NCBI RefSeq assembly: GCF_037042905.1
Contig: NC_087255.1
Span: 31,310,001 to 31,374,000 of the forward strand
DNA from: Lytechinus pictus
Taxonomy: Eukaryota
Length of the DNA: 64,000 nucleotides
Direction of reading: 5' to 3'
A program made the position numbers and the translations under genes. How positions within the stretch are numbered: position 1 is the stretch's first letter; every line of letters starts with the position of its first letter. Below the pieces are notes generated by a model, which was not told where the DNA came from, searched no databases, and was given only the letters and a program-made list of their open reading frames with translations. Shown here in pieces: positions 1 through 64,000 of the stretch.

Positions 1-541
1 AACCGATTTTGAAGAAATTTTCAGTGTCATGCTTGTTGGATTTTTCTCCTTTTTTCAAATCAACTTTCATTAGGAGTGGACTTGTCCTTTAAACAGATAA
101 AGACAAATCAGAAAAATAAAACAGTGAAAATTTTCATAAAAATCGGACAAGAAATATCAAAGCTATGGCATTTGAAGGATTTGCATTATTCCGGTGAAAT
201 AATTCTAGGCATGTCTTCATGAATATTCAATGAGCAAACTGATGATGTCATATCCCCACTTGCCCTTATGTATTTTATGATATGAAATTACGTTTATTCA
301 ATTTTTGTTCTACCAAGAACTTAAAAAATGGGTTGACAATTGATCTAGTGGATTTGATATTAATTTCAGCAACTTATTTCATTATAAGGGAGACATATCA
401 TTCACACACGTATGACGAAAATGAAACAATTATGATTTCATGACATAAAATAAGAAAAAATGAAAGTGTAAGTGGGGATGTGACATTATCAGCCCACCTA
501 ATGAATATTAATGACAATGTGCATGTAACTGTTTTCACAAA
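1..541. mobile_element. Fragments of Kolobok-like non-autonomous DNA transposons
   Basis: An element end ...ggacttgtcct+TTAA near 92. Internal inverted motifs gatgatgtcatatccccact / gtggggatgtgacattatcagcccacc are shared with the element at 11198-11766. Confidence 0.6.
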
Positions 542-559
542 ACCTACAACCTACCTACA

Positions 560-725
560 ACTACTGCGACTAATACCATCAATTTTGACACCACAACCAC
601 TACTACTGCTGCTAATAATACTACAACTACTACTTCTACTACTAGGGTAGTGGAAGCAGCAATAGTACTAGTAGTAGTAGCAGTAGTAGTAGTGGTGGTG
701 GTAAAATTGGTGGTAGCAGTAGCTG
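560..725. repeat. Fold-back (ACT)n/(AGT)n-rich inverted repeat
   Basis: Left arm taccatcaattttgacaccacaaccactactactgct pairs with right arm agcagtagtagtagtggtggtggtaaaattggtggta. Confidence 0.7.
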
Positions 726-1553
726 CATATTGGGGCAGATGACAAATCTGAGAGCCATGTTGGTATCTTTTTGAATGAATTCGGACGAAAACAAGGAAGT
801 TATGTGGCATTTTAAGTATTTTAATCGCTAAATATTTTGGTAACCTAGAGAGGAAAAAGTAATCAATATAAAAAATACTAGAGTTCTAAATTTGTTACTT
901 GAATGTACAAAATAAGAAGACGCCATATTTATGTGGAATAATACTGAGCGTCAATTACAGCTAAACAACCTGTGTATCATTAAACTAGAACGAAAAAATA
1001 ATAATCGCACACAGAATATAAAAACACTTTAAAAATTGCAGTACATGGTACACTCGTCGTGGCTTTTATTTTCTTCAGCAAGAGATTCATCCACATCGTG
1101 CAACACATGACCCAGGTGAGGGAATCGGTACCAACAAGAAGAAACTCCTCGAAAAGCTGTGAACTCCGAAATCGGTAGCTTATCCGGGTGATACAAGGTG
1201 GAAGTGCGCACAATGTAAACACCCTAAGCCCTACACAATTAATATAATTAACTTTATATACCATGAATGAGAATTTGTTACAATCAGTTGACATTTTCAT
1301 GAATTCATAATGCTGCTTTAGGCCGCTTTTCAAAATTGGTTTCTGTATTTTTTTTCCTGCATTCGTACCAATGGATGTCATGAGGTAGATCATGGACTTA
1401 CCAGTGGTTATGTTTACCTTTTAACTTTGAGGAGGAAGCACAAAACGTGCTCCACTATTGAACAGTTATCATTACGGTCTTACTCGTCTTATTGAAATAT
1501 AAATAATACCAGAGGAATTATCTTTTTGTCACACCAATGAAACCGACCCAACA

Positions 1554-1718
1554 CAGGGGCCGCGGAACGGTTTTCAAAGTGGGGGGGGGGGGGGCTGATG
1601 ATGCAAAAAATCACAATCATATGGTCATTTTTACGATTTTGTACATGGTTTTGGAAAAAAGTGGGGGGGGGGGGGGCTGAAGCCCCCCCCCCCCCCCCCC
1701 CCGCTACCGCGGCCCCTG
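1554..1718. mobile_element. Short MITE with CAGGGGCCGCGG TIRs, poly-G/poly-C interior and 5-bp TSD CAACA
   Basis: caggggccgcggaacgg ... ccgctaccgcggcccctg; CAACA at 1549-1553 and 1719-1723. Confidence 0.8.
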
Positions 1719-2164
1719 CAACACCGATCAAATCTATTACGTTATTTCCAATGGCATGCTATCGGTCGTTTTGGAGTCAGTTTCACTGGTGTGACTGTAA
1801 CATGATGGTGGCCGTAATAAGTCGCAGAAGGTGATAAAATACGTTGTAGTGCATGTAAAATGCTCCCATCTGCTTATTTTTTTACCTAATACAATAGGCC
1901 TCGTTGGATGAATCAAACCCATTGTCGGAGGATATTACAGCTAAATTTAATGAAAGTAGACAATCATTACAAGACCAAATGACTGTGTTACTAGACACTT
2001 TATTCAATGTGCCGCAGCAATTTCCTGATTCCAGATGATAGCAAAAAATTGGTTATAATATATTATGTTCTTTAAATTAACTCATAGTTACACTTCATAA
2101 TTGTGGAGAGCCTTTCTTCTCATTTTGATGATAATATCAAACCCAATTGTAATACCAAGAACTC

Positions 2165-2365
2165 TTATTTACCCGAGGTATACCACTTTAGCTATTGGCT
2201 GATCTTCTATCTAGTATTTCTCCTCAATTTTCCCTTTCCATACGTCGAGATGGACTAGAAGCCATAAGGTCCCATTCTTAAAGTCTCTGGAATGCCTTGA
2301 CTGGGGATCGAACCCAAGACATCTTGTGCATAAGGCAGACTCTCTACATACCACTAAGCCACCAT
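2165..2365 (-). mobile_element. tRNA-derived SINE remnant
   Basis: Minus strand shows ggtggcttagtgg (A box) and gggttcgatcccc (B box). Confidence 0.6.
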
Positions 2366-3138
2366 TCCCGGGGTGGCATAAGAACAGAATGCTCTGTGTA
2401 AGGCGTAATTAATGAACATATACATTTATCATAGATACCATTATGGGAAAACTAAACAAAGTTAAAAACAAATGATCACTTGAGATAATCATCATGTTTA
2501 TTGTTCTTTAAATTATTATCAACATTGTTTTCAAGTTAGTTTTGATAATGACCATGTTTAGGGTACTTTACTGAAAGTGATTTTTTTGTTTGTTTGATCT
2601 TTGCACATAATGTGCAGTGCCCAGTTATAAGGTAAGAGCCCACTGTCACTCATTAAGGCCAAAGATGAACATTTTACCAATAAATACCCCGTGAACTTTT
2701 AAGTATTTTTTTTCAGTTCTGACAAATCCGATTCCTAAACTTAATCAAGGTTGACCACTGGAATGCTCAGTATGTTTCCTCATTATGCAGTATTAAACAA
2801 GACTTTGATTGTGCTCCAAGAAAACAGAAAAGAAAATGTGGACATATACTACTGTCTGTTTATATACCCAGGTACTCGTGTATTAGACCCGATTGTGAGA
2901 GCAGAAAAGAGAGGTTTGCTGATCACAATGGCAAATAAAATGTGAGAATTCTTTATGCCGTTTATCCACTTTGGACACCAAGTTGACTTTATACAGAGTA
3001 TCACAGGGAGCGGGGAAAGTGATGTCTGAATGAATATAGTTTTGCTGGTTTCACTTTCATAAAATATAATTCAATAATTATTTGTAAAAGAAATATAATG
3101 GGAATGATGACGACGACGACGTTGCTGCTGCTGCTGAT

Positions 3139-3796
3139 NNNNNNNNNNNNNNNNNNNNNNNNNNNNNNNNNNNNNNNNNNNNNNNNNNNNNNNNNNNNNN
3201 NNNNNNNNNNNNNNNNNNNNNNNNNNNNNNNNNNNNNNNNNNNNNNNNNNNNNNNNNNNNNNNNNNNNNNNNNNNNNNNNNNNNNNNNNNNNNNNNNNNN
3301 NNNNNNNNNNNNNNNNNNNNNNNNNNNNNNNNNNNNNNNNNNNNNNNNNNNNNNNNNNNNNNNNNNNNNNNNNNNNNNNNNNNNNNNNNNNNNNNNNNNN
3401 NNNNNNNNNNNNNNNNNNNNNNNNNNNNNNNNNNNNNNNNNNNNNNNNNNNNNNNNNNNNNNNNNNNNNNNNNNNNNNNNNNNNNNNNNNNNNNNNNNNN
3501 NNNNNNNNNNNNNNNNNNNNNNNNNNNNNNNNNNNNNNNNNNNNNNNNNNNNNNNNNNNNNNNNNNNNNNNNNNNNNNNNNNNNNNNNNNNNNNNNNNNN
3601 NNNNNNNNNNNNNNNNNNNNNNNNNNNNNNNNNNNNNNNNNNNNNNNNNNNNNNNNNNNNNNNNNNNNNNNNNNNNNNNNNNNNNNNNNNNNNNNNNNNN
3701 NNNNNNNNNNNNNNNNNNNNNNNNNNNNNNNNNNNNNNNNNNNNNNNNNNNNNNNNNNNNNNNNNNNNNNNNNNNNNNNNNNNNNNNNNNNNNNNN
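3139..3796. other. Assembly gap (N run)
   Basis: Run of N. Confidence 1.
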
Positions 3797-4726
3797 ATGA
3801 AAACGTTGCATTTTTAAGTGTCAATTGCTTCAAATAAACCTGCATTTTATTAAAAAAAATCGAGCCAATTGAGTTCACACGTGTTGTATAATTATAAAGT
3901 AAGTTTCCACGTTCAAAGTCAAGATTTATAATTAAATCTTCATCGAAATGATTAAACGAAACAGAATGAGATACGAGGCGTGTACATTGCACTATCTACA
4001 TTTGAAGGTCGATTATTCATTATTTCATTCGACCAAACGATTGGAATCCATTCTTTAAAGAAACCGCGCCCATTTCGAATGAAGCAGAAACGACCGCTGG
4101 CATGCAAAGACCATAACATTCCTGCGGTCCGTCTCAAATAAAAATCGATTTTAAGAATGGCATGGTTGTCTGGCATGATCGAACACGAGTTAAGGGTAAA
4201 GCCCAGTGACCGATCTTAATTAGAATACAGATTATATAACTATTTCGAGTTTAAACAACAAAACGTCATACGATTAATAAGCAGCAATAAGCTAGTATTA
4301 ATTTATACTATGGTTTACGTTGGTTTACGTTTACGTAACACCCAATTGTGTCGTTTCAAAATCGGAAGAGTTTTTTTTAGGGGGTCGTTGTAGATGTGAA
4401 AGGAAAAGAAAAGGAAGATTTGAGAGATATGGGTAAGGAAGTAGAAAAATGGAGGAAGGGGAAGGGGTAAAGAGAGGAGAGATGGACAAGGAGACGAGAG
4501 AGAGGGAGGGAGAGAGAGATGGGGGAAGAGGGGGATTTGAAGGAGGAGCGAGGAGATGTGGTAGTTTATGTATTGTTTAAGGTCAAAGGGATAGAGCTTA
4601 AAAATAGTCTCGCATTATGATTATGAAACTGATCTTTTAACATCTACGTTAGATCGCTATAGGATGGTTCTTGAGCGTACTGAGATGATTATGTTAAATC
4701 GTCGATTTCTTTCATTTTGTTAATAA

Positions 4727-4965
4727 CACAGCAAAAACTGTGGTGTTAACCGGTGTACATAGAGGACCACACCAGTTGTTTTACACCGGTGTTAAATTGA
4801 CGGTGTTAGTTTTACACCTATAGGTGTTATTACAACACCTTTGGTTGTTACATTTACACTCATTGGTGTTCTGTTCAATCTCTAGGGTGTCATTTTAACA
4901 CCTCGGGGTGTGGTCCTCTATTAACACCAACTGGTGTCAGTTTTAACACCGCAGTTTTTACAGTG
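4727..4965 (+). mobile_element. CACTA/EnSpm-like MITE (CAC...GTG termini, 2-bp TSD AA)
   Basis: TIRs cacagcaaaaactgtggtgttaa / ttaacaccgcagtttttacagtg; internal ggtgttaa repeats; second copy at 23120-23350. Confidence 0.8.
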
Positions 4966-6199
4966 AACCATGTCCTCAATCACACCCCACCCCTCCCTCT
5001 CTGTCTGCCTGTCTCTCTCTCTCTCCCTCCTTTTCTATCTACTCCTACCCTCTCTTCCCGTTTCTACTTGATTTCGTTCTTTCTAGGCTTGTTTTAAAAA
5101 CGAGGAGCTATATTGAACGAAAATATTTCATTCACACCGTCTGGTGGCTGCTGGCATACACAACATGTTTGTATTTTATTCGATAAACATGTTGCTTTTC
5201 GCCCCGTTTCTCGAATTCTACACAACATACATGTTTCTGTTTTGTTGCTCTTGTTGTCTTTTATACTATGAAAGACGGGCAAACTGAACACATTCAAAAA
5301 GGATAGATCAATACTGATCGATTAGGTTCAAATAACTCCGTTAACAAATACACCCTTCCGGGGGTCACGCTTTATGGAACAACCAATATAATACTTACAC
5401 GGGACCCTACTCCACCGTGTAAAATCGAATAGCTTTTTAGTTATCTCCCAGTAATAATCAGATACTTATAAGCTTAAAGGATGGATGATGTTTTCAATTA
5501 AAGCTGGGTAAGATTACTATAATGTATTGGAGGCATGTTTGAAAATTTAGACGTTTTCTGCATATCAGTAATTCCAAGTGCAGACTATTACTACAATACT
5601 ACAGTTTGTTGGTGTATTTGAAATACATGGTCTATTTGTTACCCTATATTTATGACTGGCCTAAATAAAGTTGGTCACCATGGAGTGCCACCCGATTCAG
5701 TATCTATAAATGTGTGGAATTACTTACCCCTTACTTAATCGTTTATTGTTAATTTCTTTATGATTTTCTGGCTGCAAAAAATAGGGGATAACCCTTAAAA
5801 ACGGTGTTACATAGAAGAAGAAGAAGGGGAAAAAAAGAAGAAAAGGAAAAAGAAGGAATAAGAAGAAGAAGAAGGGAAAAAGGGGAAAAAAGAAGAAGAA
5901 AAAAAGAAGTTCAAGATCAAGAATGAGGAGGAGATGGTGAAGAGAAAGAAGGGGGAATTAAAAGGTTAAAGACAATCAATAATGACATACCTCCTTGAGC
6001 ATGGACATCAGATACCAGGAGAACCATCAGAAGGGGTATGACTAACCCCCATCTGACCCAAAGCACCGGGGGATTCATCCCTTCTTAGTTCCCTCCTCCT
6101 CCTCTTAACAGTAATATCCTTGAATATATGACTGCACTCTGAATAAAACTTATATTATCCCTTTATAACCATCCAAATAGTACGCCATGGTTAGAAAGC

Positions 6200-6850
6200 T
6201 GAAGAAATATGATAGTTAATTAAGAATCCATCTTGAAGGTATAGGGGTAATAAAACAAAACCGGTAGGCACATGGTAGGGCTACTTCAAGGTGCTGCACA
6301 GAGCATGTCAAAGGCTCCGCCCGTGGGAGTCTGCAGGGGTGGCGATGAATGGGCGTAAACCAGTACAAATCTCCCGCGTGGAGTTATACAAAGAATATAA
6401 TAGGTAAAAGTATAGAAGCCTGTCAAAGAACAAGAAGGGTCTATTGTGTAATCACGGCTTCAACATCTTCGATCTCAAAAGCCTTTTTTTAGGAGCATCT
6501 GCCGTTTTGTTCTTTTCATGCTTCAGTAGTATCTCCATTATCCTCCCTCACTGCGCTCGATCATACTTTCATTCATGTAGAGATTGTCTGTGGATGGAGA
6601 AGAGTTGGGGGTGCATTGCCCCGAGACAGGGCAGGCGTGGTAACAATCGAATATCCTCTTCTTAGAACACCTTGTGGTTCACAGGCTTCTGCAATAAAAG
6701 TGTTATCTTTTTTTATTACTTCTTGCATCTTCAACTTTGTTCCTATTAGCGCGAGCCTACAGAAAAATACAAGAGAGTTATTCAAGCATTTCTGATTAAA
6801 CTCATGAGCTTCACAGGTCCAGACCGGTGGCTCATTCATAGAGAGGATGG
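6200..6850 (-). mobile_element. Decayed non-LTR retrotransposon ORF1 (gag-like), possibly I/Nimb clade
   Basis: Broken-frame peptides KKDNTFIAE, LRPFIATP and F*H recall the I-group ORF1 pattern (DGTLLVE...VRPYIPxPxRC...FGH); many stops and frameshifts. Confidence 0.4.
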
Positions 6851-7711
6851 GACTTATTATCTGACCCTTTTCATTTTTTTATTCAGTCGATGATGACCCT
6901 CTTAGCGTTACACAAAAGAGAAAGTCCTTCTCCATACTGAACTTTCTTCAGAAGCTTGTTAGTTCGCGGTCCAAGTGTACACATTCTGCCACTATCCAAA
7001 CGGTTTTTGTTTTTCTGTCAACCTTCTGAAGTACCTCAAACAATCAGATATTCAAATCGCTCTGATCAACATGGTGGTTGTCTAAAAACTTGACATCACA
7101 GAGGAATTTTGTTTGACGATTTGGGTAAGTCAGGGCCCGGAGAGATTGAGAGCCATTCAACGTGCTCAACGGCGACATTAACGTGTTTAAAACTGCACAG
7201 ATAACCGAAATAATATTATCCTCGATGTTGATATTTCAAACAACATGTACACCTTTAAAAGAATAAAAACACGTTGTTTACCGCGTTATGGATTTAGATC
7301 TGCCTCATGATTTTACAGCAACAAAATAGTGATCTTTTCCCGATCAGGTGGTCCACAAACAAACAACTAAAATTTATTGTTGCATAGGGAGCTAAGTATG
7401 AAGTGTCATTGACCTTCACATCTATACAACACCCGATTTTTAAACAGCTAAGTTTCTTCTACTTGAGAATTGCATTTTTTCTCTCGGTTGCTAAACTCCC
7501 TCGGAGATAAAGTATCTGAAAGTTATATTCAGTATGGGGGGTAAATGTGAATAATCAAATATTAAGGTAAAACTAGATTACTCAGTCTTACACCGTGTTG
7601 TATTTTTTGGAGGATACATATATCTTGTCTTTTTCATTTGGTCTCGGAGCTCCCTCACAAACCAAAGAATGACACTTATTTTCAGGGGTAACGTCATAGA
7701 CCCACGTCCAG

Positions 7712-7868
7712 GGGAGCGTTTCATGAAAGGACTTGTCGGACGTTTTATCCGACAAGTCCCATTATATCCGACAGTTACCATAGTAACAGTGCGGCTCTGC
7801 CAATCAAAATCAAGGAAAGATGTCAGATCTGACAACTTGTCGGACAAAAATGTTGATGAAACGCCCCC
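7712..7868. mobile_element. PIF/Harbinger-type MITE, TSD CAG
   Basis: TIRs gggagcgtttcat / atgaaacgccccc flanked by CAG at 7709-7711 and 7869-7871. Confidence 0.78.
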
Positions 7869-8544
7869 CAGGTCGTGAAAAGATATCGCTTCCCCCGGTC
7901 GCTTCCCCTGGACGACACCAATGAGGACACTAGCGTGCAGATAGGGGATGGGCCTTGGGAGCATTTCCCGACCAAGAAAAAAAAAGATAGAAAAGGAAAG
8001 AGAAGGACAGGAAATAGGTGAGATGTGACTTTATTCTTAGAATAGAAAGTCAAATTTTTATCACAAAATTAGATTTCCCTATAAAAAGGTTGAAAAAAAT
8101 TCGCTTGCTTCGCTCCCTCACAGCCTTTTAAAAATAAAAATTGCCGCATACACCATGCCTTGCCCCTCTAAAATTTTTGGCTCACTACTGAATGCCGGTC
8201 ATAGGATGATGCCCCCTTTCCAATCGTTAGATCCATTGCCCTCCATTCTCCCCCCCCCCCCCCCCTGCCTTAGAAATCATGATGTCGCAACTGCTCGTCC
8301 CTGTCTTAAGTACATGTCAACATACTATGGCCGCATGTAATCTCAAAATATTTCAGTTACTATATTTTACAGAATTTCACCAATCCTAAAAACAACATGA
8401 ATTGAACATGATAGTTCACTTGACATAAAATTTACATGAATATTCACTGTGCCTATTGCACTTATTTATCATTAATATATGCCCATAATTTGTAATGATT
8501 ATTATATTTGCTTAATAGTGCTTATCACTTACTTTATCAAAAAG

Positions 8545-8770
8545 TCTAGAAGCACTTTACTATATATACTTTGGCTTTATAGCAGTGCAGCTGAAACGCG
8601 CTCAACCGTTTGAAGGAATAAATTTCCGCCGAGTACCAATTTACCTCACCTGGGTAGAGTGCAGCACAATATAATTTTTTTTTATTGTTGAAGGAAATAT
8701 CGCCATGGCTGAGATTCGATCCCATGACTTTTTGATTGAAAGGCGTGTAGCAGAACCTCACGTAGCGCAG
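8545..8770 (-). mobile_element. tRNA-derived SINE remnant
   Basis: Minus strand has B-box-like ggatcgaatc, core acccaggtgaggtaaattggtac and a 3' tail taaagtgcttctag. Confidence 0.6.
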
Positions 8771-9239
8771 CAATTAAAGTTTACTTTTGTGTAATATTGA
8801 CATAGACTTACATCGCAACAGCCAAACATTTTCTATCTTTTAGTGGTAGAGCCGCTAATGCTTAATAATGCTAATGTACGCCTAATTGTGCGATTAATCA
8901 TATTGGCTGTTTTCTGTTTTCATGCGTAATTGGCATTGCACTGTCGTCGACCAATGCTATTCTATTAGAATCTAATTGTCTGATTAATTAAGGGTAATTA
9001 AAAATATACACTGTGTATAAATTATATACCAGTGATAGTGATGAGTCATCCCATTTATAATACATGATGTGCCTTATCAGAGGATCTTTCTATCACTATG
9101 ACAACCGCATAGCTCTGTCCAATTTCATTCCAGACGTGTGTCGATTGATTTCCGATTACCTTTTTTTTGCATTCATAGAGGGCCAGAGGAACGAAATGAA
9201 AACTACACCATGAAGCCCGTTTCTTTCAAATTTGATATA

Positions 9240-9272
<33 letters not shown>

Positions 9273-9356
9273 TAGTAAATGACTGGTGATTATTATCTAT
9301 TGAGTATAAAACTGAGTCATTCGGACCTGCGCTGTTAACTATTTTTGTACTGACCT

Positions 9357-10432
9357 CGGGTTTAGTAAATATCAATGTGTAATTAATAGCAATGAATATA
9401 ATATTTAATTCTCTTTAAAATGATACCCTACACGATATGATTATGGTTCACATTGAGGTGCAGTGCCTTGAAATGTGGGGCAATTTCAAAATTCAAAAGT
9501 TGCAAAATGACACAATATTGAAAGTCACTGTTCTTTTTTCCGTGGTGATGAGTGAGTTTTTCAGCGGTTTTTTTTATTTATTTGATCGATAATTCCTCAT
9601 CGGTTTTAGTAAATATCAATGTGTAATTAATATCAATGAATAGTTCATTTGATATTCTTTAAAATGATACTCTACATCATATGATTATCGTTCACATGGA
9701 GGTGCAGTGCCTTGACATGTGGGGCATTCAAAAGTTGCAAAATGACACAATATTGAAAGTCACTGTTCTTTTTTCAGTGGTGATGAGTGAGTTTCTTATC
9801 GGTTTCTTTTAATAGTTTTCATGCACCGATCAACATTGACATGGAATCAAACACACCTCTGCACAAGCAAACACATAACAAACAAACAAACATGCATGGG
9901 TATTTCAAACCACGACTCAAACCATGTTATCTCACAAAACCATCACTACAGAAGCAGGGGCTTGATTTCAATGGATTTTCATCTCTATTGACACAGACAA
10001 GAGAATCATGTTTTGTATTGACCCTTCGTGACTACTTCTGCTCGTTTTGCAGATTTTCAATTCAGACCTCATCCAACACTTTTGAATCCTGCTCTTTTCG
10101 TGATGGCATGGTCATAACAAGCATGGTATCATTTTAAAGATAATTGAATGATATTTTGAATGATATCAAATATGTATTGTGTAAAGTTGGGAGTTGGAAG
10201 AAATTAATGGTCAAACTCAGATTTCCAAACCTTTTTTGCTCGTTTTGCAGCTTTTCAATTCAGAACTCATCCAACACTTTTGAATCCTGCTCTTTTCGTG
10301 ATGGCATGATCATAACAAGCATGGTATCATTTTAAAGAGAATTAAATGATTTTTTGAATGATGTAAAATATGCATTGTGTAAAATTGGGAGTTGGGAGAA
10401 ATTAATGGCCAAACACAGATTTCCAAACTTTT
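9357..10432. repeat. Two pairs of tandem duplications (~244 bp x2 and ~198 bp x2), probably DNA-transposon subterminal arrays
   Basis: 9357-9560 resembles 9601-9795; 10038-10235 resembles 10236-10432. CTTTAAAATGATAC is forward in the left pair and reverse in the right pair. Confidence 0.7.
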
Positions 10433-11197
10433 TTTGAGGAGTTTAGTTACATTATCAGCTTTTCTACCTAAAATTATGTCTCTAGTCGTAGATGGCGCTA
10501 ATCACGAAGTAGCAATCAACCTCATCAACCACGATCCTTGGCTGAACCAAGTCTGTCATAAAACATCATATTTATTCAAGTGCAGATTTAGAGGGGACAA
10601 AGAGGCATGTATCATATTTCATTGTAGAAAATTGAATAATGTATCTCCTTTATTTTAAGGGACCCTTTGAATTTAAAATGTAAAACCCTTTTAACCCTCA
10701 TATCATGCATTTTAATGGAGACGATTGTTGAACCCTATTGCAAGTGATAATGAAACCAATACAGACGTATAGACCCTAAAGTTGGTAAAAATTACATCAA
10801 GAAAGAAAGGAGAATGAAAAGGGTAACATATTTTAATGATTTGAAAATCGTTTTTCGCAAACTTATGTCAAGAAGTTAAACTATCACAAAAATAGCTTTC
10901 CGTTTTGCCCCCCGTCAACCCGAGAAGAGTAAAAAAAAAAAATCGATATTTTGTTTTACAGGATTAAAGGGATTTCACCCAATAACAGACGTCCATTGTA
11001 ATTCGAACAACCTTAGTATCGATTAAACCAAGGGAGGTATATTATTCTCCGGGATGTAGTTAAAAATAGCTTGTAGTTCTTATCAGTCTCTTTCTAAATA
11101 ATTTACGATACCTTCGTTTTTCATATTCATCCAGGTGGGTGTTAAATAAAGCTGTTCGTAGACTTACGCATGTCTTGAACATGTTCTTTGAGGTTAA

Positions 11198-11766
11198 AGG
11201 GATGGTCCGGGCTGAAAATATTTATATCTTAATACATAGAGTAGAATTCACTGAGCAAAATGCCGAAAACTTCATCAAAATCGGATAACAAGTAATAAAG
11301 TTATTGAAGTTTAAAGTTTAGCAATATTTTGTGAAAACAGTCATGAATATTCATTAGGCGGGCTGATGATGTCACATCTCCACTTTCCGTTTTCTTGTTA
11401 TTACATAAAATCATAATTTTTTCATTATTTCATACTTGTGTGAATAATATGTCTTCCTTATAATGAAAAAAGTTGCAGAAATGAATATCTAATGCACCAA
11501 ATCAGTTGTCAATCCAATTTTTCTAGTTCTTGGAGGAAAAAATTTGAAAAAACATATAATAAAATACAAAAGAACAAGTGGGGATGTGACATCATCAGCC
11601 CACCTAATGAATATTTATGACGACTGTTTCCATAAAATATTGCTAAACTTTAAAATTCAATAACTTTGTTAATTGTTATCCAATTTTGAGGAAATTTTCG
11701 GCATTTTGCTCAGTGAATTCTACTCTATTTATTAAGCTATAAATACTTTCAGCCCGGACCATCCCT
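11198..11766. mobile_element. Kolobok-like MITE with long TIRs, TTAA TSD
   Basis: TTAA+agggatggtccgggctgaaa ... tttcagcccggaccatccct+TTAA; inverted repeats extend roughly 190 bp. Confidence 0.85.
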
Positions 11767-12812
11767 TTAAGTCAGATACATAGGGATGTATCATTTAGCA
11801 TAAAAAGGATCATCACTCGAATCTACTCGAATCGATGGGATAGCGCCATCACCACTAAACCCAACCAACCAACCAAGTGTAAAATAATTTGTATCTTCCG
11901 AGCGGCTTTATGAAACACCTATCAGGGATAGCATCACAGGGGGCAAAGGTTATCGCCCCTTTTGATTTTGAAACTGAGAAAAAAAAATGAGGGGGAAAGG
12001 AAGGCAAACAAAGATTAGGATACTAAAGAGAAATATGACACTAGAATCACACTCCACAATATTTTACCAAGAGTAAAAATACTATGCTCTCAACAGGGGC
12101 GGGCGGTGTCAGAGTATTTTGATGGGGGTGATCTGAGGGTGACGTCATTTCTTTTCTCCAATGAATACAATGAGAAGAGGTAGTAAGAGTTACAGCAATC
12201 CATATCTCAGTTTCATACTTTTCCTGTACATGAGATTTCTTCATTTTCTCCCCCATTCAACCCACCAGCACACACGTGGGGGCTTTGCAGTACGTGTTAC
12301 GTTCATGGTCATGGTATTACTTTCGTACCAAATATGCCCTCCAGTCGACCGTCGTTAAACTTTTGCCCCAAGATAAAACAAATCATTTAAAATAGATATC
12401 TTGTTTGCAGAGGTGCGACATGATTTACTGTTGTTATTAAATAAAAGATCAAAAATTACAACTTGATACTTTAATTCGCTGTTTTTCTGCGTTTTTATGA
12501 ATGATTCATGTGAGAAAAGAAAATAATTGACATATAATATCATTTATGTCTGTATTACATAAAATATTCCCCAGAATATGATTAATGATCGCGTGTAGAG
12601 TGATAGGTTAGAAAATTGAATTCGTGTCAGAATGATATCGTAACCTTACACGTATTTATTCCACAATCATGAAATTGAAATTAAAGCCAGTCAAAATATG
12701 ATATCATATTTGGAAAAGATTTCATAATGTGAATGATGTTGAAATATCATGATATTTCAATCTTACAAAATTAAAGTGATTATATTATTATCATTTTTTT
12801 TTTGGTTCATCA

Positions 12813-13008
12813 GGTGCGATAGAGCGGTCGGTAGAGCGGGGGTTTCATATTCCGGTGACCCGGTTTCGATTTCCAATTGGTGCGCTAGTGCCCTTTGGTA
12901 AGGCATTTAAATCCTCTTAACCAGGTCCTTCGGAGATGACCTTAAGCCGTCGGTCCTCTGGTTGCTTACTTACAAGTATTCATGCTTTCTTAGCAATCAG
13001 GTAAAAAA
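12813..13008 (+). mobile_element. tRNA-derived SINE
   Basis: A-box-like tagagcggtcggtagagc, B-box-like ggtttcgattt and an A-rich tail; internally deleted sister copy at ~13899-13982. Confidence 0.65.
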
Positions 13009-13559
13009 TTACTACCATTTTTAAAATTTACCAAATTCATTCTTTAATTCTCTTTGGAAATATGAATTTAGATTTTAAGAGATTTAGCTCCCTCCACTGG
13101 TAATGTTTTATTTGTCGTAAAAATATTTAAACCTTGAAATTATCAACCCCTTTCCATGCATGATGAATAATTTTATACCAACAATTGGAAAAAGCAAGCT
13201 GCTTTCATTTTTCATATTTTCCTTTAATTTCAAGGAAAACTCACATTTTGTTTCATATAATCCATATCCTAAAAATGTTTACAACTCACCCGCTAATAAG
13301 ATGTATTTATGATGTATGGAATAGTGACCAGTATTCTGAAAGGGTATATATTTATCAAAACTTTGTTTATGGATATCATAAATGAGAATCAAATGACTGA
13401 AACAGCGATCTTGAAATATCGGGCTCATATTCATGGCTTGGGTGGCTCTCTATTTTTGTGAGTTAGCGTCCCGTTGCTAAGGTAATTCAGTCAAAGGTTG
13501 ACCGCGTCTGGTCGCTTGACCCATAATGCCATGAACTCATCAATTCTCGAGGGAGATAG

Positions 13560-13693
13560 NNNNNNNNNNNNNNNNNNNNNNNNNNNNNNNNNNNNNNNNN
13601 NNNNNNNNNNNNNNNNNNNNNNNNNNNNNNNNNNNNNNNNNNNNNNNNNNNNNNNNNNNNNNNNNNNNNNNNNNNNNNNNNNNNNNNNNNNNN
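13560..13693. other. Assembly gap (N run)
   Basis: Run of N. Confidence 1.
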
Positions 13694-13898
13694 ATAAAGA
13701 AGGGGATAGAAGATACGGAGATTTTATTCAGCTGTATGTGCTAAATTGTACTGATGTAAGGTTTGCAAAATTAAGTTTATGCTGTAGTATGAACATTTCT
13801 TTCTGTGGTTTAGATATTATAGGGTTTGTTAGTCCACTATATATAGCTAACTTTGTGCTCAATGTGAAAATAGATTTTCGAAATTGAGGGGAAGCGCG

Positions 13899-13982
13899 AT
13901 TCCGGTGACCCGGGTTCGATAGGTCTGGTTGCTTGCTTACAAGCAAGCATTCATGCTTTCTTAGCGATCATGTAAAAAAAAA
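13899..13982 (+). mobile_element. Internally deleted copy of the SINE at 12813
   Basis: attccggtgacccgggttcgat is followed closely by ctggttgcttgcttacaag...cattcatgctttcttagc. Confidence 0.6.
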
Positions 13983-16900
13983 CACCATAATATACTGTAT
14001 ATACTCGCTCTTGTACCGATGTGAGGTTTACAAACGCAAGCTTTTATATGAATGGAGACGTACTCCAATTTTTGTTTTATTAGAGCATTTGTTAATCCTC
14101 CATACATTGTTGATTTTAGTTCTTAAACAAGAGATTTTCGAAAATAATGGAAAGTCTACCTTAGGCTATCATGTGAGGTTTACCACAGTCTAGACTTATG
14201 CTGTAATAATAATAATAATTATTATTATTATTTATTTAACCAATATAAAAAGTACATACACATTACATTAGAATTTAAAAAAAATTACAGTACATGAACA
14301 TGCAAAGAAATGCGGGAACGGCATGTGGGTCAGGGGGCACAAAAGCAAAATCCATCACTGTTGCCCGAAGGCATGAGCCCCCACACATGCCGCTCCCAAG
14401 ACATAAATAAAATATATAAATACTCTTACACAAACTATTGCACGTTAAAAAGGGAATACTGAAAAGGGTGCCAAAATAATTAATTAGATAGTCTTGAGAT
14501 GCATTAAAAAAATACCACTGCAAAATTGTAAAAATATAACATAGTAAAAAATTAACACCTCGGTGCTGAACAGTAATATGAAAAGGGCATTCTAAATAAA
14601 CTTGCAATAGAAATTGGAAATTCAAATATATTTGATTAAGAAGATCTGGTGTAACTGGAGTTCGGAAAAAAAAAGAGAAGGGTGGGTAGTTAGAAGTCCA
14701 AAGTAGAATAATAGCTTTAAAAATGAATGGAGACGTACCCCTTTCAGGGATTATAGGATTTGTTAATCCTCGATTGTTTATTTTAGATATAAAAAAGATT
14801 ATCGAAAAAGGGGTGTCGTAGTAGCTTGTACCTCAGCAAGCAGGCAAAATAACGCTGCTGTTTAATGTTTTGTGCGATATTTTATTCTCCCCCCCCCAAT
14901 AAACAGATATGTTCTAGATCTTGTTCTTTTGTTTTAATCGCATCATTACTCCAGTACAAATAAAGTCTTTTGCAGAATTATTGCTTTACGTACGATAGTC
15001 CAGTCTACCTGTGAAACAATAATAAATAATAAAAAAATCGCTGTGATATGAAGGGAAGAAAAGAAACGGGAGGTAATGATGAGTCTTGTAGCACTCTATA
15101 TATACCTGTTATTCAATAGAAAAGAAAAAAAAGGCCTTCATGTATAGGTTGTCTTTCCCTGGCACCGCCCATGCCTAAAATAGAAAAAAAAATGAAATGT
15201 ACATAAAAGAAGGTATAGAATAATGAAAGAAGAAAGAAGCTAACAACTGCGAATGGAAGAGAAAACAGAATGGCTAATGTTTCTCAAAATGCTATATTTG
15301 TGGGCGTAATAAGTTAAAAATTGTGGAAAATAGCATCATACAACAGACACTTGAAAATTATCGTAACAGGTATGTCTCTGACCTAGCTTGTTATAAAGTC
15401 AAGGTCATATTGTCTTCTGTCATTGATGACCGACTAGAGTTTACAATGCGACTGGAATTTATCGAATTGAAAAAATATGTATATGTGTCAGTCTATTATA
15501 TTGACTTTGCCAACACGAAGGTCTGCCCCCACTGGCCTTTATTATCAGCTGAATTACAGCTGAACAATTTTATTAACAAAAAAGATTTGTGTAATCCGTA
15601 AGATGAACTTTATTGTTTGCATTGTTTGTGAATTTTGTTTGCAGATATTATTCACATTTATGGTGTCTGTCACATCGCAGCTGTTTGCGCTATTCCAATG
15701 TTCGTTAGTTTTTTTTTTTTTTTTTTTAGGGGGGTTGTCAGGATCTCGTTTCATGAAATAAAGTTATGGTATTTTCTAATGTAAATTAAGGGTCAACAAC
15801 AAATCAGAATCAACGTTCCCATGGTAGCAGTTACCATAACGACAAAGAACCTACAATGTATAAGGAAATAATGTATTCATGTTTTTAATTATTGATTTCC
15901 CCTTTTGATTTCTGTTATCAAAGTACTGGCATTGCCGCGGGGTAGTCTAAAAGCAAACCTCGGACTTCACTGAAGACCAATAGAGAGAGAGAGAAAAATT
16001 GACCTGCATAAATAATAAAGAAATAATTGACAAACAAACAAAAATAAAATTACTGGGGAGAAGGGGCACCATACAAAATTGCACATCCTGGTGTAATACA
16101 CACTGAACATTTTTCGAAATATTTTTTGAAATAGTTTTGATGTCAATGTCGACCCCCCACAAAAAAAATGATAGGGGGTACTTATGAGGCATAGAAAGAT
16201 TGAGGAGATGGAATCTATTTTATTTTTTTCTGGTCATGACAAAATGAGTTCAGGCTCTAATTCACATAGAATAACATTAATAAAGCTCTTTTATTGTTGA
16301 CATGCACGGCTTCGCTTATACATGCATGCTTCCAAAGTTTCAATGCCCTTTATGTGCACCATGTTATCACGTCTAGACTATATGACTATAAAAATAATGA
16401 ATAATTGAATGGATGATGACGACATACGGTCACGGTATCAGCGCATGTACATTCATCACCGGCCATGACATAATGCCCTCTGATTTTCGTTGTACAATGA
16501 CTTTTTATCATCCTGTCCTTATTTTGTAATGAGTTGGTAATTTTGAAGAAAAAAGAGTACTCGTCCCGGGTACTCGTCATTCGTTTGCAATTAAGTTTGC
16601 ACCCTAAACAAATGTAATATTGAAAATATTGCCCTCTTGCGTGGGTGCAATACTCCCGAGGTTAAATATTTTCTTTCCCCAAAATGCACATTTTGGTTGT
16701 TAATCATTTGTACGCTAAATCATTTAGCATCAATCAAAATAAATTCCCTACATGCATATAGCTAACTCTTAAAGTTTAACAAAAGGACACAGTGAAGAAA
16801 ACGCAATTTTTCCTAGTGTTAACAGAAATGTTACCCACCCAAGATCTGCACATGAATGCAATTTTAGATGGAAAGCACGGTTATGTCATTACTTACAAGG

Positions 16901-19790
16901 CCGTACGCAGTGTGGCACGGGGGAGGGGCAGTTACCCCCCCCCCCCCCCGAAATTTTGAAAACTTACATTTTTTTACTGATAATTTTCACAAAAATCACC
17001 AACAGACAAAGTGTTCACGCAATCATTCAATTTCACTTTAGAATTTGCAAATGCATCCTCATGACAATCTCGGTCGCTTTCGAGTTTCTTCATTTTTACG
17101 AGTCTTGCCCCCCCCCCCCCCCGCCGGAAAAAATATATGCGTACGACCATAATTCATTATGCAAACATAATGAATTGCAATTACTTTGATTATGATCCTA
17201 ATAAAACGTTCATTCAATGTAAGTTTAAGACTCAACTAATGATATTAGTTAAACAAATTACGCAAATGGTGCTTAATACAAATTACACTTGAATTTGACT
17301 GTCTTTAAACAAAATCTCACCAAACAAACATGCATGCTGACCTATCGTTTCATTTCTTTTAACATTCTTATAAAGTTCATTATAAAATCATGACAGATAA
17401 TCATGCTATATATAACTTATTGGTGTTTACACGTCTCAGTTCTCAATATTTGTCCAAAATACTCTCATGAGAAAGATAAGTAGATGAATAAACAGCCCCG
17501 CTGTGATCACACACAAATATGCAACTTTACAACATAATTATGTTTGCAAATATATGTTTTATTGCAGAAAATAAATTTACACTTTTCATCTAGGGCCTCA
17601 TTTGAGGGCAACGCAGAATAATAAGGAATCGTATTATGCTAAAAACGTGATTTTATAACTTTAAAACCGTTTTCTATGGATTAACCTTCATCATCTCCCC
17701 CATTTCATTTAGTATTCGTAAATACCAAATGACACATAGCATCTCAAATCTCTACGTATCCCAATCTGGATATACTCTAAATTTCGTGGATTTAGATAAA
17801 TCCAGATCAGCTGTGAATGGTGACCAGCCGGACAATGGATTTAAATTTGTAAAGATTTATATATAAAGCATAAGATTTGAATCTAAAATCTTTGATATTA
17901 AAAAAAATAAATCTTTAGGATCCACTCACATTGAATCCAGAATTTGACTGCATGGTCACTAAATACAACCGATCTTGATTTAATTCCAATCCATGTTATT
18001 ATAATTTAGAGTGTATACGTGATAACTATCGGCAAGGTGCGATAAGGAAAAAAATCAAATGAAATTGAATATTTGAAAAATTATTAGAATTCACTGTGGA
18101 AGCATACTATAATATTCATGCAGTTAAAAACATAAAGCTGTTTGTATCATATCAGTCATGACTTCATATAGGGACCATTTCTTGCCCTAAATGATATATC
18201 CCTGTGTAGCTACATTTACTTAGCACCTAGAAAATGTTCTAGTCGTGTGTAAAATCATTTGTAAACAGTTTTATGAAACAACATACAATGTTCCTGAAAT
18301 GAGGTACACTGTTCTTAAGCTGATGTCTACAGAGTAATATCACAAAGCGAAAAGAAAAAATGGGTTCAAATTTCCCACAAAGGACCAAATAAAAATAATT
18401 ATGACAACGAAAGTAAAATGTGATCAAGATTTGAAAAAGAAGATAAAATTTGCTGAAACATCAAACAATGATTGATAAATGGTTCCAAAAGAATAGATAT
18501 TGGAGGTATATTTTCAAAGACTCGTATGGCTAAATAAGCAAAGTATATCATTCTTATTTACAGATGACAGCACGAATATTGCATATCCAAATCATGAAAT
18601 AATTTGTGCGCTTCAAATATAGTTGGAATTACACTGGCTGAAACTTTGGCGGTCGATGAGAACACTTTGCACTTAAGTTCAAGGTATAAAATACAGCTGA
18701 CAGAGCTTTGTCAGCTGACAGAGATACATGTATACTGAAACGATTCAAACATATTTTCGGAACCGACAACAACTAGTACAAGTAGTTAACGACACGTGCT
18801 TGGAGTTCTGTATATACGCCAAATCTCCACTTAGTGATGTGACCAAAAATGGTTGTTAAATGCTAAACGAGAAACACCTTCTGCAAGGAATATCATCTGT
18901 CAGAAGTCCTTCTTTCCAGATATCAGGTAATGGAATTCCTTGCTAGATGAACTACCCAATGTCACCTCTATCTGTAGTACAGAGCATCCTGCTTCGCTAA
19001 GAGAGGAGCATGGCTTTTTAGCTGCACTTAGTTTTTTTTTAATATAAAAAAATGGCACTGTACATACTCCACACCAGACCTGCCAAATATAGTACGACAA
19101 TACACCAGTCGGTGGACTGTACTTTATCAGAAGAAGGAGAAGAGATTGTATAAATATGGTTCCAGGATGTTGTATTTCACATTTTGAAGAGAATCACTGC
19201 AGAATAAAATCCTAAAGCATTACTAAGGTCTTATAATTTACCGACTTTTCTTGTAAACTCCAATCATGGCAAATAGTTACATCAACACAATTCTTGACTG
19301 AAAATTAGACTACTTGGTGGCAGGCCGGCCGGTATTGACATGAATATTCTTTTACAAATTAACTTGAGGAAAAGATCCTCACAAGTTGGGCCTTTTTGCG
19401 AAATTCTTTTTGAAAGTGTAAGGAGTGTACAATGTAATAATCGTCGAGCTAATCGACTTCTTAGGTTTATATTAATTTTCAGCTTAGACAATGAGTAATT
19501 ATTCAAAAGCAAGCAATTATGAATATAATCAAATGAAATTTCAGGATAAAATATGTGCCCTAATAGCAGTGGTGAACGTCTGACAAACTTCTAAACAAAA
19601 TGTTCTTCTTAATATGACGTACTATATTTGATTGGAATAAAATGTAGGCAATAGGCCTATGAGTGAAAATAACTCACACAAATCCAATATCTTTAAATAA
19701 AATCATATTCACACACACTATATATTGACTATATGGCACACATCAAGTTCTTTTTCTAGATATAAAAAGTCACTCTCACTAGTTTCCCAT

Positions 19791-20243
19791 TCATTCTTGA
19801 TATATACCATAAACAATGCCAGTGGCGTACAGGGAGCCGTTTTTGTAAGTATATTGGGCGTAAGAGTCAAATTTATCATTCCAAACACATTGACTTGCGG
19901 AACAGACATCTGCATGCTCTGTGGATCCAATTGTAACCATGGCGACGATTTTATAACGTGGGATCAGCAATTCCTTGACGCGATGCTTGATGACGTCGGC
20001 AAGCTCACGGCAGAGGACTGGACACTTTTGTGGGTCATAGGACTGTGACTCCAGCTGAGCGGTCAAGATATCCTCGACGATCTGTTTGGCGGCACCGACC
20101 ATGAACTTCTTGTCTGGTTCCATCTTGTAGGTGCATTCAAAGCGGACGGCTGGTCGGCCTGGCGCAGTGCTTGCGCCGCCTCTGGCGTCCATGGCGCTTC
20201 GTTGCGTCGATGCCGAATATTTGCTTCCTGCTGTCTGAGCCAT
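19791..20243 (-). CDS. Tctex-1 domain-containing dynein light chain (TCTEX1D1/DYNLT5-like), 150 aa, single coding exon
   Basis: TYKMEP..F....KQIVEDIL..QL....YDP..C..L...IK.RVKEL..PRYKIV..V.IG........S.CVW...DSYA.Y.YKNGSLYA..IVYGIYQE is the full Tctex-1 family signature; ATG in gacATGG context. Confidence 0.93.
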   Translation of the reverse strand: MAQTAGSKYSASTQRSAMDARGGASTAPGRPAVRFECTYKMEPDKKFMVGAAKQIVEDILTAQLESQSYDPQKCPVLCRELADVIKHRVKELLIPRYKIVAMVTIGSTEHADVCSASQCVWNDKFDSYAQYTYKNGSLYATGIVYGIYQE

Positions 20244-21153
20244 GTCTGCAAATCGATTTCCTTTTTATTCCAAAGAAATATAAATAGGCCTGGATGAAGA
20301 AGAAAGATTGATGACGTAAAGTCTGTGTTCAGTTCAAGCACAAATCCTACATTCAAACTTGTCTCGTTATAACTCAAGAAATCACATGCAATTATGATTT
20401 GGGCGGTTGCGACAGGTCCTAAAAAAGAGAGTATTCAACGAATGCAGATAGCTTGTAATGTTCGAACCATATCCTTTCAAAAGGTGCAAAATAGTGTTTT
20501 GTCGGCTGCAACAAGTACAATTGAGATTGATATTCCAGTCAAATGACTATGACATTGAGATTTAATCGGCATTAATTGAGAAAACACGATGTACTGGTGA
20601 GATACCGCAAGTTGACCTTATAAACTTGTAGGTTACACCGCATCAAGTCTGGAGTAAAAAAAAAAGGCGATTCCAACTTCTGGAGTAACCACAGTTGCAG
20701 ACATTCAAACATTCCTTTCCAGTCAGGTTCAATGTCTCCCGAATATTCCCTGAATTGGAATGATTTCTGGGGGAAGAAATTTTTTTTTGTGAATCCTCTG
20801 CGAACAGAAAGCGTCGCTGGCCGTGTGTTAGATATTTTCCGTTCGAATGCCTATCTGGTTTCCAAGCACATTTATCGATCGCTGATATCTTGTTCAGATG
20901 CCTTGATAGAAGAATAAGCGCTTAATCGCTTTCGCCGTCCTTTGTCAGCGTTGGACTAAGCTCTGAAAGAAAATGGGATAGACTCTAGAACAAATGAATA
21001 GGTTAGGCACGGTGGGGGCGAGGGGCTGTAATAGGGCACGACCCTAATGGCTCGGCAACTGCCAATATGACTCCAACTATACTATTCAATCTTCAGTGAA
21101 GCAGCGGGTCTCGCCATCAGTCACTGGAATAAGTAGAAATATGTGTGATATTT

Positions 21154-21567
21154 CCCGGGGGGGGGGGGGGCAGTCAAATGTATTGCTGTACACATGCGTG
21201 ACCAAATTATTTCAAAACACCCCCAAACGAGTTTTTTTTTCTCTGTGTGCAAAATATCCCCCTAAACAAGTTTTTCGCGGGCTTTATTTACACATTTTGG
21301 CCACTAAACAAGCTGTCGCCAGAATATGACCCGGAGAAAAGCTTGGGGGAAAAACATACCCTAAACTCGTTTGGCTAGTCTTTAAAGAAAAAAATACCCT
21401 AAATACGTTTGACCATTGACCAGTCTTTCAAAACCACCCTTTTTCTTGAAAATCGGTGTTTTGATACCCTTAACGAGTGCACGCGCGGCCCGCGTCCAAA
21501 ACCCCTTTAAACGCGTTTTTTTTTTTGGTCACGCATGTGTACAGCAATATATTTGACTGCCCCCGGA
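21154..21567. mobile_element. MITE with CCCGGG-G-run TIRs and 6-bp TSD ATATTT
   Basis: cccgg(g)ncagtcaaatgtattgctgtacacatgcgtgaccaaa ... tttggtcacgcatgtgtacagcaatatatttgactgcccccgg; ATATTT at 21148-21153 and 21568-21573. Confidence 0.85.
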
Positions 21568-21879
21568 ATATTTTTTGAGAATTTCCGAGCGAGTACAAGA
21601 AAAGAAGCGACACTTTACAATAGACATTTAACTTTGTAAAAGAGCTAGAAGGTAGATAATTTAAATTTTAATGTGCCCCGTTTTAAAGAAAAGGGGGTAA
21701 AGCAAAAAAGAATGAATAAAAGGAAACAATATCGGCAAGATATTCATTTAACTTGAAAATCAAGTGATAAATTAAAAACAAGAGGAAGACACTCTTCGTT
21801 TTCTATTATTGTTATGGGGGAGGGGGGAGGTCGAAAGGGGGTCCTCTGGTCCCCGACAGACCAATTGTAAACCAGTTCA

Positions 21880-22460
21880 TTTTTTCTTCCCTTTCTCCTC
21901 TTTTTTATTTTTTAAATGATCCCTCGCGATCATCTCGCTCTTCCTTTCTCCATCTAATTTGATCATCCATCTCCCGCATTTTCTTCTTCCATTTCTCAAT
22001 TCTCTCTACACGCATTTCATTCATTCTCTCTCCTACACCCCCTCTCTTCATCATTTTCTTGTTCTTTCCTGAATTTGGGTCCGATAGTCCCCCCCCCCCG
22101 ACATCTCTCGCCTCCTCTATTAAATAAAATCTAATCCATCTCTATCTCTCTCTGCCCAAACCCCGCCCTCTCGTACTCTTCTACTCCCTTGCTCCTTCCC
22201 AAACTTTATGTAGTCTGATAGTGCCCCCTTTCTCCATATTTTTTCTACAAAAAATATTGTCCTTTTCTCACAATCTCTGCCACATTTTCTCTTTCATTCT
22301 CTCTTTCCTGATCTTTAGTCCAATGGTCCCCTCTCCTTTTTCCCATCCGTTTTGATTAAAAAGAATGTGTTCCCTTTTTCAATCTCTGTCACATTCTCTA
22401 TCTTCCTCTACCCCCCCCTCTCTCTCTCTCTCTCTCCCTGACACACACACACACTCACTC
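21880..22460. repeat. Pyrimidine-rich low-complexity tract ending in (CT)n(CA)n
   Basis: Base composition and microsatellites visible directly. Confidence 0.7.
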
Positions 22461-23119
22461 ACTTGTTTACTCTGTTTCTGGAACATACTTTCATCACCAA
22501 ATACACACAAACAAAAACACAATCATGAAAATAAACTCCAACACAAAGCTTATTCATATCTGACGAGACAGAAATATATATAATTGGTTACACGTTGCCA
22601 AATTCCATCACATAATACAGACAAAAATACAGAGATAGAAATTGACAATACTCCTTTAAAAAAGATAAATGATTTCGTCTCTATAGCCTGAATCACGTAG
22701 TAGAAGTCCTATACTATCTCATCTTTTCAAAAAATATTCAGTGATTAAGATTTCCAAATTTTGCATCACTTGCCTTTTTATCGAAAAATCACACAATTCA
22801 GATAAAATGATCAAAACGTATACTTGTTTAAGAATTCTCCATTGAAGCATATTCTTAATATTGATTTCCAAACATTGTAGGGGAGATTTTGATGATTTTT
22901 CATTGAATATTCATGATCGAACATAATGAACTGACATAGCCTACATTTTAGATTGTACTAGAGTAATATCAAAACCACAAAATACTGTCAAGTGAACAAA
23001 ATATATAAATTTATTTTCTTTTCTGATATCATACTGAAAAAAAATCATAAAGAATCTTTGTGATAAAAATCAAACTGTCCTGACCAAGAATTGGATACCA
23101 GTCTCAGCAGTAGGCATTT

Positions 23120-23350
23120 AAACTGTGGTGTTAAAACTGACACCAGTTGGTGTTAATAGAGGACCACACCCTGAGGTGTTAGAATTACACCCTAGAGATT
23201 GAACATGGCACCAAAGAGTGTAAATGTAACAACCAAAGGTGTTGTAATAACACCTATAGGTGTTAAACTAACACTGTAAATTTAACACCGGTGTAAAATA
23301 ACTGGTGTGGTCCTCTATGTACACCGGTTAACACCACAGTTTTTGCTGTG
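23120..23350 (-). mobile_element. Second copy of the CACTA-like MITE, one end truncated
   Basis: Close reverse-complement match to 4727-4960. Confidence 0.8.
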
Positions 23351-23420
23351 TGGTATAGATATAGATTGACATGGAAGTACCCCACTGTGCAGATATATCC
23401 AAGGTAAAGAGATGGGCTGT

Positions 23421-23757
23421 GTCAGATAGCCGAGTTGGTAAAGCACTGGTACCTGTCTTACAAAGAGTTGCCATTGATCCAATCAACCACAACTATTGAA
23501 AGCCAGTAACGCCAACGTCTAAACTGCATGTTTCCTCAAAATATTAGATTTGATGATGTTCATACATTCATCATTTTCTTAAAAATTCAGTGTGCTCCTC
23601 TTTGCTTACAAAAGACATTGTGCAAATTTCCTTTAGAAAACATTATGACATTGATTTCCATATAGTTGAGGTTGATTGGATCAACCGTAACTCTTTGTAA
23701 GACGGAGCCCTTGTCATGCAAGCCAGGGCCCTGGGTTCAACACCTGGTTAGGGCAGT
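23421..23757 (+). mobile_element. tRNA-derived SINE head (or tRNA pseudogene) interrupted by a Harbinger-type MITE (23449-23709)
   Basis: A box TAGCCGAGTTGG before the MITE and B box GGTTCAACACC after it; MITE TIRs gtcttacaaagag / ctctttgtaagac; related copy at 43349-43616. Confidence 0.7.
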
Positions 23758-23985
23758 CTGATTTTTCTCATTCCTTTTCTTTGATTTTTTGTTTTTGTTT
23801 GGTTTAAATCATTGAAAATACAATTGACATGAAGGAGTTAATTCTACTACATTGCTACATGTATAAAATCACAACACATCTTAAAGGATTTGTATCTTGT
23901 GATGAAAACAAAAATTGTGCTACCTTAAATGTAAATTGTGAAAAGGTGATCTTACACCAACCATAATCATGCAAGTATCAACATT

Positions 23986-24389
23986 TTAAAGGTAAATTCC
24001 AGTTCTGGTAACGATCTCAAAATGACTTTTTACAGAATCTAATATAATGACCACCCACGTGTCTGTTTGTATGAATAAAAAAATATGTGCCAAAGGATTC
24101 TGGAAGAAATTGTGTAATTGCTGAGAAATAAGCAAAATAAGCGCGGATTCGGTCACTTCCGTCGGGTCTTTATTCCTGCAATAATAATACACTGTCCCAC
24201 GTGTGCCTATCTGTGTTGGCGATCTTCAGTGTGATCGTATTTCAGCTTAGATTTTATGATTTCACAAAGTTCAGTTTATGTAACTGTACCAGATCTAGAT
24301 CCACGATGATATAGTCATACTTAACCTTGGTTTTACAGACTTTCTCACTAAATTAGTGTTTTACTGCAACTACTGTAATTTAGCTTTAA
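23986..24389 (+). mobile_element. Kolobok-like non-autonomous element, TTAA-flanked
   Basis: TTAAaggtaaattccag ... gtaatttagctTTAA; homologous to 41871-42292 along its length. Confidence 0.75.
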
Positions 24390-27300
24390 CAAAGAAAAAC
24401 ATAATGTTGCCATTGGTGTGAACTGAAATACTGCTAGTTGTTTGTATTCATCTATAAGTTTCACATAAGGAACACAGATCAAGAAAAACTGTATCAATTT
24501 TCACAATTTTGAATTCTAAAAATATTTATTCAATATGCTTATACATAACGTATAGTTGTTTTTTGTGAAATACAGTAAAGAAGAAACTACGATGATTAGA
24601 CAAATCAAATATATATTTCAAGCAAACTCAGGTTTCGACAAAAAAAGAATATCAACATCAAAAGATGATTTAAAATATGATAAGGTTTCAATAATTGAAT
24701 GATTAGTTCATGAAAGAGACAGTTTGACAAAAGATTTTCACTATGAGCTAAATCTAAAATTGCGAAGAAGGGAGAAGACAAATGAGAAAGAGATAGAACA
24801 TATTATCTTGTGAACCAGCTTGCCAATTATCTTCTGTTAAATTCAACCTTAATTATCAAGTTTCTTGGATTAATCTCAATATTGTTCATATCACTATGAG
24901 GAACAATAAGAAATACAAAATGAAAGTCAACTGTCACAAATGAAGCATATGTCACATGACATTGAAATTGCAGAGACAAAACAGTAATAATTACTGTTAA
25001 ACTATTGTTCATCATATGTCTAGTTAAACTGAAAAATAATATCAATTTCTTTTCACAAATACATGATTACTGCCATGTATGAACATGTGCTATTCAAACT
25101 GTTGTGTGTGTACATATACTATATATAGGAGTATCAGAGAAAAGAGAAATGTTAATTTTCTCACATGTCGGTATGTGATGACATTTGCTGACACAGAATG
25201 TGACATGTGATACATTCATACATACACATATATATATAAATTTCATGATAACTCACATTGATATGAAAAAGTATGCATACATATTAAAACACTAAAACAT
25301 ACACTATCCTTTGTACACGATGGCATGAAACATTTTCATACATTTTTTTTCTTAAAAAACAAAGCAGTATCATCTTTAAATGATTTATGCCATATGACTT
25401 CATATACATATATATATATATAGATATACTATCTGGAGAGTGAATACCATGAAAAATAATGTCTCTTCTCTTTTTCTTTACAATAACTCGCAAAATATTT
25501 CTGTCGTATCTACGAGTGTGTTTCGCATGAAAATACGCCTTCCATCCGACAGTGAATTTCGTTTTGAAAATATAACCTATTTTGATTTCCTTGCATTCCT
25601 GTCATCCAATTGACGATAAAATTCTCTGAACCTATATCATTTTATACATAGCATGACCAGGGCCTTGTCACATAATAATTTGCAATCAATTGCTTAATGA
25701 CAGTAACCAATCAAGATCATCGTAGCATGCACACTTTGTTCAAATCACTGACCAGTAACCAATCAGATTGGTTTCTGCAATCAATCACAAACCTTTATGT
25801 AACAGGGCCGAGTTTAAGCGTAATACAGATCATGTTCATAAAACAGGACCAGTCATCACAAAGCTGTGATTAATATAATCATTTGACAACTGGCTTATGC
25901 AAGTTTTATGAAAATGGAACCTTGTTGGAGACATTTGCATGAATTTGAAAAAAAAACATTATTCATAAACGATCCAGATGTTGTAAGTTTCTCTTAAAAT
26001 GGTAATAAATACAGAACGCACAGCGCAAAGCACAAATCACAATGCTAACTTTATACATGCAGGCTAGCATTTCCCAATAGCTTGGAAATCAATTGAGGTA
26101 TCCAACTAACCAATCAAAAAGGTAAAATTTGTTTGTTTTTTCCTTTTTAAATAACATCATTAAAACTTTAAAAAGGGGAAGAATTTTCTCCAATTGTACC
26201 TATTCTTTTCCTTAAAGAGATAATACATTTTCTATTTGAATTATTTCAGGCAGATTTTATTAATTACAAAGCATCCTAATGAGGTATTCAACTTGTGAAT
26301 CAGGTAGAATTAAATTGCATTTCTCTTTGTAAAATCATTTCAAAATTCAAATAATTTACCCCATAACATGGGAGACTTGGCAGCTCTTCAGTGATATATA
26401 TATATTTATTGGTGAGTGATAAAGTTATGAAAAAAGGCAGAATGATTTCTGAGCATTATGTCTTGGAAAAATATTTGTGCAACCAAATTTGGCAGTAAAT
26501 GTTGACCTTTGAGAAAAGTATTTGTGTAACCAAATTTGGCAGTTAATGTTGACCTTTGAGTAAACCCCAATAACTGTCTACCTTAATAAAGCTTATTGTT
26601 TAAATTTCACATGACACATGTGTACATTAACTGAGATAATCTTAAGTACAGTTGCCCTTACACAAATGCTACATAATAGATCCAAGAATGTCTCAAATAC
26701 ATTACAGCATTATTTCAAACAAGCATTATACATTGCCATTGTTTTGGTCAAAATCATTTGCTCCAATGATATCCAGGTGAAAAAGATGTATAAATATTTC
26801 ATTTTTAAGACTACTAGATTGTCAATAAGATTACTGACATGAAACAGTGTACAAACTTAACAAAAAAACATGAGAAAGCAACTCTTACTGTGAAAACAGT
26901 CAGCAAGTGGGGATTCAAGTAGAAAAAACAGAAAAGCAAGTGAAGGCAATATTACAGGATGAAGTCTACTCAATTGTAAAGTATTAAAGAAACATAAATA
27001 CAATATTAATCTGAATCGGTGCGATGCCATTTTACAAAGAACAAGGTTCAAGGGAAAAATGTATGGTGAAATGTTGGAAGAAAAGAATGTGTGATTTAAG
27101 TACAAGTTTAGTGAGAGGTATTGTGTAGATTTAAGTACAAAATGTGGTGAAAGAAAACTCAATTTGCTTCTCCAAGTATGACTTAAATATACTGCATCTT
27201 TAACAACAGCCAAATTATCATCAAAGTGGAGGCTGTATGCAAACATATCCTTAACACTAATGTCTTTTATTACACCAACGTCAAATCCAGCTACAATTCA

Positions 27301-30300
27301 TTAGATTGACAAGTAATATTTGGTTTTCAAACCTCCCCTTATTTGAGCACACATAGCTTTACACAGTAAACACCTATTGCAAGGAATGCTTATTAAAAAA
27401 ATAAAAAAATACGGGTGGAAGATATAAGAAAACACACAAAAGCTAACTAAAAATGGTAGTCGTTCAATTCTTTATCATTTACGGAGTGATATATTCAGTT
27501 CAAAACAATAGTAGGACTTCATACAAATACATATTTATATTGAGTGCCACTGTAGTAGGATTTCTTAACTCGAGAATTACATCCACTTAATTCATCATGA
27601 AAAGTTGACACATTAAAAATAACAAAATCATCATCCAACCAATAATACTGTTAATGGTTTTTCAAGACTTCACAGAGAATAAACATTTTTCATAACAGCT
27701 CCATAAAGATTTTCATAAAAGATCTCAACAAAATCCTGATTAAGACTAATCAGAATTATCAAATGATAAAAATATGATCATCATATTACAACATGTGTGT
27801 GATGGTGACAATATACAAAGCAATTATGTGCAACATAAATAATCAAACGACAACTAAAATAAGGATATAAAGGAACTACTGTTTGCACTGTTTCTAAGAT
27901 AGAGTTCATGGCATACACACAATCTTGAAAAATGACCATAAAACTAGTCACTGTACATATATTTACATAATAAAGAACTAGATATAGACACATGCAATAC
28001 ATTTGATTTTGATCCTATCTTACACAAAGCAATATCAGGTAGTTTTGATGATGGTCTTTGTTGGCCTTTAGGGGTAGCCCCCCCCCCCCCTGAATATATT
28101 TTTGCTTGAATAAATGCAAGAGATAAGAGAAAGAGAATGACATTCAAATATTTTTTGGGCCGGATATCAAGAAAATTGAGATGACACCGAGTCATAGTCA
28201 GTATATTCAGTGTTATATAGCTTGAACATGATCTTATTACCCTCTAAAAAGAAGAGGCTCTACTTAAAGTAGTTGATACTGATAGACTTGGATTTCCCTT
28301 TGATATATGCACTTTGTCATCATTAATCAATCATTAGATTCACTTGAGTTCATTGGAGTTCTGATGAGGTAATGTATTTCATATTGTCCGTATGCCTATA
28401 AACCCATAACCACTTTGAGAGAATAACAATGCCTTAAACCCCAACTGCACTAAGTCTGTGACATACCGGGTAATAGATCTCACATCAACGTTTGATGATT
28501 TTTTGCCTTCAAGTTTCACACATCTTTCAAGCCTAATTTTGTGACATTTTGGGACATAGTTACAAGGTTACACATAATTTTGCACATGCGTGCGACCATT
28601 AACTGCTCAAAATATGATTTTGTGTACAGATCCAAACATATCATCGATGTCTCAACACTAAGCGACGTCGATCCCAGCATCAGCCTCATTTTAAGTTCAG
28701 TGCTATGGCTGATGGAAAAATCACTAACACCAGTTATCAACATTGGACTTGGCATCACCTAATGTGCTAGTTTGATAAGTCATGATTACATAGTAAGACA
28801 CTTATCAAGGGCCTGATATCACAGAGCTTTGCGATTGATCACGCGATTGATAATACAATAGATTATATCATGTGCAATGAGGTCTACAAGTAAACTTTAC
28901 GATCGAATGTTAAGTTTTGTGTTAATGGCTCAAGATAGTTCTCCTTTCATCTTTTATGAGAGACAAGTATAAGAAATTAATGTAATACTGACACATGTGA
29001 AGGGTGAATAGGAGGAGGTAAATATACGTCTAGTTTGCATGTGGAAGAAATTAAGCATTACAAAGTTGTATCAACTACAAGCTATCATTCTTTGCTGTAT
29101 TTTAACACTCTTATCACTCAGAACAAGAGAGTGCTTTCACAAAAACTTTTTTTGTCTCTCGTCCTGGACAAGTGCTAGTGAGTCAGAGATTGCTGGTGAA
29201 TTGTGTATAGTCATGTGAGCACCATATACAACAGCAGCATCTTTTAATGTCACACTTTTTTTGAAATTATATGGAGGATAGTATTTCATTAAATGTCAGT
29301 AAATTTGCTTTGAACCAATCAGATGCAAGGATTTTGGTAGCTTATAAAAATAATCAGTGAAAGTCACTCATCATTTATTTTGTAAAATGCTCCGTAAGAA
29401 ATATTACTTTACCATCAGTATTGTTGTTGTAAAGAAAACAAAATTTTGAATTTTGACCATCATAAAAAAAAATTCCCCTTGATTTGCAATTGATTTCAGA
29501 TAAAATATTAAGTGAAGGAAATGGATGAATGTGCCTGTGTGTTGTTTAATATAATTAAATAGTCCCACCCATAAATTCTTCTGATATAAATGCACGTTCA
29601 AACGCCAGATTCCAACTCCAAGCCGAAGCAAAGATCATCATGACAAAACTACTGAATGAAGCATATTATAATAGACACACACACATCAAATGTGATCCAT
29701 TCTCTTTTTGCCATACAAGATATAGAGAAAACAGATCATAAAAAATAGAGCCCATTACATGAGCTGGAAAGTGAAAACATCTCTGTCTTTACTACAAATA
29801 TTTACACACAAAATAATAATAATAATGATAACAGAGGAGAGATGGCCCTTGATTTATTCCACTCTCCGCAAACACCCATTCACATTTGGCAACAGATATA
29901 AGTATATGAGCTGTAGGGTTTTCAAGACATGTCTTGTTCATTTGGCCCTTGCATGGTGGCAACGTGATAATAGACCCACAAGAATCATGTTACGGGAGGG
30001 AACAATACTCTGCAAGATAGATCATTGGAAAGATTTAAGGATAACTTGACTGAAATCTTACTGTCTTCCTATTTCCAGAGTTGACTACGTCTGGCTCAAT
30101 CTTGGATTGAATCCAAACGCTCTTCGTCTCTGGACATGGACAGCACAAGCTAGCATTATTTGATTCACTGTAACACAAACAGGCTCAGCAAAGTAAATCA
30201 ATTGCTCTAAGTTATTAGTGTTAAAGTGAGTAAAGCAATGTGAGTTTGTACCATCCCTATGAACTAGTGCAACAAGAGAATTATGACTATAGAATTATCA

Positions 30301-30834
30301 CAGTACAGACAAACACATACATGTGTAATTACCTTCTTGAGGTTAAAAAATGCTCATAAAAAATGTGATCATGAATTTCTTGAATTGCTTGCTCGTATCC
30401 ACAATCCCATGCATGGCACCTTCAACTATTCACTTTCAAAATCTCTTATTTTAATGCTGATAATTGCTGTCCTTTACCTGGCAGTCGTATATGCTTCCTA
30501 AGACATCGCTGATGTCATCTAGCAATTGCAGATCATAACCATTCTGCTGTTTTGAATCACACCATAATGACTCAACGGCAAACTGTCCCATCTTCCAAAA
30601 CTAAAATATCACATCAAAAATAAAAATATCAAGAAAAGATTTTTTTTGAAGAGAGGTAGATAACACCAAACCAACAGCAATTAATTCTTCTTTCATTCCC
30701 TGACCATCGTGATGAGCATCCAGAGGCATGAATCCTTGGTATCGATCCCAGTTATACACAGAGGTGAACACAGTCAAAATTGAATATCATCACTAATTCA
30801 TGATCATACTATACACAGTCAAACATGCAGTCAA

Positions 30835-32523
30835 CTAACATACAGCAAAATTACTTGAATGGTTAGCAGGCAATGCAGCTATATTTCGGTCTACCCCGAT
30901 TCCTATGCAGGGATCGTCCGGCCGAAATTCCTTGCCGGGCGGCAGTGGATGATTGTTGTTTAGCGGAGGTGAAGGTGGCGGCGACGGCGTGCTGGGCGGA
31001 TGTTGGGACCCTTGTGGCATTTGCGCCATTTGTTCAGGCGTGATGTACGGATCGGCTGCATTGTGGTTGGTGGTCTTTGGACCATCAGTCTTTTGTAGAG
31101 GCAGCACGTCTTGATGAGCAATATACCCGTTTGCTCTGACTTTTGGGAGTCCATTGGGTATGTGCTTGTTAGGGCTCGATATGCTCTCAGGCAAATCATT
31201 CTTATGATCACTTTTTGGATCTGCTAAACTTGGTTGCTTTTGAGGGAGAGATTGTAACTCTGCTTCTGTGATGTAGCCTGAGGGGTTCTTCACGGGGGTG
31301 TTCTGTAAATCTGCAGGAGTGACTGCTTCCTTTGATACATACCCAGAATCTACTGGTACATGAGGGTCTGGCTTTGTGAAAGACGCATCCACTTTCTGAG
31401 GCCGATGATGTGGGACAGAGCTAGAAGGCGATTCTGCTAATCCAAGTGTGCTATAAGCTTCTCCATCTGTCAACGAGGAGTCACTCCCGCTCTGAGATTT
31501 GGAGTCTGCAAGGTTCTTGTGATCGCATTTCAGGTCTTTCTTGGGCATATCTGGGCTCACATGCTTGACAGGCGGGGGTGGTTTTGTGACTGGAGGGGAA
31601 GTGACATATCCTGATAGATCTGTCTTGGAGACCGGGTTAGGGTGGTTTCCAGGAGAGAGAGCAGTGGCGACAATGAACTCTTGTGGAGGTTGGATGCGAC
31701 CGCCCATGGAAACACTTGGCAAACTCATAGCCAATCCTTTGCTCTCTTGGTTGTTGGTTTCATTCCTCGGTTCAGTCTGCCTGGGTGTCCTCTCTCCTCT
31801 TGATTCTGTCGGGGATTGATTGGAGGAATCAGATGCCAACTGGGAGTAGTCGTTGTCTGTCTCGGAGCCTTGGGACAGACGTGCATATGCCAAGGGATCT
31901 TCAGATGGCAACGTTTCTACGCTAGTGATTGGAGTCAGGCCACTCATACCCAGTCGGTGGTAGCTAACCGTTGATTGGCTTCCAAAGGAAGCCTCACTCC
32001 TCTGGTCAGCGAGACCTCGGATTGGAGCTGGTGGTGTTGCACTAGCCTGTAGAGGGACCTGAGACAGCTGGGAATATCCCTCACTGCCATCGCTCATATA
32101 CTGAGCCGCTGCTTCCTTGGATAACATCGGGGTTGAGCAATCTGCACCGTCAACCTCAGCGATGCGGGAGTAGGTCACTGAACCATCGCAGTCAGCTCCA
32201 AACACGGTGTCTTCCTCCTCGTAGTCATCGCTCATGATGCGCATCACGTGCTTTGCAGGTGCTGAGGCCTTATCCTCGTCACTCTCGCTGTTACTACGGC
32301 TTCCAGTATTCTCTTGGACATATCGCAATTCATCAGTGAAGCCGTCCATATCATGGATTCCCTGGTCTGTGCTGCTATTTGTACTAGTACTCTCCTTAGA
32401 AGATGATCTCTCATACGGAAGCTGTAGGAGATTGGTAGTTGAACTGGCCTGACGAAGCGTGTCAAACTTCTCCCCCTCCGTACGCACGCTTAGAAGACGG
32501 CCCTGCAGCTGGAACTTTTCATC
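30835..32523 (-). CDS. Receptor exon 18: 562-aa S/P-rich cytoplasmic tail with many Tyr motifs, ending in TAG
   Basis: Long open frame (ORF 30835..32589), acceptor ttttgcAG at 32524-32525, phase 0. Confidence 0.9.
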   Translation of the reverse strand, partial: DEKFQLQGRLLSVRTEGEKFDTLRQASSTTNLLQLPYERSSSKESTSTNSSTDQGIHDMDGFTDELRYVQENTGSRSNSESDEDKASAPAKHVMRIMSDDYEEEDTVFGADCDGSVTYSRIAEVDGADCSTPMLSKEAAAQYMSDGSEGYSQLSQVPLQASATPPAPIRGLADQRSEASFGSQSTVSYHRLGMSGLTPITSVETLPSEDPLAYARLSQGSETDNDYSQLASDSSNQSPTESRGERTPRQTEPRNETNNQESKGLAMSLPSVSMGGRIQPPQEFIVATALSPGNHPNPVSKTDLSGYVTSPPVTKPPPPVKHVSPDMPKKDLKCDHKNLADSKSQSGSDSSLTDGEAYSTLGLAESPSSSVPHHRPQKVDASFTKPDPHVPVDSGYVSKEAVTPADLQNTPVKNPSGYITEAELQSLPQKQPSLADPKSDHKNDLPESISSPNKHIPNGLPKVRANGYIAHQDVLPLQKTDGPKTTNHNAADPYITPEQMAQMPQGSQHPPSTPSPPPSPPLNNNHPLPPGKEFRPDDPCIGIGVDRNIAALPANHSSNFAVC

Positions 32524-35500
32524 CTGCAAAAGCACAGATAGATTACAAAGTGAGATTATAAAGTGCTGATTTCTTTTATCACCTAACATTTATTCATGTA
32601 ACAGCAGGTATAAATCTCCTCAGAAGTATTTCTGATTGAAAGGGATGACCTCAATACAATGCTTTCAGAGAAAATACAAATGCTTCAATGCTCTCAGGGA
32701 CCTTCTAAACAAATCAGTTTTACATACACATAGAAATTATCTCTCTCTTTGGTACATATATTTTCTGACCTGTTACATTCACAAGATGGTTTCTGCAATC
32801 CCACACCCTACAATGTATGTGTTACATGGTAAATTCAACCATCTTGGGCAGAATTCCTTTTAAAAGTCAGAAAAATCACAATTGGATAATGGATGAACTC
32901 ATTTTTAAGAGAATCTTCAGGGCAAAAATCAATTGAGGCAAAGAGGAACTGGTTTAGATTTGAGCAGAGGAGCTATTGGTGGGGAAAGAGGAAATAGTCT
33001 ATAGTGTAATCCCCTCCCACTTGCATACATGTAGCATGACATCACGTTTCTATGCTCGTGCATACAAGTCACTAGAAAGATGGAAAAACTTTAAATATTC
33101 TTGAGACTTGAAATGCTCCTGATATTCTTGAAACTTTCCTATGTCTGTATTTCATTCCTCCCCTTGAATAACATGAATAGCATATAATCATAAGGTTTAT
33201 CAACAATTCATCCAGGATGATTTGACTTACATTGTGATCAAGAACTGCTTCAATGAAGTATGGATCCGGTGCTGGCTTGAAGAGATCTGACTGCTTCACC
33301 CAAATCAAGAAACAGAAGGCGATGATGACAACGAAACTTGGAAGGAGGATTGCAAGCACAATGGTGACCACAGGCACTGTTGTGAAAGGGACAAAACAAA
33401 CACAAAATGTGGCAAATGATGTAGTAGAAATTTGTAAGCGATGTAATTGGAACTGGCACCTGATGCAACTGAAGTTTGCAACATATGTAACTAGAATTTG
33501 TAATTGACACAACTAAAATTGGCAATTAATTGCATCTGAAATTTGCAAACGATGCAACTGAAATTTGCAACCAATTCAAATAATTTGCCATCGGTGTAAC
33601 TAAAATTGGCAATCAAAATTTGCAACTGATGCAACTGAAATTTGCAATGGATTCAAATAATTTTTTTTTAATTGATGCAACTAAAATCAGCAAACGATTG
33701 CAAATAAGTTTCACACTACACCCATATAGACAGCAGAAGAACAATAATACAAACACAGAACAGACTTCCCATCAAAACCATGCAAGGAAAATCTTTTTTA
33801 GGTAATAAGAAAAAATCCCCACCTTTATGTAAATTGCAGACTTCGAAAAGATGAGCAATGGACATGGTTCCGGCCAGGGGGATGCTATCGACCTCGTTCA
33901 CCGCAAAGACCTCAAAGTTGAAGAAGGTGGCCCCATCCACCAGATCACAGTCAATCTGAATGGTGGCAGAGGGTGTCAGGAGTGGTTCTGTTTCCATCCA
34001 TTCAACATCACTGTCTGCGGGTCTGTAGCGCACCATGTAGTAGTCTATAGGTCCGTTAGGTACCACTGGTCTACCCCAGTTAACTATCACAGTGTCTTGC
34101 GTCTCAAGGTGAACATCAACATTGGTAACCATTAACGGAGCTGTGGAATATTAAAAAAATGCTTTGAAGATCAGAATTCAGTTCTATAAAACCATGACAT
34201 TTAGGTCGTGGGTTTTCTCAACTTCCATGCATTAGATAGCACAGATAATTTTGAATACTTTGTTTAATATTATTGTCATTACTTTAGAAAATTTATGAAA
34301 TACTTCTTGCAAACTTCTTAAAATTGCTGTTCTGTCCAGACAAGCCATTGATCCGGACTGTACAAATGGGTATATCAGAAACCCTGAGCAAATGAAATTG
34401 TGACGTATACCTGTAATCCAAGCTACATAGGGGAAGTAACGAACTGATGGAGAGATTAAAGATTTTGAATGATGATGCTAAAAGGTCGGCTGCAGACGTA
34501 AATAATCCTATCTGATTGGTACAAGTCTGTGCTATCTAGATATCAAACGATAAACTTCAAATCCTTACTTACCACCGATATCTGTCATGACGCGTGTCGT
34601 AGCAGGCAGACTGCAAGCTAGGGATGGATCAGCATTGCTGCAAGCTTGAACATCAATGGTGTAATTCACGTATCCATTCACTGCCAAGGTTGCTGACTTA
34701 ACATCCAAAGACTGTACCTCATCATTGTACTTGATGATGTAGTTCTTGAAGACTCCATTCATCTGCTCTGGTGCTTCCCATACCAGTTGGATCACACTGT
34801 CATTGGAGAAGGTCAGGAGAAGGTCGCGAGGAGGGCTGGGCACTGCAAGTGAAGAGAGATAGGTGGAGATATTAGCTAGTATTATATAACATCAATTAAA
34901 AAAATGAATTAAAAATAATAATAGGTCTTCGTCTGCAAAGTGAAGAGAAACAATAAATAGACATACTTATATACATGTATATACACAATAAAAATGGGTA
35001 AACAAAATACAAAACATTAACAAAATATATAAAAGTGGAGGGACAAAAAAAAGATTCAAAGGTGTAAATAAGTTAAGAACCACATTACAAAACATCCCCA
35101 AGAGACCCAAATTTATCAAATTCACAACTGCTTTTTTTTTCCAAATGAAGTGAAGAATTAAGAGGAAACCCACTTCCTTGGCTGGTCTTGGCTTTCTTTA
35201 GACTTGAAGGAGGCCCTCTGGCAGCAGACGTGGAGGCAGCGATCCTTACTACGTACTCAGTGAATGGCTTCAATCCTGATATAGTTTCTGACAACGGCAA
35301 AGGGCTACCAGTCACATTGAGTTCCTGCTGCGTTCCATCTGAAGGAGGAATAGGTAAAGAATACAAAATACTTAGGACCATGTTTAGAAAATACTGCATA
35401 TGATTACCGGTATAATTTCTTCACAGTGGTGGTGATTTTTTTGGATTTCCAAAACTAAACACAGCAAAATGTTTACTTCTTTGTATACAAAAAATATGAT

Positions 35501-38500
35501 AAAAATATGATTTTCTTTTTTTAGTTTGTTGTTTTGAAGCAAAAAATATGCAATATATAGTGTATAGAATAAAGGATACCTCCTCTTTAATACTTAATTA
35601 CTTCAATCAGAACTTATATCATGACACCCTGCCTCCCTGCCTTTGTCTTACACACAGTAATTAAAAGTAAACACTAATAAAATGCTGGAGAAAAATATCA
35701 AAAGGACAATGGGATGAGGAAACATTGCAATCATAAAGAACTAAGCAAACTTGCTTATGGCTTTTGATTTTTTTTTACCACCCACTAGTTAAGAAAAAAA
35801 AAAACACATCGTGATTATGTCAAAAGTGTTTCAAATATAGACAGTATAACACACTCATGACTTACCAGCGCAATGGGAGCCTGTTGCCAAGGAAACGGTA
35901 ATGGGGGAATCCTGTTCTTGTGCTGGATCTAGAGGGCAGTAGATAATGGTGTAGAATTGAATCTCTCCATTCCGTTGGTTGACTGGCACCTCCTCCCAGC
36001 TCAAAAGAAGTTGATCAGGGTTTGTTGGTACTGGGCTCACTCGCAAGGCCTGTGGTGACCCTGATGGACCTGGGGGAAAAAGAACAGAATCATATAATCA
36101 ATAACTACAACTGCAACTAATACTTCAACTACAACTGCAAGTGCAATTACAACTAAACTACAGCTACAACTTCAACTGCAGCTACAACTACAACTTCATA
36201 GACAACTGCAGCAACAACTACAATTATAACTAAAACAACAACAATAATAATACTAAATATATTGTGATTGATATTCATTTTTCTAAGTACTGGCGACAAT
36301 ATAATCCCAGCTTTTGTATGGCAATAATGATAAAGAGCTCATGCATGCAAAGACATTACTTTCTCAAGAATACCAATTTTATTCACCTGTGTGAGGTGTG
36401 GCAAAATCAGAAATAAAAGCATGGATGTCTGAGATAGTAAAGTTAGTGAGGAAAAGAAAATAATATAAAGGGAGAAAGATAAAATAACAGAGGGAGAGAG
36501 ACATTGCAAGAGGGAGAAACACATCCAAAATAAGACGAGGGCAGGAGAAAGGATAGAGAAAGAGAGAGAGAGAGAGAAGCAGACAGAGGAATAGACTAAC
36601 ATTGCAAACTTACCAGACTGTGATGTCATGACAAATAGAGCAGCTCCTGAACTAGGACCTCGTTTGTTGACAGTCTTCAACGATACCCGATATGATGTAT
36701 ATGCCTCTAGATTGGTTATCTCATGACTGGATTCTGTTGGCGGAACATCGGCACTCATCCTGAAAAAAGGAATGAGGTGTCTTAGTCAAAATTATGATCA
36801 ATTCCTTTCAAAGCATATCCAAAACACTTTTTTTGAAACTTTACAATTAAGGTGATTCACACTTAAAATAAGCTTTATCTTTATAAATTATGATGGCATG
36901 GAGCACTTTGAGTATGAACATGAATAGTTCCTTAATTGAACATATTTATATATATTGTTTTTAGGGCACTGTGTACCGGAACAAGGCTGTTCTGCGGCCC
37001 GAACCATGTTTGGAGTGAAAGGACCTATACCCAATAAGAATCCATTAGGATGGTGTTAAAAATACACCAAGTTGCTTACATTCCACTGTGGTCACTGGTT
37101 TTAAACCACTCCAGTTCGTATCGAAGAACATGTCCTGTGATCCTGCTTGGTGGTTCCCATGAAACCTGGAGCGAACTGGCCGTCTTCGTCACCACCCTCA
37201 GATCTTCTGGTTTGTCAGGAACTGTATTGGTTAAAAAAAAGAAGCGAATGTTGATAAACACTGCCTCTGCTCATTTCCTTTCATATTTGCATGCGTAGGA
37301 AGGTTGTGGAACGGTCTTCCAACAATCATTTGCTCTTGTGACCAGCTTTACAACTCCGATGATAAATCTTCAAGATTGCTTGTAACTAGAAATTATATTC
37401 ATCTTTCTCAGTTGGGACCATAAACAGCATTTATGGTGGGTTTTATTTTTCAGTTTCATTGGCAGCCCTTCATTAGGCAAATAAATACTAGTGCGATACA
37501 ATATCCATGATTTCATTTGATTGGATTAATTAATTAGACTGAAAGCCATACTCTATCCTACTTTGGATTGGATTCATTTATACTGAAATCCATACCTAAT
37601 CTATGGCCCATTAGAATATAAATGTCCATGTATAAAGCATCTAAGAAGAACAGAATTCAGTATACAAAAGGAGTAATACTTAAACCTCAGTTAGCAGACT
37701 GTGCACACATAGTACAGATCATGAACAAAAAATGATGTATCTCATACATTACGTGAAATTACACTAAGAACCGGGTAAATGCTTTTCTACCGTTATGCTC
37801 AGTATTCTATCCAAAGTAAGAAAAAAAAATCCCAGTGTATTATTCACTTCATGTTGAATAAGTCTGTTTCACAAAGCATGTTTTCAATGACTATTTCAGA
37901 AAGTCTTGAACAAATATGGGATTGGCCAATCAAATAGCATAATTTCAGGAGCTTATCACAGTTGTTTGCACCTTGCCATTAATAATTATCTTTGTGAAAC
38001 AGGTTCCATAGTGGGAGAGGACCCTGTCAGTGCCACTCACCTGTGGTTTCATCTTGAAGGGTTGTCTGACCTTTGTTGACCCCGGGGCCGACATCGTTGT
38101 AAGGCGTCACATACACAGTTAACCTCTTAAATCTATCAAGATCTGTTGAAAGATAACAAAATAATAATAAGGAAATTAATACACAGATGAGGCCAAAGAT
38201 GTACTAAATGAAGAGACTGGCAGAGTATGTATTATTGAATTGCACAACTCAATATTTATGATATTCTTCTTGTGGAAGTTGTGGGAGAGATGAGGAAAGA
38301 TTTGAGTTTTGAAATTCTTCTCATATTTAGTTGGAATGTACGAAAAATAGTCTACAACAATATATTGTACTTAAAATGTCTTCATATTCATATTACAATT
38401 ATAAACAGCTGAATGGTCCAGCTGAAAATTTGTGTGTGTGGTCCCATACATTCATTTCTGTGTGTAGTGTTGGTGACTCTCAGCAGAAATGCAACAAGTT

Positions 38501-41500
38501 ATAGTTATTCTGTTGAGTTCAAGAAAAAAAGCATATGTCTAGCAGGGTCCAACTTATAGAAGCAATATATTATAAACAACTTTCCCAGTGAATTTGAAAT
38601 TTAAACTTTCAGAATTTAAACTCACAACCAGAATCAAAAAATAAATCTTTAATAAGCCATTGATTTTTTAGGTGGTCGGTTACACAATGCTGCAATAGAC
38701 TCTTTTCACCAGAGCATTGGTCTTATATTGCCCATGAAATGCTACTACTGCTGCCAGTAATGTTTAAAATGTAAATCATGACATGGTGGTGATGGTGACA
38801 AGATGATTTTGATAGTGATAATCTAAGGAACAAATCATGAACGAATAAAAGGTTTTCTGAAAGAATAGATGTTTAGTATGTGACTTTTTAAACATTGAGG
38901 TTAATCTTTGCTTTAATAGCCTGCTTGAATGATATTCTGCTGTCTTTACAATGAACAAACTTTCTTTATCTTAATTTAATAGAATAATTAAGTCTTTATT
39001 TCACCAAGCAGAACAATGGATTCATCTAAAAAATCCTTATAACCATAAAAGTAACTGAGAATCAAACAAAATCTTGAAGAAACAAGAAATTTGCATCAAA
39101 GTATCAAACCATGCATAAATAAACATATGTATATAAAATTAAAAATCAATTACAAAATTAAAAATCAATTACAAAAAAATAGATATTCTAGAAAATATGG
39201 AGAAAAATACCATTAAAAAAAAACTAACATATATAGAAGTGAACTTAAATAATATAATACAATAGAATATTATTTTCTATCATGCACGCAGAAGGAAACT
39301 CTGCTTCCTTGGAAGAAACTTTAGCTACAGGTTTAGATCAAAATTTACCATGACAATCAATAGGCTTCCAAAAATCTTAACTTAATTGAAAGCATGTGCA
39401 AAACATTAACATAGTGGGCTGGTGCTTGAAAGATAATAATTAAAAAAATATAGAGAATTGAAGATCTAATAGTTTGAAAAAAGATAAAATATGTGCTTAA
39501 TAACATGAGAATTCTGATAAAATACTAAAATCAACACTGCTTGCACAAACATTTAATTATATATAGTTTATTCACATGTTGGTTATCATGTGAAAAAGAA
39601 CTTTGAATTTTCAAGAGAACATTTCCACTATAATTTGAACTTGGAATTCTGTCCATGTTATTATAATTTCATATCACTTATTTGAGCAGGGTATCAATGC
39701 TATAAAATCATGAATACTATCACTTTACCCCACCATCAATACTTTCATATGATAATGAAAAAAATATTCTTTGCAGATGATACAAAATAAAAAAGAATGC
39801 TAAATTCCATGCTGTAAAATCCAACTATGAGAGGAGAATAGAAGGAAAACATAAAATTAGTTTCTATTTGGCAAATTCCAAATAAAACCTGAATGCAAGT
39901 AAAAACATGTTTTTTCTGTAATAAAATAAATAATTAATATCCTATAAGGTAAATCAAAATATAAGAGTGTCAAGATAACGACATGAAAGTGAATTCTATA
40001 GTGTGCCAAAAGTAATGGAATCATTATCGCTGAAACGATAAAGGGTGATTGAATTCATAAGGAAAGAAGAAATCTCAAAAAGGTTAAATAATTTGCGCTT
40101 AGGGAAACTCTCCCGAAAGCTTTACTTACTGGTCAGGTTTGCACGTACGTCATGTGCACCGGAGGGTCGACTTATTTCTAAACATTGTAGAATATATTAA
40201 AGTGTTTTAACATGTAAGCTACATGATGTAAGTTAGCTCAGAGTATGAAACTACTCGGCCCTACGATACAATCAACTGAATTATAAATGAAAAAAAGTCA
40301 ACTGAATTGGATACACATGTGGTGCCAATCCTGGGGTGATGGTTTTTTTTCTTTCAAAGGTTGGGTGGCATTCTATCAAAGCTTTTCCGATCAAAGAGGA
40401 TCCAGGAAAAGATAGCATCTCAAAGCTACTTTTAGGAGACTGCTCCCCTAGTTTATTGAGAAGTTCATGGTTTGAAAGTTAACTCTATGGAAGTGCTCCA
40501 GGGTGAAGAAACAAACGGGACAAAGATATGAGAAAGGAAAATGATGAAGAAGGGGAAAGGGTAGAGCAATGGGATTGGGGAGGATATACAGTAACTGCTC
40601 ACAACAAGGGCCCCTAACACAGAGCTTAGCAATCATCATAGAATATTCTTTTATGATTGATTGCATTGACCACAATGTACAATCAATCATGAAAATCAAG
40701 CGTACGATTAATTGCAAACCTTTGTGTTACAGGATCCTGCAATAAACATTAAACACCACCAAATATCACTCATTGCCCAACTTTGACAAAAGGAAGCAAG
40801 TGACACATCAGTCAAATTTGAGTTATCGTTGTTTCTAAAACACCCTTTGTATGTTGCACATTCAGGCAAAATTTGGGAAAGAAATAATCGTTCTATGGAA
40901 AGTTATTGAAGAAAAAATGCTGTTAAATTGCATTGACGCCTATGTAAATGATGAACACACATTGCTCATTTACAACAAATGATACTTATGTAACTTGCTT
41001 TCTTTTGCCAAAGTATGGCAGCACAGTATAATCAATTCATTTTTAAAGCACAGAGGGATGTTTCACCAAGGTTCCAGTGTGACTGATATTGCTCTTAAAT
41101 TCCCTGCTGCATGTGGTTTGTAATGCATCATCACAATGATCACAATTATCTGGGCGCGTTAAGCAAGGAGAGATTACATTTACAGATTGCGTGCATGTTG
41201 ACACTTAGGCATGTCAAATAGTCAGACCTGACTATTTGTGAAACAACCTTGTCTTAAAATTCATTCCAGATTTTTTTTTTTTGATGGGGTGTGGTGGTGA
41301 ATGCATTATTTGAATATCAACTTAATAAAAAAAAAATCATCATTTCTAGACCTAACTTCCTTGGTGCTTTGTGGAAATTCACACAAATATCTAAATTCGA
41401 GTTTATCTTGGCAGCTGAAAAGTATACAACCTATCAAACTGCAATGTAAATTTATCATATTTCTCTAATAATATCCGCCAATAGTACCCAATGTGGTAGC

Positions 41501-44500
41501 ACATGCATCTTTTTGTCTTCACATACCTTTTAAATGAAACAAGTCGTTGGTAGTAAGTTTGTACTTCACAACTCCACCAGTCTCGTCGTGCACTGATACA
41601 TTGTAGCCAAAGTTTGGACCTCGGTATTCAGTCACTGGTATCGCCTAAAAATTCAGAAAAAAAACATAAATTAAAATTGAAAACAGTAACAAAAATTTGT
41701 AGATCATTTTCATATAGCAAACATAAACATAATTCAAACCTGCACAGTCTGTATGTCATGACATGGGAATGCACTTCACAGAATTGCACACATTTTTTTT
41801 TTGATTACCCTGGTATACACCAAATACAGTAAACCTCTCATTCAGTGAGAATGTAATATTTTGAACAGAGTTAAAGACAAACGCCAGTTGTTGTAACAAT
41901 ATCAAATGATTTCATACAGAATCCAACAAAATAAACACCAAATTGTCTGTATGAATGAATAAAAAATATGTGCCACATAATTAAAAAAGAAATTGTATAA
42001 TGGCTGAGAAATAAGTAAAATAAGCACATCATGTCACCAAATGTTGGGTATTTATCCAAGCAATAATAATACACTGTCCCACATGTGCTTATCTGTGTAG
42101 GTGATCTTCAGTGCAATAGTTTTTCAGCTTAGATTTCATGATTTCACAAAGGTCAGTTTATGCAACTCTACCGGATCTAGATCCACGATGATATAGTGAC
42201 AATAAAACCTTGGCTTTACAGACTTTCTCATGAAATCAGTGTTTCTTCGCATGAGATCAGTATTTACGGTAACTACTTTTATTTATCTTTAATTTATCCC
42301 TATAAAAGAAGCTTATTTTACCTGCCATCCTACAACGACATCTCGAGTGTATGAGTTGGCATCCCCATTTACATTAACGACAGTGAGTGATCTCATGGTG
42401 GCACCAGGCTCTGTGGATGCAGGAAAAAAAACATGTAAAAGAATCCTGGATTATTTCACACTTTACGATTAAACATCAAAGAAACTATATGTGAGCTGAG
42501 TGTAGCCAACAGCTGGAACCAACACACAGCTGGATTACAAAGCAACATCAAGAAGAAATTGAGATGATTATTTTAACAGGAATTGTGTTTATACAGCTTC
42601 AAATATGTCATAGATTTGGGGATGTTTCACTAAAAGGTGAGTCAGACTAAAATCATGATTAAGGCCGAAGGGCACATGATATTTAACATGTAACCTTGAT
42701 ATTTATTGTGACGTTAAGTGTGTACAATGAGCAAAATCTGACTGGTGTGGTGATCAAGTTATATACAGCACATGCAAATAGAAATCAAAGAATGATTTCT
42801 AGTCAGGCTCAAATCTTTGTGAAACACTTCCCTGGGGCCTGCTTCACAAAAATTTCATGGTAACGTTATGGAAACTACCATGGTAACAGGGCTCAGCAGC
42901 CAATCAAAATCAAGGTTTCCATAGCAGTTTTCATAATGGCATGGTTATAGTTGTATTCTTTATGAAGCGGGCCCCAGATATGTATTTCTATTTCGATGGG
43001 CTATTGCTATATCATACCTTCGGCCATGGTTACTACTTCGATGGGCTCAGACCAGGTACCAAATGGGTTTCCATCATAATGGTCAACCAGGACGTCGTAG
43101 GCACAACTGACCCGGACAAAGTAAGTTGTATAAGGGTCAAGAGCTGAGATGATGTATTCTGTGTCTGTTCTGATACTATCCAAAGACACCTAAAATGAAC
43201 GAATAAAACAGATATTCATAACAATCAAAGGAATGTTTAGGAAGGATAGCTCCACTGCTAGAGCGGTGCTTTTGTGTTCCTGTAACCTGGGTTTGATAAC
43301 AAGGGCTAGTGCCCTTTGATAAGGTACATGTCTTGTACTTATAACCAGGGCTCCTTCTTACAAAGACAAGCAACTGATCCAATCAACCACAACTATGGAA
43401 AGCCAGCTACGCCAACATCTAGAATACATGTTTGTTCCAAACAATTTCTAGATATAACGACTCACACCTTTATCGTTGTATTGACAACTCAATGTCCTTG
43501 CTCTTTGTTTACAAAGGACATTGTGCAAATTTCTGGTAGGAAAAATTATTACAATGATGGATTTCCATATAACTGACGTTGATTGGATCAATTGTAACTC
43601 TTTGTAAGACGGGGCCCAGGTCTCTCAAAGAAGAAACTTCGGCTGCCAATTCTCTGATTACTTACTTAAAATAATTTTCATGGTTTCTTAGCAGTCAACA
43701 TTAAGATTTCTCACCTGAAGTTGAGACAATCGACTAGAGGCGTAACAATCAATGGCTTAATCGGTAACATCTTTTAACCTAGCTCGGTGCTTGAAGCTCC
43801 TTCAGCAGCCTTTTCACAATCTCAACACTAAAATCAACAACTCACGTTTAATCACTGAATGTATCCGGTTTCTCATTTTCTAAATTTCCTGTGTCAGTAT
43901 TCCTCATTCTGTACCAACTCCTATCATAATGTGATTTTCAAAAATCGGAATAATCGTCATCCTTAACTCATCTACTTACATTTTGCCATCCTTCCCCTTC
44001 TTTTTTGTACTGCAACCAGTAGTGCAACCCATAGGCAAGGCCAGTTCTGTGCCAATCAGAAGGTTGTTCCCAAGACATGGCAATCTTGCGTCGCTCAGTG
44101 ATCTCTGCTCTTACATTCCCTGGAGGGTTTGGCCGAACTACAAGTGAAAGATCAAGATAAGATTGAGTGATTAGTAAATGTATCAGATTAATAAGACAAG
44201 AAAACAGTTATTTAGATTTTTAAGAGAACTTAGGGTTGCAGTTCAAAGAAATTTTGCTCCAAAGCCATCATTTTCTTTAAATAATAAAATTATCTTGAAC
44301 TAATGTGGTGTCTTTTTGCAACTGCTGATATAGAACAAGCTCTAAAACACAAATCTGTCCAAAATTAAAACACAAGCTCTAAAACACAAATCTGTCAAAA
44401 ATTAACATGATTTTTCTTTTTTTATAAGTATAGACTATGGCATTGCAGAATTGATACTTTCAAGTCTAGAAGAAAACATTGTGGATAAGGGAGGGAAGAA

Positions 44501-47500
44501 TGGACAGAAATGAAATGAATGCCACCCATCCATTCACAGTCAAGGAAAGATTATATTATCTGCTGGTGAGAGAATATCAAAACAGAATAAAAGAATGTTT
44601 AAAAAGTGCAAGAACAGGGAAGCATTTCATGAAACAAAGAGTCAGTGATTTTCACTGACTATAGTTATAAGCTACTGAAATCCGTCCATCTGATTGGCTG
44701 TGAGTAAATAAGTTAGTGATAATCATTGACAAAACTTTTCATGAATGCTCCCAAAGTTATGCAGATGAATTTGTAGAGAAACCCTTTCCTCAGCTCCGAA
44801 TAAAATAGAGGTACGCAGACATTAGGGTTCACAGAGCTTTGCCATTGATCATAGGGCTGTGTATTATTGCATACTACATGATTATGCAATCAGTCATGCA
44901 AATCAGCTGTTCCATCAATAGTTTTGCAGGGATTCAACTCACAACTCTCTCACTAAAATATTTGGAATGCACCATGCAGGATAAAAACAGCCATAGGACC
45001 CTGCAACAGAAAGGTTTGCAGTGAATTGAAAGAACCACTCTGATTGGTTAATGGTCAGAGTTTTGAACAAAATGCACATTAAACGATGATCTTGATTGGT
45101 TATTTAGGGATTGATTGTAAACCTTTGTGTTATGGCCTTACCTTCTGAGTGTGGATCAAATTGTCTATTCAAATGTGAGGTACTATTGCCAAGGGGATTT
45201 TCGCTCACGACAAATATTTCTGTTTGGAAGGGATCGTCGATAACTCGGCAAAAGTTGTTCTCTCGTTCAGGATGGCAGGGTAGAATTTCTCTGTTTCCAT
45301 CAACATAGGGTCTGTAACATGACAACAAAGAAAACATGCATGTTGTTTTGTTTGTTTGTTTGTGACAACCTCAGTACTAAAATATTAATAGCTCTTACTT
45401 GTTTGATTATTAACCCTACTTTAAATGGGTTATTTCAGACCAGGATGCGGCAGGGGGGGGGGGGGCGTCAATCGACTGCCTTTCAGATCTCGGCTGCTGA
45501 TTGCACAATCACCACAAAAATTTGCACATGTTCACGACAATACTGAATAGTAAAATTTTCAAAAAATTAATTTCTTATATTTCCTCACTAATTAATCATA
45601 CTAATAAGCATATGAAATGTGCTCTAAATATGGTTTTTGTGTATGCCTCTGCCTTATACTCACTTATATAGCAATCAGAATGCAAATTTTTGGGTGAAAA
45701 TATCAATTTTTACATTTTTTTTTAATTGCCAAAATGCAATTAACTTTAAATGTAGCTCATTTATTTTTAATTATGTATTTTTTTTTTTACCTTTGATTAT
45801 TATTGTTTTTTCGATGAAATTGTTAGGCACTCTTTTGCAATCATGAATAGAATAAAATAAATCCACTTAAACCAGCAAAAGTATTTTTTAAAAAAATTAC
45901 ACTAAATATGTTTTTTGGGTTGAAAACACCCTTTGCATTGACTTTGTACACAAAATCATGTTTATAAGCAATTTTGGGTCTGGCATGCACTTACAAAATG
46001 ATGTATATTTCAGAACTGCATACTTAGGGTTAAAGGTTTGGAAATATAGGTCTTAAAAGCAGTTGATGTTCTCAGTCTTTGGTGAAACTGAATTTCTTGT
46101 GCATTTCTTTAATTTGGGAGTCCATCGGTCTGAAAGAAATTTTAAGAGTGACCGGCGGCATGATTCAGTAACCATGGGATCGTCCGCTTCGACTCAGCAC
46201 TACTAGTAACGTGATTAGATTATCTGGATCATTATGGAAAATTGAAAGGGAAAAATAACTGAATTTCAATGAATTGAGTTGATTTGAACTTAACTGAATT
46301 GAATATAAATAAAATCTAATGAATTGAAATGAAATGAATTACAATATTTCTCCTTACCCTTGATAGTACAAGGTATCTACAGTCTTGAGATTGGTCGGGC
46401 GGCCATCCTCCCACTCACACCAGTACTCATTGATGTTGGTAGTGTAACAGTTTAAATTCTCTACTGGCTCCGGTGGTACTACATACAAAAAAAATATCAT
46501 GTAAAGTTACTTTCTTTTAATGTATTCTTTCAACACCCCCCCCCCCCCTCTTCTCAACAATGAAAATAAAGGAATCATGTATCATTGAATTTGTGAAATT
46601 ATTAAATCCTTTGTTAAAACTCTTATCCATTTATAAACAAAAAAGAAAAACAGTTCTTGGCAATATGATTCTCTTTGAAACTGTCATGTTTTTTAATTCT
46701 CCACAGTGCCCTAAAATACATGTATTCATTGCTCGACAGAGGGCACTATATCAATGCACCACATCTGAACTATCTTACATTTATACATAAAGAACATAAT
46801 CATCAAAGCATACTCACATCCCACGTGCACTGTGGCCGATGCCTCTAAAAAATCGAAAAAGCTATCACCGGGGAAGGAACAGTAGTATGTGCCTTTGTCG
46901 TCGAAGAGAGCTTCTTGGATGTGAAGACGGGCAACTGTGTCATTAAGCACAGAGTGGGGATGGTGATCTATGGCTTTGTCATAGTCTTTGATCCAGACAA
47001 CGTCAGCTGCCGTTAGGTTGGTGCTGGCAATGTCAATTATACAGTGGATAGTGTGGTTGTCACCCCTATGTAGAATCGCAAAATCTTCTAAGACGGTAGC
47101 TGCAACAGAAGAAATACATTCATTACCTGAAGGCCTGACTCGTAACTGTTTTTTTAACAGAATTATGATAGCAAAGTTACCATAGTTGTAACTCTTTGAC
47201 ATTGAATAAAACCTAATCGAAAGCTGTAAACTCACAAGGAAATTATATTAACCTGTGACCCTGACATCAAACAAAAATACATACACAAACCTTAAACAAG
47301 ACCAAACCTCACCCACAAAAACCTCCCCAAAAAGAGATCTAAAAAACCCATTAACCAAAGTATCCCATAAACATTAAATACAATTACAAACCAAGTGCAT
47401 GTCTAAAGGAATGTGTAATAATTCCTGCTTTCTTGACTCTGAAAAATAGATGTCTGCAAATTTCAGAGTCAAGGGAATATTCCTTGTTTTCTTGGTATGT

Positions 47501-47890
47501 TCCAACTTGATCAAAATCTTGTCAAGGAAAAATAAATGGACAATAATACTTGTACATTTCATGGATGTTGAGATGTGAAATGTGCCTTTTCAGTAACTTG
47601 TGGAGAAGGTTTTTCTCAACTGGGTCTAACAATTATGATTTCAGCAGTCATTTGAACAGCAAGTTAAATGTTTTGACTCAGATATAACATAAACCTAACA
47701 CATAGCTTGAGGTCATAACTTAATACAATGTGAAACACTATAGAGTAAGCCCAACCATGAGCAAGCTCAACCATCAACAAAGCCACGTCCTAACATTATA
47801 ATGTAACAGTTTGAACCTACCTGTTATTGCACCAGAGACTGAGATGAGGGCACACAAGCAGATACAGGTTATCCAGACAGAATGCGCCAT
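30835..47890 (-). CDS. Class I cytokine receptor, gp130/Domeless-like signalling chain; spliced CDS of 18 exons, 1469 aa (SP-Ig-CHR-5xFN3-TM-Box1-long tail)
   Basis: Hand-spliced exons 47821-47890, 46818-47099, 46358-46478, 45142-45311, 43980-44137, 43018-43189, 42322-42410, 41527-41644, 40130-40177, 38041-38142, 37080-37221, 36614-36759, 35866-36069, 35174-35338, 34573-34842, 33823-34140, 33231-33376, 30835-32523 total 4410 nt in one open frame with GT-AG junctions. Motifs GLPPEPVENLNC..YWCEWEDGRPTNL and VRPNPP closely recall gp130 GLPPEKPKNLSC..MRCEWDGGRETHL and VKPNPP; also YFVRVSC...FGTWS and a PxP Box1. Confidence 0.9.
33231..33376 (-). CDS. Receptor exon 17: transmembrane helix and Box1-like motif
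   Basis: VVTIVLAILLPSFVVIIAFCFLIWV then KQSDLFKPAPDP (cf. gp130 IWPNVPDP); donor GTAAGT; phase 1-0. Confidence 0.9.
33428..33712. repeat. Degenerate ~21-bp minisatellite (gatgcaactgaaatttgcaac) in the intron before the TM exon
   Basis: Repeated gcaactgaaatttgcaa / gtaactaaaattggcaa units. Confidence 0.75.
33823..34140 (-). CDS. Receptor exon 16: membrane-proximal FN3 domain
   Basis: VIVNWGRPVVPNGPIDYYMVRY...FNFEVFAVN; donor GTGGGG; phase 1-1. Confidence 0.88.
34573..34842 (-). CDS. Receptor exon 15: complete FN3 domain
   Basis: PSPPRDL...IQLVWEAPEQMNGVFKNYIIKY...NYTIDVQAC; donor GTAAGT; phase 1-1. Confidence 0.9.
35174..35338 (-). CDS. Receptor exon 14: FN3 second half
   Basis: ETISGLKPFTEYVVRIAASTSAARGPPS; donor GTGGGT; phase 1-1. 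Confidence 0.88.
35866..36069 (-). CDS. Receptor exon 13: FN3 first half
   Basis: GPSGSPQALRV...LLLSWEEVPVNQRNGEIQFYTIIYC; donor GTAAGT; phase 1-1. Confidence 0.9.
36100..36255. repeat. (ACTACA/ACTGCA)n degenerate microsatellite
   Basis: Visible directly. Confidence 0.8.
36614..36759 (-). CDS. Receptor exon 12: FN3 second half
   Basis: HEITNLEAYTSYRVSLKTVNKRGPS; donor GTAAGT; phase 2-1. Confidence 0.9.
37080..37221 (-). CDS. Receptor exon 11: FN3 first half
   Basis: VPDKPEDLRVVTKTASSLQVSWEPP...LRYELEW; donor GTAAGC; phase 1-2. Confidence 0.9.
38041..38142 (-). CDS. Receptor exon 10: FN3 end
   Basis: LDRFKRLTVYVTPYNDVGPGVNKGQTTLQDETT; donor GTGAGT; phase 1-1. Confidence 0.87.
40130..40177 (-). 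CDS. Receptor exon 9: 48-nt microexon (EISRPSGAHDVRANLT)
   Basis: Acceptor tttAG, perfect donor GTAAGT, open in phase 1-1, locally GC-rich inside an AT-rich intron. Confidence 0.7.
40588..40738. mobile_element. Harbinger-type MITE; related copies at ~25659-25810, ~28809-28930 and ~44996-45137
   Basis: gggcccctaacacagagctt ... aacctttgtgttacaggatcc termini. Confidence 0.6.
41527..41644 (-). CDS. Receptor exon 8: FN3 middle
   Basis: AIPVTEYRGPNFGYNVSVHDETGGVVKYKLTTNDLFHLK; donor GTATGT; phase 0-1. Confidence 0.85.
41871..42292 (+). mobile_element. Kolobok-like non-autonomous element (intronic copy)
   Basis: TTAA-flanked; homologous to 23986-24389. Confidence 0.75.
42322..42410 (-). CDS. Receptor exon 7: FN3 start
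   Basis: EPGATMRSLTVVNVNGDANSYTRDVVVGWQ; acceptor ccacAG, donor GTAAAA; phase 1-0. Confidence 0.82.
43018..43189 (-). CDS. Receptor exon 6: C-terminal CHR domain with WSXWS-equivalent FGTWS
   Basis: EYIISALDPYTTYFVRVSC...NPFGTWSEPIEVVT; phase 0-1, donor GTATGA. Confidence 0.9.
43349..43616 (+). mobile_element. Harbinger-type MITE, TSD CAG
   Basis: CAG+ggctccttcttacaaag ... ctttgtaagacggggcc+CAG. Confidence 0.8.
43980..44137 (-). CDS. Receptor exon 5: C-terminal CHR domain, first half
   Basis: VRPNPPGNVRAEITERRKIAMSWEQPSDWHRTGLAYGLHYWLQYKKEGEGWQN; donor GTAAGT; phase 1-0. Not in the ORF track. Confidence 0.9.
44617..44752. mobile_element. Harbinger-type MITE
   Basis: gggaagcatttcatgaaa ... 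tttcatgaatgctccc TIRs. Confidence 0.6.
45142..45311 (-). CDS. Receptor exon 4: N-terminal CHR domain, second half (second Cys pair)
   Basis: PYVDGNREILPCHPERENNFCRV...IFVVSENPLG (cf. gp130 VWVEAENALG); phase 2-1, donor GTAAGG. Confidence 0.88.
45414..46029. mobile_element. piggyBac-like non-autonomous element
   Basis: TTAA+CCCTA ... TAGGG+TTAA termini; the TIRs are short, so pairing of the two ends is tentative. Confidence 0.55.
46358..46478 (-). CDS. Receptor exon 3: N-terminal CHR FN3 domain, first half (C-x9-CxW)
   Basis: LPPEPVENLNCYTTNINEYWCEWEDGRPTNLKTVDTLYYQG; donor GTAAGG; phase 1-2. Not in the ORF track. Confidence 0.9.
46818..47099 (-). CDS. Receptor exon 2: Ig-like domain
   Basis: HTIHC...VVWIK...ARLHI...DDKGTYYC (Ig Cys/Trp and DxGxYxC); acceptor ttgcAG, donor GTGAGT; 282 nt, phase 1-1. 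Confidence 0.9.
47821..47890 (-). CDS. Receptor coding exon 1: signal peptide MAHSVWITCICLCALISVSGAIT
   Basis: ATG in aagATGG context, hydrophobic core, donor GTAGGT at 47820, phase 1 matching the next exon. Not in the ORF track. Confidence 0.85.
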
Positions 47891-48100
47891 CTTGCTTTAG
47901 CCTTCCCTACATCGGTCACAGAAGGGCTGCAAGCAGTCCCCTCCTCCGGTTCCTCCTTCCCTCTTTGATCTGGGATCACTAAATCTCAACTTCGAACTAT
48001 CTCCCTCTCTCAATGACCTTTGACCTCGGCCCTAAAAGGTCGGGGTGTGACCTTCAGATTGCACGCTGATTGCGTCACACCTTCAGAATTGAGTAGCAAC
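47891..48100 (-). other. 5' UTR part of the first coding exon; an upstream non-coding exon is implied but not located
   Basis: Acceptor ttcttctgtgtcattatccAG at 48101-48102, followed by GC-richer exon-like sequence. Confidence 0.55.
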
Positions 48101-51100
48101 CTGGATAATGACACAGAAGAAATACACATATAACATCAGGCGGAATACGAGAGACAGCAATCATAGAATGGTACTAACAGTCAAAGTAATAATATACAAG
48201 TACAATCATAATAGTAGATGTACTTGTAGTTATGGTGAAGGCTGTGGGGACATAGCAGTAGTGGATGTATTGTGTTACATTAAACACATGTTCACAGGCT
48301 TTATGAAGTAGAAAACTAGAAGCAGCAATAACAATCTGAAATACTTTAATAGCCCAATCTACTTCAAATCAAGTCAAAAAAAGGTTTATAACCCAAGAAA
48401 ATCAATATATCATCTCCCTTTTAGGAGACTCAAACAAGTCAACCAGGACATACACTAGGCAGGCTTGGAATCGATCATAAAGCTCATGCTAAATTTCATT
48501 AAAGAGGTTCTGGCAAAGATGCTCATACTAGATTTTGTTGCAATATGAAGTCTAGGGAATACAATTATTTTCAGATAGACGAATAAAGAACCAGGAAGAC
48601 GGGTTCTGAAAGTAAGTAAATTTTTATCAATATGTATATATATATATATATAATTGAAAGCTGGAATTCATAAAACTGGAGAGGGGGTATGCTATATAAA
48701 TCTGAATTCTCTGAAAGATAACAAATCTTCCAGCATTTCCTGATACTTAATAAAGAAAATACCGATAGTGGTACTAAAGTGGATTTCCAGGTATTTTTTT
48801 TACACTACAAATACTCATGTACACATACTGATGCGTTCTAGGGCTGTGGCAGCCCAGATTTTGCGAGGTTACCAATTCCCTTCAATGATTTACAAGATGA
48901 GCCCTGAACGTGCATATACTGTACCTCATTCATCATGTGTCGCCATGTGAGAAGACATGGGGACAACACATTTGATATTGCCAAGGTTCAAGCCAAGATC
49001 GAGTTCAATACTCCCAACATACTTTCTACGGGTGCATTCAAACGATTTTCTTCATGCCATAGTACAGTTACACCAGTGAAACCGACCCCAGAGTTTCATT
49101 GGAACCACTATGGCACAGGCTAGAATCATAATATGAGTAACAAATCAAAAGGGACAAAAAGGCCATTGCAGGGTTAGCATTCAAATGTTTTCTACCTTAC
49201 AATGATTCCCCCACAATTCAAGCCCACCCAAAACAGGAAGGTCAACTTGGAGGCACAGTACTAGCTCAAATAATCAAAAAAAGAATCGCAAATCAAAACA
49301 CACATAACAAGGTCACTGCAGTGTGATAGCATTCAAGTGCATTTTCACCAACAATGATTCTCCCTCAATTCAAGCCAACCATCTTGACCCAGGAAGTACT
49401 ATGAATGTAGGTCAAAGTCGTGCATGCATGTGTTTGAACTGGAAGAAAGTCTGTTGTAAAATCATGATCAGGATCTCTGCCACAGGCCTGTATTCCAAGT
49501 TACTGATAACATTTGCCGACGTGGGTCTACAGAATCACCTTTCAAAAAAGGCAACTTTTAGCGTTCCATGTTTGCATCTAAGACGTTCATTTAAAAAAAT
49601 AATAAAACTAAAACATGACTATGGTTTGGAAACCATATTGCCAGGACACATAAGTGTTCATTAAATGCACCACAAGATGTAGGTTAACTGCAGTAAGTAC
49701 CCTCAACTTGAAGTACAATGAGAATAGCACTTGCGAATTCATTCAGTTATTTACATGTGTACAGTTGAAAAATAAATGCCCTCCTTTATATTGCACGTTT
49801 TAAAAATTATTTCAAATTACATCAATTTTGTGTAGACTGATTTAAATCTATTTACAATAAAAAATGATTAATTTCTTTTTAAAAATCATGTAGGCCCTAG
49901 ATATACTTTTAAAAATAATTATCACTTTTTAAATTGAGTAAATTATTCTTTATTTCCGCATCTTTTTGACGTGATAAAACATAGACTTGATATTCACCAA
50001 TTCAAACAGACTATGTAAATAAATTCATGATTGTATAAATCAACACAGGAGACTGATGATCTGTGACTATCTATATACATCAACTAAACTTGTGGCCTAT
50101 GACTCAGAAAGGTAATATGCTATGGGTATGAGAGAATATGAGCCTGTTCATATAATTGGCTTGTTGGTCGAAACCAAAGTTCAATGTTAACAAACTGAAA
50201 TAAAATTTTGAGGCCACTTTTGACCAGTTTGGGGTAAATACATGTAATATAGTGCAAGGCCAGAATGACATTATTGCTGCTCTATCATTTTTGTTTTGAA
50301 GAAGATTACAGACCTCATCAGAAGTGAAATTGTGATTTGACAAATAACAACTGCTTTTTTTCCATGCACTTTCACAGCTTACCAGGTGAATTTCTGCTTA
50401 GTTTTAAAGCTCGAAGAGCCTCAGGAATGGGCATTATTGTGCAACTCTACTTTCCTTACATGATTATTCATGAAATTATAGTCAATATCAATTGCAGTCC
50501 CATGTGCATGCTTCAAGAATACAGATATTTCAAACCTCTTCACTTATATCAGGAAACCCATTGCTTTACACTGTTTATATTTGAGTCACTGAAATGAGAA
50601 ATCTTAGACACTAAAAAATTATTTTTCTATCAGGATATAACTTTTTCTCTCCCTCCAAGAGATCATAAGAACATCTATTGGGGTTGAATTCACTTTCTGA
50701 TGAAATCTAAATAATAATGGATAGTATGTACCAGCTTTAACAATATTTCACAGGAAAACTCTATTGGCATTTTGATTGGCAATCATAAAAAAGGGTGGAT
50801 TTCATTACTGCCAGTATTACAACTAAAATGACATCTTAGAAACAAGGTTTTGTTCTTTGATGAATTCTATAGTAAATCAGTAATTTGTAGGCACTCAAAA
50901 TTTTCACCCACAATGAGCACTCTGTACAGGGTCATAGAAAGGTTAAGGCGGAGAATAATGGCTGAGGAACAGAGACAAAAAAATGACGAGATCTTCCTTG
51001 CCTATCGTGTTGACAGATTGACATATGAAACATGAAAGCCAAGAAATTCATAAAACATTCTTTTTATTCGAATGGACTTCTTATTGCCGAAATACAGGAA

Positions 51101-53329
51101 GTTTTTTTCAAATTTTACATTCTAAAATAGCAACAAATTGCATAAACCTATTTGATTTTAACTACAGTCCCATATGTTAATATTGATGCCTAATTCTGAG
51201 GGTTTTTTTTTTCTCAAAGTCAATATAATTATCATTATTCTACATGTATTTTAAGGAGAAGACCTCTTTCCTAATGTTTTTCCCAGAAACCAAATATTAG
51301 GCCATTGGATCGTGTAATGAAAAGTGCATTACTTCGCTAAATACGATTCTGTGCCCATGATTGCCAAAATTTGACATCACTTTAGCTTTGTTACTAAATT
51401 TAGAAGCAGATGACCGTTCACTGTAAATACCACAAGTTGTCTTGGTTATTCCTGAAATTGGTTCCATTTTAATAAGTTCAACATTTTTCATGACAGTATA
51501 CAACAAAGTGTCAGGCAAAGCCCCAAGAGCTTACCTTATCGAGGGGGGGGGGGAGCTTCACAAGAAACTTATTTGCAATTAATCACATTCACTGCTTAAT
51601 TTGAACAATGGCAAATCAATTTGTTATAATATGCTGAAACAAGCAGACTCACAATCAATTGCAAAATTTTCTATTAATTTTATGACCTCTGATTGATTCG
51701 GGAGTAGCAATTGTTCAGAAATCTTTTTACAAAATGCAAATTTTGGCGACACCCCATATTCACAAATATTGTTATATTTTTCAGTCAAATATTGGTAATT
51801 TACGTCACTGATCAACAGATTTAAACTTGAAAGGATCAGTTCAAATCAAATTCCATATTTGTAACATGGAAAGTAGATATTGTTCACATTTGGGTTGGTC
51901 TTAACATGGATCCTACTTCATGGTCTTAAAAACACAAAACATGCCTAAAAAATATAGTGTGGGCTTGCAATGGGTACTAATCGTTGCAGATTATCCATCT
52001 ATAACAATAAAAAGAACACCTCACTTTTATTGGAGCGGGAATAAAAACAGATTTAAAACCCAACAAATATCTATGAGAAGACAGGGTCTATTGTAGACCA
52101 TGCATTGATGTGGGCGGATTACATACTCAAGAATACTCAAGAGTTCAGTAACCCTCTTCACTTTTTTCTGTTGATAACAGTACAAAATTTGTACTACCTA
52201 ACCAAAACATTGTTGTTTTCACCACTTTCGTTTTTTAGTATAGGGATACATGTTAAAGTTTCACATTCTTGAAGAGTTCATGTTTAAAAACATAAGACTT
52301 TTCCCTTTTTTTTTGTTCAAATGATTCCTTTTACTAAAATAAAACTTATTGTTGTCTTTTTCATTTTGGTACTCTTTTTAATTCAGTGAAAGTTCAATGG
52401 CATTGGGTGTATGACTATCAATGTGCAGGCAAAAATATATTACATTTCTCATCAAATTTAAAAAGTGCATTGATAACACAAGATTTTCTCTTCTTTTAAA
52501 AACTAATTACAGTAAGTTTACATTTAAGTGTCACAATTCCCTGACAGATTTTAACAGGTTTTTTTTTGTCTCATTGTTGTATTCGATAAATATGGTAATA
52601 TGTTTACAATTCATGCTTTTACAATATTTGTTCAATGTACAATTTTGACAACCTGTTTACATTAACTCAAAAGAACATAATTCAAAACTTTGATGTTTTT
52701 TAAAAAGACAACCACCTTCAAATGGGGAGAGAGACAAATTATGTCTACCTGAGTTGACTTCAATGAGGGATAGAGTTTGCAGAAGATCATGAATGGAAAA
52801 GTAAACCATTCATGGCACTCTGCTGACTATTTCACAATACAGAATGATTCACAAGATGACTCATTTAAAATCTTATATTGGTTGGTTGTATCAAACCTCC
52901 CAATATATAGCCGTAATATTGTTCCATATCACCTTTTTACTGTATATCTTCATATGACTTATGAATCAAAGTCAAATTAAATGCCCACCTCCCCCCCCCC
53001 CAAAAAAAAAAAAAGTCCCAACCACTTCAAAAAAGTGTAGTCTTAAAATAGACACCATCCCACATAATACAGAAGTTTTATCATTTTCTACTAGCTTGTG
53101 GTGAGGGGATAGGCCCATTTAATCACATTTCAGGTGGATAACCAATACACGAGAGGAAAGTTACAAAATGCATCTACTAAAGGTCGTTTTTGTTTCATAT
53201 TATACTTTCAGATCATACACTCCCAATGAAATGCTTAACTACATGTGAATAAATGAATGAAAAAAAATAAATGGATAGTGAAAAAAAAACAATATAAGTT
53301 AAATGAATGAAATTGAAGGAGACAAAGAT

Positions 53330-53570
53330 ATATTAGGGGAGCAGAGAGAGGGGAAATGATGTAGTGTTGAGAGAAGGGAAAGGAAGACAGAGGGGGAAGA
53401 TAGACAGATAGAAAGAGGAGGGAAGAGGGAGAGGGGAAATGAAAAAAAAAAAAGGGGGAAAGACAAAAACAGAGGGGATGGAAGGAGGGGGATAAAAGAA
53501 GGGTGAAACTGAGAATGAGTGGAGGGAGAGAGTGAGTGAGAGGGGGAGATGGGGAGAGGGGGCGATGAAG
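53330..53570. repeat. GA-rich purine tract; similar tracts at ~4400-4560 and ~5815-5960
   Basis: Visible directly. Confidence 0.75.
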
Positions 53571-54215
53571 CCGGTGGGTACTGTAACAGCAAAAGAAGGC
53601 CCCCTTTTCACATTCCCTGAGCCGGACAAAAGCCTGGCGACTTAGAGCAGATTGACAAACCACATAATGCCTGGCAAGAGAGTGGATTTCCTGGAAACCC
53701 AATTCTACTTCAGGGCATCTAGTTTTTAACGAAAAGAAATAAATGGTAACTCTTGGCTGATTTTTAACGCATTCAGGACAATGACTTTCTTCCCAGTTTT
53801 ACAGCTGCCGATGGTTTGCCTTTCAGTATTTCTGATGGAGAAAATGTGTGAGGCTGAATAAAAGCCTATTTGGACTTATGCCCTACTTTTCCTATTAGAC
53901 ACTAAGCGCATTTTACTGTGCAGAATCAGTGAAGCTTGGTTAGTCTAAATAAACCAAAATAAAAAAATTAAATTTAAAAATACATTTTGTTGCAATAAAA
54001 CAAACATACAGCCTGGATAAAAGATTAAGGTTGCTATATTGCATCAATTTGAAATAGATTATCCATTTTCCAAACCTATGTCTATAATTAGAAAGGAACT
54101 ATTAGGAACCGACATTAAGAAGCCATTGCAAAAAACTGATAAGTACAATCTTTCAAGGTGGTGTACCCAAGTAGCTTCTGCCTGTTTGTAGCAATTCGGA
54201 TTACCCACCACTTAA

Positions 54216-54659
54216 GCGTGTGTTCAATGTCTGTTTCCAAATTCAAACGGCAACATGAATCATGATTAAAAACGTGATTGCAAAACGCAAAGGGTGTATT
54301 CAATGTCCTCTATTCCTGGTCGTAAAAGTAATCATCTTTCAAATCATGATTCGAAGGAAAATTTAAACATAAAAAAGATGCATTCGTAAACGCGATCATC
54401 TAAAATTTTATGACCTGCAGCATCGCGAGTGTGACGAACACGATTGAGTTTTGAAACGTCTTTAAATGTGCTATTGCACTGGAAGCCTACACAAGCAGAT
54501 GCCAGAATCGACCTGTATTGTAATGGGTCAAACTGCGCACTAAAGCTGCTTTTTATTTTCAAAACTGAACAGTGCACCGCTGTTGGTGTTCTGTGTTTTG
54601 TAGTTTTCAATCATAATTCATGTTGCTGTTTAAATTTAAAATCGACACTGAACACACCC
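54216..54659. mobile_element. Harbinger-like MITE with ~60-bp TIRs
   Basis: gcgtgtgttcaatgtc...caacatgaatcatgattaaaaac / gttttcaatcataattcatgttg...gacactgaacacaccc. Confidence 0.7.
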
Positions 54660-57600
54660 CAAGAATCACACATTCTGACTTCTGCTAGGACTTAATAAAG
54701 CTCCTTCCAATAAAGAAGATGGAATCCTTTATTGCAAATGAAAATTCCTCTTATTTTCATGCCCAAAGATGCTTTCAAATTCTTCTCTTGGGGCAAGGAA
54801 TGTCACACTCCCACGCAATCACAATAAAACAAGCAGCGTATAGGCCTGTGGGTATATGCAGACCAAATGAAATGGTGCTGGAAAATAGTGTGTTAGAAAG
54901 AACAGCTGTTGGAGCAATGCATGCTGGGATAGGTGGAGATGGTTCTGCCGATCTCAAAGGGGTCGTCATCTTCGAGACATTCTGCTTGCTGAGATTCACC
55001 ATATCCCTCCAATGATGACACCCACGCATCCACTACACGCACATTCAAATAGAGTAGACTCATTGCGCAGACCTTGTCATCGTGAAGCTTTCGTGTGGTA
55101 CAGGAAAAGAACAAAATTGGGCATCACCTCTCACACTTTTGGGAGAAATGACAGGAAAGGCATTTGTATCAGTTACAAAAGAAAATGAATATCAATTGAT
55201 TTTCCCTACATGCAATACTAACTATGAACTACGAATATGTACGAACAACATTTTTGAAATAAACTATATATGATCATACTGTACATCTCTATACAGTTCT
55301 GTAGGATACAATTTCTCCACTTTCATACTGTGCTTTATGACATCACAGCAGGGATGTTGTCAAAAGCTGGCATCAAGGCCGCATTTTGCAGCCCTTGGCC
55401 CAGGCCAGAGTCACTTCTATAAGGAAGGTTTTCTCCAGCGGCCCCGTGACTAGGATGAACTGGCATCATCTACAACTCTGCCTCACAAGTTTAAGTGTAT
55501 AGGGCCGTCTGTACCAGCCTGAGTTTTCTAATAATCACGCTTTTTCTGATCCTGCAAATTAGAATGTTTGTAATGGAGACACAATCATCGCAATAGTTCA
55601 CTCGATTAATCACGAGATTACTATACTAAGTCAACTTAAGATAATTTGCAAAATAGCGCGCTATTTTCGAATGATCCCACTAATTCACAGGTGCAGACGC
55701 ACTCGAGTTTCAACTCGGGATTATTTATTCACGGCGTCGGCCGATAATGCATTGATGCCTCGCTTGAGCATAAATTCCTCTCTTCTTGCGCTGGTGGAGA
55801 TGGGGGTTTCTTGAATCTCGAGATTAATTGTGAAGAGGGCTGATCAGGCTAAAATTTTGAGATTGAGCAAACTCGGGCTGGTGCAGCAACGCCTTATGTG
55901 TACATGTGGAGATGTTCAGTGTGGGTTGTACAGTCAGTGCTGAAAAACAAGTTGCCTTTGAATAGCTAACACTTGCAAACCCTTTAAATATGTAGCATAC
56001 TATAGGGGTTTTGATGTATGTTGACCTGTCACACATTGCTATCTAAAAATACCCTCCAAGATATATGTATGTTAAGATCATCTTTACATATTACTGCTGA
56101 TTTTACAATCCGTCTCAAACATAATTTTCTGTCAAATTTTCGAAAATCGATATTTTTCCTCATTCTGAAAGCCCATCAACAATTCTGTTCAAAACACAAA
56201 TTTCAGATAAAAATTCTTATCATTTGAGGAATAAGAGTAGATCGAAATTTTGTTTGCATCGTCGTATGTGACTGGGGCTTGAACCTCAAACCTTCTGCAT
56301 CAATTTGTAACTGCCCCCATAAAGCTTGGATTAAGAGGAGCATGCAACAACACTGAGTTGTCTGAGACCAGTTGAGTTAGGCTACACTCCGGACTTAAAT
56401 CAATTAGAGTCTGTATCTTGAGACTATCTCCTTACAGCATTATGCACCGACATTTATATCACGACCCTCTCCCTCATACTGCCATCATGCATCGAACGTA
56501 ATGATTATCAAGATGTCCCTTGTAACCTCACAGATGGAGACTTGACTTGTGTGGTTAATAAGAAATATTTCCATCAGGAAAAGACAACCGTTTTCATGTT
56601 TCTAATCTCTTAACACATCACTGAAAAGGTGCTATGTATGTAGTCACTAACTGCAAGCACATACATTGTCAAAAAAGACAAGCTCAACAGTTAAATGAAA
56701 ATAAATAAATGAAAATTCAATCTATTTTGAGCGAAAATGCAGGCAATGACATTCTCAGAAACGGTATGTGATAAAGCTTACATGAATATGACAACGTCAT
56801 GAGGATAATTGTACCATGAATATTTCACAATTTTCAAAAAAAAAAAAAAAAAGCTTATGAATTGTCAATATTAGCAAAAGTAGACTAAAATTGACACATT
56901 TCACTACATCCCACACCTAATATACTGATACTTGTTAAAATTGTGAATACATGTTGTTCGACTTGACCCGCAAAAACAAAGCAAATCAAATTCCCAAGAG
57001 CAGATTTGGAGGAAAGCGTCAGGATCATCCACCATAATCTCTATTTCACATCCTCTTTACTCTCTCAGTATATCATTTCACTTGTAGGCTACACTGTCCA
57101 AACATCAAGGCACATCAATGCTAAGACCTCGTATCTCCAATTTTGGGGAATATCATCTTTTAGTTCTAATGACAAGATCATCAATCAAATGACGTCAAAT
57201 TAAAATCCCAGCTCTGTCTTGAATCAAAATGAAACTCACTACGTCAAGCCAAAGTGATGACTATTCCATATTGGAAACGTGTTATTTATTGCAGACATGC
57301 TTTTCACTGGTTTCCTGAAAATTGAGATACGAGGTTTTGCCGCAAATGCAGCAATATGTGTTAACGCCTGAAGTACAGTGAAGGAAATATCAATCTAATA
57401 CACTTGTGTGTGTAGTGTGTCTCTCTATTTCTCTCGCATTTCCTCGCTTGGCAACAGCAAACAAGAAGGATAGCTAAATAACATGTCACTTCCTCCATTT
57501 CCCTTGTACATCGCCTTCTCTAGTTCACCATGGCATCAGGCCTGAATGTCACTTCTTTCTCTTCACTCTCCCCCCAATCACCCACCTCTTCCTCCCTTTA

Positions 57601-59863
57601 AAGAAACCCTCTTCTACTGCCAATTTTTACCAGCATTGCACCCTGCATCCTTTTCATACCAAACAGGAACAGGTTCACTGACATACAGCAACCGCTCCAA
57701 GGGCCTCTTGGGGAATCCTGGAAAGCATTCTTCTCAACATCACTCCTCTTTGTATACCTTCCTTCAAGTTTAGAACTTGAATTTCACTCACAATTTATAT
57801 GCTCCTGCAACTATGCATGATTCAACAACATGAAATATCTATGAAAAGCCAAGGTTCCCTACAAAATTACTATTTGTAGTCAATTCATCTTCCCTTGACT
57901 TATCCCCAGGCTCTTTTTCCATCCTGGCAAACATAAAGACATGCTTCCAAGCCATTCTGAGCATGGTTCAATGGCATACAGTAATCACTCAAAGTACCTG
58001 TGGAGGAATCCTTAATCTAAAATATTCCTCTGGCCAAAAATTATATGTGTATATCCTTGAATAATGCAATAAACTTACAGTGGATTCTGGAAGGATCAAG
58101 AGTTCTGCCTGAAGTGAAGGAAGCCTTTTCACTGAAGCATGAGAACTTGCCTTTTTTCAGGTATTTACAGGATACAAAATCTTCCACTTGAAGTATGAGA
58201 AGATGTCTTGCTTGAAGATAGCAGTTCTTGCTGAAGTAAGGTACCAAGTTTTAATCAGAGATGCTCTCAAATGGCACTTGTTCTCTGATGAAAGCCATGA
58301 AAATAGTCGTTTGTGGTGAAGGAGCAGCTTTATAAGAACCCAAACTTTGCCAGTAAATTAGCATGAAGATGTCAAGATATCAAAGCGATTAACAAGACAT
58401 CAAAAATCATATTGAACAAATACCAATTTCTTACAGACGTTTGCTCTGGAGAATTGATTATTGAATACCAGTGACCTTCGGGACTGTGACATCCTGAGAA
58501 ATTCCACAGAAACAACCGGTGTAAATAGAGGCCATGGGCCAGTGACTAAGCTACTGAAATGGGTACGTCTGGATACAAAAAAAAATTAATGTAAAAGTGT
58601 TCCTGTGAACTTTTCTACCTATCAATAATAAAGTTGATGGCTCAAAAATAGAAAGGATAGATGACCTAAAATAGAGATAGGAAAAGAAGAGGGCTTGTTC
58701 TAGGATGTGAATCATTGGTCATTGTTGATTTGCTTGAGTACAGGAGGACATTACAATCTTCCTTTAGAGAATCATGGTAGCTTGAAACTGAGATAAACTT
58801 GCAGTATGAATACAATTATCGACTTTTACAGAAAATAAAACATCTGACTTACATTATTAGTCAAACCCGAAGGCCTTCAAGTTCAGAAATGCTGCACTGA
58901 CTTGACAGTTTATCACAAACTATACCAGCAATAAATTCTGCAGTGAATTCTGAGTAAATTATCACCAGGATAAGCTTTCCAGATGATAAAGAATGAATGG
59001 ATGAGTAACTCCCTCAAGACATTTGATTCTTGATTGCTCTCCCCCTTCCAGTTATTCTGGAAGAGCAAGAGGTCACGGATGTCTCACATCTGCCCCCTTT
59101 CTGCAGTCCAAGCAGTGACCTTACCATGAGGACAACGTACTTCTACAGGTGGTGATCTGTCTTACTCTCTGCATATGCATCTAGTGGCATTTAGCCCTAA
59201 CTTAATTCCTTCAAAGTTCATCCAGATAGTGTTGCAACTTGCAGATGTTATTTGGTAAGGTAGATATAAAGTTTACCCCCAAAATAGCAAGGAAATTTTT
59301 AACCCTTGAACCTTGCTCAGGTTACTCTTGCTGCTTTCAATACGGGGAAACTACAATCAAGATTTATTGAAGAAATATAATGGGTACAATTCTGGACAGC
59401 CTTGTTGCTATGCCTTACAATCTTGAGATACAAAATTTAAGTTCTTATTCATGATGGATGAATCCTCATAATTCCAGTAGTGTTCTTATCATTAAGAAAA
59501 TTCTCTGTTGATATATCGCTAAAAATATCTTACCAATATCGATAACTATAGATAAAAGAACATAATCAATACACATTTTTAATGCACTATAGTGATGTCA
59601 CATACTCGCGTTGGTAAAAATTTGTATCTGCCACTGTACCAACAACGCTTTAAAATCCGCATTCATCGGATGCAAACGATTACATAACATCTTTTAACAA
59701 ACATATTCAGCATATATACATCCTCACCTTTCAAGTTATTAGCATTATTTTATGAGCTGGATGAAGTTTTGATAATTTAGGGGCTTTTGGGGCGTCGTTC
59801 TAAGCAGTCAACGTCTTTCGCCTATCCGCCATTTTGATATCGTGCTGTACATCTTCGAACATA

Positions 59864-60639
59864 GGGTGCGTTTATCCGCCACTTTTTCACCCTAGAATCA
59901 TGATCTGAATCATGATTCTGCAGAATCACGATTGCGTTTAGTCGAAATTGAATATAATCATGATTAGAATCACAAACATGAAACACGAAAAAAGGGGCGT
60001 TTGGAAAGACGTTTCTGCAGAATCATGTACGAAAATGTTCGAATAAACGATATCGTGATTTGAATCATGATTATATGACCTCACTGTGTCGTCGGGCTAC
60101 GGCTTTCGGTTTGACTCTTGCCAAGCTTATGCTCATTGTATGTACATGATTACTCTGCATGCATTTCTTGTCATGTTCAAGTTCTGTGTTGGTCTTCGCA
60201 TCGTCCACTACTTTTCATTTTTTGGTCATGTCTTCAACTTCAAGTTCTAGTAAATGAATTAACTGGAGACAATGATGAGTATAGAGTGTCAATATTAAAT
60301 TGGATCTACGCTGAAATTCACTTCCGAACACCATTTTGGATTAACTAACAAGATGAATAGAAGCATATGGACCCTATATGATAGAAGTAAACAAAATTAG
60401 GTTGAATTCTGGAAGCAAAATATTTTTCGAGAGCCGAAACACGTGCGAAAAACTTCCTCTGTCAAACTGCGCACTAGTGATGCGCACTGGATTGGCCCGA
60501 ATCTGAGGAGAAACAGCATTGGAATGACGGTCGTCTAAACGCTGATTCTGTGATATCGTGATTCATGTTTGTGTTTTGAATCATGATTCAAATCATGATT
60601 CAAATCATGATTCTGGCTTGAGGTCGCATAAACGCAGCC
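59864..60639. mobile_element. Harbinger-like deletion derivative, TSD ATA, with subterminal AATCATGATT palindromes
   Basis: TIRs gggtgcgtttat / ataaacgcagcc; ATA at 59861-59863 and 60640-60642. Confidence 0.75.
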
Positions 60640-62943
60640 ATAGAGGGTAGCAACACACGGCCGTGTGCTGCCTTTTACGTTAGTTAGTACTTAGCTAAAA
60701 TTGAGCTTGCACTTGTGAATGTTGTCGATACGATCGAATGGAGTCAAGTGCAGTCACGTCATGATTATAGCGAAGTGGGGTTGAGATCATGTTTCTTGGC
60801 TAGTAAGTATTCGTATTCTGTTGAGATTTTGGAGTAAATTCTGTTGTTGTTCTGTGCAGTTTGAGGAAAAATGTTTTCCGTGATTTTCCGTTTGAAAAAC
60901 CACTTTCAAAAGGCCATTTCAATGAATTCCGCGAAATCGCAGAAAATCACTGTCATGTCCCTACATAATAGCGGGTATTATCAACAACAAAAGAAAGGTT
61001 ATCGATATCGCTTTGAGGCAAAAAACAAGCAATTATCGACAAGACTAGCGATAAAGAGGTTATCATAACAGTACTAAATTCCAGATATCAAGTCCTTACA
61101 GCAAGGACAAACATCTTCTGACAAAAGTTGAGGCATGCAACAGGGTGACAGATTGATACTCTAGAAACTTTCAAAGGTTGCAGAAGTTGCATGAGCTCAA
61201 TCAAACCCTATGGTAAGGTGGTCCGACTATTCCGGACATCCCCTCTTCCAGAGAGCTGAACAACCCTCTCTTCAATAGAAAGCTAAAAATAGCTGGGCTC
61301 TACAATCAAGGAGAGGAACAGGAAAGATTAAAGAACAGAAGAAAGAAACCAAATTTTGCCAGAATTCCAAGCTTGTTTCAAACCGAACACACTGTGCAGA
61401 AATGTATTGAGCGACTGACCTGTACACTGAAATAACATTGGTTTAACCTTGGTCAAGTGTAATTGTCGCAAAATATTGCCCAGATCCTCTCTCAAGGGAA
61501 AATATGTTAACCTTTTGTAATATTGCAACTGTAATTCAACATACCTGACGCCAAAACATTTCTAAATTTATCCAATGACTTGTTTCTTGGTAATATTTCC
61601 CCAAGTTTTTTGCTGAATACATGCAGTTTCTAAATCCATATTTTGTCCGATATCTATTCAAAGGATAGGCCTATTATTTACATGAAAGTAAAACAAGGTT
61701 CCACATCATTTGGCTTCCACATGTATCCCTGTGAGACACCGTTCTCACTACCTTCCTAAAACTAGTTTAGTGGAAACTGGTTTAACGTGTAGTGAGAAAG
61801 GTCGAAGCGATCTTCCAAACCAAACCGGCTCAGAAAACCATCTTGCGATGTAGTTTTCAAGATCGCTTTGCCTACCTTAACGGCCTCTGAGAGATCATCT
61901 AATACTCCACTTGTCTTTCTGCTGATTTCTGTGTCAATTTCATTCCAGATGAAAATATAATTTCCCGCTACTGATCCTTCTGCTTAAACTTCTCTTTGGC
62001 AATGCAACACAAACATACAATGTTAATAACAAATGGACAAGGATGTTTCCTGAGATTCTATATCTAGAGATGCAAGTAACAAAGTAATATAAAGGCCTAC
62101 CTGTGTGCAACATTCATAACGAACCAGAATAACCAGACCTTACAACAAGTTCAAAGTCAACTAAACTACATTTACCTTCAAACAAGTGAAGTACGCATGT
62201 ATTCTTCTACTCCGTATGTTTACTTTAATTTTTCAAGATCGTGTTTTATTGTCTTATTTTCATGAAATGCACTTGGACTTTGTAATACATGTACATGTGT
62301 CAGATAAGACAAAATCCCCCGACAAAACTGATTATATTTCTTTTTCATAGAATCATTTATTTTTGTAACTATAGTTAGAAGTTTTCGAAAAAGGGAAAGG
62401 CCTATACAAAACCAAAGTATCGATTCATATAGCATTATAAATGACCTACTTCTGAAAACAGTGTAATGTAACTTGTCTCACATAGCTTATTAGATTGAAA
62501 AAAAAAAACTATTCAGGAAATTCAGCAATTACCAAAATGCAACCCTTTATTATGAAATAAAGAACAAAGGATATTAAAAATTTGTTTCAGAATCTTTGAG
62601 TTGCCAGGAAAAAATAACTTAATACAGACTTTATATCAAAATCTGCTTAAAATTCATATGAATTCATACTGATATTTGGAATATTAAAAAATAAAGGAGT
62701 TTGCAAAGGAAGACTATCGATCACAAGCCCATGAGGCATCACAGTACACGGTCAATGGCTATTTGATTTATGTTGGAATTGACATATACTTTGGTTTCCA
62801 AGAAAGCAAGAGGAGAATGAATAGTTACAGATCTCTTCCTCTTCTCTCAAGCTGATAGAAGAACAGCAAGGGGTAGTTTTGCTCTGCTAGTCACCAAGGG
62901 TACAAGACTGAATATGAAGGTGTATAGCCTACTTATGAATGAT

Positions 62944-63332
62944 CGGTTCATTTCCAATTGGTCTAATGCCAATTCGTCCAATTACCAACTTGTCTATTAT
63001 CATTTGGTCTGCCATCAGTTCTTCTACTACTTACACGGTCTAATTGCCATTTCCTCCACTCACCATTACGTCTAATAACCAGTTGGTCCAATAGCCATTT
63101 AGTCCATATACCATTTGGTCTAATTGGACTATTAAGTGTTAACTGGGCAAAATGAAAAAAAGAAAATGGGAATTAGACCACCTGGTGATTGACTAACTGG
63201 TGATTAGATGAAGTGATGATTGAACCAAATGGTAGTTAGACGAAATGGTGATGGGTAGAATGGCTTTAGCCTATGCAGGTAGACCATGTGGTGAGTGAAC
63301 GAGTTGGCAGTAGACGAATTGGCAATTTACTG
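62944..63332. mobile_element. MITE with inverted arrays of short TTGGTCTA/TAGACCAA-type repeats, 6-bp TSD AATGAT
   Basis: AATGAT at 62938-62943 and 63333-63338; gccaattcgtc / gacgaattggc near the ends. Confidence 0.75.
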
Positions 63333-64000
63333 AATGATCTGGGCACTGAGTTGGAAATATTTTTAAGGGGCTGTTTTTCCACATTAGGGTATTTACTGAA
63401 TTTAGGGGGCTATTTCTTTCATTTTTAAGGGCTATCTTTTTTGCACAACCAGGTATAATGTGTTAAAAATGCAGACATCATGCTGTCAAATGTATAATGT
63501 CAAAGCTCTCATTTCGATCACAGGGTCGTTGATAAGGACAATGACAAGGACAATGATCACTACACATGCTCAAACTAAGAGGAAGGGGGAGAAAGACAGA
63601 ATAGGGGAAAGGAGAAGAGTCCATGGATGGCCACCAAAGCTCTCGTTTTGACCATGGGGTCGATGACAAGACAATCATCACCCTCTTCACAATGGCCCAT
63701 TAATGCTCAAACTGAGCGAGGAGAAACTGGTCAATAGACTAATACTGAAGATAGACTGGCACAGGAACCGATCTTAATTAATTGAATTTTCCTAAAATTT
63801 TATAATACATTGAACCTAAATAATAATTGGACCAGCCCTCAACCTAGGCTTTATACAGGACCCATGCAGGAAGTCGCAAGAACAGAATAATTTTTTTTTT
63901 TTAAATACCACTTAGTCTTCGAAGTCGACATTTGCAGACACATGCTGACTACAAAACACTTTGTGACGAACCAGTGTGATTGCTATTACAAAGACTACAT

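Follow-up and report, generated by a model that had tools for sequence, protein, structure and literature searches.

A likely gp130-type class I cytokine receptor of the sea urchin Lytechinus pictus, annotated as a sidekick-2-like protein

Structure of the locus and its transcripts

The analyzed window comprised 64,000 nucleotides of the Lytechinus pictus contig NC_087255.1 (positions 31,310,001 to 31,374,000) and contained, on the minus strand between positions 30835 and 47890, a gene whose 17 coding exons (18 in the initial annotation) were reconstructed from splice sites, every intron being bounded by GT..AG. The coding sequence of 4362 nt, which began with the ATG at position 47890 and ended with the stop codon at 30835–30837, encoded a protein of 1453 aa with no internal stops. 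This protein was 100% identical to the L. pictus RefSeq entry XP_054764525.2 (0 differences in 1453 residues), which was retrieved with exon 15 as the query and bears the name "protein sidekick-2-like", and it differed from version.1 of the same entry at 11 residues. Thus, the exons join in frame as had been claimed, and the proposed order of signal peptide, Ig, CHR, five FN3 domains, transmembrane (TM) segment, Box1 and tail was correct for the rebuilt protein.

Exon 1 (47821..47890) contained the start codon and a hydrophobic signal peptide (aa 1–23), and exon 2 (46818..47099) encoded the N-terminal Ig-like domain (aa 24–117; Pfam ig, Ig_3 and I-set), which also gave a weak match to Lep_receptor_Ig and was aligned to domain D1 of gp130 in the profile search. 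Four exons formed the CHR. The first half of CHR domain 1 was encoded by exon 3 (46358..46478, entered in phase 1 and left in phase 2), where the C-x9-C-x-W motif named in the initial annotation was found, and the second half, with the second cysteine pair (C-x8-C) and aligned to gp130 D2, by exon 4 (45142..45311). CHR domain 2 began in exon 5 (43980..44137), which opened with the VRPNPP motif, likewise noted earlier, and matched half of the Pfam fn3 domain; it ended in exon 6 (43018..43189), which carried the sequence FGTWS at the WSXWS position, both exons being aligned to gp130. Six junctions, namely, 47821|47099, 46818|46478, 46358|45311, 45142|44137, 43980|43189 and 43018|42410, were matched exactly by raw reads of stranded RNA-seq and by transcript contigs, and the side on which the reads lay fitted a transcript of the minus strand. 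The junction check proposed in the initial annotation was therefore positive for exons 1–7, i.e., for the signal peptide, the Ig domain, the four CHR exons and exon 7, and the gene is expressed. Read depth upstream of exon 1 was continuous, so that the 5′UTR reached at least position 47950, and one transcript contig extended 356 nt past this position; an additional 5′ non-coding exon is possible.

The first of the five FN3 domains that followed the CHR (FN3-3, aa 325–427) was encoded by exons 7 (42322..42410, first third, aa 325–354), 8 (41527..41644, middle) and 9 (38041..38142, end), the last two being supported by the gene model, identical to RefSeq, and by the fold model. FN3-3 was recognized as an FN3 domain by predicted fold only, and the model of aa 322–432 was best superposed on the leg domains of gp130 (TM 0.73), whereas the other four passed the Pfam fn3 threshold. 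FN3-4 (aa 425–526; E = 5e-17) was encoded in two halves by exons 10 (37080..37221) and 11 (36614..36759), FN3-5 likewise in two halves by exons 12 (35866..36069) and 13 (35174..35338), FN3-6 entirely by exon 14 (34573..34842; E = 1e-7) and the membrane-proximal FN3-7 by exon 15 (33823..34140; E = 1e-7). Exon 16 (33231..33376) encoded the TM helix (aa 845–865, hydropathy 2.94 over 21 aa) and, seven residues past it, a proline-rich juxtamembrane Box1 identified at the motif level, LFKPAPDPYFIE (aa 873–884, including FKPAPDP). The corresponding Box1 of the crinoid relative, IFKPFPEPRFIE, was conserved, and the TM segment together with Box1 was 96% identical to that of S. purpuratus. Exon 17 (30835..32523), which was present in RNA-type contig runs and matched no Pfam family, encoded 562 of the 588 tail residues and the stop codon. 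For the joins between exons 10 and 17, the RefSeq model served as the basis.

Comparison of the Ig and CHR domains with gp130 and adhesion proteins

In the motif test, CHR domain 1 corresponded to C128-x9-C-x-W-x29-C-x8-C179, and its four cysteines and the CxW motif were invariant in all six echinoderm proteins compared. The published class I consensus is CX(9-10)CXWX(26-32)CX(10-15)C (PMC1963337); the spacing of eight residues between the third and fourth cysteines of the L. pictus receptor was thus two short of the published range, whereas the crinoid and ophiuroid proteins had spacings of 10–17. In CHR domain 2, FGTWS (aa 310–314) was aligned with the WSDWS of gp130, only the second WS being retained, while WSDWS or WSSWS occupied the same alignment column in the crinoid and brittle-star relatives. 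The strict five-residue WSXWS was therefore absent in the echinoids, and the degenerate FGTWS was accepted as a variant; such variants occur within the class I family, for example, in GHR (PMC1963337).

A search of solved structures with aa 20–330 (phmmer) returned gp130 in all of the top 14 matches (E = 5e-21), which spanned both CHR domains, followed by CRLF1, CNTFRa, LIFR, IL-11Ra, EBI3, IL-12Rb2, LEPR, IL-6Ra and G-CSFR, whereas titin, contactin and LAR reached only about 1e-6 and were matched in D2 only. With a profile of the six echinoderm proteins, gp130 was matched across the Ig domain and the CHR at 5.8e-36, CRLF1 at 8.5e-29 and LIFR at 5.5e-25; the best non-receptor chain was titin (9.5e-19), and the non-receptors covered the query partly, mostly in D2. 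In a Foldseek comparison of an AF2 model of the Ig-CHR region, which was built from six sequences and had moderate confidence (pLDDT 69), gp130 D1–D3 ranked first (E = 5.5e-19, TM 0.54), whereas contactin, titin and PTPs had TM values of about 0.3; the fold ranking thus agreed with the sequence ranking. The word-indexed search found newt OSMR as the sole non-echinoderm protein. At the sequence level, the CHR is, among the solved structures compared, most like that of gp130 specifically, with an identity of just ~22–25%, and the HMMER comparison envisaged in the initial annotation placed generic FN3 proteins far below gp130.

The Pfam results have to be considered together with the RefSeq name, since both speak for a different assignment, according to which the protein would be a cell-adhesion molecule built of Ig and FN3 domains, akin to sidekicks or receptor PTPs, and the likeness of its CHR would be that of generic FN3 domains. 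Only fn3, FN3_DSCAM-DSCAML_C and Ig exceeded the threshold, while five cytokine-receptor D1 families were matched below it. The curated Pfam cut-off was reached by no cytokine-receptor-specific family of the Pfam copy used (18–21 bits vs. 22–27 for LIFR_D4, IL6Ra-bind, EpoR_lig-bind and IL4Ra_N). The 39 aa of exon 3 alone gave sub-cut-off matches to EpoR_lig-bind, LIFR_D4, IL6Ra-bind, LIFR_N and IL4Ra_N (E from 1e-3 to 2e-2), and the crinoid relative scored 21.9 with EpoR_lig-bind (cut-off 27.3); PF28033, a family outside that copy, was present in the precomputed domain list for these echinoderm proteins. The sub-threshold scores reflect the limited sensitivity of the models, and a score above the cut-off is not a family-defining trait. 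In contrast to what an adhesion molecule would predict, gp130 was ahead of all adhesion proteins by about 15 orders of magnitude across both CHR domains, the fold ranking also favored it, and the D1 cysteine pairs, CxW, the WS remnant and Box1 were all present. Furthermore, one Ig and seven FN3-type domains within 1453 aa, with no phosphatase domain, do not correspond to the sidekick layout, and an adhesion molecule is accordingly considered extremely improbable.

Sidekick-2 resembles the urchin receptor in crossing the membrane once and in containing both Ig and FN3 domains, whereas the latter has one Ig domain, the CHR, five FN3 domains, Box1 and a C-terminal -FAVC. A sidekick comprises ~2200 aa, with six Ig domains, thirteen FN3 domains and a PDZ-binding end, and membership in this family was rejected for the protein of 1453 aa with one Ig and seven FN3-type domains.

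With vertebrate gp130 (IL6ST), the urchin protein shares the order of signal peptide, Ig, CHR, FN3 legs, TM segment, Box1 and tyrosine-rich tail, as well as a CHR spread across four exons; it differs in having five FN3 legs instead of three and FGTWS instead of WSDWS. The intron phases of the urchin CHR were 1, 2, 1, 0 and 1, which we take to be exactly those of the vertebrate genes. Class I receptors and the gp130-like protein of Ciona preserve the complex splice structure of GP130, whereas the CHD of Dome lies on a single exon (PMC1963337), unlike the four-exon CHR of the urchin. Drosophila Domeless, an invertebrate class I receptor acting through one JAK and one STAT, resembles the urchin receptor in its incomplete WSXWS and extra FN3 domains (PMC3296744). 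The Ciona intestinalis protein (Liongue and Ward 2007), compared here by its description, is that of an invertebrate deuterostome of another phylum, has a gp130 topology and a gp130-like splice structure, and signaling as a homodimer has been suggested for it (PMC1963337). LIFR, OSMR, LEPR, IL-12Rb2, G-CSFR, CRLF1 and CNTFRa share the CHR with the urchin receptor (E from 1e-10 to 1e-6 with the single sequence and down to 1e-29 with the profile), all well below gp130, but their domain orders differ, LIFR and LEPR, for example, having two CHRs and CRLF1 and CNTFRa being soluble or GPI-linked forms.

Sequence and profile searches, the predicted fold, the pattern of cysteines, Box1 and the division of the CHR among four exons all support the assignment to the gp130 type (Ig-CHR-FN3n), which bears out the original class I call. 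The single-pass type I membrane protein very likely represents, in echinoids, the "tall" or gp130-type group of class I cytokine receptors. Its relation to the vertebrate gp130/LIFR/OSMR/LEPR/G-CSFR group is probably that of a co-ortholog rather than a one-to-one ortholog of gp130.

Cytoplasmic tail and putative signaling

The S/P-rich cytoplasmic tail of 588 aa, which ended in -FAVC, looked disordered yet was well conserved: its identity to S. purpuratus (82%) exceeded that of CHR D1 (70%) and of the Ig domain (60%). It contained 16 tyrosines, including five in YxxL and five in G/P-Y-[VI] motifs, and all 16 were kept in L. variegatus and S. purpuratus. The YxxQ motif, searched for in the tails of three urchin species, did not occur. 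The tail of gp130 is much shorter (~280 aa), and YxxQ occurs in it four times. Since YxxQ is the classic STAT site of gp130 and Dome, STAT docking on the urchin tail is uncertain.

The same genome contained a JAK-type ORF with FERM_F1 and FERM_F2 (contig C8), a STAT-type gene with colinear STAT_alpha exons (contig C3) and, also on contig C3, a second class I receptor locus with a CHR-D1 exon, a TM segment and a Box1-like segment. Hence, the protein described in the initial annotation as the JAK/STAT receptor of this animal is better termed a receptor of this kind. Six-frame searches with the Pfam IL6 and CNTF models gave no usable ligand candidate, which is a weak negative. We infer a ligand, JAK binding and STAT activation by analogy. 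A secreted four-helix-bundle cytokine would bind the Ig domain and the CHR elbow and might bring about either homodimers or dimers with the product of the other class I receptor locus; JAK on Box1 would then be trans-activated and phosphorylate the tail tyrosines, on which STAT could dock, as could further SH2 proteins (SHP2- and SOCS-like). Because the tail lacks YxxQ, docking would probably occur via the conserved YxxL or G-Y-[VI] motifs.

The same tail could be read differently, namely, that the protein is a class I receptor by descent whose output is not mainly STAT, the YxxL (ITIM/ITAM-like) and G-Y-[VI] motifs recruiting SHP-type phosphatases, Syk/Src-type kinases or adaptors, so that the receptor would possibly be inhibitory or scaffolding. 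The absence of YxxQ in all three urchins, the full conservation of the YxxL and G/P-Y-[VI] motifs (five of each), and a tail that is twice the length a simple JAK/STAT relay needs and highly conserved are consistent with this; however, Box1 was intact and conserved as far as the crinoid, JAK- and STAT-type genes were present, and the use of STAT is compatible with the lack of YxxQ, given that STAT5 docks at YxxL-type sites of several class I receptors of vertebrates. A mainly non-STAT output is therefore regarded as unlikely, and signaling through JAK and STAT would remain the preferred reading.

According to a broader proposal, echinoderms would have retained an ancestral deuterostome gp130-type receptor pair with putative cytokine ligands, and in urchins the output of the receptor described here would have been rewired, JAK being coupled beyond the STAT3-type route. 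It is put forward tentatively, as a rather doubtful possibility. The features invoked for such rewiring are the five legs, the loss of half of WSXWS, the absence of YxxQ and the long conserved tail with its YxxL and G-Y-[VI] motifs.

Annotation of echinoderm receptors and its significance

The urchin orthologs are named "sidekick-2" or "sidekick-2-like" in RefSeq; of two brittle-star relatives, one is entered as "sidekick-1-like" and the other as "receptor-type tyrosine-protein phosphatase F-like". The expectation that automated annotation would mislabel the gene as a PTP- or sidekick-like protein was thus confirmed by the names, but the suggested cause, namely, CHR exons too short to be detected, was not, as the RefSeq model includes these exons. 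Nor is the receptor entirely absent from the literature: a 2026 survey already lists an S. purpuratus "IL6R" homolog, although without detail (PMC13203501). A 2012 analysis described the purple sea urchin as being without an apparent cytokine receptor signaling system (PMC3296744).

The L. pictus gene represents a correction of a name and not a novel type of receptor. Receptors of this kind are already known from flies, Ciona and molluscs, and one in echinoderms was therefore to be expected. The present assignment corrects a systematic mis-annotation in RefSeq, which has made echinoderm gp130-type receptors invisible to keyword- and name-based surveys. An expressed full-length receptor, together with JAK- and STAT-type genes, offers a handle on JAK/STAT signaling in a basal deuterostome and a route to the missing cytokine. 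If the urchin output has indeed been rewired, L. pictus, which is genetically tractable, would be a system in which a pre-vertebrate helical cytokine could be found.

Gene structure and transcript support

The L. pictus gene located at 30835–47890 (minus strand) encodes a true class I cytokine receptor of the gp130 type, and it is expressed. In a stop-to-stop reading of this strand from 30 to 49.5 kb, colinear open segments with Ig, FN3, transmembrane and tail character were found, and the gene model was obtained by scoring donors and acceptors and then chaining them by phase. This splice-site chaining gave 17 coding exons, all introns being GT..AG, with intron phases after exons 1–16 of 1, 1, 2, 1, 0, 1, 0, 1, 1, 2, 1, 1, 1, 1, 1 and 0. 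The coding sequence was 4362 nt (ATG at 47890, stop at 30835–30837) and encoded 1453 aa without an internal stop. A library-wide phmmer search with the FN3 domain of exon 15 as a query revealed the 1453-aa protein P0001, matched at residues 738–842, the cluster of which combined three RefSeq records, namely, XP_054764525.1 and XP_054764525.2 of Lytechinus pictus and XP_041474701 of L. variegatus, all carrying the name "protein sidekick-2-like". The rebuilt model was identical to XP_054764525.2 (P0152) at 1453 of 1453 positions and differed from XP_054764525.1 at 11 positions. Thus, the joining of the exons in frame, proposed in the initial annotation, was reproduced, with 17 coding exons instead of 18.

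Transcript evidence was evaluated for the stretch 42300–47950 using two stranded RNA-seq runs (raw reads) and two contig sets. All six predicted junctions were found with exact bases (47821/47099, 46818/46478, 46358/45311, 45142/44137, 43980/43189 and 43018/42410); they had CT..AC ends on the plus strand and were supported by 6–30 reads per run, with several start points each, and RNA coverage was confined to the side expected of minus-strand RNA. A transcript contig of 1801 nt contained exons 1–7 in order and extended beyond the stretch by 356 nt at the 5′ end and by about 320 nt at the 3′ end. The anticipated RNA-seq junctions were exact for exons 1–7, which the read-level data cover, and exons 10–17 are linked through the RefSeq model. 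A search of 30000–49500 against Rfam gave no match. Two intronic repeats, 42876–42922 (after exon 6) and 43375–43620 (after exon 5), had very high RNA depth on both strands, with many loose ends and odd joints in the RNA runs; they look like abundant interspersed repeats outside the receptor mRNA. Downstream of the receptor gene lies a single ORF of 150 aa (19791–20243, minus strand), in which Pfam recognized a complete Tctex-1 dynein light chain domain (E = 8e-28). Runs of N were present in the window at 3139–3796 (658 bases) and 13560–13693 (134 bases).

Relationship of the Ig–CHR region to gp130

The class of the receptor was assigned by ranking against solved structures, in place of a tree of the two-domain cytokine-binding module (CHR, domains D1 and D2). 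When residues 20–330 were compared with all solved structures using phmmer, gp130 occupied the first 14 places (E = 5e-21); the alignment spanned both CHR domains (query 92–307 versus gp130 95–304) and paired GLPPEP..NL.C....CEW and the second pair of cysteines, as well as FDP...V.PNPP and the G-strand WS. These matches were followed by CRLF1, CNTFRa, LIFR, IL-11Ra, EBI3, IL-12Rb2, LEPR, IL-6Ra and G-CSFR (1e-10 to 1e-6), and titin, contactin and LAR entered from about 1e-6, on D2 only. A profile built from six echinoderm Ig–CHR regions matched gp130 over Ig and CHR at 5.8e-36, CRLF1 at 8.5e-29, LIFR at 5.5e-25 and IL-12Rb2 at 6e-24. The top PDB match of the AlphaFold2 model of residues 20–335 (pLDDT 69) was gp130 D1–D3 (8dpu_A, E = 5.5e-19, TM 0.54), with further gp130 matches to 1i1r_A and 1p9m_A, whereas Ig–FN3 adhesion proteins reached a TM of about 0.3. 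The gp130-type reading advanced initially therefore holds, since gp130 ranked first by phmmer, by the echinoderm profile and by predicted fold, with adhesion proteins far below.

In Pfam, LIFR_D4, IL6Ra-bind, EpoR_lig-bind, IL4Ra_N and LIFR_N were matched, all under their cut-offs, and the cytokine-receptor matches in the exon-by-exon search were likewise all sub-threshold. Word-indexed homolog searches with urchin, crinoid and brittle-star Ig–CHR queries returned echinoderm proteins and one newt OSMR only. In the precomputed Pfam data, the proteins P0001, P0025, P0053 and P0153 all list PF28033.1, which may be a newer model over the Ig or CHR region of this receptor.

The D1 motif was C-x9-C-x-W-x29-C-x8-C, its last spacing (8) being slightly short of the 10–15 in the published consensus CX(9-10)CXWX(26-32)CX(10-15)C (PMC1963337). 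The four D1 cysteines and CxW were invariant in all six echinoderm proteins. The WSXWS position was occupied by FGTWS in all three urchins and by WSDWS or WSSWS in the crinoid Anneissia japonica and two Amphiura filiformis proteins; judging from their retention of the full motif, it was most likely in the echinoid lineage that the first WS disappeared. The CHR was split over four exons, and its intron phases, 1-2-1-0-1, presumably match those of vertebrate genes; a literature search for such a rule found no text stating it. The four-exon organization is similar to the complex CHR gene structure of GP130, most class I receptors and the Ciona gp130-like gene, unlike that of fly Dome, in which the CHD lies in a single exon (Liongue and Ward, PMC1963337).

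FN3 legs, membrane segment and tail

In residues 425–845, Pfam identified four fn3 domains (E = 5e-17 to 1e-7). For residues 325–427, encoded by three exons, there was no Pfam fn3 match and PDB sequence matches were weak; their predicted fold was a seven-strand sandwich (pLDDT 71), structurally closest to the legs of gp130 (TM 0.73, rmsd 2.1 Å) and to further FN3 domains. Thus, five FN3 domains follow the CHR, as the initial annotation had it, four identified by Pfam and the first by predicted fold, whereas gp130 has three such legs.

The transmembrane segment was a hydrophobic helix of 21 residues (aa 845–865), followed by LIWVKQSD-LFKPAPDPYFIE, which contains a Box1-type proline motif; its crinoid counterpart was IFKPFPEPRFIE. 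The rest of the tail matched no Pfam family and was S/P-rich. Identity to S. purpuratus was 96% for the transmembrane segment plus Box1, 82% for the tail, 75% for CHR D2, 70% for CHR D1 and 60% for Ig. All 16 tail tyrosines were kept in three urchins, and none was in a YxxQ context; five were in YxxL sites (aa 1041, 1079, 1104, 1117 and 1248) and five in G/P-Y-[VI] sites (aa 1197, 1286, 1308, 1358 and 1384), Y1079 and Y1197 being kept in the crinoid as well. Four traits of this receptor stand out: it has five legs, half a WSXWS, no YxxQ in its long, conserved tail, and a public name that misleads.

Related receptors, JAK- and STAT-type loci, and public naming

Contig C3 of the L. pictus genome carries another gene for a class I cytokine receptor (minus strand, loci L007 and L017), in which a CHR-D1 exon (25990842–25991015) encoding PPQPVDNITC-x9-C-x-W is followed, about 6.8 kb downstream (25983850–25984155), by a transmembrane segment and the Box1-like FKKNPRLPQPYIPPE, a distance indicating a shorter ectodomain. 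The genome thus encodes at least two such receptors, and the initial description of the gene under study as "the" JAK/STAT receptor of the animal had to be abandoned; the C3 receptor is a candidate heterodimer partner. Two related Ig–CHR–FN3 receptors were found on the same 414-kb contig in Anneissia japonica (P0025 and P0156) and, likewise, two on the same contig in Amphiura filiformis (P0053 and P0090), an arrangement suggestive of local duplications. Neither brittle-star model (840 and 868 aa) had a clear transmembrane segment or tail; the two may be incomplete gene models or represent soluble forms.

When the genome was searched in six frames, Jak1_Phl (PF17887) and STAT_bind (PF02864) gave no match at E ≤ 0.001, likely because of short exons, and clear loci were then obtained with the STAT_alpha and JAK FERM_F1 families. 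An ORF of 288 aa on contig C8 (15090740–15090928, minus strand; 976–1842 of locus L013) contained JAK-type FERM_F1 (E = 8e-14) and FERM_F2 (E = 5e-9) domains and is likely the single JAK gene of L. pictus. Three colinear STAT_alpha exon matches on C3 (19811126–19813816, plus strand; loci L009, L010 and L012; best E = 1e-12) indicate a STAT gene. The genome search with the IL6 and CNTF Pfam families gave no usable match, a result that says nothing on the absence of a ligand. By analogy with the behaviour of the family, the receptor would bind a ligand, recruit JAK and activate STAT.

In 2012, the purple sea urchin was described as having no apparent cytokine receptor signalling system (PMC3296744), and in 2026 a tree combining IL6R with gp130 proteins included an S. 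purpuratus "IL6R", the text giving no accession or detail (PMC13203501). In RefSeq, three urchin species have this receptor as "sidekick-2(-like)"; the brittle-star relatives are called "sidekick-1-like" and "receptor-type tyrosine-protein phosphatase F-like", and the label in the crinoid is "uncharacterized". The predicted mislabelling as a sidekick or receptor-PTP protein was thus correct, but its proposed cause, the shortness of the CHR exons, was not, as the RefSeq models include these exons; the sidekick name most likely derives from an FN3-dominated best match. RefSeq naming thereby conceals the gp130-type receptors of echinoderms.

What the first reader, a model, noticed from the sequence alone, without database searches (positions are those of the whole stretch)
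31030..31615. Five repeated Y-[VI]-[TSA] motifs in the distal tail and no YxxQ
Seen: SGYVTS (Tyr ~31607), SGYVSKEAV (~31340), SGYITEAEL (~31274), NGYIAHQDV (~31124), DPYITPEQM (~31046); no YxxQ anywhere in the tail. Known: gp130 recruits STAT3 through YxxQ, whereas from memory growth-hormone receptor STAT5-associated sites include YITTESL and GYVSTDQL. Inference: a gp130-like ectodomain coupled to a GHR/STAT5-like docking array, which would fit an ancestral STAT5-like invertebrate STAT.
Basis: partly seen in the sequence, partly recalled or inferred. Interest (0 to 1): 0.7.

Follow-up and report, generated by a model that had tools for sequence, protein, structure and literature searches.

The report
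Sea urchin cytokine receptor docking tyrosines
The tail of a sea urchin gp130-like cytokine receptor carries five strictly conserved Gly/Pro-Tyr-Val/Ile sites that look like the urchin STAT protein's own activation site, so they are probably where STAT docks, although binding has not been tested.

Summary
The last exon (window 30838-32523, minus strand) of a transcribed Lytechinus pictus gene holds five [GP]-Y-[VI]-[TSA] sites at the stated codons. Shuffles give 5 observed against 0.3 expected (P<1e-5). There is no YxxQ, but only 0.8 is expected, so its absence alone says little.

The ectodomain is gp130-like (profile against gp130 D1-D3, E 2e-27). NCBI's name "sidekick-2-like" is a misnomer.

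All five Tyr and the preceding Gly/Pro are invariant in four echinoid lineages, where only 24% of distal positions are invariant. Position +1 is always V/I/L and +2 varies, so the conserved core is [GP]-Y-[VI]. Other urchins have a sixth site, which is Y→C in Lytechinus. Brittle stars carry four G/P-Y-V-P sites.

The genome has one detected STAT, with an SH2 closest to STAT5, and a JAK2-like JAK. The STAT's own activation tyrosine sits in G-G-Y-V-P-T, the same core as the receptor sites.

Best reading (about 0.5): JAK-phosphorylated docking sites for the STAT5-like STAT. Binding is untested. The proximal YxxL/I cluster also fits a published STAT5 consensus. The co-folding job gave no answer. 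The scan holds a withheld report on an overlapping stretch.

The parts
30838..32523 (-). Last coding exon: the 562-residue cytoplasmic tail after Box1. Stop codon at 30835-30837.
   Evidence: Open frame. Acceptor AG at 32525-32524. RNA-seq joint 32522|33230 and continuous coverage. 100% identical to residues 892-1453 of P0001. No Pfam domain. AlphaFold mean pLDDT 39, with 523 of 594 residues below 50.
31597..31614 (-). Site 1, S-G-Y-V-T-S (Tyr codon 31608-31606).
   Evidence: G-Y-V-T is invariant in Lytechinus, Strongylocentrotus, the unnamed urchin and Diadema. Absent from the brittle-star alignment.
31330..31347 (-). Site 2, S-G-Y-V-S-K (Tyr codon 31341-31339).
   Evidence: G-Y is invariant and +1 is V/I. 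The other urchins read G-Y-V/I-P-K/N-D, which is the same G-Y-V-P as the STAT's own site.
31264..31281 (-). Site 3, S-G-Y-I-T-E (Tyr codon 31275-31273).
   Evidence: G-Y is invariant, +3 E is invariant, and +6 is L/M. A local pLDDT bump and short helix follow directly after the Tyr. Resembles GHR Y-I-T-T-E-S-L.
31114..31131 (-). Site 4, N-G-Y-I-A-H (Tyr codon 31125-31123).
   Evidence: N-G-Y is invariant and +1 is V/I. The other urchins read N-G-Y-V-T/S-S/K. Highest pLDDT block of the distal tail, 69.
31036..31053 (-). Site 5, D-P-Y-I-T-P, followed by E-Q-M-A-Q-M-P (Tyr codon 31047-31045).
   Evidence: P-Y is invariant, +1 is I/L, and +4 E and +5 Q are invariant. Resembles GHR G-Y-V-S-T-D-Q-L.
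30901..30915 (-). Lost sixth site: D-P-C-I-G in Lytechinus (Cys codon TGC at 30909-30907), where S. purpuratus, the unnamed urchin and Diadema have D/E-P-Y-V-G.
33230..33376 (-). Transmembrane plus Box1-like exon (hydrophobic span, then ..LFKPAPDPYF..).
   Evidence: Exon ends from spliced RNA reads and sequence. gp130 has ..IWPNVPDPSK.. at the same place.
31444..32178 (-). Context: six proximal Y-[SAH]-x-[LI] sites (YSRI, YSQL, YHRL, YARL, YSQL, YSTL). This second class of tail tyrosines is the subject of another note of the scan.
   Evidence: 6 observed against 0.33 expected, and no shuffle reached 6. All are conserved in echinoids.
42316..47890 (-). Context: signal peptide, Ig-like domain and cytokine-binding module exons of the same gene.
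   Evidence: Exon matches in the own-genome search. Profile against the PDB: gp130 residues 11-304, E 2.3e-27. Weak Pfam hits to EpoR_lig-bind, IL6Ra-bind and LIFR_D4.

Best explanation
The gene encodes the gp130-like class I cytokine receptor of the sea urchin Lytechinus pictus. Its long, disordered tail carries two classes of conserved tyrosines. The five distal [GP]-Y-[VI] sites (six in other urchins) are most likely phosphorylated by the receptor-bound JAK. They would then serve as docking sites for the SH2 domain of the single STAT5-like STAT. That STAT's own activation tyrosine lies in the same G-Y-V-P context, so one SH2 pocket could read both the receptor and the partner STAT. Shown here: the motifs, their conservation, the receptor class, transcription, the presence of a JAK and a STAT5-like STAT, and the likeness of the motifs. 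Inferred: phosphorylation, SH2 binding and signalling.
For: (1) The motifs are not chance: 5 observed against 0.31 expected, P<1e-5.

(2) Tyr is the best conserved residue type of the tail, 0.98 against 0.65 overall. In the distal tail only 24% of positions are invariant across four echinoid lineages. All ten -1/0 positions of the five sites are invariant (about 5e-7 if positions were independent), and +1 is always V/I/L.

(3) Brittle-star tails align poorly in this region, yet they hold four [GP]-Y-[VIA]-P sites against 0.04 expected.

(4) The receptor class fits: gp130 D1-D3 at E 2e-27, a Box1-like P-A-P-D-P after the membrane span, and no kinase domain.

(5) The partners exist. A JAK FERM exon matches JAK2 best, E 4e-15. 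One STAT locus was found, whose SH2 exons match STAT5A/B best (E 1.4e-12 and 3e-13), ahead of STAT6 and STAT1/2/3.

(6) The STAT's own Tyr exon, which has clean splice sites, encodes G-D-G-G-Y-V-P-T-S. Vertebrate STAT activation sites are [GP]-Y-[VIL]-[KP] (PMC3078918; PMC13272300).

(7) G-Y recurs at positions that I recall as the STAT-docking tyrosines of vertebrate receptors: gp130 GYRHQ and GYMPQ, LIFR GYKPQ and GYRPQ, IL-4R GYKAF, GYKPF and GYQEF, IL-12Rb2 GYLPS, GHR GYVST. The sequences are printed in PMC7444064. Purified JAK2, by contrast, prefers Asp/Glu at -1.

(8) All five sites fit the review's STAT5 pattern Y[VLTFIC].. and none fits Y..Q.

(9) The only pLDDT bumps in the otherwise disordered distal tail sit at sites 3, 4 and 5, as is usual for short binding motifs.
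Against: There is no biochemical evidence of phosphorylation or binding. The STAT5 pattern is loose. At +3 these sites have S, K, E, H and P, not the hydrophobic residue of the classical EPOR-type pYxxL STAT5 site, whereas the six proximal YxxL/I sites do fit that consensus. Drosophila Domeless has YxxQ as its putative STAT92E site. The likeness to the STAT's own site rests on three or four residues. The co-folding job (split SH2 plus a site-3 peptide, no phosphate) scored 0.02, which the tool says is no evidence either way. Orthologs come from only two echinoderm classes.
Confidence: 0.5

Rival explanations
1. The five sites are phosphotyrosine docking sites for SH2 proteins other than STAT, for example an SHP2/corkscrew-type phosphatase, a SOCS protein or an adaptor.
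For: Tyr and the flanking positions are conserved, which says only that the sites matter, not who reads them. Beta-branched V/I at +1 is also favoured by SHP2-type SH2 domains (my own knowledge). Site 5 (Y-I-T-P) has Pro at +3.
Against: The sites lack the +3 V/I/L of ITIM/SHP2 sites, the N at +2 of Grb2 sites, and the M at +3 of PI3K sites. The review's SOCS pattern pY[AFILVWY].[AFILVWY] is not met. The invariant Gly/Pro at -1 is typical of STAT-related sites and is not known to me as a requirement of those other SH2 domains.
Confidence: 0.22
2. STAT docks on the proximal YxxL/I cluster (the classical pYxxL STAT5 consensus). The distal [GP]-Y-[VI] array does something else, such as acting as a JAK substrate sink or as a mimic of the STAT tail that tunes signalling.
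For: Six Y-[SAH]-x-[LI] sites against 0.33 expected, all conserved. pYxxL is cited as the STAT5 consensus for group 1 receptors.
Against: Three of the six are ITIM-like (V/L-x-Y-x-x-I/L), and YSTL resembles gp130 Y759 YSTV. From my own knowledge that gp130 site recruits SHP2 and SOCS3 and lies proximal to the STAT sites. By that analogy the proximal class is more likely inhibitory or a sorting signal.
Confidence: 0.12
3. The sites act without phosphorylation, for example as hydrophobic anchor points for a partner that is not an SH2 domain, or as sorting signals.
For: The sites lie in a disordered tail and have local pLDDT bumps, which fits any short linear motif.
Against: They do not fit the AP2 signal Y-x-x-hydrophobic. 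Tyr is never replaced by Phe at any of the five sites in seven orthologs. Among the other tail tyrosines only one, the first, is Phe in Diadema, which argues that the hydroxyl matters.
Confidence: 0.08
4. The repetition is a chance product of a low-complexity tail.
For: The tail is rich in Ser and Pro.
Against: Shuffle P<1e-5. Invariance across four echinoid lineages. A parallel array in brittle stars.
Confidence: 0.01

Closest known systems
Human gp130 (IL6ST)
   Same: Ig-like D1 plus cytokine-binding module, with profile E 2e-27. FN3 stalk, single membrane span, Box1 with ..P-D-P.., and a long disordered tail. gp130 has a Y-S-T-V/L-type site and then a distal array of four tyrosines, two of them G-Y. 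The urchin Y-S-T-L site lies between sites 1 and 2.
   Different: gp130's distal sites are YxxQ (STAT3). Here there is no YxxQ in any of seven orthologs, and the sites are [GP]-Y-[VI]. There are five Pfam FN3 stretches, and a scan note counts five FN3 after the binding module against gp130's three. The WSxWS motif is reduced to ..G-T-W-S-E...
Human growth hormone receptor, distal tail (sites I recall as Y566 and Y627)
   Same: D-I-Y-I-T-T-E-S-L and C-G-Y-V-S-T-D-Q-L share Y-[VI]-[ST]-x-[DE]-x-[LM] with urchin sites 3 to 5. That these are STAT5 sites of GHR is from my own knowledge.
   Different: GHR has a short ectodomain with a single binding module. The rest of the tails is not alignable. 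The likeness covers about seven residues and was noticed after the fact.
Drosophila Domeless
   Same: An invertebrate gp130-like receptor that works through one JAK and one STAT.
   Different: Domeless has a YxxQ as its putative STAT92E site (PMC4751595). The urchin receptor has none.
IL-12 receptor beta-2 (G-Y-L-P-S) and STAT4 (G-Y-V-P-S)
   Same: A vertebrate case in which a receptor tail site looks like the STAT's own activation site. Here the receptor's G-Y-V-P/T matches the STAT's G-Y-V-P-T. That the IL-12Rb2 site docks STAT4 is from my own knowledge.
   Different: IL-12Rb2 has one such site rather than an array of five or six.
Sidekick (the name given by NCBI's pipeline)
   Same: Only the presence of Ig and FN3 domains.
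   Different: Searches show one Ig domain, a gp130-type binding module, five Pfam FN3 stretches and a docking-type tail. From my own knowledge, Sidekick has six Ig and thirteen FN3 domains. The name is a misnomer.

Membership tests
Class I cytokine receptor, gp130-type (tall) subfamily | N-terminal Ig-like domain plus cytokine-binding homology region homologous to gp130 D1-D3 | tested here: met
   A profile of four echinoid N-termini hits gp130 residues 11-304 at E 2.3e-27. CRLF1, CNTFR, LEPR, LIFR and IL-12Rb2 follow.
Class I cytokine receptor, gp130-type (tall) subfamily | [quoted passage not shown] | tested here: met
   C128, C138, C170 and C179 are invariant in four echinoids.
Class I cytokine receptor, gp130-type (tall) subfamily | WSxWS motif at the end of the binding module | tested here: inconclusive
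   Only ..F-G-T-W-S-E-P.. is present, with W313 and S314 invariant. The first W-S is missing.
Class I cytokine receptor, gp130-type (tall) subfamily | Single membrane span, proline-rich Box1, no kinase domain | tested here: met
   Exon 33230-33376 holds a hydrophobic span and ..KPAPDP... The tail has no Pfam domain.
STAT5-type docking site (Y[VLTFIC].. of PMC7444064) | Sequence pattern | tested here: met
   All five sites fit. The review itself calls the pattern promiscuous.
STAT5-type docking site (Y[VLTFIC].. of PMC7444064) | Phosphorylation by JAK and binding of the STAT SH2 domain | not testable with these tools
   The co-folding job gave no answer. No phospho-data are at hand.
STAT3-type docking site (YxxQ) | Sequence pattern | tested here: not met
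   Zero YxxQ in each of seven orthologous tails. About 0.8 is expected per tail.
ITIM / SHP2-type site ([ILVS]-x-Y-x-x-[ILV]) | Sequence pattern at the five distal sites | tested here: not met
   Position +3 is S, K, E, H or P. Three proximal sites do fit.
AP2 sorting signal (Y-x-x-hydrophobic) | Sequence pattern at the five distal sites | tested here: not met
Sidekick | Six Ig and thirteen FN3 domains (domain counts from my own knowledge) | tested here: not met
   One Ig domain, a binding module and five Pfam FN3 stretches. The best solved relatives are gp130-family receptors.

The most novel reading that the evidence does not exclude
The echinoderm receptor preserves an early mode of STAT recruitment. 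The receptor tail carries repeated copies of the STAT's own activation-loop motif (G-pY-V-P-like), so a single SH2 specificity serves both docking and dimerisation. On this reading, YxxQ and the other vertebrate docking codes are later specialisations, and the GHR sites are survivors of the old code.
Probability: 0.2. Interest if true: 0.7.

Novelty: new variant of a known kind. Interest (0 to 1): 0.5.

Why it matters
A 2012 survey stated that the sea urchin has no apparent cytokine receptor signalling system (PMC3296744). Here a transcribed gp130-like receptor, a JAK and a STAT5-like STAT sit in one urchin genome, and the receptor carries a clear, testable set of candidate docking tyrosines. 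The sites are few, short and invariant. From my own knowledge, Lytechinus pictus is a genetic model urchin. Together these make the question of how a non-vertebrate deuterostome couples a gp130-type receptor to its single STAT directly testable with peptides and Y-to-F mutants. The match between the receptor sites and the STAT's own activation site suggests a simple rule that could be checked across phyla. The library searches found no paper describing these motifs.

Tried and rejected
- **Co-folding.** I ran the STAT SH2 as three exon chains with a 35-residue site-3 peptide. The score was 0.02 and the tool's verdict was no answer. The set-up was poor (split domain, no phosphate, no alignments), so this is no evidence either way.
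- **Full-length STAT protein.** None could be obtained as a tool reference, because the domain is split over exons and the length window of the protein search excludes it.
- **More orthologs.** A search with the ectodomain returned only generic FN3 proteins beyond the echinoids. A search with the brittle-star tail returned only itself. Starfish, sea cucumber, crinoid and hemichordate orthologs are therefore missing.
- **STAT_bind (PF02864) in the own genome.** No match, because of exon splitting. STAT_alpha, STAT_int and the SH2 exon did find the locus.
- **PDB search with the 46-residue STAT Tyr exon.** Nothing found; the query is too short.
- **Rfam on the window.** Nothing found.
- **Paralogue search with the receptor N-terminus.** Only this gene was found.
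- **Absence of YxxQ as evidence.** Rejected as weak, because 0.83 is expected by chance.
Rejected, because +2 is not conserved.

Full report
**What is there.** The minus strand of the window carries a multi-exon gene. Its last exon runs from 32523 down to 30838, with the stop at 30835-30837, and encodes a 562-residue tail. The tail is 100% identical to residues 892-1453 of a 1453-residue protein of the painted sea urchin Lytechinus pictus, XP_054764525. NCBI's pipeline calls this protein "sidekick-2-like". The window is G000:C11:31310001-31374000 of an 812-Mb genome, and the tail is single copy there.

Stranded RNA-seq reads cover the exon and its 3' untranslated region from the minus strand. 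Spliced reads join 32522|33230 and 33376|33823 with GT..AG ends. So the membrane-span exon (33230-33376) and the tail exon are joined as in the model.

**The observation.** The tail has 15 tyrosines. Five read S-G-Y-V-T-S, S-G-Y-V-S-K, S-G-Y-I-T-E, N-G-Y-I-A-H and D-P-Y-I-T-P, with Tyr codons starting at 31608, 31341, 31275, 31125 and 31047.

In 100,000 shuffles, Y[VI][TSA] is expected 0.31 times and never reached 5. With the preceding G/P the expectation falls to 0.05. Six further tyrosines form a second class, Y-[SAH]-x-[LI], against 0.33 expected. They lie mostly upstream.

**Receptor class.** A profile of the first 345 residues from four echinoids matches human gp130 over its Ig-like domain and cytokine-binding module (residues 11-304, E 2.3e-27). 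CRLF1, CNTFR, the leptin receptor, LIFR and IL-12Rb2 follow. Four cysteines of the binding module are invariant, while WSxWS is reduced to ..G-T-W-S-E...

Pfam finds five FN3 stretches and only weak hits to the cytokine-receptor binding-domain families. In the Diadema ortholog IL6Ra-bind passes its cut-off. After the membrane span comes ..L-F-K-P-A-P-D-P.., to be compared with gp130's ..W-P-N-V-P-D-P... The tail has no Pfam domain and is predicted disordered, with mean pLDDT 39. No paralogue of the N-terminal module was found in the genome. The gp130-like ectodomain is therefore supported, and the database name is a misnomer.

Orthologous tails were found in these species:
- L. variegatus.
- Strongylocentrotus purpuratus (79% identity).
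- An unnamed urchin assembly (64%).
- Diadema setosum (53%).
- Two brittle stars: Amphiura filiformis, and an unnamed assembly that I take for a brittle star because its tail aligns closely with Amphiura's (32-34%).

Across four non-redundant echinoid lineages, Tyr is the best conserved residue type of the tail (0.98 against 0.65 overall). The only change is one Tyr to Phe at the first tail tyrosine in Diadema.

In the distal tail only 24% of positions are invariant. All five tyrosines and all five preceding G/P residues are invariant (about 5e-7 if positions were independent), and +1 is always V, I or L. Position +2 varies (T, P, G, S, A, D), so the conserved core is [GP]-Y-[VI], usually preceded by N or S. 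It is often followed by an acidic residue at +4/+5 and by V/M/L at +6.

S. purpuratus, the unnamed urchin and Diadema have a sixth site, D/E-P-Y-V-G. In both Lytechinus species it reads D-P-C-I-G, with TGC at 30909-30907. The brittle-star tails are hardly alignable here, yet each holds four [GP]-Y-[VIA]-P sites against 0.04 expected, the last at the very C-terminus. None of the seven tails has a YxxQ.

RNA reads show 14 variable coding positions in this exon. Ten are synonymous and none touches a motif core. The only pLDDT bumps in the distal tail lie at sites 3, 4 and 5.

**The likely partners.** Pfam STAT_alpha and STAT_int, and the SH2 exon itself, each find a single STAT locus at G000:C3, about 19.78-19.84 Mb. 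Its SH2 exons match STAT5A/B best in the PDB (E 1.4e-12 and 3e-13). STAT6 scores 1.8e-8 and 3e-12. STAT1/2/3 score about 2e-7 with the first exon and do not match the second.

The exon after the SH2 has a clean acceptor and donor and encodes ..G-D-G-G-Y-V-P-T-S-L-V.., the STAT's own activation tyrosine by position. A JAK FERM exon, best match JAK2 at E 4e-15, lies on C8.

**Why STAT docking is the best reading.** Published peptide tables give the vertebrate STAT activation sites:
- STAT5A: D-G-Y-V-K-P.
- STAT1: T-G-Y-I-K-T.
- STAT3: A-P-Y-L-K-T.
- STAT4: K-G-Y-V-P-S.
- STAT6: R-G-Y-V-P-A.

This gives [GP]-Y-[VIL]-[KP], the same core as the urchin receptor sites and the urchin STAT's own site. 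In other urchins site 2 reads G-Y-V/I-P-K/N, and the brittle-star sites read G-Y-V-P-N.

The receptor tails printed in PMC7444064 show G-Y at positions that I recall as their STAT-docking tyrosines:
- gp130: GYRHQ, GYMPQ.
- LIFR: GYKPQ, GYRPQ.
- IL-4R: GYQEF, GYKAF, GYKPF.
- IL-12Rb2: GYLPS.
- IL-23R: GYKPQ.
- GHR: GYVST.

Purified JAK2, in contrast, prefers Asp/Glu at -1. The invariant G/P is therefore better explained by STAT-related recognition than by kinase preference. I noticed this after the fact and treat it as a lead.

**Caveats.**
- Nothing here shows phosphorylation or binding.
- The review's STAT5 pattern is loose. The classical STAT5 consensus pYxxL is met by the proximal class, not by these five sites.
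- Three proximal sites are also ITIM-like, and Y-S-T-L resembles gp130's Y-S-T-V. This makes an inhibitory or sorting role for that class plausible but unproven.
- Domeless has YxxQ as its putative STAT92E site.
- The co-folding attempt gave no answer.
- Ortholog sampling stops at two echinoderm classes.

**Comparison and novelty.** The thing works like the distal tyrosine array of gp130 or GHR. It is a gp130-type receptor by ectodomain, but its docking code is not gp130's. A 2012 survey saw no cytokine receptor signalling system in the sea urchin. A 2026 survey lists an S. purpuratus "IL6R" in its tree but has no occurrence of YxxQ in its text. No paper in the library describes this array. 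I rate it a new variant of a known kind, of moderate interest.

Noticed in passing
window 31444-32178 (-): Six conserved Y-[SAH]-x-[LI] sites. Three fit the ITIM pattern (V-T-Y-S-R-I, V-S-Y-H-R-L, L-A-Y-A-R-L). Brittle stars keep Y-x-x-M/L versions. This is already the subject of another note of the scan.
   Followed up: partly
window 31441-31506 (-): A nearly invariant block D-S-K-S-Q-S-G-S-D-S-S-L-T-D-G-E-x-Y-S-T-L-G. The Y-S-T-L resembles gp130 Y759 (Y-S-T-V), and the serine run looks like a phospho-degron or kinase target.
   Followed up: no
window 32344-32406 (-) and 31657-31695 (-): Two tail blocks are conserved as far as brittle stars: S-S-K-E/D-S..S-T-D-Q-G-I-H-D-M-D and I/V-Q-P-x-Q/K-E-F-I-V-A. 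They have no tyrosine and no known motif.
   Followed up: no
window 30838-30852 (-) and 30931-30963 (-): The C-terminal end is conserved: ..F-A/T-V-C in urchins and ..T-M/V-V in brittle stars, which might be a PDZ ligand. There is also an invariant L-N-N-N-H/Q-P-L/M-P-x-G-K proline motif.
   Followed up: no
L007:5376-5438 (G000:C3, about 19838375): About 900 bases after the STAT's Tyr exon (L007:4440-4512) lies a near copy with its own AG and GT. It encodes ..A-P-N-V-P-A-S-L-V-S-H-I-P-H-T-P-G, with Asn in place of the activation Tyr. It is 63 nt long against 73 nt. It could be an alternative exon giving a Tyr-less STAT, or a decayed duplicate.
   Followed up: partly
L008:2317-2478 and L008:3612-3887 (G000:C3): Two near-identical STAT exons, S-L-P-V-V-V-(V/I)-(S/V)-H-G-N-Q-E-(C/S)-N-A-L-A-T.., lie 1.3 kb apart. 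They are possibly mutually exclusive exons.
   Followed up: no
window 33326, 33849, 33859, 33908, 32221-32479: All RNA reads differ from the assembly at several positions. For example, T>A at 33326 turns Ile into Phe in the membrane span, as in the NCBI protein. These are strain or haplotype differences, not editing.
   Followed up: partly
window 19794-20264 (-): A long open frame whose product looks like a Tctex-type dynein light chain, downstream of the receptor gene.
   Followed up: no
window 3139-3796 and 13560-13693: Runs of N (assembly gaps or masked). Left untouched.
   Followed up: no
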